This document shows, one piece after another, positions 1 through 64,000 of a stretch of 64,000 nucleotides of DNA. Both the position numbers and the translations under genes were made by a program. Each line of letters starts with the position of its first letter. Positions within the stretch are counted from its first letter, which is position 1. Under the pieces are notes generated by a model. It was not told the origin of the DNA, made no database searches, and worked only from the letters and a program-made list of their open reading frames with translations. Source of the DNA: Mytilus trossulus (lineage: Eukaryota); contig NC_086380.1 of assembly GCF_036588685.1 (NCBI RefSeq), positions 70,184,001 to 70,248,000 of the forward strand, given 5' to 3'.

Positions 1-2583
1 ACCACCACATGTAATTTTTTAAATCTTAGACAAATGTTTGCTAGATATAAAAAGAAAACAAGTACATGTACTATATGTTCCACTCGGTTTTCTGTCTAAT
101 TAGGGTGTAGGCAATTGTTCTTCTGATGAACGGCCCGGCCCTTCCAACGTTTTCTTTTCATAAGGGAGCTATCAATTGTTTTTAATGTGGGAAAAGGGGG
201 AGGGGGGCTCGGATTGAAAATTTTGTTCTGCATTTTGTTAAGTTGCAATCTCTGTCCTACTTTTACTCTTTTCGGTCCTGCCTTTTTTCTTCATAGTTTA
301 TTCTGACTCTCTTTTCTACACCACTGGTATTAACCAGGCTATTCGCTACTGTTTGTATGTAATCCTGAGCCGTCTAGCCGTTATCGTGGTTCAGAAATGC
401 ATATAACGTTTTTTTACTCACAAACCACATTCGGTACTTTTCAGCATATCCTTAAGGCAAAGTGCCGAGCTATAACATTTTTCTGGGATCCGGTCCCGTC
501 TGGCCACCACAGATGTTCAAAGTTGCCTATTGACGTATTTTCAATACCCATAACACATCTAATTTTATATATTACAAAGTCTATAATAAAGCCGAATTTT
601 GGACATTGTAAGACCAGGGGGTGTCACCGTCATCTGAGCAGTCTCCGTTCTTTCACTATATTTTTTTTTTTTTCCATAGAATTTCTATTTATATTTCTCA
701 ATGTTTTTAGAGTGGTCGGTTTTAGTTTAAGTTTAATACTAGTATAATATTAAAGTAAATCTTTGATGAATCTTTGATGTCATTTTATTGATAAAATCTG
801 TATTACATAAAGACAAATATGCAACTTATAATAACGAAGGGTTTATATTCCAACGAGAGAGAATTTACGACAGCTTGAAAGGGTCAAAAAACGACTTCTG
901 GCGTATCATTCCACTCCTCTAAACTATGAAAATCATGCTTTCATGATTTTCAACTATATTTGAATATTGAACCGTCTGCTAGCAGCCGGTTGGATATTGT
1001 ATATCGAATAATAGTCCGGCAGCTAACTTCACATACATATTTGAAACGTAATGAAATACTTTTAAAATAATTTAATCAGTACAAGCTGTGAAATTACCGA
1101 ATTCCGCTGTTCATTATTTTACTAACTTTAAGATTTAGCGATTTTAGGAACGTTTGAGTCTCATGCAGATTTTTGGTTTTTAGACATATCATCAAAATTG
1201 ACTTCTGGAAAAAAGTGGCTGCTATCTGGATTAGCTGCTAAAAGTCGGCTGCCAGATTGAGTCTATTGGTGTGGTCCTGGCATGTCAGTAACTGCTAGTA
1301 GTCCTTTTCTGACATCGGACATATACCTAATGCAAAAGCTTATACCGCATAGTCAGCTATAAAAGGCCCCTATATGACAATGTAAAACAATATTCTATTA
1401 CTGAAAGAGGAAATTGAGAATGGAAATGGAGAATGTGTCAAAGCGACAATAGCCCGACCTTAGAGAAAACAGCCGAATGCCACCAATGGGTCTTCAATGT
1501 AGCGAGAAACTCCCCATATGACAAAATTTGTATAGCGGCCATTTTGCCTTATCATGTCGGCAGCCATTACAATAGGATTATATAAGCCCTTTTAATAAAA
1601 ATGCCAATATGCAAATACCTATGTCGAATGACCAATTTGTTTGCAAATAAGTCAATTGTACATGTTTTTAAGCTTCTGTCCGTGTACAAATGGCCATTGC
1701 CTACTCTAAAAATTCTCGGCCTTTTTAGTTTAAAAATCGGAATCGTAACCATTGTGTAATTGCTATATGAGATCAAATTAAATGACAGAAAATCGTAAAA
1801 TAGCAAGATTTAAAACAGAAATACATATGCAAGAAGATATTGTTCTTGATTTGTTCGCATATAGGGAAACACGCTGTAGGTTGAATTTTAAAGTTCAATA
1901 ACTTTGAAATTACCTGCTTTCTTAAGTTTTCGGCCAAATTTTTTTATAAACATGATGATTTCAACCATCTCATTTCGTTAAAAGGCAAATTCTAAGCATT
2001 TTCCCGTAGAAATACATAGCACTTTTGTATTTATCCGCGAAAGGAAGTTTTGAAAGATATTTTATATCTTAAGCTAAGAAACGTAATTTGATAAAAAGGG
2101 AAAAAAGTCATGTGATGCAAATCATTTGAATAAAGTACCTTTGATTTTGTTTGCCATATGATCATCCGGAGCCGAGCCGTCCTTCAGCTGGTTGCTAAAC
2201 AAATATGCATACTAGTTCCGTGATACTGAACGTCAAACTTAACTCCGAATTAGAAAACAAGAAACTAAAATTAAAATCATACCAGACTAACAAAGGACAG
2301 AGGCTCCTGACTTGGGACAGGCACAAAATTTCGGCGGGGTTAAACAAGTTTCTCAACCCTCTCCCTGTACCTCTAGTCAATGTAGAAAAACAAACGCACA
2401 ACAATACGCACAGTAAAACTCAGTTTAAGAGAAGTCCGAGTCAGGTGTCAGAATATAAAACAAATTAAAGAAAATAAACAAAATGACAATAATAGATAAA
2501 TAACAACAGACTACTAGCAGTTACGGACATGCCAGCTCCATACCTCATTTAAACTGATTAAAACTGTTAGTGGTTTAGTATTA

Positions 2584-3205
2584 TAGGGAAAACGGTACTA
2601 TTACATTTTCCCAGCATTAGGTTGGCCTTGTGTGTACCCAAGATAGGTGAAGGAAGTCAACTTAAGAGCGCCGTCCTGGTGATTGGATGTAAGGGTAAAA
2701 TCTATATTTTTTATTTATCTATGATAACTGCTGCAGTGTTTATATTTACAATACAAATTTTAAAACCTATTGAAATATTTTCTAGAGAATTATTCGAAAA
2801 GGCCTTCAAAATTTTATAAATTTGGTGCAGAATGACGGTAGGAATGGATAACATAAAGTTTTTAACAAACTCCGTTGGAAATTGGTCATGATACTATTTG
2901 GCTTCAATTTTTAAAATAGAGTAATAAAGTACTAACACCACACATAACTGTTTTATCCAGGTTTTTATTATAAAAAGTGGTAAAATTAGAAAATTTAAGT
3001 ACTCAGTGGCGGATCCAGAGGGGGGGTTCCGGGGGTCCGCACCCCCCCTTTATTTTGGCCGATCAATGCATTTGAATCGGGATAATTTTGCACCCCCCCT
3101 CTGCACCCCCCCTTTGCCCTGGGCTAGCACCCCCCCTTTCGAAAATTCCTGCATCCGCCACTGGTACTGTCGCCAATGGCAAAATAAATAGTACCGTTTT
3201 CCCTA
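2584..3205. mobile_element. Non-autonomous TIR DNA element (MITE) hosting a nested MITE
   Basis: Perfect inverted repeat TATAGGGAAAACGGTACTATT (2582-2602) / AATAGTACCGTTTTCCCTATA (3187-3207); outer TA is the likely TSD; no transposase ORF. Confidence 0.8.
3004..3163. mobile_element. 160-bp GC-rich MITE with 5-bp TSD
   Basis: TIR CAGTGGCGGATCCAG / CTGCATCCGCCACTG, flanked by direct repeat GTACT at 2999-3003 and 3164-3168. Confidence 0.85.
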
Positions 3206-3421
3206 TACCATCATACAATATATGAGAAGAACAAAACCCGTGTCATGCCAACAACTGATTTTAGAAAAAAATGTGTTTAATTGCAACGCAAAGACCATAT
3301 AAAAAATCAATATTACACCATTACACCATATAAACATTCCATATACCAATTACACAAAATATTTTTTTTTGTAAAATGATACCATAGAATCACTGATAAT
3401 GCTGTACAAGAAAATAAAATC

Positions 3422-3456
3422 TATAAATAGTGTTCGTCTACGTCACGAGTTAGTCA
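3422..3456 (+). promoter_or_regulatory. Putative core promoter (TATA box + initiator) of the + strand five-exon gene
   Basis: TATAAATA at 3422-3429, Inr-like TTAGTC ~28 nt downstream, ATG at 3484 in AAAATG context. Confidence 0.55.
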
Positions 3457-3483
3457 CTGCAAATGTAGCAAAATAGCAACAAA

Positions 3484-6400
3484 ATGACGACAAACTTTTA
3501 TTCTGCACAAGAAGATTTCACTCGTCTTATATCTGCATTACCACCGTTTGATTTGTCAAAGTTTGTTATATGGTTAGATCTGAAGATATCGGAGTACAAA
3601 ATATTTGGACGTTTTGTTAGCGGTAAGTGCATGATAATGTTAAACTTTATCTTCAGTACACGTGTGTTAAGATACATTTAAAACATAAATAACTGATACG
3701 TCCGAGTTGCATTTTCTAACAAAATGCCTATTATATTTATAATATTTTTCAAACACATGGTATACAGCTTCTGTTAAATTAAAGTATTTTAAAATTGTTA
3801 ATTGATACGATGAAAGATATAAATAGTCATAATATAAAATATACGTCATGGCTAGTCCAAATGATTATGACGTCTTGAAAGGCTATTATATTTTTTTTCT
3901 TTGACGCCTTACTTCGACGTTGATGTAAGGCGTCAAAGAAAAAAAAATATGATAGCCTTTCAAGATGTCATAATTATTTGGACTACGTCATGGCATGCTT
4001 TGGCAGACCAATGGAGACCACATTTCTGTTTACCAGCCACCCTTTCGGTTTGCCTTTGAATATCTGTTGATACGTGAACCCCACATTTCTTTCGCTCGAG
4101 GACAATCTGGTTGAAAATTTTGTTTTAAAAGTCTATTCATATAATTCATTTTCTTTTGTGACAGACAGTATGATTGACATTGAAAATGAATAAAAGTAAT
4201 ACAAATGAAGCAGGAACGTAACATTATACAGGTAAACCAGTGATCTCATGCTGAGTTCACACGTAGTTCAAATTCGATTCGCATTAACTAATTCGAATTA
4301 GTTTAATTCGCATTCGAAACGTTTTACGTTCTAAGGTCAATTCTAATTCGAATTGCAATGCGCGTCAAATTTGCTTTACTGTCCTAACGAGGTTAGCTTT
4401 TTTTTTAAATTCGTGTTAACAAAAACGTATTTCTAATGTTAATTGACTAATTCGAATTAGCTAATTCGAATCAATTCGAATTAAAAAAGAATAGTGTGTG
4501 AACGCGATAAATGTCCGTGTGAACGAGGCATAAGATCGAACTAAGATCATCAACGTTCAATAAAAAGCGTCCATATTATTTTTCAGGCTCGATCTATATA
4601 TTCTTCGAATATACCGTGCATGCATGTATTTATGAAGACTTTGATCTATGTAATATTATATTCATATGGAATAAGAGAAAATAAAAATCAAATAATTAAC
4701 AGAAAGTTCAAAACGATAAAATGCATATATATGCAAAAAAAAAAAAAATAACTAGAATCCAAAAATTACAACAACAACAAAACTACAGAAAAAGTTCAAT
4801 AATAGCTATGTAGTCTATCACGGACGGTGGAATAGCGAATTATTTTTAAAAAGATAAAAAACAAAATATATGTAAGTAAGATTTTTACCGATAAGGCAAA
4901 AGATTTGGGCATACTGTAAAACATGGTATGGTACGATGGTATGGTATGTGGTATGGTATGATGGTATGGTACGAATACCATCATACCATGGTATGCATGA
5001 ATGGTACCATGGTATGGTATGATGGTATGGTACAAATTACTATACCATGGTACGAATTACTATACCATGGTACGAAGTACTATACCATGGTACAAATTAT
5101 TATATCATGGTATAACTTGATCATGTTGATGGTAATGAAGCATGGTATGGTTTTTTAAAGTAGGAAATTTAGCAAAATCTAAAATATGATAATTTTTTTT
5201 ATTTGTTGACATTATGTACATATAATCAGGTAACTATTAAGTTAAGGTCAGATAGATAGATATAATATCCTGTTGTGACAAGTTGAAATGGCTGTCAATT
5301 ATTCTTTGAATTTTTTAGAAGTACTGCATATCTTATGATTATAATCTAGATAATGTAGTTAAAGTTTGATGGCATAACCTTCTGTCAATGGTCAACTTTT
5401 ATATTATTTTGAAATATGACTCTTTAAACAGTTACTTATTCTGTCTACATCTATGGCCAAGAAATCCAACTAAAAATGTGAATAAAAGATGAATCAATCT
5501 CCTGTGTGGAAATTTTAATTAACAACTTTATTTCATATTTTTTTTAATCAATTGCAAAATTTGAATATTTTGTATACTAAATGTAATAATAATAATATAA
5601 TCATATCCAGTTATGTCTTGAAAGTCAGGATAAACAAAAACAAAGAAAATTGTGTTATTATAAAACACCCATGCAACAATGCATCCCATAGGATCCAACA
5701 CTATTAAGCTTGAGATGGACATTTTAAGATGCATTATTTTAATATAATCAAATATGGAAATGATTTATGTGTTATTATATTGATATATTGATATTTCAAT
5801 TCTCTATCAACAGTTCTAGTTATTATTTTTATTAATTTGTTATGGTCACTTGTGTTTCTAATTTGCTGTATTGCTTCACCTTTATTAATACTCGAAATGC
5901 ATGCTGTGAGTGACAGCTATCTCTGTGCAGATATAGATAAGAATAGGTTTCTTTAAAACATTTTAAAACATGAAAATGTATTTCAAGGTCAATAATGCCA
6001 TGTATTGTAAATCTTTGACCTTTAATTACATCAACATCGAAGAACAACATTTTTTCGTTTGAGATTTCTTAGTTGAGACTTTACAGGGTTACAATCATTT
6101 GCTAGACGAAAAATAGCTATAATTTCATCAGACGTTCCATCGAATATTATGAATACAGATTGTCCCTATATCTGCCATGATAGAATATTTTTTATTCAAT
6201 TAGTTTATGCATAGATGTAATAACATCTATGGTTTATGGAAATCAGGGTTTTAATTTTATTTTTTTATTTTTTTCATAGTTTTCATTTAGTACTACCGGA
6301 TATTTTTGTTGTTATATGGACGCCCCCCCCCCCCCCTATGTTTTAAATGGTTTTGTCCTCAAAACAAAACCCCTAGAATGATTTTCTTGACATTTTCAAA

Positions 6401-9400
6401 AGTGACACGATTTGCTGGCAATGCCATGGTGGTCGAGTAACATAAAAATTTCATGTCAGGCCTGCTACATTGAAATAACGGACAATTAATGACCAATAAT
6501 CCAATGCTGTCAATTCATGTTGTTCAAAATAATATCCAAGTAAATTGACTAATGTATGATTTATTAAAAACTCCATTTCAGGAATATTAACATAATATAC
6601 AGTTTACAAAACGTACATTCAAAGATTCATCCGTACATCACTTCCACAAATCACAAATGGATTTCTTTACATTCCACATCAAAATAAGCAACAGTGTCCA
6701 ATACTGTGCACACACAAAAACCACGCATAGATCAATAATATGTGTGGACAAAACCATGTAACAGTCTGAGCGGACAAAAATATCAAAACTAAATACAGTT
6801 CAATAGTAATGTAACACAACTTCCATGAATCTACAAGTTCTCCCAAGATATGCTAAAATCTGTCCAGAATAACAAAATCGTATGGGTCTTTTCTCGCCTT
6901 CAATTCTCCTTTACACTTAAACAGAGGGCTCTTATATGCCTTTATCTTCAAATATTCCCCAACTCTTTGTTTACAAAAATAAAACATATAAATCATATAT
7001 AAGTGAAATAGAGAACATGCTATGTTAATCTTATAGCAGGATAGCCATTTGACTTAATGACTTTAACAGACGATAACCAAAATGTTAAATATGACAAAAT
7101 TAATTACAGTTGACAAAATAACACTATTACAGCAATAAAAAAGTCCTTTAATTGAACAAAAGTTTTAGTCACGGCAGATTATATTCTTACTTACTACAAC
7201 TAATCACCAACCACACTGTTTTTCTTCAACATCCTAACTTAAAAGAACTAACTCCGCTTTTGAATGTGTATGGGCAATTCTTTTCTAAATTAATTGTGTT
7301 GATTCTAAATGTCTTGAAAAAATTGAACCAATGAATATTTTGTTTACATTGTTTTTTTCAACAAATACTCTTGTTCCTGTTTCTTATTGAATAAAGAAAG
7401 AGTTTGTTTTGCATAGGTCAAAAAAGAAAGATAAGAAAACAGATAATTAATAAAAATCCTGTTTAAGAATAGGTTTATAGACTTTTCTAATTTCCCACTT
7501 CGAAAAACCATACCATGCTTCATACCATCAAGTTATACCATGGTATAAAAATTTGTACCATGGTATAGTAATTTGTACCATACCATCATACCATACCATG
7601 GTACCATTCATGCATACCATGGTATGATGGTATTCGTACCATACCACCATACCATACCACATACCATACCATCGTACCATACCATGTTTTACAGTATGCC
7701 AAAGATTTGTAGAGTGGTGAATGAAATTGTTTATGACTTGAATGACCTATAGAAACGTTTTCGTTCAATGAAAATTAGAACATATTTATCATGTTTCTTA
7801 TCAGCACATTCCCCTTACAATATATATCACTTTACCAGTGTGACATATGACCATAAATATGTCAGATAAACCGCCGTGTGGTAGCAGCTGAAGTAAACCA
7901 TGTTAACAGTATGCAAAAAATGTTGATCTGTAACTGCACTGATTTGTCAAATATAAATCATTTTGTGTGTCAGGAATAAGTCGTTAAATGAAAGCACTTC
8001 ATCTTCCAATTAATTAATTGGAAACATTTATTAACAGATTAATTGGAGGAAGAAAACAATTATAAACATACATTGTTCATAATTTTTTCCATAACACCAA
8101 ATGTCGTCTGATATTTTTCCACTCGGGATGGTACATTTTATAGTTGTGAATTTTTAAATTTATATTTCAAAATGCCTACTGTCTTTATGGCGTATACCTC
8201 TCAAAAGTAACACAAGTTACAGCCTGGGATAAAAAAAAAAGAGTATTTTGATATCGGAGCTAAAGAAATTTTAGTTCGATATTATGACAGATTATTGTTG
8301 TAGTGATAGATGTAACTCCTCTTCGAAATTATTGTTGAAAAACGACTCGTTTGTTCCGATTTTCTCGGATATACATGTGGCTAGTCCGATAACCAATCCG
8401 ATTACAGTAAAAGGAACCAACTGAAGGACGACTCCGGGTGTCGGATTTCTAGCTACATTGGTGACCCATTGGTGGACTTCGGTTGTTGTCTGTTCTATGT
8501 TCGGATTGTTGTCGCTTTGACACATTCCCCAATTCCATTCTCAATTTTACTCAGCATTTCAAGTTTAAAGAATGCTTTAGTATAAGCTCCTGTTTTTAAG
8601 TTGCCAAACTTTTCTGGGTGTTTATTCATAAAACCGATGCTTTGGTAAAGATAAAGTCGCTATACTGCTACAGGATGAAAGTAACAGTATATCGCCTGTA
8701 TCGTACCCGAGTACTAGTAGAAAGCTGAAAGCTATATATGTAACGAAACTAAAATTGAGAACAAAATTGGCGAATGTATCAAACAGACGACTACCCGACC
8801 AAAGTCCAAGGCCACCAATCATTTTTGGTCTTCAATATAGCGAAAAAATCCCGCACCCAGACGCGGGCTGCACCTGTCCCATAAACAAAATGTGTACTAG
8901 TTCTGTGAAAATGGTCGTCACAATTAACTTCGAAACATATATATGAACTTATTGAATTAAAAAAAAACAAAAAAAAAACAATAATGACAAAGACGAGGGC
9001 CTCCCGAATTCGGACAGTAACTGCTATACACAAATACAGCGGGGTTACATATGATACAAAATCTAAAGATCTTGCTGTCACGAGTTTTCGGAGTGTTCCA
9101 TGACGTCCTTAGCATTTTTACAATTTCCTAAAATACTTGTAGACTTATTTTTATGCCCCACCTACGATAGTAGAAGGGCATTATGTTTTCTGGACTGTGG
9201 CTCCGTTCGTTCGCCCGTCTGTGCGTCCGTTCGTCCGTTCAGGCTACAGTTTTTGGTCAAGGTAGTTTTTGATGAAGCTGAAGTCGAATCAACTTTAAAC
9301 TTAGTACACTTGTTGCTTATGATATGATCTTTCTAATTTTAAAGCCAAATTAGACTTTTGACTCCAATTTCATGGTCCACTGAACATAGAAAATGAAAGT

Positions 9401-12400
9401 GGAAGTTTCAGTTTACAGTTTTTGGTCAAGGTAGTTTTTGATGACGCTGAAGTCCAATCAACTTGAAACTTAGTTCATATGTTCCCTATAGTATGATCTT
9501 TCTAATTTTAATGCCAAATTAGATTATTACCCAATTTCATGGTCCATGGAACATGGAAAAGGATAGTGGAAGTGGGGCATCCGTGTACTTTGGACACATT
9601 CTTGTTATACACTGCAAAACATGTTTGCGTCGTATAATGCTATCATGCCGTTCGAAGGCACATTTAGTTTCCGGACAATAACTTTAGTTTTAGTGAATGG
9701 ATCTTTATAAATTTTTACCAGAAGGTTCAATACCCTAAAGGAAGGTTGGGATTGATTTTGGGGGTTATGTTCCGAATATTTCTTTAAAAACAATAACTTG
9801 TGTTTAATTGTACGAATCTCTCTGAAATTATACCACGAGTTTCCATACCATGAAGGGATAGTTAGTATTGACGTTGGGATGTTATGGCTCAAATTGTTTA
9901 GAAATTAGGGGCAAAACAAGGGGAAAACTAGTTTTTTCTGGTCAATGGACAATTAAGACAATTTAAAAGCAGTGTAAGGGAGGTAATTCAAAAAAAAATA
10001 ACATACAATGTTGAGTATGTTCGGATAAACCTCCCTTACACAACTTGCAAATTATGTATAAAGGAATGTCAGGTTTGAGACTAATTTTTATATTGCAAAA
10101 AAGGGGGTGGTAGTAGTTTAAAACAAAATTTCACAAATTTCACAAAATTCAAGTTTTTTAAAAGTTGGAGGAAGAAATCTTTAATTGCACAATATTGTGC
10201 AATAGATTTGTAAGATCTAGACTTTTGTTTTGTGTAAGAATCTCATATTATGTCAAACATTGTATCACAAATTCAGAGCTGTATCAAGAGCTTGAATATT
10301 GACTGTGTCCATACTTGCCCCAACCGTTCAGGGTTCGACCGCTGCGGTCGTATAAAGCTGCGCCCTGCGGAGTACCTGGTTAAATCTAGGTTTATGAATA
10401 CACATGTTGGCTCTGGTCACTTGAACTTTCAATAGAAAAATATTGTCTTTTCGAGATTACACATGTAACAATTAAATAGGTCTGTCTGTGTAGGTTTAAA
10501 AATTAAAGATGGAATTTTTATTAAATAGTTATCTTTTTATCTCCCACACAATGCGCTGTGAATGACATAGAAATACCGGGCTTATGTCTGTCCGTCCGGT
10601 CCTGTAAGCGCTCTCATCTGTACAATGTTTGTCACATTTTTAAGAAGCTTTAAATTGTAGGTTCATATAAACAATGTCTGAACGAGTTCGAGAATCAGTC
10701 CCCATCAATATTTTTTTTAAAGAGTTATGGGCCTTTAAAACATTATTTATGTGCAAACATTGCGTTGGTATCATTCTGATTTGTTTCATTCTTGCCAAAT
10801 TAAATGAAACTTATATCATATATAAAAAAGAAGATGTGGTATGATTGCCAATGAGACAATTGTCCACAAGAGACCAAAATAACACAGAAATTAACATCTA
10901 TAGGTCACAGTACGGCCTTCAACAATGAGCAAAGCCAATACCGCAGAGACAGCTATATAAGACCCCGAAATGACAATATAGAACAATTCAAACGAGAAAA
11001 CTAACGACCTTATTTACATAAAAAAAATTAACAAAAAACAAATATGTAACACATAAACAAACGAAAACAACTGAATTATAGGCTCCTGACTTGGGACAGG
11101 CACATACATATCTGCATTGTCTTCGAGTTCGAAAATCAGGATGATCTATATATTTTTTTTTTAAAGTTATGCCCCTTGGAAACATTAATGATATGGAAAA
11201 TCGTTAACGCTCTCAAACGTAACATTCGCCTTTTCAGAATCTAAAGGAATGTGGGTAATCTCATTGTTCGTACACCAAACTGAAAATAATGTTACGTCAT
11301 TGGTTGATGAAAATAAACTGTAACTTATATTATAGGTTTATTTCAGCAATATTTTGGATGAGTTGGGAAATTGTTGCCGAATTTTGTCCTTAACATAGTA
11401 TTATCTTGTCTTCAAGTTGATATTCTTACATGTTCCCAATCATATCGAAGAAACGAGAAAATTTGATAGTAGTGGGCAGTAATTGACAAAGACGTTATTG
11501 CAGAAAGCGAAATCGCGAAATGAATTTGATTTTCGATTTCACGATTTTGCGGGTTTTTCTCCATTTCCGGTTACCATATTTTTGGCATGCAAGATTGGTT
11601 TTATCTTTTTTGGAAAATGTATTAAATTAATGTGTAAATATTATGCCTTATACTTCTTACAGAACCTGAAAAGGAGAAGTCAATATCAGCGATCTGTCCT
11701 CAATACCAACAGTCTGATTTCATGAACAACAACCACTGTCGAACCAAATTAATAGCACCACAGAAGTCTCAAAACCACAAAAACATTTGTGCAAAAATTT
11801 TCCATGAAGTGGCTCAACAAACAGACGAAAATAAAACTGAAAATGTACGGAAATCACCAGAAGTCCGAAACAACGTTTGTGCCTCAAAAAGCAAGACGCG
11901 CTTTATAAATGACGAAGATGAAAACAGTACAACGCAGAAGACTCAAAAGCAAGACACAATTTGTGCAAAAATATTTCATGAAGTTTCACAACAAACAGAC
12001 GAAAATAAAGCAGAAAAATCGAGAAGATCACTAGAAGTTCCGGAAGACGTTGATATAACTGTAGATAGCCCCAGATCACTACCTTTCCAAATTATAGAAT
12101 CATATGGCAACGTGAACGAGGCAGAAATTCACGGAAGGATAGACAAGGCTTATGAAAGCAGTAACACTAGTGTTAATAATGATGCTGAGTCTTTAAGAGG
12201 GGAAGAGAAAGATGATAATCAAGGTAAAACAGGTAAATCCACTAGCGTCAGCACCTCGTAATAAAAGATTTACTACTGAGGGGATGTAAACGCACAGGCA
12301 CTTGTCCCGAACCCCTATAAACCTTATTATCGCTATTTTGTGCATTTTTCCAATCTGTTTTTGTGATAATTTTTCATATTATGCTACTCGTCTAAGATGG

Positions 12401-15400
12401 AAAAGTATCGCTAGAAACTAAGGAGGCACGTTGCATTGCTAAGGAAATTGACATCGTCGTCATAGGTAAAATAGCGATAAACAGATTATCATTGGTCATC
12501 TCAACTCGATTGATTTTCTCGCTTTCGCCGTACCGGCTCAAGCGAGAAAACTAGTCAATCTCGTTGAGATGATCAACAATAATCTATAAATATAACAATA
12601 AGGTATATGATTTGTTTTCTTAGTTTATAGACATGGACTACTCACGAGGGTCTCGCATGGTCAGCAATGAGAGATTTATATAATTAAGTAGTGCCCTATC
12701 AGCATTAAAGAATATATTACTTCAGGAATAGATAACCGTAGCTTTATTTGACAAAACTTTTAGGAATGTTGGTCCTCAATGCTCTTCAACTTTTTACTTT
12801 ATTTGTACTTATTTTTATTACTTTTTGGGATTCGAGCGTCACTGACGAATCTTTTGTAGACGAAACGCGAGTCTTGTGTATAACAACAAAATTAAATCCT
12901 GGTATCTATAATAAGTTTATAATGAATTCGATTTTTCCTAATTTTTAGAAAGTAATGAAAGATACGCTAAAAGATCTATTTTCCGGTTCTCGTAAAAACT
13001 GTTGCTCTTTAATGCAGTGGCAAATATTAGAAAGCTGGAAGTTTTGTCTATATACATTTGATTAATATAAAAAAAACAAGAAGATTGGGTATGATTGCCA
13101 ATGAGACAAATCTCCACAATAACCCAAATTGACACAGAAATTAACAACTATTGGCCACCGTACGGTCTTTTACAATGAGCAAAGGCCCATACCCCATAGT
13201 AAGCTATAAAAGGCCCCGTTTGTTTGTTGTTTGATATTTACTATCATTGTTTGCTATTGTAGTGTTTTACTTGACTCTGTGTTCGAGTTGTTGTTGATTT
13301 ATAGAGTTATCTACTCTTTATGTATTCGCTAAGTGAAACGTTGTGAGGTCACCCATTAAAAGTCCGAATCAGTCCGTTTGTCTAGCACAAAAACTGGATG
13401 TGCTTATATCTCAACAATGTGTAACCGTTCAAGCTATAATATTCGCACTGGTCATTATGCAACCACCAATCAATATTTCTAGTTTACATGTCCAAATCAA
13501 AAATGAAAAAATACAATGCTTCAATCGGTTGAATCAGGAGTGGATGGGGATCTAGGGTTGGGGATTACTTTTGGGGAAAAATGATTATTGCAATATCTAT
13601 TTTGTGCCGTGTTGTACGAAAAAAAAATTAGCATTGTATTTCATTACTTATAGTTTAAAAGGTTGAGCAAAATGGTAATATCCAGGTCAGGATACACCCA
13701 GTTTACAATAGATTTAATCTAAGTAATAACGTAGTCTTGGTATGTTTTTATTCACCAAAAATTTAATTTATGGCTTGTGCATTTCAGAGAGCGAAATTTA
13801 TCTAGAAGAAAGTTTTGATGGTGAGATGAAGGAGGTAGTTAACGTTTTAATAGAGGTTGAAAAAACAGGACCATTAGAACAAAAGGTAGTTAACTAAACA
13901 GATATGTCTAGTTCCACACGTATTTTAAATGTTATTTTTGTATTTGTTTAAATTGCCTTGTTAGTATATTTGAATCACAGCCGATCGTAGAAATATATCG
14001 CACCAGTGTCAGAATTTCTTTTTCTTTTGTGATTATATAAACAATCACTTTCTTACAAATGGTTGTTCATTTTTTTGCTGATCGTCTTCAAAACAAATAT
14101 GCCCAATTTTTATCAGTGACCAGAGGATTATAGTTATCGAACCACCCGTTGATTAATTGATTGGTCTTTAACGGTCAGAGGTCTTGTCTATATTATGGTG
14201 GACAGCTTTTACTGGTGTATGAAGTCGGAGTTACAAGCTAAGGGAGATAAACTGAAGTCGGAGTTACAAGCTAAGGGAGATAAACCGACCAGCAGCAGGA
14301 AAGCTGCCCATCCACGTCAGTTAAGTCGACGCACCTGGTACGGGCTCGTTGATAATTAAATATAAAATACATAGGAAAGTATAACTTTTCTTGTTTATCC
14401 TCATTCTATTAATATTATTGAAATAAAAAAATACAGTATCGGGATCTTTTAATAATAATGATAAACAAATGTAAAAATATTTATGTGAAACAATGCTAAA
14501 ATTTGTGTCATTATAGATTTCAAATAAAAGACTAAGTAGTGAAAAGGGAATCAATCCAGACACGATAAGCGAGCACGGGTTGGCCAATACCACTGGTAAG
14601 TAATCTTTATACAAGTTATTCCTGATTTTCTGTAAAAAAGGAAGAAAACGAATTTATTTGTAAACGCAACACAAACTATATACACGTTAAAGTAATTCAG
14701 ACCAATGCAAACTCAGATTGCATTTATCTTTAATTCGCATGACTGATACATGTATCAAAAACCATTGTCACTTGATCAAATTGGTTCCGAACTTTCCCCA
14801 TTTATTCAAATATGTTTAGAAGATTTAGATGCAGTATCTATAAATCCAAAAGATATTATTTTCAAAATTCGCCTCAATGACATTTTATAATTTTATTAAC
14901 ATGTAATATTAACACTAAACAAAGACATTATATAGATATAGGAAGATGTGGTGTGAGTGCCAAAGACATTATACCTGTTTTCAAAGGCCCTTAGTCTTAC
15001 TGCCATGGCTTTATTTATCGAAATATACCTTTGAAGAACTTTCCAAAAAAGAAATAGTTGAAGATTAATATTTCAGAACATTCTTCTAAAAGAAAAGAGT
15101 GCCAGAATATCTCTGAGCAGTCTAAATTCCAAAGAATGGACAGAGGAATAGACGAAAATCACGATAAGTATTGCGAGATAAATAACACAGCAATGGATGA
15201 AAATAAAGACGAGGCTGCGCAGATAAATTACAAAGATGATCTGTTAAAGGTTGGAAATATAGTCGCCGTAAGGCCATATACCAAGAGAGATTATAAACCT
15301 GGACGACCATGGATTGCTTCACTCAAGGAGATCGGTACAAGAAATGTTAAAGTCGTATGGTTGAGTGGATCATACGATACAAAGTGGATTGAGGATCCCA

Positions 15401-15516
15401 TATATTTCCCTCATTCAATTCCACGGAAACAAGTGGAATGCAGCTTTGTTTACGACTATCAGCAACCGTTACCGGAAGTTATAATTTCCCGGTTGAAGAA
15501 AATATACAAAGACTGA
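3484..15516 (+). CDS. Uncharacterised five-exon protein (438 aa) with C-terminal Tudor/BAH/PWWP-like beta-barrel; exons 3484-3622, 11663-12223 (alternative donor 12232), 13788-13885, 14517-14595, 15077-15516
   Basis: All four introns GT-AG with pyrimidine-rich acceptors and matching phases (1,1,0,1); spliced length 1317 nt = 439 codons with no internal stop; joins ORFs 3484, 11722 and 15058 of the track. Linking exon 1 across 8 kb is the weakest part. Confidence 0.7.
3853..3985. mobile_element. 133-bp foldback MITE with 9-bp TSD (MULE- or Academ-type)
   Basis: Almost entirely palindromic (TAGTCCAAATGATTATGAC...GTCATAATTATTTGGACTA); CGTCATGGC duplicated at 3844-3852 and 3986-3994. Confidence 0.85.
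4249..4530. mobile_element. Probable PIF/Harbinger-type MITE
   Basis: Imperfect TIR TGCTGAGTTCACACG / CGTGTGAACGAGGCA, TCA/TAA flanks, many internal AATTCGAATT palindromes. Confidence 0.55.
4908..7700. mobile_element. 2.8-kb Mutator-like (MULE/foldback) non-autonomous element
   Basis: Long TIRs (~4908-5170 and ~7485-7700) starting GGCATACTGTAAAACATGG and built of ATGGT/ACCAT pentamers; 9-bp TSD AAAGATTTG at 4899-4907 and 7701-7709. Confidence 0.9.
8410..8960. repeat. Two oppositely oriented copies of an interspersed repeat (AAAATTGAGAATGGAAATGG... family; also ~1410-1520)
   Basis: ~8410-8550 is the reverse complement of the motif series seen at ~8750-8960 and 1410-1520. Confidence 0.6.
9148..9606 (+). 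mobile_element. Helentron-associated non-autonomous element (HINE/DINE-1-like)
   Basis: 5' TTTTTATGCCCC subterminal repeat with nearby inverted GGGCAT, (GTCC/GTTC)n microsatellite, two ~169-bp internal tandem units (9245, 9414), 3' GGGGCAT + short hairpin (GTGT..ACAC) + CTTGTT end. Confidence 0.8.
9605..10382 (+). mobile_element. Second HINE-like element abutting the first
   Basis: 5' TTATAC..GCAAAA / TTTGCGTCGTATAA inverted motif; 3' GCGGTCGTATAA + GC-rich hairpin + CTGGTT end. Confidence 0.6.
10828..11110 (+). repeat. High-copy interspersed repeat (GATGTGGTATGATTGCCAATGAGACA... family); other copies ~13078-13218 (+), ~18410-18560 (-), ~30320-30430 (+), ~50750-50945 (+), ~60575-60868 (-)
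   Basis: Shared motifs ATTGCCAATGAGACA, TACGGCCTTCAACA, CAGCTATAAAAGGCCCC, GGCTCCTGACTTGGGACAGGCACA recur across the window. Confidence 0.8.
12327..12589 (+). mobile_element. ~270-bp TSD-less hairpin element, copy 1
   Basis: TTATCGCTATTTT...AAAATAGCGATAA internal inverted repeat followed by a ~105-nt 3' hairpin; closely similar copies at 30438-30704 and 38345-38619. Confidence 0.85.
12724..12915 (+). repeat. Hammerhead-ribozyme-bearing repeat fragment (core at ~12835-12879 partly degenerate)
   Basis: GCGTCA-CTGACGA-ATCTTTTGTAGAC-GAAAC-GCGA-GTC; core retained but stems I/II mismatched; flanks homologous to 31332-31648. Confidence 0.65.
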
Positions 15517-16584
15517 ACAAACGCAGATGTTGAGATGCATGAGACTTTTATTTTTACTACTTTTATATAAAATGTATTCAAAGTTAAAAAAATTGCTTGT
15601 TTTCTTTACTCGAAAAATTTGAATGTTCTTTTCTTTACCTCAGTTGGTTCTTTTTTGTTACATTTAACTATTGACATTGTAATCATGAACATTGTCTGAA
15701 ACCAAACGGAAGCCTTTTTATGCGTTTATTGGTATGACGTTGTCGTCGTTGTCTAAAGCCAATGTGTTTCCAGAAAATAACTTGAATATTAATGCATTGA
15801 ACTCTTTTGAAATATAATACTATAATGTTCCAGTTAAAAAAAGGAAGTTTTGAATTGTTTTCTGGGGTTATGGTCATAGCCCTAGAGAAAACACAGGGAA
15901 CAAAACATACCTTATTTCTTAACGTTTTATGTTTTTTTTTATCATTTTCAATGGGGTTTAATATAAAATATAAAATATAAAAGATTTTGAGCCCGGTTTT
16001 TTTATTTGGTCCGCATTGGTTTATAGCCCTTCGTATGAATTAAACAGACGTGCCGTTTCAATTAAAGCACACAAAAGGAAATTGGTGTTGTTGTTGTTTT
16101 TTTTTAATTTATTTCTAACTATTTTAACGGATCTGAGATTCTACACAAACAAACAATTAACCTCACCCTTTTTTCAGTAATGCATTAATGAGTGAATCGT
16201 TGTTTAAGTAAAGGCCAGTGGCAAATATTTCTGTCAGTGTGTACGTCCAGTCGATTCGGGAAGACCTTTTCAAATGAAGTATGTGTTCGACAATGATGAT
16301 GGACGAGTCTTGTCTGTCTTGCTAAGGGGTTAATAAGGCTACGTACAGTGTTTTTGAAACAAATAAATATATCAAGTTTAGACAAATAGAGAACTTTATT
16401 AATAAGTGTTTTAGGCATCAATTTTATATAAAAATCGCTTCTTTTTTAAATATACATGGGAAAATAAGAGTTCTGAATGCCTAGTTTTGTGTACACATAA
16501 CCTACACAAGGCCTACATCGACTACAGCTATCGACTGCATGTAGACAAAACATGATCTTCACTACATGTAAACATTGAGTTTTA

Positions 16585-18059
16585 GGCCGTGTTCACACCA
16601 AACACCGTGTACAGTAAACATGTTTACAATTAGTTTAACGTAATGGACACTGGTTTCACATTACATTTGTTCACATCTATACATCTTGTTTAGCTACCTG
16701 TACATAAGTTTTGTTCACACTTGTAAACTATATGTCATTTAAATGTTCATTACGTAGAACAGAATTCAAAGTTTTCTGACAACTTTTCTGGCAGAAAGGG
16801 AACGACCATTTGACTTCAAAAAAGGGGATGGAAATATTCCAATCGCCAATTTGATAAAAAAAAAAAAAGATTCTGGTCATACAGATGATAAAAAAAATAT
16901 TCTGAATCAAGAGTTTCCCGTTACATTATAGTGTTAAATATTGAAAAAAAAGATTTTGATCACCAGCATCGAACAAAAAATCGAGATAAAAACGTACGCG
17001 CGAAAAAAATTAACCCTCCCCCTTTTTGAAGTTAAGTGATTTGCTACTTTATGAAAGCCATTTTTATAATTTGCAGTAGTTTGAATATACTAGAGATGTC
17101 TCGATATACGCATTAGAAAACGTTAGCTGCAGCAGCATGCTTACAGCCGAAAAAAAGGATTGAGATATAAGGGATAACTACATTTTTATCTTTTCTGTTT
17201 GTTTCAAATGGTATTTCTTCTCCAAGGAGTATTTGGTAAGGGAATAGGGTAACGTTTTTTTTTTTATTATTTCAAGTGTAATTTGACGGATCTGAGATAC
17301 TAGACAAACATCATTTACCTCACACTTTGTTTAGTAATGTATTTATGCGTGAATCGTTGTTTGAGTAAAGACCAGTGGCAAATATTTCTGTGTACGACAA
17401 GTCGATTCGGGAAGACCTTTTCAAATGAATCAGGCAGCAACTATTTATTTCATTTGTTTTGAATTTTTTTTTTGGGGGGAAGGGGGTATTAGGCTATAGA
17501 TTTTTTTCTACAAGTCGAAATCAGTTTTAGCATAAAATAAAGTGGCAGCTGAGGGTGAAAAAAAAAACAGGGACAAAAACTGGAAACAAATTGTTTCTCC
17601 AAAAAATAAATCCATAGCCCAACACCCCACCCCTCCCCCTCCTTTATGTTTTTATACTCAACTATAATAGCCATCCCCCCTCCCTGAAAATTAATTGGTT
17701 GCTGCCTGATGGGTTCGGCAATGGTGCTTCTTTGGGTCTTGATCAGAAATTGATAAAATTGATAAAATTTAGACAACAATTTCTGTAAAGAACTATACTA
17801 ATATTTATCAAAGCTATCAATTTTACTCAAAAATAGTTTTCTCCTTAAATATATACACTGTAAAACTAATGTCCTAAATGCATAGTTTTGTGTACACTTA
17901 ACCTACACAAGGCCTACATTGACTATCGACTGTGTGTAGATAAAACATGATTTACACTACATGTAAACATTGAGTTTAATCAATGGGAACGCAATTGTGT
18001 TTAGTTTACGTGTGAGTTACACTAACACAACACCGATTTAGGTCAATGTGAACACGGCC
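16585..18059. mobile_element. PIF/Harbinger-type non-autonomous element, rearranged
   Basis: TIR GGCCGTGTTCACA / TGTGAACACGGCC with TTA on both sides; right end duplicated in tandem (~84 bp, to ~18146). Confidence 0.6.
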
Positions 18060-19368
18060 TTAGTCAATGGGAACGTAATTATGTTTAGTTCATGTGTGAG
18101 TTACACTAACACAATACCGAGTTTAGGTCAATGTGAACAAGGCCTTAGTCTTCTATGCACGATTTTATCATTTCTAACGCAGATCGATTAAACATTTTTG
18201 TATCAACATTGAACGACAAAAATATGTGACATACATTTTCTGACGTCAGACACGCGAATCAATGAATGCGTGGATTTTAGCACGTGTATAACATGTACAT
18301 GTACAATCATATAATACTTTATTTCAATGACATATCCATGCCAGAAGCGTGTAATTCAGTGGTTATATTTATACATTTTTGTTCACTATTTTATGCATAA
18401 ATTAGACCGTTAGTTTTCTCGTTTGAAGTGTTTTACATTTGTCATTTCGGTGTGTTTTATAACTGACTATGCGGTATGGGCTTTGCTCATTGTTGAAGGC
18501 CGTACGTTGACCTATAGTTGTTCTTTTTTGTGTATTTTGGTATCTTGTGAAGAGTTTCCTAAAAAAAAAATCTTTTTGATATAAACAGCAATCAAAAATA
18601 ATCAATGGAATATAGGCTTTTGGCCTGAATAACAGAGACGAGTCCAAGGGGGTCATGGATTACAATAGAGTTACATTAAGGCTAAAGAGTATGTGTATAC
18701 AATGAACATGTAATTTATAGCCACCGTTGATAAGTGATACAGTTTCTTTTACGTGGATATATACAGATGAAAATATAATTCTTAATATTAACTGATTTGC
18801 TTTCTTCGATTATGTTTTTTTTAATTATACTTAAGGTATAAATATTATGCTTAATTTCCTCGAACATTTGCAGTCTTTCTACTCTGGTGCCTATATCTAA
18901 CTAAGTGCTCGGTTTTGTTACATAAAACAGTTTTATACAAATGATATAAATATTTAGGATTCAGAAACAAGCAATTTGCTTTTACAAATCTGTCACATAT
19001 CTGTTGACATATTTGTTTATTGTTAAAGAGATTAAGATTCTAACACAATCTTGACTGCTGTACCCCTATTTTTGACATGTTTGCCTTTTACGTCTGTTTG
19101 ATTTGTTCACAGATTGTATATATAGTGTTAAAGATTGTATATTGCCGTCTTAATCATTGTGTTGATGGGAGGCTGACTCATTGATAAAAACTCCATATCA
19201 AAATTTTTCCAATATATTACTGAAAACTACGGAAAACAAATTTCTGAATTCATATTTCCTGATATATTTCTACAATAACAATAGGTTAGATTTTTTCAAA
19301 TAAACATTTTCTTCACACCATTTCTGGAAAAAAATTTACAAAAAATATCGTTAAAGAAATTATTATTT

Positions 19369-22300
19369 TTAATAAACACAAAGGAATCTGAGGAACGGCG
19401 TTATTTCGGAATCAAAAACATCATTATATGAATCAAAGTACATAAGAGGATTATCGGACGTGATCTTTATCAGCCCCGAACATTCCTTATACGTTGATTT
19501 TGATACCAGACAGCTAGGTTGACACATTACACCGTTTGAGTCGTACACCCTAACGTATGCTTTTGTTTCAACAGATATTGGCTTCTCGAAGGCAATAAGC
19601 GCAATAGATTCAGAGGAACGAGTGCGCTCATCTATAGAAATGTAGTCCAAATGTCTACCGCTATAGGAAAATCCATCAGTTTGAAATGTAATGTTAAATG
19701 TTCTTTTGTTTATAATTTCATTTCCTAAGTTTCGATTTCTCTTGTGTTTGCTTATGATTATTATTGGGGTGGTTGCAAAATTGTCGAATTTATATTTAGT
19801 ACTACTCAAAGAAACAAATTTTCTCATCTCTTGTCTCAGGCGAAGATTTATATCAAATCCAATTTTGACATTATTGCCTGTTAAACTAAAATCAACAGAT
19901 CTGCGACCCCTTGTTCCAGGATTATCGAAGTGCGTACTAAATCTTCTCGTAATTGTTGGCGCTTTTGAATTTCGAGTTAGTTCACTGTTCTCTTTAGCTC
20001 CGAATGCTGATATGTCTGGTAGAGATCCTAGTGCCTGTTCTATATGTGATGCAGCTACAAATCCGCCTCCTATCTGTGGGGCATCTCTATAACTTCCTTC
20101 TATTCGCGATGCATCTCCATGTCCACCGCCTATCTGTGTTGAGGCTCCCATTCCATTTCCTATCTGTGATGCCCACTCCTGTCCGCCTCCAATCTGTGTT
20201 GAAGCTCCCATTCCACCTCCTATCTGTGATGCCCACTCCTGTCCTCTTCCTGTCTGTGTTGAAGCGCCCATTCCGTCTCCTATCTGTGATGCCAACTCCT
20301 GTACGCCTCCTATCTGTGTTGAAGCTTCCAAACCGTCTCCTATCCACAAGGCACTTCTTTGTCTCCCTTCTATCCGTGATGTAACTCCGTGTCCGCCTCC
20401 TATCTGTGATACCCACTCTTGTCCTCCTCCTGTCTGTGTTGAAGCTCCCATTCCATCCCCTATCTGTGTCACATCTCCATGTCCTCCGCCTATCCAAAAG
20501 TCACTTAATTGTCTCCCTCCTATCTGTGTTGCATCTCGTATTCCGTCTCCTATATGTGATGCATCTCCATATCCTCCTCCTATCCCTAAGCCACCTCTAT
20601 GTCTCCCTCCTATCTGTGTTGAATCTCCATGTCCTCTTCCTATCCCTAGATCACCTCTATGTCTCCCTCCTTTCTGTGTTGCATCTCCATGTCCTCCTCC
20701 TATCCCTAGATCACCTCTATGTCTCCCTCCTATCTGTGTTGCATCTCCATGTCCTCCTCCTATCCCTAGATCACCTCCATGACTCCCTCCTTTCCGTGTT
20801 GCATCTCCATTTCCTCCTCCTATCCCTAAGATACCTCTATGTCTTCCTTCCATATTTGATGCATCTCCATATCCTCCTCCTATCCCTAAGCCACCTCTAT
20901 GTCTCCCTCCTATCTGTGTTGAATCTCCATGTCCTCCTCCTATCCCTAGATCACCTCCATGACTCCCTCCTTTCCGTGTTGCATCTCCATTTCCTCCTCC
21001 TATCCCTAAGATACCTCTATGTCTTCCTTCCATATTTGATGCATCTCCATATCCTCCTCCTATCCCTAAGCCACCTCTATGTCTCCCTCCTATCTGTGTT
21101 GCATCTCAATGTCCACCTTCTATCTGTGTTGTATCTCCTATTCCGTCTCCTATGTTTGATGCATCTCCATATCCTCCTCCTATCTCTAAGCCACCTCTTT
21201 GTCTCCCTCCTTTCTTTGTTGCATCTCCATGTCCTCCTCCTATCCCTAAGTCACCTATATGTGTTGCATCTCCAAGTCCGCCTCCTATCCCTAGATCACC
21301 TCTATGTCTTCCTTCTATATGTGTTGCATCTCCAAGTCCGCCTCCTATCCCTAGATCACCTCTATGTCTTCCTTCTATATGTGTTGCATCTCCAACTCCT
21401 CCTCTTATCCCTAGATCACCTCTATGTCTTCCTTCTATATGTGTTGCATCTCCAAGTCCTCCTCTTATCCCTAGATCACCTCTATGTCCACCTCCTATCT
21501 GTGTTACATCTCCAAGTCCGCCTCCAATCTGTGATGCCCACTCCTGTCTGCCTCCTATCTTGATCAATGATGAAATAGCTTGCTGACCCAAAAGTTGGTT
21601 AAGATTCATGAAAAATCTTGGAATTGTGACCCTTTTTCCCTTTTCCTTTGACGGGTACCAATTCCGAACTGTTCTAAATCCTTTAAGACCAATAAACTCA
21701 TACCGAGATCTGGAAACACATGCCTGTTTACTTATATCACAGAACAAAAAGCCATTAAATGCTCCTCCGCAGTTGTTACGACAAGTTGGGGCAGGTGCAT
21801 ATCTATAAATTTGTTTTGTAAATGAATTACTAAATCCTTGAATGTTTGTTTTTTGAGGTCTCAAATTATCCACAAGTCTATTTGGCATATGCTCTAATAT
21901 AGTAGTTGGTGGATAGTCTGTTTCTGAATTAATTCCTAATTTGGTTTGGCATTCTCTGAATTTTTCCCATAGGTAGTCTATGAAGCAGTGGTGAAGCCAG
22001 AAAATTGGGTCCATAGGACTTAAAGTTATATCTGCCATATGGCCAGTATTTCCTCCAACCCACCTGTGAACATCATCATGGTGTGACTCTAGATTGGCCT
22101 GATCACTATTTGGAGCTGTTGGTCTTAGAATTTCCCGGTGGTATCTTTTTCTAAACACTGCTTTTAACCTGTCTGGGTCAATGGGAGAGCCTTTTATTCC
22201 TAGTTCACGTCGTAACAACGTACTTGGTTTTGTTGGAGTTGACCAATATGCGAATGGACCTGTATATACAACTCCTTTTGGGTTCCCCAAAAATATTTCA

Positions 22301-25300
22301 GTAAATAAGATAGAATCCTCTTGATTGTCCATCAAAAAATCTGGTCTTGAATTCCAGTATGGAAGAGTCACTCCGCTATTATATTCCCGAAGAGCCTCCT
22401 CGAATCTGTCTCAATAGAAATGTGGATATTAAAGCGAGTCGTCAAAATTAATCAATTCAAAGAATAGAATAAGTAGGTAAAGTCACTTGCATGTATTGAT
22501 TAAGTACTGCAAAACTAAAAATTCTGCGATGTTTTCCTTATTGCGAAAATTGCGAAGAAATAGGTATCACTTTGTATGCAGCATTTAATGAAATAATCAA
22601 CATGAGTTCGCTCGCATTTTTGACAATTCTTCAAAAATGTGCATTATGAATATATCCAAATTTATATTATCATGATTAATATTATAAGTACAACATTTTA
22701 TAAATTTTATAAAAATAAAGAAAACATTAGTACACCGTGCTCAATAGTCATAATTCGATTATGCAAAACAAATCCAGGTAACAAACGGAAACTTCAACAA
22801 AAGCAAAGGGCAACATACATGGAAACGGACTGTAGATAACAACTGCTTGGTACAGGACATTTTCAGAAAATATGGGGGGGGGAGGTGTGAACCTGGTTTT
22901 ATGGCTAACCAAACCTCCAATGGTAGAAACACAATAGCGCTAAAATGAAAACACTACGTGACAGCAATACAGGACAAACAAACGTTTGAACACTCAACAC
23001 GAATATATACATAAATAAAAGATATAGTCATAGTACATAACAACATGTAAACCGCAGAAAAACAACGGACACTTCCCATGAATTTACGACAGCCCACCAT
23101 GCAGGACACCAGAAACGAATTAAAACTCAGCGTCATATGAAATGATCAACGCCACAACAAGGTACAATTTTAAAAATTCGGTTATTTTATTTATGGACAC
23201 TTAACACGAATTTTTAATTGGGAGAGAGTTTTTTATTGTGTCACTTAATTTCTTTTCTAATCATGTCGGTTTTTCTTTTAAATCAAAACTGTGTATCAAC
23301 ACAAAAAAAAATCCTGTGCGTATAGTTGCTTTAAACTTCAAATCATATATAATGAAGTAGCCAATGTTTTTTTTGTATCTTAACTGTCACATACATATAG
23401 AAAATAAAAAAAAAACAGATAACTGTAATATATATAATGCAAGATCATGTCTGACCAAACAGTAAACAGTATTATTGTTTCTTACGTAAAAATAAACTCA
23501 TCATAAGGCCACACCAATTTGATTCCTTGTTCGACGGACCCGCCCGCACCTATTTTTTTCAAAACAGAATTTTTTTTATTTTTATTATTTTCCCGCTTCC
23601 CGCATCCGGAAATGAAATCATGTCCATTTCCCGCACCGTTTTTTTGTAAATATTATAAAAAGATCTCAACATTTGTTTATAAAATCACAGTCTAGGCTTT
23701 ATATAACGATTTTAAACCTATCAGTACCCCACAACACTGTTAATATCTGCGAGAATGTTTGTTTCAGCTTGAAACCAATTTATTTCACCTGGGAGTGCTC
23801 CGATATAAATATATAACCGGACCAGTACAGAACAAAACGTTGGTTTCTTTCCCCCTAACTTATATTCCCTATAACAAAATGTTCGTTGTTAAAATAAAGT
23901 ACAAAGAACTTCTGAAGGATTTGCCTTCAACTGCAATTATAATGTATGATGACGATCATACCTGCTGCAGGTTTGCGCACCTGTCCAGGTTTATTCAGGG
24001 ACCTGTTGTTCAGCCGTTATCGTTTGTTGATGTGGTTCATTGGTATTTTCCCGTTTGGAAATATAAATTAGATCGTTGGTTTTCCTGTTCGAATTGTGTA
24101 CAATACTAAGTTGTGGTCCCTTATAGGTTGCTGGTTGGTCTGGATCAAAGCTCTGTGTACTTTGACCTATGTTTGTTATTATCAGGTTGAGAACAACCCT
24201 CCCTCAGACAAGGGCCCTGAAGGGGTCATTTTACCATGTTTACTGATGTAAAAAAGAAAATAGAAATACTAAGGATTTGTATAGTGCTACTATACAAAAC
24301 CTTTGACAACTTAGAATGTTTTTCTCAAAAAGAGGAGAAATACATCATATGTTAAACCACTTTTCTAGAAGAGGGATGGGTCCACTTACATTTTTTTTAT
24401 TTTGAATATTTAAACTGTTAAAGTAAAGGTGTTAACAAGGTTAAAGTCCAGGAATATTACAAAATTTTTGGACATGTTTTGACCATTTAATACCAAATAT
24501 TATAGTTCTTTGGGAAAATATTAGCCCTTTTGTACTTGAAGTTTTTTTACAAAAAAAAATATATTATAAATTATACATGTTATATGACCCCTCATAAAAG
24601 GGATATTCATTACATTAAAAGGGTTGTTCTGAACCTAATTATGACTTGGATGGAGAATTGTCCTATTGTCAGTCACACATACATAGACCAGATTTAATTA
24701 TTCAATTATTTCTTGTTGAATGGAAGGGAAAAAATATTTCATAAATTAAAGAAATGTCAAGGTACAAGTGATAAATCAAGTTTTAATATAGTCAAAACCT
24801 ACTATTTCATATTAACAAAAAAAATTATAATCGCTCGCCTTTACTTTTTAAGCTTCGCCTCAAAAATTTGCAAATTAAATATTTTTTTATTAAAATTTTC
24901 AAATCGCTCGCTCGCCCCAATTTTTGAAGTCCAAAAATCCGTAGAACAAGAAATTAAATTGGTGTGGCCTAAGTGTAATCAGTACTTAAACCATATAGAA
25001 AGCCAATGGGGTCAAAATTCTTAATTCGTAACTTGTCAATTTGTAACGTGTAGTTGTGTACTTTCATAATTCGTAATGCGTGAATTGTCAGTTTGTAACT
25101 TGTATATTTGTAATTTCAAAATTGTTAATTCGTAAGTTGTCAATTTGTACATTGTAACTGTGTGATTTCGACATTCTTTATCAGTAAATTGTCAATATTT
25201 GTATTGATGTTTGTAACGTGTAACTTGTCGACTCGTGAAATGTCTATGTGTGAAATGTCAATGTGTTAAATGTTGTCGTTGTACTATGCTAACGATCATT

Positions 25301-28300
25301 ATGACGAAAGATGACGCTCGGTTTCTTCTTCGTGTAGTACAAAATCTATCTGTAAGTAGGAGCACCTTCATATGGAGTATATACCTAGTAATTTAAATCA
25401 ATTATGTTCAGCAAATACCGCAAACAAAAATATGTTTATGAAGACGACAGGTGGCGTTTCGTACAAGCGGAAACTATATAAAAATTCAATGAGTTGGTAA
25501 CATATAAATATTTCCCGCCCATATGTCAAGAAATGAGGCTATTGACAAACAATGTTGTATTCCGCCTGTCTCTTCGAACGAGCAGTGAGTCAGGACCCAA
25601 GGCTACCCGTTTACGTTTCAAAATAACTCAAGACATAACCCCTCGGGGCCAGACTCTAAATAATGTGCAAATATCATCATGGAGAAATACAATTACAAAT
25701 TACAAATGCAAATGGCGAGATGGTGAAATCTTTTCTAACAAGTCAAAGAGTAGGGTGTCACTTTGGCTAAAAGTAGATGTAGGTTACAATTTTTGTAAAA
25801 AAAAAACAGTTTCTTAGTTTAACGATATTGGTAATTGACAAATTATTCATAAGGTACACCTCCTAGTTTATTTCGATCTATCTAGGAATATGTTGTGGAT
25901 ACCAATACTGGCTGTAATACAGTGGTAAAGAGAGCGCAGTCGATGTATTGACGGTGCACGAGAGCAGTTTCTGATCATGAACCGCTGTCAACGCTCGGTG
26001 TGAGCACTGCATTTTTTCAAGGTGGTTCTATTCGATTATAAGTACTGTTTTTAAGACAAATGAGGTAAACTAATGAGGTATTTTGTTCGTTGAGATCTTA
26101 AAACACTTTGTGTAGTTCTTGACCTTTCTTTCACAACATTGCTTGACTGATAATTGTTTAATCCCTTGGCATTTGCCATCTGTCGCCACAATGATCGTTA
26201 GCATAGTACAACGACAACATTTAACACATCGACATTTCACGAATCGACAAGTTACAAGTTACAACACATCAATATACAAATTGACAATTTACCGATAAAT
26301 AAATTTGAAATCACACAGTTACAAGTTACAAATTGACAACTTACGAATTAATAATTTCAAATTACAAATATACAAGTTACAAACTGAAAATTTAAGCAAT
26401 ACGAATTATGAAAGTACACAAGTTCAAATTACGAATTGAAAAGTTAAGAATTAAGAATTTTGACTCCGCTGGCTTTTCATAAAACCATAGCCACTAATAT
26501 TATTCATTTGTGCGCGACACAGCAACAATATAACTCAAACAAAAATTGAAAAAGTGCTTATAAAGGCATTCAGATTTTGAAAACAAATTCCACTGACGTC
26601 ACAATAAGTTCCAAATCATATATATGAACCGAAGTTATAACAAAAATACTAAATTAACAAAGGCCAGAGATTAATGACTTGTAAAATAGACGCAGAAATA
26701 TAGCGGGACTAAACATGTTTGTGCAGTCTCAACATCCCCCCTATACTTCATGCCAACGACGAATAAACAACAACAAAACAGTGATACGCAGATATATAAG
26801 AACTCCGAGTCCGATGTTAGATTATGTAATAAAAGAAACAAAACGAAATGAAAATAATCAACACAAATTAACAAAGGACAACTAGCAGTTAATGACATGC
26901 GAGCTTCAGACCTCAAGAACTCAATTAAACTGATAGATATATTATGTCTTCATCGTATGCAACTTATACTTACAATACGCAATAATATCTGTGCCAGCTG
27001 ACAAAGTTTGGACCATCATGTGCAGATTTTCCAGCGCCTCCCTGGTGCATAAGTGCGAACGAATCATACTTGTTGGGTGAGACCGACTGAAAAATATTGC
27101 ATTGGTGATTAAACAAATTACATTCTTAATGACATATGTAACCTATAACTATGACATTGACGATTGAACAAATTAATTCTTAATGACATATGTTACAGTC
27201 CTTGGATGGTGTAAACTTCCCACGAACACCATACACCATTACACCATACACCTTGTACCTTTACACCATTCACGTTACACCTTTGCACCATACACATTAC
27301 ACCATACACCATACACCATTCCCCATTCAACATTTGCATCTACACGATTCGAAATTACCCGTAATGGAATTAAATTTCAAATATTAAGATTATTATTATT
27401 GTTTATGTTTACAATTCGAAAAATTAAAATAAAAGGAACTTCGTTTTCAACCAATGAAATGTCATACACCGTTCATTTACACCATTCCCAATCGCACGTT
27501 ACACAATCACACCATTCCTCATACACCATTACACCATTCCCCTTACACCATACACCATAGCACCATACACCTTACACTATTGCACCATATGCCATACACC
27601 ATTACACCATACACGTTTTTTGGGGAAGTTTACACCATCCAAGGGCTGTAACCAAAGAAAAAGACATTGGCGATTTAACAAATAACATTCTGAATGACAT
27701 GTGTAACCTAAAAAGTTGATATTGGCGATTGAACAAATTAAATTCTAAATGACATATGTAACCTAAAAAGTTTATATTGGCGATTGAACAAATTAAATTC
27801 TATATGACATATGTAACCTATAACTATGACATAGACGATTGCGCAAATTACATTCTGAGTGATATATGTAACCAAAAAAAAATGACATTGGCGACTGAAC
27901 AAATAACATTCTGAATGACATATGTAACGTAAAAATATGACATTGACGATTGAACAAATTACAATCTGAATGACATATGTAATCTAAAAAGTTGACATTG
28001 GCGGTTGAACAAATTACAGTCAGAATGACATATGTAACATAAAAATATGACATTGACGATTGAACAAATTCCATTCTGAATGAAACATGTTACCCCCAAA
28101 AAATTACATTAACGATTGAACAAATTATATTCTGAATGACATATGTAACCCAAAAATATGACATTGGCGGTTGAACAAATTACAGTCTGAATGACATATG
28201 TAACATAAAAATATGACATTGACAATTGAACAAATTACATTCTTATTGACCGATCTATTAGCCGTATTGGTCACCACTTTTTGGAACTTTTCGTCCTCAG

Positions 28301-29806
28301 TGCTCTTCAACTTTATAGTTGTTTTGGCTTTCGAACTTTTTTCATCTGAGCGTCACTTGTTAGTCTTGTGAAGACGGAACGCACGTCTGGCGCATTACAT
28401 TTAAAACCTGGTACCTTTTGTTAGCTATCAGACGTGTATTTCTGTCCTATATTTTTTTCAATTTATATGTATCGTAGTCCTGTCATGTAATGTTGTCCTT
28501 TTAATATTAAATTAGACATTGTTATTAAAGCGGGAAGTTTGGCATGCCACTAAACCAAGTTCAACCCACCATTTGTTTTCTTAAAATGTCCTGTACCATG
28601 TCAGGCAATTGCCATTGTTATATTATAGTTCGTTTATGTGTGTGTTACATTTCAATTCTGTGTTTTTGTGGTGTCGTAGTTCTCCTGTTATATTTGATGC
28701 GATTCCCTCGGTTTAGTTTGTAGCCCGGATTTGTATGTTTTTTCTCAATCGATTTATCAATTTCGAACACCGGTATACTTATGTTGGCTTTATATAACTA
28801 GAAAATTTGGCATAGTATGGCGATCGAACAATTTTCATTCTGCCATATATAACCAAATTATATGATTGCGTTAAATAACGAAAAATACGGACTGAAAGCG
28901 GAAGCTTCATTTATAAAAAACGAGAAGATATTTGTGTAGTGAAGATGACGGGTAAAAACAAACAGGACGGTTACACCTATATGGATGTATTGAAATTGGT
29001 AAAAAGGTTGTAAAATAAAATGTTATTCTATATACATGTTCTTTTTTAATTTAAAAATACTAAATATTTATCTATATACACTGATGAAGACATAACTCGT
29101 TACATTAAATGGAATCTCTTAGCAAAAGGACAATATAGATCGTAAAATAAAAAATACATTCAAGGAAATATTGAGTTTACCTTTATGAGTCGGAAGCAGT
29201 CTTTAGTTTAGGAATTTGTTATTTCAATCTGGTTAGTTTGTTTAAGATAGACAGACATCGTTGGTTGTTAAACAAAATATTGTTTTCAATATTAGACAGG
29301 CGTATGCACAAGTGGTTAACGCTGGATTTTACTTAATGTTTGATTCACCAGAATATATCTAGTTTTGGTAGTTATCAAACAAATTGAACGAAGAAAATTA
29401 TAGAAAATTCGAACTTTCTGATCGTTACCATGGTTACTTATAAACTTACCGTGTCACTTTTCAAGGCTTTTACTGCGTCGATGAACTTTTGAAATTCATT
29501 TTCACTCAATGTCCGTATTTCTTTCCTTACTCGCAATCTGTACCGTGTTTGTCGTCTCATGCGATAATGTAATTTTCTGCCGAGCGAATCGAGCCATTCG
29601 AAGGCATCCTTCCTTAAACCTATTGAGCTTTCATTGTTGTACATATGTTCCAAAAAACTTTCTAAACAGTTCTTTTGAACATCATATCGAGTGATGTTCT
29701 TATCAGCTTTTTCCAAGTAGCATTCTTCTAACTTTGGTGGAAACACATCTTCCATAATAAGCCCTGACGACGGTATAAGAGCCAGCAAAAGTAAATAAAA
29801 CGTCAT
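19369..29806 (-). CDS. Secreted tyrosinase-like (type-3 copper) protein with Gly/His-rich repeat insert; coding exons 29806-29450, 27086-26974, 22405-19369; in-frame TGA at 21108-21106
   Basis: Signal peptide MTFYLLLLALIPSSG; RVRKEIR motif; CuA His triad in the 113-nt exon missed by the ORF track (LMHQ..SAHDGPNFVSWHR); LPYWN; CuB HHDDVH...SPMDPIFWLHHCFID; GT-AG introns in phases 0 and 2; Cys-containing C-terminal domain. 589 aa to the TGA, 1168 aa if read through. Confidence 0.92.
20030..21560 (-). repeat. Coding minisatellite, 30-nt units (60- and 180-nt higher order) encoding IGGGHGDATQ / IGGRHRGDLG / IGGGQEWASQ decapeptides
   Basis: Column periodicity visible in the sequence; 20761-20880 is identical to 20941-21060. 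Confidence 0.95.
23507..24969. mobile_element. PIF/Harbinger-type non-autonomous element in tyrosinase intron
   Basis: ~32-bp TIR GGCCACACCAATTT.ATT.CTTGTTC.ACGGA, TAA TSD at 23504-23506 and 24970-24972. Confidence 0.85.
24184..24636. mobile_element. Nested MITE inside the Harbinger-type element
   Basis: TIR AGGTTGAGAACAACCC / GGGTTGTTCTGAACCT; interrupts a copy of the common interspersed repeat. Confidence 0.6.
24994..26481. mobile_element. 1.5-kb element with ~310-bp TIRs and 6-bp TSD (IS3EU-like termini)
   Basis: 24994-~25310 is the reverse complement of ~26180-26481 (e.g. GTACTATGCTAACGATCATT / AATGATCGTTAGCATAGTAC); TAT...ATA termini; AAACCA at 24988-24993 and 26482-26487. Confidence 0.75.
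27100..28243. repeat. ~55-bp tandem minisatellite (~12-13 units) interrupted by a MITE
   Basis: Unit AACAAATTACATTCTGAATGACATATGTAACCTAAAAATATGACATTGGCGATTG; copies at 27112, 27167, then continuous ~27650-28243. Confidence 0.9.
27196..27648. mobile_element. Tc1/mariner-type MITE with internal CACCATA/CACCATT microrepeats
   Basis: TIR CAGTCCTTGGATGGTGTAAACTTCCC / GGGAAGTTTACACCATCCAAGGGCTG, TA on both sides; splits a satellite monomer at GACATATGT^AACC. Confidence 0.85.
28247..28425 (+). repeat. Hammerhead-family repeat fragment, core degenerate
   Basis: GAGCGTCA-CTTGTTA-GTCTTGTGAAGAC-GGAAC-GCAC-GTC-TGGCGC at ~28348-28393. Confidence 0.65.
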
Positions 29807-30437
29807 TGTCTGTAAAACATTAACAATACCTAAAAGACGAAGATCCGTTTGGCAGTATTTGTTATTAAAAATGTGGTATAATAATTTAAATGTTTAGGTT
29901 AGTTTCGTTACTTATAGTGGACAACTATTTATTACTAAGACTTGATGAAGTTCACTGACAGTAGGTTTTGTTACGCCTAGGCTTGGGAAATTGGAAGACA
30001 AATGCTCACAATAATCTTAGCAGATACAGTTTGTTGAATATTCTCTTTTACCTCATACCACATTGTGGTGCATCCAAGAAAGACGGGTACTACAGGTCAT
30101 ACAATCTACAATAACATTCCTAACGACTGCATGTTCAAAATGTAGTATAGAGCAGGGTATATATTCATAGTACATTAAGATATTCTGGAACTCAAATGAA
30201 GTGTTATACTTATCATGCTGTTTTGATAATGACTTATAATAAGAACTTTCTTTATACATGATATATTCAAATAATGGGGAAATTAGATTAAGAAGACCCT
30301 ATATATAATATCAAAATAAGATGATTGCCAATGAGACAACTATCTACCACCATTCTTATAAAGTTGATGTAAGTAATAAGTGGCATCCGTACGGCATTTA
30401 ACAATTAGACAAACCCATACCATAACGTCTACTATAA

Positions 30438-30704
30438 TTATAGATTATCGTTGATTATCTCAACGAGATTGATTTTCTCGCTTGAGCTTGTACAGCGAAA
30501 GTGAGAAAAGCAATCGAGTTGAGATGACCAATGATAATCTGTTTATCGCTATTTTCCCTATGACGACGTTGTCAATTTCACGTCAATTTCGTTTGCAACG
30601 CCACGTGGCCTCCTTATATTCTAGCGATAATTTTTCAGCGGGAAGCATGATATGAAAAGTATCACAAAATTAGATCAAAGGAAAAATGCACAAAATAGCG
30701 ATAA
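30438..30704 (-). mobile_element. ~270-bp TSD-less hairpin element, copy 2
   Basis: Reverse complement of 12327-12589 and 38345-38619. Confidence 0.85.
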
Positions 30705-30844
30705 TGTATGTTACATTAATTGTGTTTCTATATACATGATTTACAAATAGTCGAGTGTTCTTTTTTTTAGTAATTAAATTGTTGGTAAAGACATTTAAAT
30801 TGATATTTACCTTATATGTTTAAAACACAAGTAAATGTATTTAC

Positions 30845-30908
30845 AAGTACTTTACCTTACTTCTAGGTTATAAAACTAATGAAGACAACGTTGACTTCCA
30901 TTTATATA
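30845..30908 (-). promoter_or_regulatory. Putative tyrosinase TATA box, initiator and short non-coding first exon
   Basis: TATATAAA (30908-30901), TCATTAGTT ~25 nt downstream, then GTAAGG/GTAAAG donors near 30860-30851; the ATG exon starts at an acceptor (TTTTACAG^ACAATG, 29809), which implies an upstream exon. Confidence 0.55.
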
Positions 30909-31079
30909 CCAAAAGCTAAATAAATGATGGTGGTACATGTGTTATTAATTGACTAAAAAGAGTGAGTAATTCTTGGAAAACATATGTGTTTTGTAACGTA
31001 AATTGATTTCGTACTGATACTTAATATACTGAACCGCAAAAGAAACGTCGTATTTTTTTCGAAAACTCAAATTTTCAAA

Positions 31080-31272
31080 TACTGTCGATTCATTATTATT
31101 CTTGGATACAAATTTTCGTTGTTTTCGAGGGTAAAAGTGAACCACGAATTCAAATGTTCAACAAATTACAAATTTTCTATAGGCTTTGTGTGCAGAGACC
31201 GGTAAAACCACGAAATCAAATATCCTCAATCCACGAAAATTGATACCGTCGAAAATAAATGAGTCGACAGTA
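31080..31272. mobile_element. TA-flanked MITE (CTGT.GATTCATT family); related larger copy at 32335-33178
   Basis: TIR TACTGTCGATTCATT / AATGAGTCGACAGTA; second pair TACTGTGGATTCATTT / AAATGAATCCACAGTA splits the Tc1 DDE region. Confidence 0.75.
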
Positions 31273-31363
31273 CACTGAAAAAAAATTACATTTATTTCAG
31301 TTAGGTAAATTATCTTCAAATGAATCTAATTAGTTATCAAAAGTACCAGGATTATAATTTTAT

Positions 31364-31407
31364 ACGCCAGACGCGCGTTTCGTCTACATAAGACTCATCA
31401 GTGACGC
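31364..31407 (-). ncRNA. Minimal type I hammerhead ribozyme with intact core, within a retrozyme/PLE-type repeat (31332-31648)
   Basis: Minus-strand RNA GCGUCA-CUGAUGA-GUCU(UAUGU)AGAC-GAAA-C-GCGC-GUC^UGGCGU: canonical CUGANGA and GAAA boxes, stem II, palindromic GCGC loop III, GUC cleavage triplet, stem I closure. Confidence 0.85.
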
Positions 31408-34400
31408 TCAGATCAAAATAGTTAAAAAGCCAAAACAAATACAAAGTTGAGGAGCATTGAGGACCCAAATTCCAAAAAGTTGTGCCAAGTACGGCTAAGG
31501 TAATCTACTCCTGGGGTAAGAAAATCCTTAGTTTTTCGAAAAATTCAAAGTTTTGTAAACAGAAAATTTATAAAAATGACCATATAATTGATATTCATGT
31601 CAACACCGAAGTGCTGACTACTGGGTTGGTGATACCCTCGGGGACGAATTGAATCTCCGTTATTAATTCGGTCGTCCAAATATTAGTTTTGCTGGGTCTG
31701 TGGGACACGTTTCGCAGTCAAATTTCATGATGATAAGATGCTCGTTGAATCCGTGCCTCAATAAGGGTAATTGAGAGGTGCGAAGTTTTTGTGTCATCAT
31801 AATCTGTTGGATGTGGTACTAATGCTACGACTGAACACACGATAAGGAGAACAAGTATAATGACGTTTGAATGCTGGACAGTGACTTCAAGTGGTTGAAA
31901 ATGCATTTAACTGCAATATACTCACCATCCAACGTCAACCTGAACGCTACAATGTAACAAACAGTACATATGACCGTCCTCGTACGGGTCGTCCCAGTGT
32001 AACAACATTGCGTCCGGATAGCTTAATCTTACGACAAAATCTGCAGAACCGGTTCCTCTGTGCAACTCATACTGCTCGTTAGACAATATGAATGAACCAG
32101 AGACCACTAGTCGGCGTCGATTAAGATCTCGTACATGAGTTGTCGTCGTCCTGCCAGAGGACCTATTCTCCCACCACTTCAACGTCTAGAACGACTGCAG
32201 TGGGCCACCCATCGACAAAATTGGGCACATCAGCAGTGATAAACGGTTATCTTTTCAGACGAAACCCGTTACTGCATTTCAAATGCAGTAAACATGACAC
32301 GGATCTGAGGAAGACAGGGCAAAAGATATGCAAATACTGTGGATTCATTTATTTTCGAGGGTATCAATTTTCGTGGATAAAGAAAAAAAGACGTTTCGTG
32401 GTATACGTAAATTCGTGGATCGCTGATCACAAAATTAAAAAAAATAAGATACATAATTCGTGGATTTCTTTTTGATTTAAGAGATCATATAACCTCCTTG
32501 GTTTTATTAATAATAAAACAAACAAAAAAGGAGTTCGTTGAAAAAGTTTTGAATTGTCAAAATCCTCGTTTGATCATTTTAGGTTAAGTGTTCGTTGAAA
32601 ACTTCTATAACAATAAAATAATGGACAAAGACAACTAATTATTTGTTTGTTTTACAATTTATAAATGCTTGTCGAGATTCTATAAGGCTATCAAAACTTT
32701 ATGATTGAAAGCTCATTTCCCTCATCATGATATAATAAACAGTCATATAAGTAAAAGGTGTGAAAATAAATGTTTCTGTCATAAACAATATTACCTACGG
32801 GCAATATCCCCGTACTTAATCCTATTGATTTTTAATCACTAGTAAACCAAACTTTGACACGGTAATTAACAACTTGCAGTTATTTTCCTTGAACAGTTTT
32901 AATCAATTTAAAAAGTAAATTACCACTGATATTTGATATATTTATTATTGATTTAATTAAAATACTTGTATCTTCTTTCAATAAAAAACACGTGTTATGC
33001 TACAATGTTTATCGCTAGTCAACACTATACTAGAACCGCATAACATATCCGGAAATAAACATCCGACTCCATACATTTATCGGGATTATTCTTCGTTGAA
33101 TTCTTAAATTCGTGGTTCGCTGTGACCCACGAAACACACGAAAATTGGTATACCACGAATAAAAATGAATCCACAGTAGCTGTATGATGCAAAGAGAACC
33201 ATGTAGAGGTCCAAGCATTATGTTATGGGGCGGAATCGGCTTGAACCATAGATTAGGGACTGTTGTCTTTCAGAATTTTTGAGCAGGTGGAGGAAATGGT
33301 GTTAATGCAGCCCGGTTTACCGATCAAGTTGTGCGACCACATGTTGTGCAGATTTTGCTCGCTCTCAAAACAACAACTGCTGTGGAACTGCTAGCATCTT
33401 TTTCTGCAGGTATGGGCTAGCATTCCTATGCACTTTATCAACCGTCTACCACATTCCATGTACATGAAATGTCGGCCCATAATGTACGCGTTTGTAGGAT
33501 ACACACACTACTGACTGATAACCTGTATTAGTTAATTCTGTGATATGGTGGTGGAAAACTTTAATTTATTTATGAACAGTGAATGAACTGAAATGATGTG
33601 AATTGTTTAAATAACAAGGGTATTTATACGCCCATTCAATAATAGAATTACCATTTATTCTTTCATCATCTTTGCATAAAATTCTTCTTCGACGTTTCTT
33701 TTGCGGTTCAGTATATATAGTTCTAGTAATAATAAAAAGTACCAGCAACATTATTATGTAACCCGGACACCAAATTGGAAGATAACAAGGTTATGATTTA
33801 TGATAATAATAACATAAATATTTTTTTTATATACAGTTTTGATCATGGATCCGGTATCTTTCCTATAATCTTGAGCATTTCAATATAAAACCAGTTCCAA
33901 GAAAGTAAGGGTTTAACCACAAGACTGAAATAGAATGAAACAAGGATTTCATCAAGGATGTCCAATTATGTGAAAATTTCGTAGAACTTATCACTATGTT
34001 TAGAAAACCATGACATGTTTGCATGCAATTTTTTGTATACTTAAAGTTGGTACTCCTCGTAAATATTCGGCATGTTATGATATTCACTGAAATAGTTAAG
34101 CAAATTCGAGAAACAATTCCAGAGTTGAATTAGTTTTGTGGGTACCATTTTCACCTTGAAGTCCCTGTTACTTTTATGACCAGTTGTTTTGCTCTACAAT
34201 TTGGTTATTTTTTCTATATTGCATATAAAACCAGAAATGTTTTACAAAGTAATTAAGGTTTAAAATTACAACTTCATACATCTTTAAAAAATTATATGAT
34301 TTATGGGGTTAAATCATTTTTACTGTGACTTCTCATGACTTTCTATCATTTTATAATTTTCAAATTATCTTTGAGCTGATTGTTGCAATGCATTAAACAA

Positions 34401-34789
34401 TTTATTTTGATATTCATTAGTAAAGACGACTTCTAATCACTGCATAAATGAAATGATGAAAAAAGACATCGATGTGTGGTTAAGTGGCAAGAGAATTGTC
34501 AATTTTAAAGAATTATATTATAGAGATTCGATAGATTAATTATTATTTTTATCACGCAAAGTGACACATATATAATATTCTCTGCAAAAGTAGACACTCG
34601 GAATTAATTTTTAGAATTTCTACATGTATTTTTATAGTAAACTTTAATAATTACTACTAATAAAGATATTCACTTAAAACGTGATTGATTGATGAGAGGA
34701 CAGTCAATTCCTTCGAGATTGATGAAAAAGGTCAATTTGTCATAGTAATTGTAATTCCCGATGCCGTTTATAAAAGTACCGTGTATGAA

Positions 34790-36010
34790 CAACTATCGAT
34801 GCCTACACACATATCCTCGAAACAGATCTAGATGCTATCAGTTTTCTTATGTTAGTGCGTGGAATCACTCGCCTTTCCAGTGGCAACATTTGTATGAGCT
34901 GATCATGGGTCAGATGCTGGGGGAGACGCTAGTGCACACGTTTGTCAAGTTGGTCCCGTATATTCTCAATAGGATTCAAATCCGGTGATTTGGATGGGTA
35001 ATAAAGCGCATTGGTGTTATTCTGATTAAGGTAGCCCATTGTTAAACCTGAGGCCTAGTATTTTTTTTCTGAAATAATTTCTTGTGTCGGTCAATAACAT
35101 GCATAATGTTGAAGGTTGAAAATTTTCTCTTTTGTACCTTTGAGCCATTAAATTATACGGAACATGTACCAATTCCATTTCACCGCCGTAACAGTTAGCC
35201 TCCAATATCATGACACTTCCAACGATTCCAAAGCTGTCCACTTCATGGACACACGAGGAAGCCAAACGTTTATACATGCACCGAAAACATGAGTTTTCTC
35301 ATCATGTTTCTGAAGTATAAAAAGGGAACTCATCACTGAACCGAATTTTGTGTCATTTGTAAACAGTTATCAGAGGTACCGAGGTAGTACTTTAATACGC
35401 CAGACGTGCGTTTCCTTCTACATAAGACCCATCTGTGACGTTCAGATCAAAATAGTTATAAAGCCAAACAAGTAAAAAGTTGAAGAGCGTTGAAGACCAA
35501 AATTTCCAAAGAATGTGCCAAATACGGCTTAGGTAATCTATTCCTGGGATAAGAAAATGTTTTTTTTTTCAAAAAGTTTAAAGTTTTGTAACAGGAAATT
35601 TATAATGATTACCATATAATTGATTTTCATGTCAAAATCGGACTTTAGATCGTCTCTGTAACGGCCAAATAATGGTTGCAAAACATGGCCTCCTGTTTCT
35701 AATGCCATTTTGTCCTAGTCGAGTGCGGACTGATAGTAAGCTGATTTTTCTCATTTCTGGTATTCCAACTTCAGTGTCTATTGCGGCAATTGTTCTATTC
35801 CATAAACTAAAAACCTGCATGTAACGATTTTGTCCAGGAATAGTTAGGAGATAATGTACTCTCCTCGGGCGATCCTCAGCACAGCTAGTCTGCTTGTATT
35901 TGTTCCAAAGTCGCGAAATTGTGCTCTGGTTAACAATTTCAGTTCTTGATACCTCACTTTCGGACACTTCGGTCTAGACCGCCGATGTTATTATTTCGAA
36001 AAGCGGTGTA
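34790..36010 (-). mobile_element. Decayed Tc1-family transposase (second element), split by a hammerhead repeat
   Basis: HTH region VNQSTISRLWNKY..EDRPR (35967-35632), RFSDE (~35335), GSVMIL (~35210), SPDLNPIEN (~34985-34960); TIRs not identified. Confidence 0.85.
35364..35633 (-). repeat. Hammerhead-family repeat copy (degenerate core) inserted in the Tc1 remnant; further degenerate cores at ~43035-43116 (+) and ~45605-45675 (+)
   Basis: Colinear with 31332-31600 over ~270 bp; core boxes mutated. Confidence 0.75.
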
Positions 36011-36414
36011 TAACCTTGAAATTGCAGCGTTTTAACGTGGGGGTCTATAAAATCTTCAAACATGGTGCTGATATGCGCAAATTCAAATAGTGCTATCAAT
36101 TTTCTAATGTTCGTGCAACAGGTGTCACATAAAATAAAATATAATCCGTTTCTGTATCTTCTTCTTACTGTATGTTAAAAAAACAAGGATGTAGATGTTA
36201 GATTTTGTGTTTAACCTTTGTTTCTTTTCAATTTTCCATTTTTGTAACCAGTCGAATTATTCGTCTACACGATTGTTTTTTCTATTCAGTTCTTCTGGTA
36301 CCTTCTACATGTGCACTAAAATGGATAAGTAGGTATCATAATGAGCCTCTAAGTGTTATTAATCGTGTTTTTTTTATATTTTCAGAAAAACAATCGATTC
36401 GTTAAAACTTTTAA

Positions 36415-37006
36415 GGTGGTATGGGAGTCTAAAATAAAAATGATAGAATTTGTTCATACTTTGCCAACATGTAGTATCTATTGATACATGTTAAAAAATA
36501 TTATAAAAATGATAGGTCACCGTGCATTTTTTCAAGCTACGGGTCGTGACAAAATGACACATTGTGTATGGATTATACAGGAAAAAACACCATTTTGTGA
36601 ATAGAAACTAAACGAAATGATAGAATTGTAAAATAAATTAGGAAAATATAGCTTTCAAACAATGCTTTGATAATATCAAAAGAAAAGATAGGGTCACCGT
36701 ACGTTTTTCCCGGCTAAAATACAAAGTAGGAAAATTCCATGAACAATCCAACAAAAAATGCACTGTTTTAGAGTTACCTCCCCTTAAAATGACAATTTCA
36801 AAATCTTTAAAAACAACCAAAAATAATCTACACTTGTACATATATTTATATTTATAAGTTATATTCTTATAAATTGGATCTTTTAAATGTAAAAACACAT
36901 GAAATATCTGCATTCTTGCATCAAATTTTGCTAATTTGATAGAAAATATGGACCTTAGATTCTCTGTTTTTTACAATCCAAGATGGCGAAAGACACCCAT
37001 ACCACC
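36415..37006. mobile_element. TTAA-target MITE (Kolobok-like)
   Basis: TIR GGTGGTATGGGAGTCT / AGACACCCATACCACC flanked by TTAA and TTGA. Confidence 0.75.
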
Positions 37007-37994
37007 TTGAAAAACAAATTGTATGCGTGTTTTGTCTACATAAAACTGTAAACCAACTTAATTTCGCGGATAATTTTTTCTCGTTTTTTTCAATTTTAAA
37101 CCATTTTGTGGCTATGACATTTCGATTTTCTCATTTAAATGATGTAGTTTAATAAGAAAAGATCCAAATTTTACATATTTTTCTACTAGCAAAAGTCGCG
37201 AAAATAAATTGATCCGTCTGTTAAAGTTTATAAGTTTATTGGCTATCCTGCAATAAAATATTACATAAACATTTTATTTCTATGTCATGTAGTAGATACT
37301 TGTATATGACTTTTATGTATTGTTTCTGAACAAAGAGTTGCATGGAGACTATTTGGGGAATATTCAAGTTAGTATGGAAATGTTTAATCAATTGTTAAAT
37401 GTTGCAGATGATAGGTTTATTATAAGCATAAGGTAAGGGTTTTTTGGTGTTTATGACAGACCCTTGATAGATTTGAAAAAAGTTGTGTTAAATTACTACT
37501 GGTTATTGTTAATGTTTGTGCGCACAAATTGCGGCACTGATGCGTGAATTATGTCAGCAAAACATTTGAAACTGTTGCGGGGGTGTGGGTTTTGTTTTGG
37601 CACAGTATTGGACAATTTTGCTTAAATTTGCTATATAACGGAATGTAATAACATTCGTTGTAATGTGTTACGTTATAAAGTACGGTCCATTTTTGGAAGT
37701 TATGTGTCTATATATTTTCTCCAACATGCTATTTACATGTTTTGTATTGTAAATTATATATCATGTAATTATTCATCTCGATTGGAAATATGGAAATATG
37801 AAACATATTAAGTCATGATACTACGTATCACCAGTAATTCTGTCGTCATATTTTCCGTGAATTATATGTACCCGTACCTGAAAGTTTTTCCATAGTCGAC
37901 CGTTATGGCAACTCTGTGATTTGACATAGATATAATGTCATTTATTTATTTATAAGTTATCAAAAACACTCAATTATTAAAACTAATAACAGGA

Positions 37995-39228
37995 TAAATA
38001 CAACATTGCAGGGACCAATTGCAACAATGAAGACGTTTGGAAAGGGTGTAGTGAGTTCAAACACATGTCGTGTATCCCAATCAGAACAAAGGGAACACAC
38101 AAGCTCCGATAAGTGTACCTTCTGGAACAAATAAACTCGATGCGATTAGTGTTAATTTGAAACATACAATACAAACAAACATGCCAAACGTACGAGGATG
38201 TACCTGCCTCCCTTATAGTAAAATGATATTTACAAGTGTTGTTAACAACCAAATAAGCGTTTTAAAGCCAGACGGTTCAGCTGATTTCGATCTGAACACA
38301 ATAGAACCTGTTTTGGACGTAGTATATATAGGAGATAAGTGTGTTTATCGCTATTTTGTGCATTTTTCCTTTGATCTTTTTTTGTGATAATTTTCATATC
38401 ATGCTTCTCGCTTGAGATGGAAAAATTATCGCTAGAAACTAAGGAGGCCACGTGGCGTTGCTAACGAAATTGACATTGAAATTGACAATGTCGTCATAGG
38501 TAAAATAGCGATAAACAGATAATCATTGGTCATCTCAACTCGATTGCTTTTCTCACTTTCGATGTACCAGCTCAAGCGAGAAAATCAATCTCGTTGAGAT
38601 AATCAACGATAATCTATAAAGCTTTTACATCAGGTGACATTACAAATTCAAAGAAGATCAATATAATCAATGTCGAAAACAGAAATGTAAAAAAAGTATT
38701 GAACTTCACTTCATTAAATGACTGAGTAGCATTCAAAGATGGAAAGTTGATTTATTGTGCCGGAGAGCAGGGACTAAAGATGATCAGTCTCAGTGATGTG
38801 CAGGAGAACAGGGACTAAAGATGACCAGTCTCAGTGATGAATCCATAACTAGTATCACCACTACTAAATTGTCAAGTCAGGCAAACGTAGATTCAAAAGG
38901 CGACAAGTTGTTCTATACAAACGAAGTCAATCATATTGTCACCTGCTGTGATTTCCATGATAAAACACTCTGGACATTCAGCGAACCCAGTGCTTTGAAA
39001 TTTCCATGCAGTTTATTTGTCGACAATGATGGGAACGTATTTGTGGCAGGAGCACAATCTCACAATGTGATCGTTATATCTATCGATGGTGAACGCTATA
39101 GACAAATATTATCACATAAAGATGGACTTGACTGTCCAACAGCTGTGGAGTACGACCGAATGAACAATAAACTTTTAGTTGCTAATTATAACGAAATCGC
39201 TTTCGTGTATGACGTTGTCGGACAATAA
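37995..39228 (+). pseudogene. TRIM-like B-box/NHL copy A: 5'-truncated pseudogene (NHL/beta-propeller part only)
   Basis: Homologous to the 3' half of 54688-56373; B-box region absent; 275-bp insertion at 38345-38619, GGA>TGA stop near 38724, 41-bp tandem duplication at 38757-38838. Confidence 0.9.
38345..38619 (+). mobile_element. ~270-bp TSD-less hairpin element, copy 3, inserted in coding sequence
   Basis: Removing it restores GGA GAT AAG TGT GT^A GCT TTT ACA TCA GGT (GDKCVAFTSG), colinear with paralogs. Confidence 0.9.
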
Positions 39229-40249
39229 GCTTTGTTTAATGCTTTCTTATTTATATAACAGTCCTCGAATCAATGCTGATTGATTCTCTGTCAACAAAGT
39301 ACATGTATATGTATATGTAATGTAAGGTCTTTTTATATCTTAATTAAATTCATAAAGTATATTTTGTATTTCTTTAAATGCATGAAAAAATTTATCTTGT
39401 CTTATTTTGTCATCGCCAAATCGCATAAATGGACAAAAACCTTATATGAATGATGTCATATAAAAATAAGTTAAGGTTCAGTATAAAGTTTTGTTTCAAG
39501 AGGTGGTATAGACTTTGTACGAATTCAGCAGTCTTTTTTTTTGCAATTATGCTTAAATTTACAGTAGTCAATATCCATATATTGAATATTGAAAAATAAG
39601 GATTATTTTAAATAGCGCTACCAAAAGTACAATAACAAAAATGCCGAACTCAAATAAAAATCAAAAGGATAAGTCTTTTATAAAAATGCAGAATCAAGTA
39701 CTGAAACACATCAAATATATACACCACAACTGTCATATTCCTGACTTTGCACGTGAATTCCGATCTGTAGCAAATGGTTAATTAACCCTGGTTTTAAAAT
39801 AAGATGAACATTTCACTTGTATTACAGCCGCAAACAAATCCATTATTGATGATGTTAACTATATAGTGTGAGTAAAACGAACAAAAGTATTAAGTAACAA
39901 CGTCAAAAATTGTGGAAAAGCAGTCAACATTGTTTAACAATCTTCAACACTTATAACAACTATGTGAACAAAGAAAAAAGTAAAAAGAATAAAAATTATA
40001 TACACTCTATAGACAAAGCACATATCTGAACAAAAAAAACAAAAATATAATAATTGATCACATTAATTGACACAATAAAGAAATAGCGAAGATGTATAAA
40101 TACTGAGCCACAATGAAGATTACCAAAAACAAATTGAACAATCAAGGTTAAGAATATAAAAAGACAAATGAAAAGAACATTATGACACGAAATTACGATG
40201 ATCAACAACGTAGATACCTTTTATCTATATTTCAATACTATCATGTATA

Positions 40250-41130
40250 ATTTGTAAAGTTTATGCTGGATACCTTTCAATAAGGTGTAGGTATCTTCCG
40301 ATAATTTGTTTTAAAGAAAAACACCTTCTTTTCAAACACTGGTGAAATTTTATACAGTCTGAGGATCAACAGCAAGCTCTTAAATACCGAATGAGATTGG
40401 AAATTATAACCCATATCAACAATTGGTGGGGGAATCATTATTTCCAGATGAAAATCGTCTTTTTGCTATAGATCCAGTTCCTGATCTGTACCAGTCTAAA
40501 ATTGAGGCGAAGGAAGTCGTAAATGGTGTTTCTTTATCTTTTATTTCTGGAGGATATATAAATAAAACCCAATCGGAAAAGTTGGAATTGTAAATGGAAA
40601 ATTTCTATCATTGTTTCTGAATGTGACATGAAATGATCTTGCTTCTTTGATCTTTGAGTGTCTTGGGAACTTCGACTCATACGAAAATAAGAAGAGAGGT
40701 GCACAGTTCAAAAGGTAAAAAATTAACAACAAAATTCAGAAAAGACTGATAAACACAAATGTTACATACAAGTCAACTGAACAAATTAAAAACAAAAATC
40801 TCTCCAGTTTTAAAGGTGCTCATTCAGCTTTTATTCTCCGACTTTCATTAGCAATTTCTACTTGTAAATTAAATATGTGAGTCACTGACACACAAAGGGT
40901 ATATTCATTGCTTTTTGTAAGTTCAATGAAATATACAATGTCAATACGGTCAGCGAACGTTGAATCAATAATTAGGATATCAATCATCTCTATAGTAGAA
41001 AATAACGTTAAAGGATAATATTTGCCTCTTTATCTTCTTTCTCAGAAGCTACCATATGAAGTTTATAAAGGAAGAGAAAGGTCGGCAACTAATGTGACAT
41101 AGCTGGTTCACAAGCAATTGTTTTGTGAAA
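40250..41130 (-). mobile_element. Penelope-like retroelement RT remnants (two adjacent fragments)
   Basis: Translation NCAP-LFLFSYE...ARSFHVTFRNND resembles PLE RT GTNCAPLLADLFLYSYE...FRYIDD; second more decayed copy at ~40800-41130. Confidence 0.65.
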
Positions 41131-43263
41131 TACGGGTTGCCTTATCCATGATTTTCTTTACGTAGAAGGAATTGAACATTGAACACCCAGAGATTTTATT
41201 AGAAAACAGAAAGATCATTTTAATTCCTATTCAGTTCATGGTCAAGCATAATTATTGCCCTGCAATAAAACAATTAATCAAGATGTATTGATTCGGATCG
41301 ATGGAGCAAAACATATGATAGTGGTATCTTTCTTCTTTTTTATTGTAACAATGTGTCAAAAATGTATTATGAGGTAAAAGTCCCGGGGGATGCAACTTTT
41401 AATGGAGACAAAAGGGAAATAGACAAAATGAAAATTAGCTTCAAACCAAGCATTTTCAAAAATGAGGAAAAGCCTTTCAATATAAAAAGCTTATCAATGC
41501 TTCGCTTTTACAAATGACTTCTGACAAAGAATAACGTCTGTCCTGTTTATACATCTAATTGCATCATACAAATTTGACCTCAATATAGCAAGGCGAGCGC
41601 GATGAACTATCTATAACTGAGGTAGAAGATTTAATCTCTATTTGAAAAATATCAGAGACTGCTAAAACTGCAAAATATCACATATTATTAGTTACATAGT
41701 GTGTAAGTGACCTAATATGATATATACAGGGTAAGTAAATTCCATACGGGGTTCGAGCACACTAGCACACTATGTAACGAATCTATCTTACCGACTATCT
41801 TTATTTGTTGAATTTAGACTAAAGTTGTCTTATTTGCTATCATAACACATCTTCTTATTTCTGTATAAAAAGTGTTCAAGTGTTCAATTTTAAGAACCTT
41901 CTTCAATTGGTCTGCATTAAAAAAAAACTAATGTAAACGACAAATATCTATTATCAACAACCTTGATATAACAATATTAAACAGATCTTTCAAAACTTTT
42001 TAATAACCAAACAATGCCTAAGTTGTAAATCCACTACTAACCGTGTATTGAAATAAGCCCCGCCTCCCTACTAACCTAATATTGAATATACACGGTCTCC
42101 ACTAGGTCGTTATTAACCAATCATATTCCTATAAATGTATATGAGGTCAGATAAAAATCTAACGATTAGTGCAATCGGAAACACTCACACAGGGAAGAAT
42201 CGAAACCATTTATAAGTTTGAACGTTATTGGACAAGACAATATTCTCCACGGAAATTAAATATGCAAATGTTAATACAATATAAATAGCATTGACTTGCC
42301 TTTCAGGGATTTCTAATCAAACAAGCGTTCACCGACAACCACTGGATTACAGGTAGTTTTCGGATAAAATAAAATAAATATGTTATTACAATTTAGATGA
42401 TTTTTTACTTTGTATCCAAATAATATATTTTTCTTATAGTAAATTCATTGTCATGATTAATTCATAAATAAACTGCATGCTCAGTTTAGTGTTTCTGACT
42501 AAATATTTACTTTGCCTGGTCATTCAAATGCAATGCAAATTTACTAATACTTCATATTCTCGTTTTTAAATTCCGTTTAGGTGAAATAAATATAAAGTAG
42601 TACGAATGGTCGCAATCAACAGTCAGATAACAAGGAGAATTGACATTTCCTGCTGGAAAAACTGCAGCATGCGAATGTCCAAGGAGTTTGTAATTTACAC
42701 AGTAATTCTTCTGTTCAGTCTAGTCTATATGAAAAAGGCTATAATGAGCATGCTTTAATGGGATAAAATCTAAATTCCACAAAACACCATGCTAGATCAT
42801 TTCATTCCTCTAGCTCTACAAATGGATAAAATTATTAGGGAAAAATCTGTTTTGGTGGAACTTGAACATGTTGAATACAAAATACCAGCAAATGGTAGAA
42901 TAAATTAAATATATGTTATCTACATACACAATTTGTGTTTGTTTACATATATATATGTTTGATATTGATCTTGTATTCAGATTAAATAATCCTATAAAAT
43001 GTGTCATTACATGTGCATTTCTTGTGTTTTGATTTGATCGTCACTAATGAGTCTTATGTAGATGAAATCCAACGGGCGTCTGGCGTATCACATTATAAGA
43101 CTGATACCTTTGATAAATACTTAAAAATATAAGCAATAACATAAACGGTACAAATTGTTCTGCACCAAGCACAATATGCAATTGTTGGAATACGTTTTAA
43201 CTAGAAATGACAAAAAATGACGAGAGACAAAAACAATCAGCATAGATACAAATTAGAACCAGC

Positions 43264-43803
43264 AAGAAGAAGGTTCAGTAAGACCTCTTTTTAGCCCCAA
43301 AATATAGAAATTTATCAAATTTTTAAAATGTATACCTTAAGATATTATTTGAGAAATACAATACTTCTGTTACATACATATAGGTTGATTTGACAAGCAA
43401 TGCATATATATCGGGAACTAGCAATATTAAGTCATTCTAAACAACAATTCTTCTCACAAGTCTAGCATTTGAGTTAATTATTAGACGGTTTTCGTCTTAA
43501 ATTGATATATTTGATGATAATACATGACATATATAAAGTTCACGAATGAACACAGATGCGGCGGCCACTTTCATTTTTGAGAACAACCATATGACATGTG
43601 ACATATTATGGCATATTTGATAGATTTATAACGTTTAAGCTAGAATATGAGCATCTTTAATGACTGAATCAGTTCAAATATGTCACATACATCAATATAA
43701 TCTACTGAAGAATTCTTCAAAGTGTTTTAAAAGTGTCCAATATCTTTTATCAGATGAACCTGTAATTTGGGGGGAAAATCAGCCCTTACCAGACCTACTC
43801 CTT
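43264..43803. mobile_element. Old MITE with degenerate TIRs
   Basis: AAGAAGAAGGTTCAGTAAG vs CTTACCAGACCTACTCCTT; absent from the paralogous spacer near 59900. Confidence 0.45.
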
Positions 43804-46524
43804 TGATTCTTGTAGATTGTGGCTTGTTAAATCGGAAAATAAGTTTTGAAATTACCTCCACAATATATTAGATATGTAATGTAAATATGATCACATGACG
43901 GTTAAAGTCCTTTCTTTATCTAAAGTTTTGTTGTACGCTCATCAGAAAATCTGTGGTTTGTATAGATTTTATCTGTATACTTTACCTTATAATCTGAAGC
44001 ACTTTTTTCCATGTCTTTCTATTCCTAATACGCACTTATTTTAACCAAAACATTCTATTTTTCAGTTTTACGTTAACAAAAAGTTTAGCCAATAACCAGC
44101 TAACGGATCCCCTATTTGAAATAACTATTCATTTCAGTAGATATTTTCGTTTATCCTTCTTTGTCGCTTACGTTGACAGTATAAAATGCATGTATTTCAA
44201 TTTCTGTTTTTGATTTACTTCTGTTGAGATGCTATTTCAAACGTGTCTAACCATCGAATTTCAATTAGAAATAGATTTGGGTCAAATAAAGGAACTAAAC
44301 CTGTGTATAATTCCTTCACATGGTTTTTTTTTACCTGTGAGGACTGGAATATTCTTTAATTTCTATCAACATGATCAAAGATTATTTCTTTTAGAATATG
44401 TAAATAGAACACGGGTTGTTATAATTTTAATAGTTCTTGTTACAAACATGTTTTTAATTTTCAACAGTATTCGCCAATATGTGGCTGTCACATATCTTTA
44501 ATGAGTTTTTAAAAGATCATCCTGAAAGGCTGTAGAACGACTGAGAATTTTTGCATTGGGAATTAAATTCCATGAATGATATTTTTCATAAAACTTAATG
44601 CAAAGACAGGTTGAAACCATAAATATATGTAAAACATTTTATGGAAGCCTTAAATCAAAACATTTTGTCAAATGAACATTTGGAGTTTTTAGTCTGAACA
44701 AGGCCGTTGATTCATGTTAAGTTAGTTTATACTATTATTACATGTACACACTATTTAAATGTATTAATCAAAGAATTTGTTTCCTGACATTTCTTTTGGG
44801 GGGAGGGTCATGTTGCATACCGATGTTAAGCACTGTCGAACATGATTTAATTTTCCAGAAGCACGACACTTTGTGATATATTCGGGAGAATTATTTGTAA
44901 TTGTCAATCATAAGTTAGACGTTAAAAGAATTTTGAGTTGGCTTTTTTCCTTTCAACTTTAATCCATAATAATCGTAATTTTTCTAGAAACTAGGTGTGA
45001 CACGACTGTACATATTTGCGTGTAGATATGGAAATACGCATTATTTGCACTTTGGAAATTCTTGCCAAAATAGTAAACACAGATATGGACAAATCAAACC
45101 ACGGATATCCTAAAAAAAAATAGAATTATTTAGCCTGCATGTTACGCTAGACACAGTTAGTATCTTGTGTTTTAGTTTGCTTCCTTATTTGTAGCAAATT
45201 CATCTTAGCCTGACATTACAGATAGGTATTTATGCTATATAAGTTGATAAAATTTAAAAGGGATTCTTCTGAACAAAGCATATTGTTTGAAATGTAGTCT
45301 ATAAGAGAAAACGCCAACTTGTTCATTAAGACTCTACACTCCCATCAGTTTTAGAACGTCAGGCATCAACAATAAAGGACGAAAACAGCCAACTGAATCT
45401 CGTTACTCGCATCGATTCACATATTATAATATTGATATGAGATTCGACCAGAGAATACGTTTGTTGTTCTACCAGTAATTCCAATCGAAAAAGTAGGTAC
45501 AATTTTAATTCGAATTTTGGCCTGAATTGTAACTTGAATTCTTTCAATACATGTGAATGTCAAACAAGGTCGAATATATTATTCGGCTTTATAACGTTTT
45601 TAAATTAGCGTCACTGGTGAGTCTAATGTAGATGCGTTTTGCAGATAAATTATAAGTCTGGTTACTTTGATAACAATTATCAAAGTGTGACAAATGTTAT
45701 ATTTTAACCATTAATGGGCCGAATCGGTTTGTCTATCTGAACTGTTATAAAGTTTCATTAATACCATTGATGACAATTATTTTTGAAATATTTTTTTGGT
45801 TGCTTTTAGCATCGACTGGTAATATTAATTTAACAATTATACAGAAACTATCATTGGGTAATATCTCAATCTGCCAGATTAGAAAATACAAAAATCATTA
45901 TTTTCATTCGAAAAAATGTTCCATTATAAATAAATATCAATATGTATACGGCACTCGTTCTATTTGAGCAGTCAAAATGCGTTGACCGTATATTTCTATG
46001 TCCTGATATCAATTTTCCTTATGAATATTTCCCCGTTTCTAAGCCTAGTTCTTATATCGTTGATATGTCAAGTCAGTGCACTTTTATTGTCTATGAATAC
46101 GACAAATAGACATACGGGATGTCTGCGCCTATGTTTGAAAAAGGACGAGCTTTTTAAAAATGATGATATATAATTAACGGCATTTATATAGCAGATATAA
46201 AATATAGGTCCTATTAAGTTTGTTAGAGATACAATCATTAAAGATGTGGTGGGGGAATTGATTATTCATACATTTATTAACAAAACATTTATAGATTTTC
46301 ATAAATGGATTTATACATTTCAATTCATAAAACTTTGGATAGACCAGTCGAGTTCAGTGGGCTATAGTAGTGTTGGCATTACATGGATAAAGATCGAAGA
46401 TTCTAAAAATCGGTGAAAACAGTAAAAAAAATACTAAAACATGGTAAATTAAAAAAAACAATGATGATACTTTTGTATGGTACTATTGCAGTTTAATATT
46501 CACTTACTTTTACATTTCAGAATA

Positions 46525-48201
46525 ATGGCCAGTAACACGTATGTATGTGGTATCTGTGATCATCGTCACGTAACAAAACCTTCAGTAGTCTGGTGTTTTG
46601 AATGTGATGAAGGACTTTGTGAAGATTGTAAGGAACATCATAATTTCTCTAAGAGTTCACGAAATCACGAAACAGTTCCAATTACTGAATATATGAAATT
46701 ACCAGCCAATATTTTGCAAATAGCGCAATTTTGCAACAAACATAACGAGAAATACGAACTTTTCTGTAGAAAACATGACTTTCCATGATGTACGAAATGT
46801 GTAGAAGATCATAACGGCTGTAATGATTTAACTGATATCAGAAACATGATACACAATGTAAAATCTTCAACTGCTTTCCTTGAAATCGAACACGCTTTGT
46901 CAGGAATCGCCGAGGATATTAAAATATTACGTATAAATTGCGAAGGAAACTTGGCATCAATTGCAGAGAAAAGAAAGATTGGTGAATTGGAAATTCAACA
47001 ATTTCGAAGAAAAATTGATGCCCATCTTGATAAACTTCAAGACCACATACTGAAGGAAATTAAAGCGGTTGAAGAAAAAAAAAGTAGCCAAATTCGAGAA
47101 TTATTGACGTCAATAATGCAAAAAGAAACGGAAACTTTGGGAATCAAAATAAACTTTCAAAATACGAAGCGGTATGCCTCAGATCTGCAAACTTTCTTTG
47201 CAATAAAACACATCGAAAAAGATATTACCAAAGAGAATAATTATATTCAGTTGATCAGCAAAAGCGAACAAATGCATCAAATCGATATATCGTGTAGAAT
47301 AAATACAGCATTGAAGGAATTCATCGCTACCGTGACTACTTTTGGGGAGGTTTTAATTAGCTCTAATTCTTTAAATATATCCATTGAGAACAAATGGAAT
47401 AAACAAGCTCAAATAAGTTTACCTCCTTCAAGAACAATATTTGATAATGTTAGTCTGAAGTTGAAACAAACAATACAAACAAACTGGCAAGCTGTCCGAG
47501 GATGTACCTTTCTTCCTGATGGTAAAATGGTGTTTTCTACTATAAGTACACAACTAGCAAGAGTTTTAAAGCCAGACGGTTCATCTGAATTTGATCTGAA
47601 CAACATTGGACCTGTTTGGGACGTGGTCTATACTGGAGATAATGATGTAGCTACTACTTCAGGAAATAAAAATCAAATCAAGATAATCGATGTCGAAAAA
47701 AGAAAAGTGAAAAAAACTTTAAACGTCAATTCCGCCAATAACGGAGTGACAATCAAAAATGAAAAGTTGATTTATTGTGCACGAGATCAAGGACTTAAGA
47801 TGATAAGTCTTAGTGATGAATCTATAACCACTATCAGCACTAGTAACATGTCATTTCAGGCGTACGTAAATACCCAAGGCGACAAGCTGTTTTATTCAAA
47901 CGAAGAAAATCACAATGTCACCTGTATAAATTTCCAGGGTAAAACACTTTGGACATTCAACGAAAGCAGTACTCTAAAATATCCCTTCGGTATATCTGTC
48001 GACAATGATGGGAACGTATTTGTAGCGGGAACACATTCTCACAATTTGATCGTTATCTCCTCAGATGGTCGACGCTATAGACAACTATTATCGAAGAAAG
48101 ATGGACTTGACAGTCCAACAGTTGTGGAGTATGACCAATCAAATAATAAACTTCTTGTTGCTAATAATTTTGGTAACACTTTCGTGTATGAAGTTGTATG
48201 A
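46525..48201 (+). pseudogene. TRIM-like (RING-less B-box1/B-box2/coiled-coil/NHL) copy B; full-length frame with one TGA at 46786-46788
   Basis: Acceptor TTTCAG just before ATG; CGICDHRH..WCFECDEGLCEDCKEHH, FCNKH..LFCRKH; NHL motif PFGISVDNDGNVFVAG; the two track ORFs share one frame. Confidence 0.8.
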
Positions 48202-51200
48202 CAATATGCTTCGTTAATACCATCTCATTCATATTGCACTACGCAAATAATTAATACTTATGGATTTTCTATCAGTCAACTTTATAGTGAATTAAACTTT
48301 AACACATATGTCATAATTAAATTGCAAACAGGAAAATCTTTGTTAAGTAAGTTCTAATCAGCAATCATATATCAAGTAAATCATGATAGGAAAAACAAGC
48401 TCGGTGAAAAGGACAGGAAAATATATCAACCAGACAGAATAAAAATAAAAATTGTTAACAAAATTTAAAAAATACTGACAGTCAACATAACAAACGAGAC
48501 AAAACTATGCCTAAAAACAATACAATAATTCAGGTGCCCTGGAATCTGCCATTATCCTACCTTCATTATCAATTATTTAAGTTAAATCAAGATATTGGTT
48601 AAACGAACAGTCTATCCAAGTATGTCTTGTAACTTATAGAACTGTGCGTTTATATGTGTGTTGGCATTTGTTTTTGTTGCACTATAGTGTTCCTAATGTT
48701 CATAGTGTTCCTAGTGTTCCTAGTGTTCCTCTTATAGTTGATGTATTTTCCTCGGTTATGGTTTGTCCCGATTTATTTGTTCTCTATCGATTTATGACTT
48801 TCGAACACCGGTACACTACTGTTGCCTTCATTTAGCATAGCTGGAATACATGTCAACATATGACAGTACGTACAGTTAAATGACAAACTTTCTGTGAAGC
48901 TACTGTTTGATGTATTCCGCTTAATAATAGAAAAAAGTCGGCACGTAAAGGTGAATAGTTGGTCAACAAGCTTGTTAAATCTTTTAGTAAAACATTGTTT
49001 AATAGAGGTTGTCTCATCTATGATTTTACATTAAAGTATCAGACCTTTATAAAATCAATTAAATTTATTGCCGATTATTTCAAAAACATTTTGACTTTAT
49101 CTTTTAAAGGATACTCATAAATTTTTCAACCAAGATGATGAAATGTCCTGGTTATCTGATTTGAATCGACTGAGGGGTAAATTTGAATCGATACTGTAAA
49201 ACATATAAAAATATGTTTTTTTTAAAGGGAACAGTGTGCCAAAAATGTTTTATGCGGAGATACAACTTTCCTTAAGATAAACAGGCCAAAGTGAATATTA
49301 ACAGAAAACAGTACGGCTTTAAAACAATTAGGACAGGCCTTTCAGTATATAAATTAAAGCTATGCAATGATTCGCTTTAACAAAGCATTTTTTTAAATTA
49401 ACAATGTCTTACCTGTACAATGTTCTTTCGTTGTATTGGGAAAATATAACAGTAATTTACTTTTAAAGAGGCGTGTTATTGATAAAACTACAGATTACTT
49501 AATATCACTGTCTAACCATAAGTGATTTCCAAAGTGCCTACTTAAAATACTTAGTATAGAATTTAACCAATACAAAAGTTTGAACGCCATAAAACTATAA
49601 CTCTATAGGCCGGGAACATGTTCCGTATAGAACTTAAACATATCAGGCATTAAACACCAGCAAACAGCATCGACTTACCATTAATAATTCCTCAAACAAG
49701 AGTCTAATGTTGGTCATTTTGCTAACTTATTTTTCAGATGAGGTCTGTACAAATGAAATGCGATAATTGGAATGTGTTACCTGATAGAACTTAATCTACA
49801 CAAAATACATCAGTAATTGTTATATTTTATATATTTGTGTCTAACAACTAATAATGTGTTTTTGCTTCGATATGTATGATTGGTATTGGTCTCTTTCTTC
49901 AGATTTGATATTCTATGTTGTGTCATAATATCAACAATCAATGTGTTTTGTAAAAACAATAAATAAGCAAAATAGACAAGTGTTTTGATTGACAGAAACT
50001 TTCCTGAAAGGATTCAAAATGTTAAAGAAAATCAATAGAATGCAATGATCTAATTGGTTAAGCAAAAAAAGGATGAACCGAGCGACGTACAAAATCAGCA
50101 AACATACAATTTTGAAATTATGCATGTACAACAAAGTTTTACTTTTATTCTTATTTTTTGTGACTTATCAAAATAAGTTTAAAAATTCCCGCCACATGAC
50201 ATGAGATATGTAATGTAAATATTATCACAAGACACAATATTGTACTTGTTTATCTGTGGTTTTGTTGAACGCCCATTAGAAAATTTGAGGTATGTAATGA
50301 TTTATTCTGTAGACTTTGCATGACATCTTGAAGCACATGTTTTCTATATCTATTTATTCGTTGTAAGTAATTATATTTGTGACGGAAAACAAACTTTTTT
50401 CCCGGTTTAACGTGTATGAATTGCTTTGCAGTTACATGTTTCACAATTTTATTATACCATATGAATTTATAAAATTGTTGTTCTTTTATTTGCCCTTTTA
50501 ACATATATCTCTTTTTCGTTCTTCAATCTACTGATTTTACGAATTGTCTAACAATACAATGACAAAAGCTTATCCCACATAGTCAGCTATAAAAGGCCCT
50601 AAAAAAGCGTCAATCAATTTGAACCAGAAAACTAACGAGCTAATCTATGTACAAAATAATGGACGATTTTTACACAACAACAAACGATGTCTTTTAAAAA
50701 TAAGCAATCAACGATACCAACTTGATTACATGTTTACACCTGGAACATGATATAGATATAGGAAGATGTGGTGTGAGTGCCAATGAGACAACTCTCCATC
50801 CAAATAACAATTTAAAAAGTAAACCATTATAGGTTAAAGTACGGCCTTCAACATGGAGCATTGGCTCACACCGAACAACAAGCTATAAAGGGCCCCAAAA
50901 TTACTAGTGTAAAACCATTCAAACGGGAAAACCAACGGTCTAATTATACTTTACAAATATACTTCTTATTCCTTTTATGTCTTATACATACAGTTAGAAA
51001 TAATAGAAAACTGAGGAATGGAAATACCCGTCAAATTATAAATAGAATTGCAGTAAAATTGACCTTTCCTATTGACTAGAATTGAATTATTTACATTATC
51101 AGGAAGCTTGTAATATTGCTAACTTGTTTTTGGTCTAGTCTATATAATTTGAAGGCGATGATTGAAATGTGATAATAAGATAGAATATAAATAGACATCA

Positions 51201-51944
51201 ATCGCAAAATATTGTTTACATCTTTTATTATCTACGGGGATACTCCAAGCTATCTGAATGACTGACTGATTAAAAAAAAATGTTTTGTGGAAAATGAATA
51301 CAAAATACCATCGATTGGTTAATACATTAACTATACTTAATCCTTACATACATAATGTGTGTTTTATATATTTTGATATGTTTAATTTTACCTCTTTATT
51401 CTGACTATATATCTTTTTAATGTTTTTTGTAAGAGTACATTTGATGAGTTTATTAAAATACACAAGTGTGTGAAAAAACTGTACGCTTCTTTTAGAGAAC
51501 TGAAAATTAATTTTGGAATCAGAAATAACTTTTATGACAATTTACCTTCCTGGTTATTTTATGGTCCCATCGAAGACGCATCATATAATAAGAGGTAAAT
51601 AATGCTTTTAACTTGCAATATTTCGTTAAAATGTGTAGTACGACATTGTTCTATGACTTTTAATTCGTAAAAAGTACTTAATTTTAATAGAGAACATCTT
51701 ATTTTCTGGTTTTACGTTTATGAAATCCTCCGCCAGTACCTGTGTCACAAATTAATCTTACCATATCTATTCATTTCCAGAGTGTTTCCTTCTCAAACGA
51801 GTTAGATTACTGGAGACAAACTTTATTTTTGTGTTATTGTCTTCTCAATCTCCCATACAGACAGAGTTGTTGTTCTTTCCTTCTCAGAATTGACTAACAA
51901 TCGACTTATACTTTATGATCAAATTCAATTTTGACTAATATATC

Positions 51945-53036
51945 TTGTTTATGCTTCGAACAGATAGAGTTAAAAAATGTAAGCATCATTTTGATTAAAC
52001 ATCCTAGTTAAACTAATCGTTGATATCATTTTTTTATATATAAAATGGTTAGATTGAGTCTTTAGTTTTCTATGTTGTGTATTCTGTACTACTATTTGTC
52101 TGTTTGTCTTTTTATTTTAGCCATGCCGTTATCAGTTTATTTTCAATCTATGAGTTTGTGTGTCCCTCTGGTATCTTTCGTCCCTCTTTTGAGACTATAA
52201 ATGTAGGATTCCCAGTTCGTATGTATATATACATGCATGTATTTAGCATATTTTATGTACGTTAAACTTATGTCAAATTCTCATGAGTTTTTTAATAATG
52301 TTATAAATTTGTTTATGCTTCGAACAGATAGAGTTAAAAAATGTAAGCATCATTTTGATTAAACATCCTAGTTAAACTAATCGTTGATATCATTTTTTTA
52401 TATATAAAATGGTTAGATTGAGTCTTTAGTTTTCTATGTTGTGTATTCTGTACTACTATTTGTCTGTTTGTCTTTTTATTTTAGCCATGCCGTTATCAGT
52501 TTATTTTCAATCTATGAGTTTGTGTGTCCCTCTGGTATCTTTCGTCCCTCTTTTGAGACTATAAATGTAGGATTCCCAGTTCGTATGTATATATACATGC
52601 ATGTATTTAGCATATTTTATGTACGTTAAACTTATGTCAAATTCTCATGAGTTTTTTAATAATGTTATAAATTTGTTTATGCTTCGAACAGATAGAGTTA
52701 AAAAATGTAAGCATCATTTTGATTAAACATCCTAGTTAAACTAATCGTTGATATCATTTTTTTATATATAAAATGGTTAGATTGAGTCTTTAGTTTTCTA
52801 TGTTGTGTATTCTGTACTACTATTTGTCTGTTTGTCTTTTTATTTTAGCCATGCCGTTATCAGTTTATTTTCAATCTATGAGTTTGTGTGTCCCTCTGGT
52901 ATCTTTCGTCCCTCTTTTGAGACTATAAATGTAGGATTCCCAGTTCGTATGTATATATACATGCATGTATTTAGCATATTTTATGTACGTTAAACTTATG
53001 TCAAATTCTCATGAGTTTTTTAATAATGTTATAAAT
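51945..53036. repeat. Exact 3 x 364-bp tandem triplication
   Basis: Units start at 51945, 52309, 52673; identical 62-aa ORF called three times; TTGTT microhomology at the junction. Confidence 0.95.
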
Positions 53037-54687
53037 TTGTTATATTCATAATGATAATATGATTATTAGAACAAATATTTCATGATAATTTGATTATTTG
53101 ATAATTGAAGACTGTATTTTTGAATATTTGATAATTGAGGTCTGCATTTTTAAATATTTGATAATCTTAATTGTTTAATAAAAAATATTTATGATTATGT
53201 GATTATATTGGCAAAAATATTTTGATTAAGTGGGGAGCCGCATTGTGTATATTGAATGTTGCAAACTGTTTTATGTATTTTTGTCTTTTCCACCTTTTGC
53301 CATTGTGGTCAATTAATTTTCCTTTGCTTCTGAATAATTTTTTTTTGTGATTTTTTACTCTTTTCTCATCATTATAAAATGTATAAGATTTGAAAGAGTA
53401 CTTTTTGTCATTTATTCAAAACTAAGCGCTAGAAACTGCTTTTGAGACGTCTGTCTATGTGTTTCTTTTGTAACGAAATCTGTCAGCACCTTTCTGATAT
53501 ATTCAAACAACTTGAAACCCCTCGTTTTTGTGTATATTTTAGTAAAAGTAACTTAATGAACCCATCATACATATATTTGGATTAAGTCATCTCCAATATA
53601 TGTAAATTAGAAAAAAAAATTAGGATGGTAATTTTATTGCCACAATTGCAAGGAATATATTTGCAAAATGATACTTGACAAACTTTTGACTGTAGTATGT
53701 AATGTAACATGTTCAGTAATTGTAATAATCCATATCGGATTGATGTCCAAATTCAACAGCAAGCATATACTGCTTTATAGGGGTTTGCATAATGTCCTAC
53801 TAATGACCCAGCCAGAATATTTGTTTTTTGCATAATATTACCTTGGTCATATTTAATATAATGAATTAGTTGCAATATTTACAGTGTTTCTCAATAACTT
53901 AAGTAAAAAATGTCAGAAATCGACGGATAATGAATTCGTCTTACTTTTTATTCCTCTTTGATTACATGTTAAGACATGACATAAAGTAAAAGTTATGTAC
54001 TAAGATGAACGAAATAGTCCAATCCTAGTTATTTATGATGTCGGGTTACACATGTTACAGTGCATAAAAGAGGGACAAAAGATATCAAAGGGACAGTCAA
54101 TAATAGACAAACCCTGCTACTTTGACAAGACGACAAACAGGTCGAATGAAGAAATCAGGAATCAATAGTTTTTTTTTTAAATCTAGGCATGTCATTTGGA
54201 GATTATTCTTAACATAACATGTTTTTACACTAGATGAACAAAAACAAGCAATAGAAGATTCCAAGTAAGTATATAAATTGACACTTTTTAATCAAACTCC
54301 ACATGCTCTTACGTCATAGTAACTCATATCAGACCACAATGCATTGTGGTTCTTAAATGTCGAACGGCTTATCCATATGGGGCAAACATACATTTTGTAT
54401 TTTGAATTACTATACAAACAGAATAGCAAACAGTGTACAGTATCAAAATGGTGTTGCGTACATAGCTGATTCAAAGCTAAATAATAGGCAAATATTTAGA
54501 ACACATTTATTATTTTTCAAATTTTGGCATGGATAGTCACTAAAACTTGATAATTAGTTTAAGGTTAACATGTATTATATAAGTCATCAAAAACGGACTT
54601 TGTTCTACCTTGACAATAATATTAAAGAATAAAAAGAGTTTCAATTTGAGTACATTACTACATTTATTTGATATAACATTACAGAAT

Positions 54688-56373
54688 ATGGCCAGTAACT
54701 TGGGTGTGTGTGGTGTTTGTGATCATCGTCACGTTACCAAATCATCAGTAGTCTGGTGTTCCGAATGTGATGAAGGACTTTGTGAAGACTGTAAGGAACA
54801 TCATAGCTTTTCAAAGGCAACAAGAAATCATGAAGTAGTTCCCATTGATGAATATATGAAGCTACCGGTAAAGATTTTGCAAATAGCGCAATTTTGCAAC
54901 AAGCATAACGAGAAATATGAACTCTTCTGTAGAAAACACGACTGTCCATGCTGTAGGAAATGTATAGAAGATCACAACGAATGTAAAGATTTAACAGATA
55001 TTAGGAACATGATCAGCAATGTCAAATCTTCAACTGCTTTCAAGGAAATCGAACGCACTTTGTCGGAAACTGCCGAAAACATGAAAAGAATCCGTAAAAT
55101 TCGTGAGGAAAACCTAGCATTACTTGCAGAAAAGATAAAGATTGTTGAATTGGAAGTTCAGCAATTTAGAAACAAAATAAATGAACATCTTGATAAACTT
55201 CAAGATGAGATATTGAAAGAAATAAAAATGGAGGAAGATAAAGAAAGTAGCAAAATTCGACAACTTGTGACGTCATTAAGACAGAGAGAAAAGGAGATTT
55301 TGCAATGCAAAGACAACATTGAAAATACAAAGCGGTATGGCTCTGACTTGCAATCATTCATTGCAATGAAACACATTGAAAAAGATATTATTAAAGAAGA
55401 GAATTATATTCAATCGATCAGCAAAAGCGAACAGTTGCATCAAATCGATATATCGTGGACGATAGATACAGCATTGCAGGAATTAACCACTGCCATGAAG
55501 ATGTTTGGAGAAGTTAATGTGAGTTCTAGTGCATGTGCGATATCAATCAAGAATAAAGGGAACATACAAGCTCAAATAATTGTACCTACAACAAACCATT
55601 TCGATAATTTTAGTCTCAAGTTAAAACAAACAATACAAACAAACTTGAAAGCTGTACGAGGGTGTACTTTCCTTCCTGATGGTAGAATAGTATTTTCAAG
55701 TATTTCAAGCAAACTAGTAAGAGTTATAAAGCCAGACGGTTCATTTGATTCCGATCTGAATATCATTGGGACGGTTTGGGACGTGGTCTACATTGGAGAT
55801 AATGATATAGCTGTTACGTCAGGTGGAGCAAGTTCAAATAAGATCAATATAATAGATGTACCAAACAGAAAAGTGAAAAAAGTATTGAATGTCAATTCCG
55901 CCAATACCGGAGTAACATTCAATGCTGGAAAGTTGATTTATTGTGCAGTAGATAAGGGACTAAAGATGATCAGTCTCTGTAATGAATCTATCACCAGTAT
56001 CACCACTAGTAAAATGTCAAGTGATGCTTGCGTAGCTTTCCAAGGTGACAAGCTGTTCTACGCAAACGAAGATAATCACAATGTCACATGTTGTGATATC
56101 CAAGGTAAGATACTGTGGACATTCAATAAAGAAAGTACTCTATCCTATCCAATGGGTATATCTGTCGACAATGATGGGAATGTATATGTAGCGGGTTTTA
56201 TATCTCACAACGTGGTCGTTATTTCCACAGATGGTCAACGCTATAGACAACTATTATCGGAGAAAGATGGACTTCACTGTCCATCAGCTGTGGAGTACGA
56301 CCGAACGAACAATAAACTTCTAGTTGCTGATCGTTACGGAAGCGCTTTCGTGTATGATGTAATAGGACAATAA
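54688..56373 (+). CDS. TRIM-like RING-less B-box/coiled-coil/NHL-repeat protein, copy C (intact, 561 aa, single coding exon)
   Basis: Acceptor TTACAG 3 nt before ATG GCC AGT AAC (conserved in paralogs); B-box1 CGVC..CSECDEGLCEDCKEHH..H; B-box2 CNKH..LFCRKHDCPCCRKC..H; coiled coil; NHL motif PMGISVDNDGNVYVAG. Confidence 0.93.
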   Translation: MASNLGVCGVCDHRHVTKSSVVWCSECDEGLCEDCKEHHSFSKATRNHEVVPIDEYMKLPVKILQIAQFCNKHNEKYELFCRKHDCPCCRKCIEDHNECKDLTDIRNMISNVKSSTAFKEIERTLSETAENMKRIRKIREENLALLAEKIKIVELEVQQFRNKINEHLDKLQDEILKEIKMEEDKESSKIRQLVTSLRQREKEILQCKDNIENTKRYGSDLQSFIAMKHIEKDIIKEENYIQSISKSEQLHQIDISWTIDTALQELTTAMKMFGEVNVSSSACAISIKNKGNIQAQIIVPTTNHFDNFSLKLKQTIQTNLKAVRGCTFLPDGRIVFSSISSKLVRVIKPDGSFDSDLNIIGTVWDVVYIGDNDIAVTSGGASSNKINIIDVPNRKVKKVLNVNSANTGVTFNAGKLIYCAVDKGLKMISLCNESITSITTSKMSSDACVAFQGDKLFYANEDNHNVTCCDIQGKILWTFNKESTLSYPMGISVDNDGNVYVAGFISHNVVVISTDGQRYRQLLSEKDGLHCPSAVEYDRTNNKLLVADRYGSAFVYDVIGQ

Positions 56374-57719
56374 GCTTTGTTTAATGGATTCTTGTTGATA
56401 TAACAGTCCTTGTATCAGTGCGTATTGATTCTCTGTTAAAAGAGTATATGTAGTGTAGGGTCTTTAATATCCTAATGAAATTCATTAAATATATTTTGTA
56501 TTTTTTTTTAAATGTAAGACAAACATTTTTTTGGCTTATTTTGCCATCATCAAGTCGCATAAATGGACAAACAAGATTATGTGATTAATGTCATATCAAA
56601 GTTAGTTAAGTAAAAAAAAAGAAGATGTGATATGATTTTCAAGGAGACATCTCCCCAGATGAGACCAAAATGACACCTAAATTAGTAACTAAGGTTCAGT
56701 ATAAAGTTTTGTTTCAAGAGGTGGTATAAACTTTGTAACATATTTAAAGGGAAAACTCATATATTGAAAACAAAAAATCTCCAAAAGGTCGTATTAAACA
56801 TATGATTACAACCAGCAGTTTTATTTGCAATAATGCTTAAATTTACAGTATCCCATATTCATATGTTAAATATTGAAAGGTAAGGAATATTTCAAAAACC
56901 GCTTTGAAAAGTACAATTACAAAAATGCCGAACTCAAGTAAAAATCAAAAGGATAAGTCCCATATCGAATGGCAGAATCAAGAACTAACACACATAAAAT
57001 GAATGGAACATAAACGTCATATTCCTGACTTTGCACAGGAATTTCGGTCTGTAGAAAATTGTTAATTAAACCTGGTTTTAACGTAAACTAAACCTTTCAT
57101 TAGAATAACAGCCGCAAACAATTTCAATATTATTGATATTGACAATATATTTTGAGTAAAATAAACAACAAAAATTAAGTAACAACATCAAAAATTGAGG
57201 GACAACGGTCAATATTTTTTTACAATTTTAAACACTTATAACAACGAGCTAAAAGTATATGAACAAATAACAAAGTAAAAAAAAACACATATATACACTC
57301 TATACACAAAGCACATATCAAAACAAATCAAAGCAAGAATACAATAATTGATTACATTAATAGCGAGATGTATAAATACTGAAAAAAGTAAAATCACAAA
57401 AATACTGAACCCAGAGGAAAATCTAATCGGAAAGTCCATAATCACATGGCAAAATCAAATAACTAAACACATCAAAAACGAATGAACAAGAACTGTCATA
57501 ATTCTGACTTAGTAGAGGCATTTCTAAATGTAAAAAATGGTGGATAGAACCTGGGTTTATAGAGCTTAACCTCTCACTTGAACTGACCCATAATGAAGAT
57601 TAACAAAAAATACTGAACGGTAAATGTTAAGAATCTAAAAAGACAAATGAAAAATATAATGACACGAAATTACGACAATCAACAACATGAATCAATAATT
57701 CAATACTAGCATGTATCAT

Positions 57720-58240
57720 TTGTAAAGTTGATACTGGATACCTATCAACAAGGTTGGTATCTTCTGATTTACAATTGTAAGAGAAAATACCTTCTGCTCA
57801 GACGCTTTTATAAATTATGAGGAGCAACAGCATACCTTGAATACCGACGGAGATTGCAAATGTACAAACCATATCTAAATGTATGCAAAGCCAATATATA
57901 TCGCTGCCAAGGTGGGGGAATTTATCATTTCCAGATGAAAATCGTGCCGTTTGCTATAGATTCAGTACTGAGATGTATCAGTTTTAAAATGAGGCGATGG
58001 AAGTCGTATCTGCTGTTTCATTAGGATGAAACCCAATTGGAAAAGTTCGAATTGGTAATGGAAAAATATCATCATTGTTTCTGAATGTGAAATAAAATGA
58101 TCTTGCTCCTTTGATCTTTGAGTGTCTGGGGAACTCATATGAAAATAAGAAGATGTCGGCAGGAAGAGTTGCACAGTTCGTTCTAATAAGAATGCAGACA
58201 ACTTGTCTTAAAAAGTCTACCCCCAAATTCAACAAATTTG
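57720..58240 (-). mobile_element. Penelope-like RT remnant co-duplicated with the TRIM unit (paralogous to 40250-40730 and ~63650-63875)
   Basis: RQVVCILIRTNCATLPADIFLFSYE...ARSFYFTFRNNDDIF...ETADTTSIASF resembles PLE RT motifs 4-6 with the YxDD motif decayed. Confidence 0.75.
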
Positions 58241-60988
58241 TTGTCAGTTGGAAACGCGAACAATTCTGATCGTTTGTTCGTCGGGGTAGTATGTTTCGTT
58301 ATTTTTTCAATTAAAGACTTTGTTAAATATGTTATCAACTATAAGCGTTATAAAATACGATTTTTTATAACGGACGTCAAAAATATATCTAATGACAACA
58401 GAAACATAAGTGAAAGAAGTCAACAAAATTAAGATAAGACTGATGAATAGAAGAGTTACAATCCAGTCAACTAAACAATTTAGGTTTCAGGTGCTCATTC
58501 AGCTTTTATTTTCTGACCTTCGTTATCATTTTCTTGATGTAAATAAAGGTATGCGACAGACAAAAAGTATATTTGTGTTTTTCAAATTCGGTGGACAATA
58601 TGCCGTCAAAAGAGTCATCGAACTTTGATTTGTTAAATAAGATAACATCATCTATACAGCGAAACAGAATCTATTGAGTGAAGTCTAACGCTAATGAACA
58701 AAGAAATGTCGTCAAAGAGAGGAGCACAGTAAGTTCACAAGCTTAGTTTTCTTGTGAAATACAGATGGTCTCGTCTATGATGTTTTTTACTGGAAGATAT
58801 TGAAAATTCATTGTCCCAAGGTTTAAATATAAAAGAGAAAAATCATATTTTTTTTATTCAGTTCATGGTCAAGCATATTGATAGCTGTGCGAAGAAACAA
58901 TTCAAAAATAGGTATTGATTCGAATCGATGGAGTAAAAATTGTACCTTCCTTTTAAAAAAAAAACAATGTGCCAAAAAAACGTATTATGCGGTATAAGTA
59001 CTAGGGGATACAATTTACAATGGAGACAATATACAAAATGAAAATTAGAAAAAAAAAACATTTTTAAAAATGAAGAAAAGCCTTTGAGTATAGAAAGCTA
59101 GTCAATGACTAGCTTTAACAAAAGAAACACGTCTTGCCTTTTTGTACTTTAATAGCATTATGTAAATCTGCTAATAAGTCAGCGCAGTGAACTATAATCG
59201 AGGAACAACATTTTTTTCCAACATTTAAATGAGATCTGCTAATGCTGAAACTACAGAAAGTAAAATATCAATGTCTAATCATTAGTGTTTCCGAAAAAAA
59301 ATAATCGCATAGTGTAGAACTGAAACTATTCAAAAGTCATTGAACCATAACCGAACACGCAGAGCCAAAAACAAAACATAAAACAAGCCTACAACCATTA
59401 CTACTAATTGATTACAGGTAATTTCTTGACGAAATGTTTTAAATATGCTATACAAATTTAGATGATTTTTTACTTTATATTCACGTTTATTACTCTATGG
59501 TAAATTCATTGTCATAATAAATTTGAACAATAAATTGTTCAGTTTAGTATTTTTGACCAAATAATTACCTGGCCTGGTCATTTCAGTGCAATGCAAATTT
59601 ACTTATACTGCATATTCCCGTTTTAAAAGTCAATTCAGTAAAGGTGATAGATATAAAGGACAACGGGTTGTCGCATTTAGTCAGATAAGAAGTAGAATGG
59701 ACATTTCCTGCTTTCAGGGAGATTGTTATTTACATGTACCCAGTAATACTTGTTGTCAGTCTAGCCTATACGAATAAAGGGCGATATTGAAAATCCTTTC
59801 AAGAGATCAAATCTTAATTACACAAAACATTATCCTAGTCCATTACATTCTTTTGGGTTTTTTTATTTTTCGTTTATTCGTTTTTTAAGTGGTAATCCTA
59901 GCTTTATCCGATTAAAATTGGAATCTTGTATATCGTGGATTGTTTAAAAAAAAGTTTGAAAATTACCGCCACAATACGTTAGATATATAATGTAAATATG
60001 ATCACATGACAAAATAACGTCCTATCTTTATCTATGGTTTTGTTGTACGCCCATCATATATTTGAGGTATGTTAGTATTATAACTGAATACTTTACATTC
60101 AAATCTGAAGGATTTTTTTCATGTTTTTCCTTTAGGCATACTTATTTCTTACCTATAACATATTATTTGCTACCTTTTGATTAATAAAATACATTGCAGT
60201 TTGATAATGTGACCATACAAAACATATCTATTCAACAGATATTTCCGTTTTGCCTTTCTCTAACACGTAGGTGGTTGTTGAAAGGGAGATATGTAAATTT
60301 CTCTCTTCATTCTACTTTTCCACATACTTCAATTTCTGATTTGAATTTAAGCTCAAAGACTTATTGTGTCAGTTCGAATTCTAGTTAAAATCAATTTGGG
60401 TCAAATAAAATATGATATTGTATAATTTGTCCACTGATTTCTACTTGTGAAGAAATTTCACACAAGTATACATACATAATATCTCAATTTTCGAGATGAA
60501 AAACTATTAAACAGGTATTTATGTTATGATGTTATGCTATTGTTTCAGAAAAAGGGAGAAGGTTTTGTACCATTAAAACGTTTAATCCCGCTGCAAATAT
60601 TTGCATCTGTCCTAAGTCAGGAATCTGATGTATAGTAGTTGTCGTTTGTTTATGTAATTTATACGTGGTTCTCGTTTCTCGTTTTTCTTATAGATTAGGC
60701 CGTTGGTTTTCCCGTTTGAATGGTTTTACACTAGTTATTTTGGGGCCCTTTATAGCTTGTTGTTCGGTGGAAGGCCGTGCATTGAACTATAATGGTTTAC
60801 TTTTATAAATTATTATTTGGATGGAGAATTGTCTCATTGGCACTCATACCACATCTTCCTATATCTATTTATATTCATAGATGGAGATTAATTCGAAGAC
60901 TCAAAATGTCTGAAATTAACTTGAACTAGTCATGACTGTATTGCATTGTTATCATAGTTGATTAATCTTGATACCATATTTCAGAAGC

Positions 60989-62637
60989 ATGGCCAGTAAC
61001 TCGAGTATTTGTGGTGTCTGTGATCATCGTCACGTGACAAAACATTCAGTAGTCTGGTGTGTCGAATGTGATGAAGGACTTTGCAAAGATTGTAAGGAAC
61101 ATCATAGCTTTTCAAAGAGTTCAAGAAGTCATGAAACGAACCCAATTTCCGAATATCTTAAGCTACCAGCAAATATTTTGCAAATAGCGCAATTTTGCAA
61201 CAAACATAACGAAAAATACAACCTTTTCTGTAGAAAACACGACTGCCCATGCTGTAAGGGATGTGTAGAGGATCACAACGGCTGTAAAGATTTAACTTAT
61301 ATCAGGAATATGGTCCACAATGTAAAATCGTCAATTGCATTTTAGCAAATCGAAAGCACTTTGTCAGAAACCGCCGATAATATTAAAATAGTCCGTGTCA
61401 ATCGCGAGGAAAATTTGGCATCACTAGCAGAGAAAAGAAAGAGTGTTCAATATCGACTCAAAATTAATAATCACCTTGATAAACTTCAAGATAACATCTT
61501 GAGGGAAATTAATGCGGTGGAAGAAAAAGAAAGTAGCAAAATTCAACAACTACTGACGTCATTATTTAATACAAATAGAAATAAATATTTTACAATACAA
61601 AGATAGCATTGAAATCATTTATTGCAATAAAACAAAAAGAAAAGGATATTTTTAAAGAAGAGAGTTATATCCAATCGATCAGCAAAAGTGAACAATTGCA
61701 TCACATTGATATATCGTGGACGTTAGATACAGCATTGCAGGAATTAATCACCACCATGAAGACGTTTGGAAAAGTTGTTTTGGATTCCAGTGCATGTAAT
61801 ATACCAATTCATAATAAAGGAAACATACAAGCTCAGATAATTGTACCTCCGCAAACAAACAAGTTTGATAAAGTTAGTCTCAAGTTTAAACAAACAATAC
61901 AAACAAAGCTGACAAGCGTCCGAGGCTGTACTTTCCTCCCTGATGGTAAGATGGTATTAGCGTGTCGAAGTCCTAGTAATCAGATGAAGGTGTTCAATCC
62001 AGACGGATCAGTAGATTTCGATCTGAAAGAAATTGGATTTGTTTGTGACGTGGAATATGTGGGAGATAATTCGGTAGCTGTAACATATGGTAGAAAATCC
62101 TTAAAAATTAATATTATCGATGTTCAAACCAGAAAACTAATGAAAGCATTGTACGTCGGCTCTAGCAACAATGGAGTAACATTCAAAGGTGGAAAATTGA
62201 TTTATTGTGCAGGAGATCAGGGACTAAACATGATCAGTCTCAGTAATGAATCTATCACCAGTATCACCACTACTAAAATGTCAAGTGATGCCTGTGTAGC
62301 TTCCCAAGGTAACAAGCTGTTCTACACAAACGAAGATAATCACAATGTCAAATGTTGTGATATCCAAGGTAAAACACTGTGGACATTCAAGGAAAAACGT
62401 ACTCTATCCTATCCAATGGGTATATCTGTCGATAATGGTGGGAATGTATATGTAGCGGGATTTTCGTCTCACAATGTGGTCGTTATTTCCACAGATGGTC
62501 AACGCTGTAGACAACTTTTATCGGCGAAAGATGGTCTTCACTGTCCATCAGCTGTTGTGTACGATCGAACGAACAATAAACTTCTAATTTCTAATTATAA
62601 CGGAAGCGCTTTTGTGTATGATGCAGTAGGAGAATAA
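60989..62637 (+). pseudogene. TRIM-like copy D, pseudogene
   Basis: Same architecture as copy C; TAG at 61343-61345, ~15-nt deletion near 61445, +4 insertion near 61563 and ~29-nt deletion near 61613 (frameshifts). Confidence 0.9.
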
Positions 62638-63916
62638 GTTATGTTTAATGGTCTCGTATTGATATAACAGTCCTCGTCTCAATGCGCACTGATTCTCTGT
62701 TTACAGAGTATATATATTGTCGGGTCTTTTTATATCTTAATAAAATTCATAAAGTATATTTTGTATTTTTGAATGCATGACAAAATTTATCTTGGCTTCT
62801 TTTGTCATCATCAAATTGCATAAAGAGACAAAAAAGCTTATGTGAATGATGTAATATAAAAATAAATTAAGGTTCAGTATAAAGTTTTGTTTCAAGAGGT
62901 GGTATAGACTTTGTTTGAATTTAGCAGTCTTTTGTTTTTTTGCAATTATGCTTAAATTTACAGTAGACAAGATCCAAAGATTGAATATTTAAAAATAAGG
63001 ATTATTTCAAATAGCGCTACCAAAACTGCAATAACAAAAATGCCAATCTCAAATAAAAATCAAAAGGATAAGTCCATTATTAAAATGCAGAATCAAGTAC
63101 TGAAACACATCAAATATATGGACCACAACTGTCATATTCCTGACTTTGCACGTGAATTCCGATCTGTAGCTAATGGTTAATTAAACCTGGTTTTAAAATA
63201 AGCTAAACCTTTCACTTGTATTGCAGCCGCAAACAATTCCATTATTGATAATGTTGACTATATAGTGTGAGTAAAACGAACAAAATTATTAAGTAACAAC
63301 GTCAAAAATTGTGGAAAAGCAGTCAACATTGTTTAACAATCTTCAACACTTATAACAACTATGTGAACAAAGAAAAAAGTAAAAAGAATAAAAATTATAT
63401 ACACTCTATAGACAAAGAACATACCAAAACAAAAAAAGCAAGAATATAATAATTGATCACATTATAATTGACACAATAAAGAAATAGCGAGATGTATAAA
63501 TACTGAGCCACAATGAAGATTACCAAAAAAAGAACGAACAGTCAAGGTTAAGAATATAAAAAGACAAATGAAAAGAACATTGTGACACGAAATTACGATG
63601 ATCAACAACGTAAATACCTTGAATAAATATGTCAAGACTATCATGTATCATTTGTAAAGTTGACACTGAATACCTATCAATAAGGTCTAGGGTCTAGGTA
63701 TCTTACGATCTACTTTTTTAAGGAAAAAATACCTTCTGCTCAGACCTATTCATAAAGTATGAGTAGCAAATGCAAGCTCTTGAATACCGAATGAGTTCGG
63801 AAAGGTATAAACCATATATATATTTATATGTATGCAAAACCCATAAATTTCGCTGCTAAGGTGGGGGAATTTATTATTCAAGGAATGACTGTAATCTTTT
63901 TTTCTGTCTATTAAGA

Positions 63917-63999
63917 AATAACATCAAAAAGGTGGTGCACACTGAAAAACCCGATTAGCAGGTTATTTTAAAGTGTGCACCACTTTTTTTATGTTATTT
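63917..63999. repeat. Long hairpin, probably part of a foldback element cut by the window edge
   Basis: AATAACATCAAAAAGGTGGTGCACACT / AGTGTGCACCACTTTTTTTATGTTATT. Confidence 0.6.
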
Positions 64000-64000
64000 C

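What the first reader, a model, noticed from the sequence alone, without database searches (positions are those of the whole stretch)
19369..21560. Tyrosinase fused to a ~500-aa Gly/His decapeptide block: enzyme and structural protein in one chain
About 50 decapeptides lie between the catalytic domain and the C-terminal Cys domain, in two zones: His/Arg/Asp-rich (IGGGHGDATQ, IGGRHRGDLG), then Trp/Met-containing (IGGGQEWASQ, IGDGMGASTQ). A furin-like RGRR site follows. His-rich Gly repeats bind metals and are nucleophiles for quinone tanning in sclerotised invertebrate materials. This enzyme may therefore carry its own cross-linking or coacervating substrate for byssus, periostracum or shell matrix (inference).
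Basis: partly seen in the sequence, partly recalled or inferred. Interest (0 to 1): 0.7.

Follow-up and report, generated by a model that had tools for sequence, protein, structure and literature searches.

The report
Mussel tyrosinase with runaway repeat loop
A mussel tanning-enzyme gene does carry about 50 copies of a ten-residue glycine-rich repeat, but in this genome a stop codon cuts the repeat short, and the repeat is likely a DNA stutter tolerated in a variable loop of the enzyme rather than a built-in building material.

Summary
The repeat is real: 51 units (505 codons, 34% Gly, 5.5% His) in the last exon of a three-exon secreted Mytilus tyrosinase. RefSeq XP_063448397.1 avoids the stop only by skipping exactly one 30-nt unit. 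Seven intact close paralogs lack the array. Orthologs, including M. coruscus (21 open units), carry it at the same place, so it predates that species split. Changes between units are as often synonymous as chance predicts (16:45), unlike the folded domains (14:7). Unit number, zone order and charge differ between species, and the squid-beak GHGxY motif is absent. The linker is hypervariable family-wide, and an abalone shell tyrosinase with Gly-rich tandem repeats is already published. All 7 ortholog sequences found carry a lesion, though draft assemblies are error-prone. Best reading: a frame-preserving coding minisatellite in a tolerant loop of a probably dispensable paralog. A structural, cross-linkable role is not excluded (about 0.2).

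The parts
29450..29806 (-). Exon 1 (coding): hydrophobic N-terminus (likely signal peptide), pro-region with Cys29/Cys47, RMRR convertase-like site (29563-29552)
   Evidence: ATG and GT donor located; identical to the N-terminus of XP_063448397.1; site list
26974..27086 (-). Exon 2: CuA histidines H133, H142, H151
   Evidence: AG/GT borders, 113 nt; motifs
21559..22405 (-). Exon 3, first part: rest of the tyrosinase domain with CuB H266, H270, H296, a four-Cys module and the start of the linker
   Evidence: PF00264; pLDDT mostly above 90; Foldseek best E 1.3e-13 to Bacillus tyrosinase, TM by target 0.76
20044..21558 (-). 30-nt coding minisatellite, 51 units, 505 codons, I-G-G-x-x-G-x-A/S-T/S-Q type; His/Arg/Asp zone then Trp/Met zone
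21106..21108 (-). In-frame TGA in unit 16 (GGA in sister units), codon 590
   Evidence: sister copies have C at 21108 on the + strand
21087..21116 (-). 30-nt GT..AG stretch (one repeat period) that the RefSeq model leaves out
   Evidence: 23 such GT..AG 30-mers exist in the array
19912..20043 (-). Post-repeat linker shared with paralogs, partly predicted to be ordered
   Evidence: paralog sequences; pLDDT 95-96 in the two ordered 10-residue blocks at about residues 951-970 of the 1158-aa model
19900..19911 (-). RGRR convertase-like site, family-wide
19369..19899 (-). C-terminal domain, predicted beta-sandwich with four Cys, then TAA
   Evidence: only generic Ig/Fn3-like matches, best Z 6.6, rmsd 3.5 over 103 residues

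Best explanation
This is a Mytilus-specific copy of a secreted tyrosinase gene in which a 30-base DNA repeat likely expanded by slippage inside the enzyme's variable linker loop and is likely tolerated rather than selected as a material, and in this assembly a stop codon in unit 16 ends the protein at 589 residues. Shown: gene structure, six copper histidines, the array, the stop, paralogs without the array, orthologs with it. Inferred: the intact allele makes a ~1170-aa precursor cut at RMRR and RGRR by a furin-like convertase. That would leave the catalytic core with a long disordered Gly-rich loop, with the beta-sandwich released or held as a lid. Selection has kept the frame and the folded domains but not the residues, number or order of the units. 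Inferred with less certainty: the paralog is now dispensable and carries loss-of-function alleles, of which this TGA is one unless it is an assembly error. Because the stop lies in the last exon, a truncated enzyme with a 150-residue tail could still be made.
For: Unit-to-unit single-base changes are 16 synonymous to 45 non-synonymous, against a neutral expectation of 25-28% synonymous. They differ from the domains' 14:7 private changes (Fisher p=0.0015) and from omega 0.4 (p=0.0002). Third codon positions are as invariant as first and second (for example ATA 46 of 50). M. coruscus has 21 units, 1.9% Asp against 7.3% here, 0 RGD against 6, and Trp/Met units first instead of last. Among 116 of 201 fetched proteins with both domain motifs, the crudely measured linker spans 45-385 aa apart from this gene (633) and one mis-fused model. 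P0165, P0169 and P0124 carry unrelated tandem repeats at this place. Length changes seen are in frame (one 15-nt unit here, two 9-aa units in M. coruscus). Lesions: 7 of 7 ortholog sequences found are broken (window, P0021, P0024+P0003, P0002, P0056, P0057, P0059). Run X2's 97.8%-identical contig has a 1-base insertion at 22275 and X6's has E263K at a nearly invariant residue. 5 of 5 shown sites where the window differs from all three other organisms change the residue, including PYWD to PYWN (D in 120 of 132). 4 of the 11 closest paralogs in G000 are broken.
Against: The array has stayed in frame and Gly-rich since before the coruscus/trossulus split, both unit types are shared, and disordered functional blocks often show neutral-looking substitution (own knowledge). 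The event count comes from a minimum spanning tree of 40 distinct units and is rough; 17 multi-base changes were left out. Ortholog differences in the catalytic region are 8 synonymous to 8 non-synonymous (p=0.042 against neutral), so the gene was constrained until recently. The 0:5 recent count is small (P=0.21 under neutrality, 0.038 under omega 0.4) and rests on the 40 of 217 rows shown. Draft-assembly models are often broken anyway. The edulis and coruscus breaks fall in one A-run that is gap-free in contigs of 4 of 4 runs, so they may be assembly errors. X1 and X3 show no gap in the catalytic-region pieces listed. An abalone tyrosinase with G-rich repeats is a real shell-matrix component.
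Confidence: 0.6

Rival explanations
1. One reading: the repeat is a selected structural block. After cleavage at RGRR it stays on the enzyme and anchors it in a quinone-tanned matrix through His cross-links, metal binding or Arg/Asp-driven condensation. The TGA is a private null allele or an assembly error.
For: Array conserved in position and frame in M. coruscus and other orthologs. 24 His in zone 1 and 10 RHR motifs. Predicted disordered, pLDDT below 30 for most of 541-934. Precedents: abalone nacre tyrosinase with G-rich tandem repeats (PMC6003135) and nacrein's Gly-X-Asn insert (PMC4066178). Run X1 has no contig of 99% or more likeness across the stop.
Against: Neutral substitution pattern; zone order, Asp content and unit number not conserved. 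Tyr 1%, Lys 1%, Cys 0, aromatic 2.6%; GHGxY 0, no paired His. Many broken ortholog sequences.
Confidence: 0.22
2. The gene is already a pseudogene across the genus and the array is a free minisatellite in dead sequence.
For: 7 of 7 ortholog sequences broken; frameshift in X2; no intact full-length ortholog other than the unit-skipping RefSeq model in three homology searches and one profile-library search.
Against: Omega against paralogs 0.32-0.64, like paralog pairs; 14:7 private changes. 8:8 among ortholog differences. One stop in 505 codons while the other two same-strand frames hold 61 and 22. Splice sites and six His intact. Fragment-led clusters can hide full-length members, as P0021 hid P0036.
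Confidence: 0.12
3. The stop is bypassed in this individual by a true 30-nt micro-intron, as in the RefSeq model, giving a 1158-aa fusion.
For: GT..AG borders at 21116-21087 remove the stop in frame; XP_063448397.1 is otherwise identical, 1158 of 1158 residues.
Against: The skip equals one repeat period, and 23 such GT..AG 30-mers exist in the array. It is purine-rich with no pyrimidine tract and shorter than usual animal introns (own knowledge). Reads from a sister unit or from an allele one unit shorter would align the same way.
Confidence: 0.06

Closest known systems
Haliotis laevigata shell tyrosinase CLC_123/idb_32947 (PMC6003135; passages read)
   Same: Secreted molluscan tyrosinase domain followed by a predicted disordered block of G-rich tandem repeats.
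   Different: There the repeats form the C-terminus and the protein was found in nacre matrix. Here they sit in an internal linker before a folded domain, the allele has a stop, and no protein evidence exists. Sequences were not compared.
Mytilus two-domain secreted tyrosinases (for example XP_052064331.1, XP_063398804.1; paralogs L002-L007, L009)
   Same: 67-75% identical over the N-terminal and catalytic part; same Cys pattern, same two RxxR sites, same C-terminal domain.
   Different: Short non-repetitive linker; last exon 502-512 codons against 1012.
Nacrein / N66 (carbonic anhydrase split by Gly-X-Asn repeats; PMC4066178, passages read)
   Same: Secreted shell enzyme with a Gly-rich repeat insert that differs or is absent between species.
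   Different: Different enzyme; the nacrein repeat has a reported effect on calcification, while nothing has been tested for this one.
Squid histidine-rich beak proteins HBP-1/2 (PMC6884462; abstract and passages read)
   Same: Gly/His-containing disordered modular repeats.
   Different: Their phase separation needs GHGxY and Tyr; this array has 0 GHGxY and 1% Tyr.
Mytilus edulis byssal tyrosinases Medu-TYR1-17 (PMC11667028; sections 8 part 1, 10, 13 part 1 read)
   Same: Secreted mussel PF00264 enzymes.
   Different: Listed lengths are 393-805 aa and no repeat block is mentioned. Their sequences were not in the supplement text, so no direct comparison was possible.

Membership tests
Type-3 copper tyrosinase (PF00264) | Pfam match above the curated cut-off | tested here: met
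   124.4 bits against cut-off 22.6
Type-3 copper tyrosinase (PF00264) | Six copper-binding histidines | tested here: met
   H133, H142, H151, H266, H270, H296
Type-3 copper tyrosinase (PF00264) | Tyrosinase fold | tested here: met
   Foldseek E 1.3e-13, TM by target 0.76, rmsd 3.4 to 4j6u
Type-3 copper tyrosinase (PF00264) | Monophenolase or diphenolase activity | not testable with these tools
   Needs an enzyme assay
Coding minisatellite (VNTR) in a tolerant linker | Head-to-tail units with a period that is a multiple of three | tested here: met
   30-nt period with 60/120/180 super-periods
Coding minisatellite (VNTR) in a tolerant linker | Copy number and order vary between genomes | tested here: met
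   51 units against 21 in M. coruscus, zone order reversed; assembly collapse not excluded
Coding minisatellite (VNTR) in a tolerant linker | No amino-acid-level constraint on units | tested here: met
   16:45 synonymous to non-synonymous, equal to neutral expectation; rough count
Shell-matrix tyrosinase with G-rich repeats (Haliotis type) | G-rich tandem repeats C-terminal to the catalytic domain | tested here: met
   34% Gly, 51 units
Shell-matrix tyrosinase with G-rich repeats (Haliotis type) | Protein present in shell, periostracum or byssus matrix | not testable with these tools
   No proteome search available
HBP-type His-rich coacervating protein | Repeated GHGxY motif with Tyr stickers | tested here: not met
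   0 GHGxY, 5 Tyr in 505 aa; 0 and 1 in M. coruscus
HBP-type His-rich coacervating protein | pH-triggered phase separation | not testable with these tools
   Needs recombinant repeat
Nacrein family | Carbonic anhydrase domain | tested here: not met
   Only PF00264 found; the resemblance is architectural
RTX-type beta-roll repeat | GGxGxD nonapeptide (motif recalled) | tested here: not met
   0 matches; the beta-rich AF2 patch at 465-540 fits a known AF2 bias (PMC11795689, abstract)
Byssal tyrosinases (Medu-TYR clades I and IV) | Orthology to proteomically detected byssal enzymes | tested here: inconclusive
   Table 1 best hits do not include this gene's closest named paralogs; sequences not available as text

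The most novel reading that the evidence does not exclude
Intact alleles encode a self-anchoring tanning enzyme. After convertase cleavage, a 200-500-residue His/Arg/Gly loop stays on the catalytic core, is cross-linked by the enzyme's own quinones and locks it into periostracum or shell matrix. Minisatellite length and null alleles would act as a population-level dial on tanning.
Probability: 0.18. Interest if true: 0.6.

Novelty: new member of a known kind. Interest (0 to 1): 0.3.

Why it matters
If the best reading holds, this is a clean example of how molluscan matrix enzymes acquire low-complexity blocks: a DNA minisatellite grows in a tolerant loop first, and any material role would come later. 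It also shows that RefSeq XP_063448397.1 hides a premature stop behind a one-unit 'intron', so that model should not be used as proof of the fusion. If the structural rival holds, it would give a testable self-anchoring enzyme for bio-inspired adhesives.

Tried and rejected
Expression: no RNA holder listed. The one guessed RNA run (X20) and X12 laid only one 47-48 nt piece on the 231-nt stretch tested. This says nothing either way.

Is the stop real? X1 has 0 differences in four long catalytic-region pieces. Of its 11 contigs on 21030-21260, only one is 99% or more alike and it ends at 21101. A 44-nt piece across the site has one difference and equals the sister copy at 20712, running through the branch point expected if TGA were present. 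This leans against TGA in X1, but contigs cannot show absence, a filter drops records, and X1 need not be the window's source. Unresolved.

X1 joints are explained by array parts outside the laid stretch and were not used. P0001 (1158 aa) looked like a long ortholog but is two tyrosinases joined, without repeats. The AF2 beta-roll at 465-540 was rejected as evidence. The C-terminal domain had no specific fold match (Foldseek none at E<=0.001; VIA best Z 6.6). ESM Atlas hits for the coruscus repeat were all 0.81 or lower, chance level. Origin of the unit from the ancestral linker: the best profile score fell in the linker in 6 of 7 paralogs but was weak (3-10 against at least 12.6 for true units), a hint only. 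Stop depletion in the array is not significant (1 against about 3.2 expected, P=0.17). Branch-specific dN/dS was not obtained; pairwise values were used.

Literature: a search for six accession strings found 0 papers. Topic searches showed no description of this gene in the listings; most subscription papers (Nagai 2007, Aguilera 2014) were not readable and bioRxiv supplements were not seen. PMC4003781, PMC4660305, PMC6641155 and PMC8063583 (passages) added nothing on repeat-bearing tyrosinases or on the species split date. Earlier-findings searches by sequence and by words were blank.

Full report
Observation. The minus strand from 22405 to 19369 is one exon in one frame. It holds the CuB half of a tyrosinase domain, an array of 51 units (50 of 30 nt, one of 15 nt; 21558-20044; 505 codons), a short linker with RGRR at 19911-19900, and a C-terminal domain. 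Two upstream exons (29806-29450, 27086-26974) add a hydrophobic leader, a pro-region ending in RMRR, and the CuA histidines; all six copper histidines are present. The ORF list already splits the exon in two: unit 16 has TGA where sister units have GGA (21108-21106, codon 590 of 1168).

Annotation. A cluster look-up returned M. trossulus RefSeq XP_063448397.1. It is identical to the spliced gene except that it omits 30 nt around the stop. The omitted piece has GT..AG ends, but it is exactly one repeat period, and 23 such 30-mers exist in the array. I read this as an annotation patch, not evidence of splicing.

Is the stop real? Two read-laying runs could not settle it. Run X1, with no differences in four long catalytic-region pieces, has no near-perfect contig across the site. 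Its 44-nt piece there equals a sister copy with the Gly codon. Contigs cannot show absence and X1 may be another animal. A private allele and an assembly error both remain open.

Relatives. The own genome gave 77 matches to the catalytic exon. Seven intact close paralogs (L002-L007, L009) have last exons of 502-512 codons with a short plain linker, and four more (L008, L010-L012) are broken. Orthologs carry the array at the same place. M. coruscus CAC5423244.1 has 21 open units joined to the C-terminal domain; its neighbour CAC5423245.1 is the N-terminal half (84% identical; same contig inferred from consecutive accessions and equal contig length). M. galloprovincialis VDI17945.1, P0057 and P0059 also carry units. 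An X2 contig joins the unique linker to the first units with one difference in 116 nt. So the array predates the coruscus/trossulus split.

How the repeat evolves. Among 40 distinct units, single-base changes on a minimum spanning tree are 16 synonymous to 45 non-synonymous (17 multi-base changes left out). Neutral expectation is 25-28% synonymous. The folded domains differ: omega 0.32-0.64 against seven paralogs and 14:7 private changes (Fisher p=0.0015). Gly (34%) and His (5.3-5.5%) are alike in the two species. Asp (7.3% against 1.9%), RGD (6 against 0), unit number (51 against 21) and zone order (His zone first here, Trp/Met zone first in M. coruscus) are not. The length changes seen keep the frame. 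This is the pattern of a DNA minisatellite held in frame.

The site. Of 201 proteins fetched, 116 had both domain motifs (many near-duplicates). Their crudely measured linker runs from 45 to 385 residues; this gene's is the longest at 633. Three unnamed members carry unrelated tandem repeats there. AlphaFold2 on a 90-sequence alignment gives confident catalytic and C-terminal domains and an ordered segment after the array, with pLDDT below 30 for most of the repeat. A beta-rich patch at 465-540 (pLDDT 72-80) is discounted because AF2 over-predicts solenoids for repeats (PMC11795689, abstract). The C-terminal domain is a beta-sandwich with only generic matches. The RxxR site before it is present in 18 of 18 family proteins checked, so it is not a feature of the insert. 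An earlier unreviewed note on other tyrosinases of this genome (e1-9819225) proposes that the pro-region and C-terminal domain form a disulfide-held lid. The Cys positions are conserved here; I did not test the bond.

State of the gene. All 7 ortholog sequences found have a lesion. Among four DNA runs, X2 shows a 1-base insertion in the catalytic region and X6 shows E263K; X1 and X3 show no gap in the catalytic-region pieces listed. Five of five shown sites private to the window change the residue. Against this: ortholog differences overall are 8:8 (16 sites taken from the 40 of 217 rows shown; p=0.042 against neutral). Draft models are often broken, and the A-run where two drafts break is intact in all four runs. 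The gene was functional until recently and is probably dispensable now. That fits the open mussel pan-genome, whose dispensable genes belong to young expanded families (PMC7653742, passages).

His is 5.5% with no paired His; Tyr 1%, Lys 1%, Cys 0; GHGxY, which drives squid-beak coacervation (PMC6884462), is absent. The block is a poor tyrosinase substrate, though His could still react with quinones made from other substrates (own knowledge). The concept has precedent: an abalone nacre tyrosinase ends in G-rich tandem repeats (PMC6003135), and nacrein carries a Gly-X-Asn insert (PMC4066178). This lowers novelty and keeps the structural reading alive.

Verdict. A real, apparently undescribed repeat expansion in one Mytilus tyrosinase paralog, interrupted by a stop in this assembly. 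Most likely a tolerated coding minisatellite (0.6); a structural block (0.22), a dead gene (0.12) or a true micro-intron (0.06) are less likely. New member of a known kind; interest 0.3.

Noticed in passing
window 38055-62637 (+), for example 46468-48201, 54583-56373, 60962-62637, 38797-39228: Tandem cluster of B-box / coiled-coil / NHL-type beta-propeller (TRIM-like) genes; one intact 596-aa frame, others split by stops.
   Followed up: partly
window 20553-21498 (-): Six RGD motifs inside the HRGDLG units; none in the M. coruscus ortholog, so probably chance.
   Followed up: yes
window 51945-53041: Three perfectly identical 364-nt tandem copies (100% matches): very recent duplication or assembly artefact.
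   Followed up: no
window 27647-28250: 55-nt minisatellite, about 11 copies, in intron 1 of the tyrosinase.
   Followed up: no
window 21140-21190: Many high-depth short contigs in all runs resemble this part of the array, suggesting a dispersed genomic repeat with a similar 40-50 nt word.
   Followed up: no
L008, L010, L011, L012: Four of the 11 closest tyrosinase paralogs in G000 have stops or frameshifts: rapid birth and death in this subfamily.
   Followed up: partly
P0165, P0169, P0124 (unnamed): Other family members with independent tandem repeats (Pro/Asn 14-mer, Gly/Pro 14-mer, GGNNG) in the same linker.
   Followed up: partly
window 11638-12261 and 15058-15516 (+): Two open frames of 207 and 152 aa with no Pfam match above cut-off.
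   Followed up: partly

What the first reader, a model, noticed from the sequence alone, without database searches (positions are those of the whole stretch)
31332..31648. Intact hammerhead ribozyme (retrozyme-type repeat) just upstream of, and sense to, the tyrosinase
The minus strand has a complete minimal type I hammerhead with predicted cleavage between 31370 and 31369. Its palindromic GCGC loop III is the form known from Penelope-like elements and metazoan non-LTR retrozymes, which cleave as dimers and yield circular RNAs. This is the only one of six copies in the window with perfect core and stems. It lies ~460 bp upstream of the TATA in the same orientation, so it could cut read-through transcripts (inference).
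Basis: partly seen in the sequence, partly recalled or inferred. Interest (0 to 1): 0.7.

Follow-up and report, generated by a model that had tools for sequence, protein, structure and literature searches.

The report
Mussel retrozyme copy, likely Naiad-mobilised
This is one truncated copy of a very common mussel repeat that carries a self-cutting RNA motif, likely dropped near the tyrosinase gene by chance; the repeat family shares a folded RNA signal and its end point with Naiad jumping genes, whose enzyme likely copies it.

Summary
The hammerhead is real: core intact, stems paired, predicted cut 31370/31369, the only intact one of six window copies. But the identical 40-mer occurs 10,149 times in the genome, in a 356-bp tandem family that matches the published mussel non-LTR retrozymes by size and anatomy (PMC7229834; sequences not comparable). 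This copy is a young, 5'-truncated 0.9 unit with one ribozyme, so it cannot cut out a circle. It lies inside an old Tc1-like repeat, outside the promoter conserved in paralogues, and 0 of 10 paralogous upstream regions hold a sense hammerhead core. A role for the tyrosinase is unsupported. The family-level anatomy is more interesting: 42 of 46 insertions end 34-47 nt after the cut site, just before a stem-loop shared, with three compensatory pairs, with the start of an autonomous Naiad Penelope-like element whose copies end at the homologous point. Naiad reverse transcriptase is the likely mobiliser. My six paper searches did not find this link; this scan had noted it before on other DNA (16 findings).

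The parts
31331..31648 (-). Solo, 5'-truncated retrozyme copy: monomer phases 77-356 then 1-39 (0.9 of a 356-bp unit), one hammerhead
   Evidence: 319/323 identical to a natural array stretch; 2-10 differences to 107 full-length array units, mostly 3-7
31364..31407 (-). Type I hammerhead ribozyme, short helix III with palindromic GCGC loop
   Evidence: RF00163 33.0 bits, E 2.4e-4; core and stems checked
31369..31370 (-). Predicted self-cleavage site after GUC
   Evidence: sequence and Rfam alignment; activity not tested
31620..31648 (-). 3' half only of the stem-loop shared with Naiad (monomer phases 77-105; the 5' strands at phases 48-61 are missing here)
   Evidence: alignment A2, fold, pair counts
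31321..31327 (-). Candidate 7-bp target-site duplication, downstream copy (AGATTCA), 3 nt after the repeat end
   Evidence: ambiguous, a 7-bp target deletion fits sister elements too
31650..31656 (-). Candidate 7-bp target-site duplication, upstream copy
31649..32336 (+). Old TIR repeat, Tc1-like, into whose end the retrozyme inserted; continues at 31273-31330 and 31020-31080
   Evidence: 34 genome matches, the 33 others 68-84% identical; sister copies colinear across both inserts; weak PF01498 hit, E 0.012, below cut-off, 1 of 3 fragments
31080..31272 (.). About 190-bp inverted-repeat element flanked by TA, inserted in the same TIR repeat, between hammerhead and promoter
   Evidence: high depth in DNA runs
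30856..30908 (-). Predicted TATA box and short non-coding first exon of the tyrosinase, ending at a conserved GTAAAG donor
   Evidence: TATA and donor conserved in 7 of 10 paralogous regions; start site not shown by RNA
29450..29809 (-). First coding exon of the tyrosinase-domain gene (ATG 29806); PF00264 lies in the exon at 21109-22410
   Evidence: contigs of two guessed-RNA runs cover 29450-29768

Best explanation
This is a solo, 5'-truncated copy of a 356-bp hammerhead repeat present over 10,000 times in the genome, likely inserted by chance upstream of the tyrosinase and likely copied by the reverse transcriptase of a Naiad Penelope-like element. Shown: family, copy number, one ribozyme, nesting in an old TIR repeat, a fixed family 3' end, and a stem-loop and end point shared with Naiad. 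Inferred steps: (1) tandem arrays are transcribed, cut by the hammerheads and ligated to circles (published for mussel retrozymes). (2) Naiad protein binds the shared stem-loop at monomer phases 48-105, nicks AT-rich DNA and starts reverse transcription about 5 nt upstream of it, near phase 39-44. (3) It copies back across the cleavage junction for a variable length, here stopping at phase 77. The template must be a circle or an uncut multimer, because a cut linear monomer does not hold phases 1-39 downstream of the ribozyme. This copy lacks a second ribozyme and half of the signal, so it is predicted to be a dead end. It could cut any RNA that reads through it, but nothing indicates that this matters to the gene. 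Odds by step: family 0.95, passive at this locus 0.85, Naiad as mobiliser 0.75.
For: 10,149 exact 40-mers, control 0. Arrays of 0.9-19 units. 3' ends at phase 34-47 in 42 of 46 insertions, 5' ends spread over phases 13-350 in 44. Genome-wide, 20,783 copies of the 20-mer before the end but 6,389 continuing 12 nt further. Naiad family in the same genome: 4,277-bp tandem unit, 1,056-aa frame with N-terminal GIY-YIG, CxC, DKA and YIDD; its start reads like published Naiad_Mgal and Naiad_Mcor (by eye). 11 of 12 Naiad loci showed a 3' end, all at -39 to -46 from the shared motif; the retrozyme mode is -19, and the difference equals the 24-nt Naiad-only hairpin. Shared 13-pair structure: 98.3% of cells paired, 3 pairs changed on both sides, slid controls 23-48%. 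The core 11-mer stands 11 times in the Naiad supplement, each near the start or boundary of a different consensus. At least two further retrozyme families carry the same element. Internal initiation and ATT-preferring nicks are shown in vitro for another PLE (PMC11167929). Paralogue control.
Against: No biochemistry and no RNA from this locus. The three compensatory pairs are one evolutionary comparison (retrozyme against Naiad; 28 of 500 shuffles reach 3 pairs), and the structure was derived from these same sequences. Primary similarity alone is modest: BLAST E 8.8e-4, and 1 of 200 shuffles beat the local score. Only 150 of 615 GIY-YIG candidates were scored and 46 stretches fetched, so a closer helper may exist. 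The 46 insertions are not a random sample: they come from the 40 best-scoring candidates for this copy plus 8 from one contig; 2 duplicates were dropped; this copy is among them. Target-site duplications are weak: 9 of 44 reach 6 nt or more, against 10% of mismatched pairs (permutation p 0.015). Three further Naiad match ends lay at -60, -77 and -167.
Confidence: 0.72

Rival explanations
1. The copy acts on the tyrosinase: it cuts read-through RNA from upstream and so insulates or tunes the promoter.
For: Sense orientation, 461 nt from a TATA conserved in paralogues, intact ribozyme.
Against: Intactness is explained by youth (about 99% identical to arrays). 0 of 10 paralogues have a sense core. 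Tens to over a hundred such placements are expected by chance. No cis partner for a dimer. The monomer hammerhead fold is 5-9 kcal/mol above the predicted ensemble at 37 C, much as in array copies (nearest-neighbour model, no Mg2+). Cutting nascent RNA would not by itself stop the polymerase (my inference).
Confidence: 0.08
2. The family is mobilised by another Penelope-like element (a hammerhead-bearing clade or an unsampled Naiad family), and the shared stem-loop records ancestry only.
For: In Xenopus, retrozymes match pLTRs of annotated PLEs (bioRxiv 10.64898/2026.07.22.740005). Several other GIY-YIG families exist here. Naiads lack canonical hammerheads, so the ribozyme came from elsewhere.
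Against: The 4 non-Naiad loci fetched (L151-L154) showed no shared patch apart from inserted retrozyme pieces (their ends may not be fully in view). The ends of retrozyme and Naiad coincide, and three retrozyme families keep the element.
Confidence: 0.15
3. The copy arose at the DNA level (satellite excision and reinsertion, recombination) without an RNA step.
For: Long near-identical arrays exist, and local amplification by unequal crossover is proposed in print.
Against: A fixed 3' end with scattered 5' ends is the polarity of target-primed reverse transcription; all six window copies end near the same point.
Confidence: 0.05

Closest known systems
Mytilus galloprovincialis non-LTR retrozymes (Cervera and de la Pena 2020, PMC7229834; read parts 1-4 of 6, supplement unreadable)
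   Same: Tandem repeats of about 350-390 bp (cloned monomer 353 nt, here 356), thousands of type I hammerheads in more than one family, low GC, non-coding; PLEs proposed as helpers.
   Different: Sequence identity to the published clones was not testable. In the parts read the paper names no helper family, fixed 3' end or recognition element. This copy is a solo 0.9 unit and cannot yield a circle.
Naiad Penelope-like elements (Craig et al. 2021, PMC8557442; read passages, section 6 and supplement search hits)
   Same: Shared bipartite motif and stem-loop at the unit boundary, same 3' end point, 5' truncation, tandem insertions.
   Different: Naiads encode endonuclease plus RT and lack canonical hammerheads; the retrozyme is non-coding and has one per unit. 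The passages read do not describe the element or a retrozyme link beyond the general remark that retrozymes may exploit PLEs.
PAc Poseidon element of Anolis (Frangieh et al. 2024, PMC11167929; read parts 1-2 of 4)
   Same: Reverse transcription starts inside the RNA, downstream of the hammerhead; genomic ends fall on the initiation site; AT-rich (ATT) targets.
   Different: Autonomous, another clade, C-terminal endonuclease; there uncut RNA is the main template; no sequence comparison made here.
Vertebrate retrozymes as PLE derivatives (Li, Clavereau, Pollet 2026, bioRxiv 10.64898/2026.07.22.740005; read parts 1-3 of 5)
   Same: Retrozymes share sequence with PLE termini; solo monomers are regarded as non-transposing offspring; two hammerheads are required for an active element.
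   Different: No mollusc among the classes listed; link made through pLTRs in Xenopus; Naiad found only in the coral; 8 of 9 tested dimers did not cleave, a caution on predicted activity.

Membership tests
Type I hammerhead ribozyme (RF00163) | Conserved core CUGANGA, GAAA, NUH with three helices, helix I open | tested here: met
   33.0 bits is 1 bit under the gathering score of 34
Type I hammerhead ribozyme (RF00163) | Self-cleavage in vitro or in vivo | not testable with these tools
   a mussel family member cleaves at about 0.1/min; this sequence untested
Minimal PLE-type hammerhead | No helix III beyond the conserved nucleotides | tested here: not met
   extra C-G pair and tetraloop present (definition)
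Metazoan non-LTR retrozyme | 150-450 bp tandem repeat, one type I hammerhead per unit, GC under 50%, many copies | tested here: met
   356-bp unit, arrays to at least 19 units, 10,149 exact motifs; AT-rich unit seen
Metazoan non-LTR retrozyme | Active element has at least two hammerheads and can release a unit-length RNA | tested here: not met
   this locus has one; met by arrays elsewhere, so it is a defective copy of the family
Metazoan non-LTR retrozyme | Expressed as circular RNA | not testable with these tools
   only contigs of guessed-RNA runs were served
Metazoan non-LTR retrozyme | Target-site duplication, when present, longer than 4 bp | tested here: inconclusive
   7-bp candidate offset by 3 and 1 nt; 9 of 44 insertions reach 6 nt or more
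Published Mytilus retrozyme family (Mg353) | Sequence identity to the cloned sequences | not testable with these tools
   supplement too large to read; size and anatomy agree
Non-autonomous partner of Naiad | Shares terminal sequence or structure and end position with an autonomous Naiad in the same genome | tested here: met
Non-autonomous partner of Naiad | Mobilised in trans by Naiad protein | not testable with these tools
   needs in vitro priming or a cell assay
Naiad clade (for the helper, loci L143-L150, L155-L158) | N-terminal GIY-YIG, CxC, DKA, C-terminal RT, no canonical hammerhead | tested here: met
   PF01541 at residues 183-273; motifs read in the translation (Pfam gave no RT hit); no hammerhead core on the coding strand

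The most novel reading that the evidence does not exclude
Mussel retrozymes are hammerhead-bearing parasites of the hammerhead-less Naiad clade. They carry a structured RNA element, conserved in Naiads of bivalves and hemichordates, that recruits Naiad endonuclease-RT and fixes where reverse transcription starts on a circular RNA. An element of about 60 nt could then suffice to make a circle insertable by target-primed rolling-circle reverse transcription.
Probability: 0.6. Interest if true: 0.65.

Novelty: new variant of a known kind. Interest (0 to 1): 0.42.

Why it matters
The locus itself is ordinary: one of thousands of copies, with no sign of a job. The family-level link matters because the enzyme that spreads animal retrozymes and the place where it starts were left open in the papers read. 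A named helper, a defined 13-pair RNA element and a predicted start site make this testable in one in vitro assay, and would give a first cis-acting signal for Naiad elements, which dominate many bivalve genomes.

Tried and rejected
Empty-site allele: no listed contig from runs X1-X4 bridged the insertion point; the repeat swamped the joint table and 31626-31679 had no cover. So presence/absence polymorphism and the true duplication are open. Expression: no RNA holder listed; the two guessed-RNA runs are contigs and cannot show a start, strand or cut site. Published mussel sequences: supplement of PMC7229834 unreadable; the bioRxiv supplements were not seen and may bear on Naiad links. Single-strand folding did not return the hammerhead as minimum-energy structure in any context; rejected as evidence against activity, because array copies behave alike and a family member cleaves in vitro. 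The 29-nt retrozyme match in one Naiad subfamily was first taken for the Naiad end and rejected: Naiad ends map elsewhere. The microRNA hits are all below gathering score and unrelated. A homologue search for the tyrosinase failed on frame and was not repeated; the genus Mytilus is inferred from the Naiad match. No control at another phase was run for the genome-wide drop from 20,783 to 6,389, so part of it is plain divergence. The paper search for a hammerhead acting upstream of a promoter gave one unrelated review.

Full report
Observation. The minus strand at 31407-31364 holds a type I hammerhead: Rfam RF00163 matches over its whole length (33.0 bits, gathering score 34, E 2.4e-4), the core is intact and stems I, II and III are fully paired. 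The predicted cut is 31370/31369. Six fragments of the repeat lie in the window; four have a broken core and one has unpaired stem positions. The TATA box is 461 nt downstream on the same strand.

What the element is. The 40-nt hammerhead stretch occurs 10,149 times without mismatch in the 1.3-Gb genome (reversed control 0). It belongs to a 356-bp tandem unit. The window copy runs from monomer phase 77 through the cleavage site to phase 39, that is 0.9 unit with one ribozyme, and differs by 2-10 positions from 107 full-length array units: a young insertion. Size, copy number and anatomy agree with the Mytilus galloprovincialis non-LTR retrozymes of PMC7229834 (parts 1-4 of 6 read), where a single cloned repeat cleaved at about 0.1/min and circles were abundant in gonad and mantle. 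The supplement could not be read, so identity with those clones is inferred. The genus is inferred from the match of a Naiad in this genome to the published Mytilus consensus starts.

Dimer and circle claims. Two copies of the 44-mer cofold as the double hammerhead (-29.5 kcal/mol; monomer hammerhead -5.7), so the palindromic loop does allow a dimer. The monomer fold is disfavoured in the nearest-neighbour model (5.2 kcal/mol for 53 nt, 7.8-9.0 in context, 7.9-8.0 for array copies), but the published single-repeat construct cleaves. A solo copy has no partner in cis and, with one ribozyme, cannot release a unit-length RNA; the 2026 preprint uses two hammerheads as its criterion for an active element.

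Position. The flank upstream of the copy is an old dispersed repeat (34 matches). Sister copies are colinear across 31020-31080, 31273-31330 and 31663-31985, so the retrozyme and a 190-bp TA-flanked inverted-repeat element both inserted into the end of that repeat, which has Tc1-like remnants (weak PF01498 hit in 1 of 3 fragments, E 0.012, under cut-off). AGATTCA flanks the insert on both sides, offset by 3 and 1 nt; a 7-bp duplication and a 7-bp target deletion both fit the sisters, and no listed contig bridged an empty site. The gene model is supported: TATA box and first donor are conserved in 7 of 10 paralogous upstream regions, and the conserved promoter begins near 31028, about 300 nt downstream of the insert. 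None of the 10 regions (about 2-4 kb upstream each) holds a sense hammerhead core; 6 of 10 hold family fragments, 4 antisense (2 with a core) and 2 degenerate sense. With roughly 3,800-14,400 separate insertions, a sense copy within 500 bp upstream is expected at 22-166 genes, assuming uniform placement and 30,000-60,000 genes. The position needs no explanation beyond abundance.

Family anatomy. I mapped both ends of 46 insertions (48 loci fetched, 2 duplicates dropped; drawn from the 40 best-scoring candidates for this copy plus 8 from one contig, this copy included). 42 of 46 3' ends fall 34-47 nt after the cleavage site; the others lie at 11 (an internal deletion), 52, 93 and 341. The 44 5' ends spread over phases 13-350, and lengths run from 0.9 to 19 units. 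Genome-wide, 20,783 copies carry the 20-mer before that point and 6,389 continue 12 nt further (no control at another phase). This polarity is that of target-primed reverse transcription from a fixed internal start, as shown in vitro for an Anolis PLE that also prefers ATT targets (PMC11167929, parts 1-2 of 4). Short duplications are only mildly enriched (9 of 44 at 6 nt or more against 10% of 1,892 mismatched pairs; p 0.015).

The helper. A GIY-YIG search (150 of 615 candidates scored) gave a young family with a 4,277-bp tandem unit and a 1,056-aa frame with N-terminal GIY-YIG, CxC, DKA and YIDD, the Naiad signature of PMC8557442 (section 6). Its start is colinear with retrozyme phases 23-142. 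11 of 12 Naiad loci showed a 3' end, all 39-46 nt before the shared CTGCTGGTGGA motif; the retrozyme mode is 19 nt before it, and Naiad has a 24-nt hairpin inserted in between, so the ends are homologous (three further match ends at -60, -77, -167). Both fold the same two helices. On 10 aligned sequences from three retrozyme families, two Naiad copies and the window, 98.3% of 117 cells pair, 3 of 13 pairs change on both sides, and slid controls reach 23-48%. These changes are one comparison, not many (28 of 500 shuffles reach 3 pairs), and the structure came from the same sequences. The 11-mer stands 11 times in the Naiad supplement, each near the start or boundary of a different consensus, from bivalves and, by their codes as I recall them, hemichordates. 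Four loci of other GIY-YIG families showed no such patch. Of 1,527 variant motif matches I inspected 30, all retrozyme-like, including a second family of about 365-374 bp and a third with a different hammerhead.

Mechanism. Most likely Naiad protein binds the stem-loop at phases 48-105, nicks AT-rich DNA, starts about 5 nt upstream of the stem and copies back through the cleavage junction. That needs a circle or an uncut multimer as template; my data do not tell the two apart. The window copy stopped at phase 77, so it lacks the 5' strands of the element and is predicted to be immobile. Binding, priming, cleavage and transcription of this locus are all untested.

Novelty and verdict. The retrozyme family and the idea of a PLE helper are in print. 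Searches for retrozyme + hammerhead + Mytilus, retrozyme, Naiad + Penelope-like, Naiad + Penelope + non-autonomous + hammerhead, and two others found no paper with the Naiad link; the library lacks most subscription papers, 15 of the 55 retrozyme hits were not listed, and unseen supplements may bear on it. I reached the link before looking up earlier notes; this scan had recorded it in 16 findings, 8 shown, in at least 2 genomes, which is not independent evidence. Verdict: observation confirmed, family named correctly, regulatory role unsupported; locus ordinary, family-level mechanism testable. Interest 0.42.

Noticed in passing
L145:1054-1082, L146, L147, L149: One Naiad subfamily carries a 29-nt piece 27-28/29 identical to retrozyme phases 13-41 in its 3' region; neighbouring internal repeats lack it, so a retrozyme end seems to have been captured inside the helper.
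   Followed up: partly
L181, L137: A third hammerhead repeat family (about 350 bp) with a different ribozyme and a palindromic helix III shares the Naiad-type element and, in L181, the end point.
   Followed up: partly
L163-L188; window 12706-12920: Second retrozyme family of about 365-374 bp, about 80% identical to the first; the 12.7-kb window copy is closer to it.
   Followed up: partly
window 19369-22410 (-): The tyrosinase's last exon has a long Gly-rich repeat tail, and the frame changes near 21105: the PF00264-bearing frame stops and a 578-aa open frame continues, a possible frameshift or assembly slip.
   Followed up: no
window 46468-62637 (+) and 37983-39228: Cluster of B-box plus beta-propeller (TRIM/NHL-like) genes, some split by stops.
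   Followed up: no
window 51945-53041: Three 364-bp tandem copies, 100% identical, not matched by the retrozyme queries.
   Followed up: no
window 35632-35973 (-): Another transposase-like remnant (resemblance recalled, no Pfam hit) lies directly beside the degenerate retrozyme copy at 35358-35635.
   Followed up: no
L046, L047: About 1,054-bp tandem units made of diverged retrozyme sequence and TTAGGG-like repeats near the start of contig C1.
   Followed up: no
L003, L087: Inverted retrozyme segments lie next to the 5' junction, a structure described for PLE insertions.
   Followed up: no
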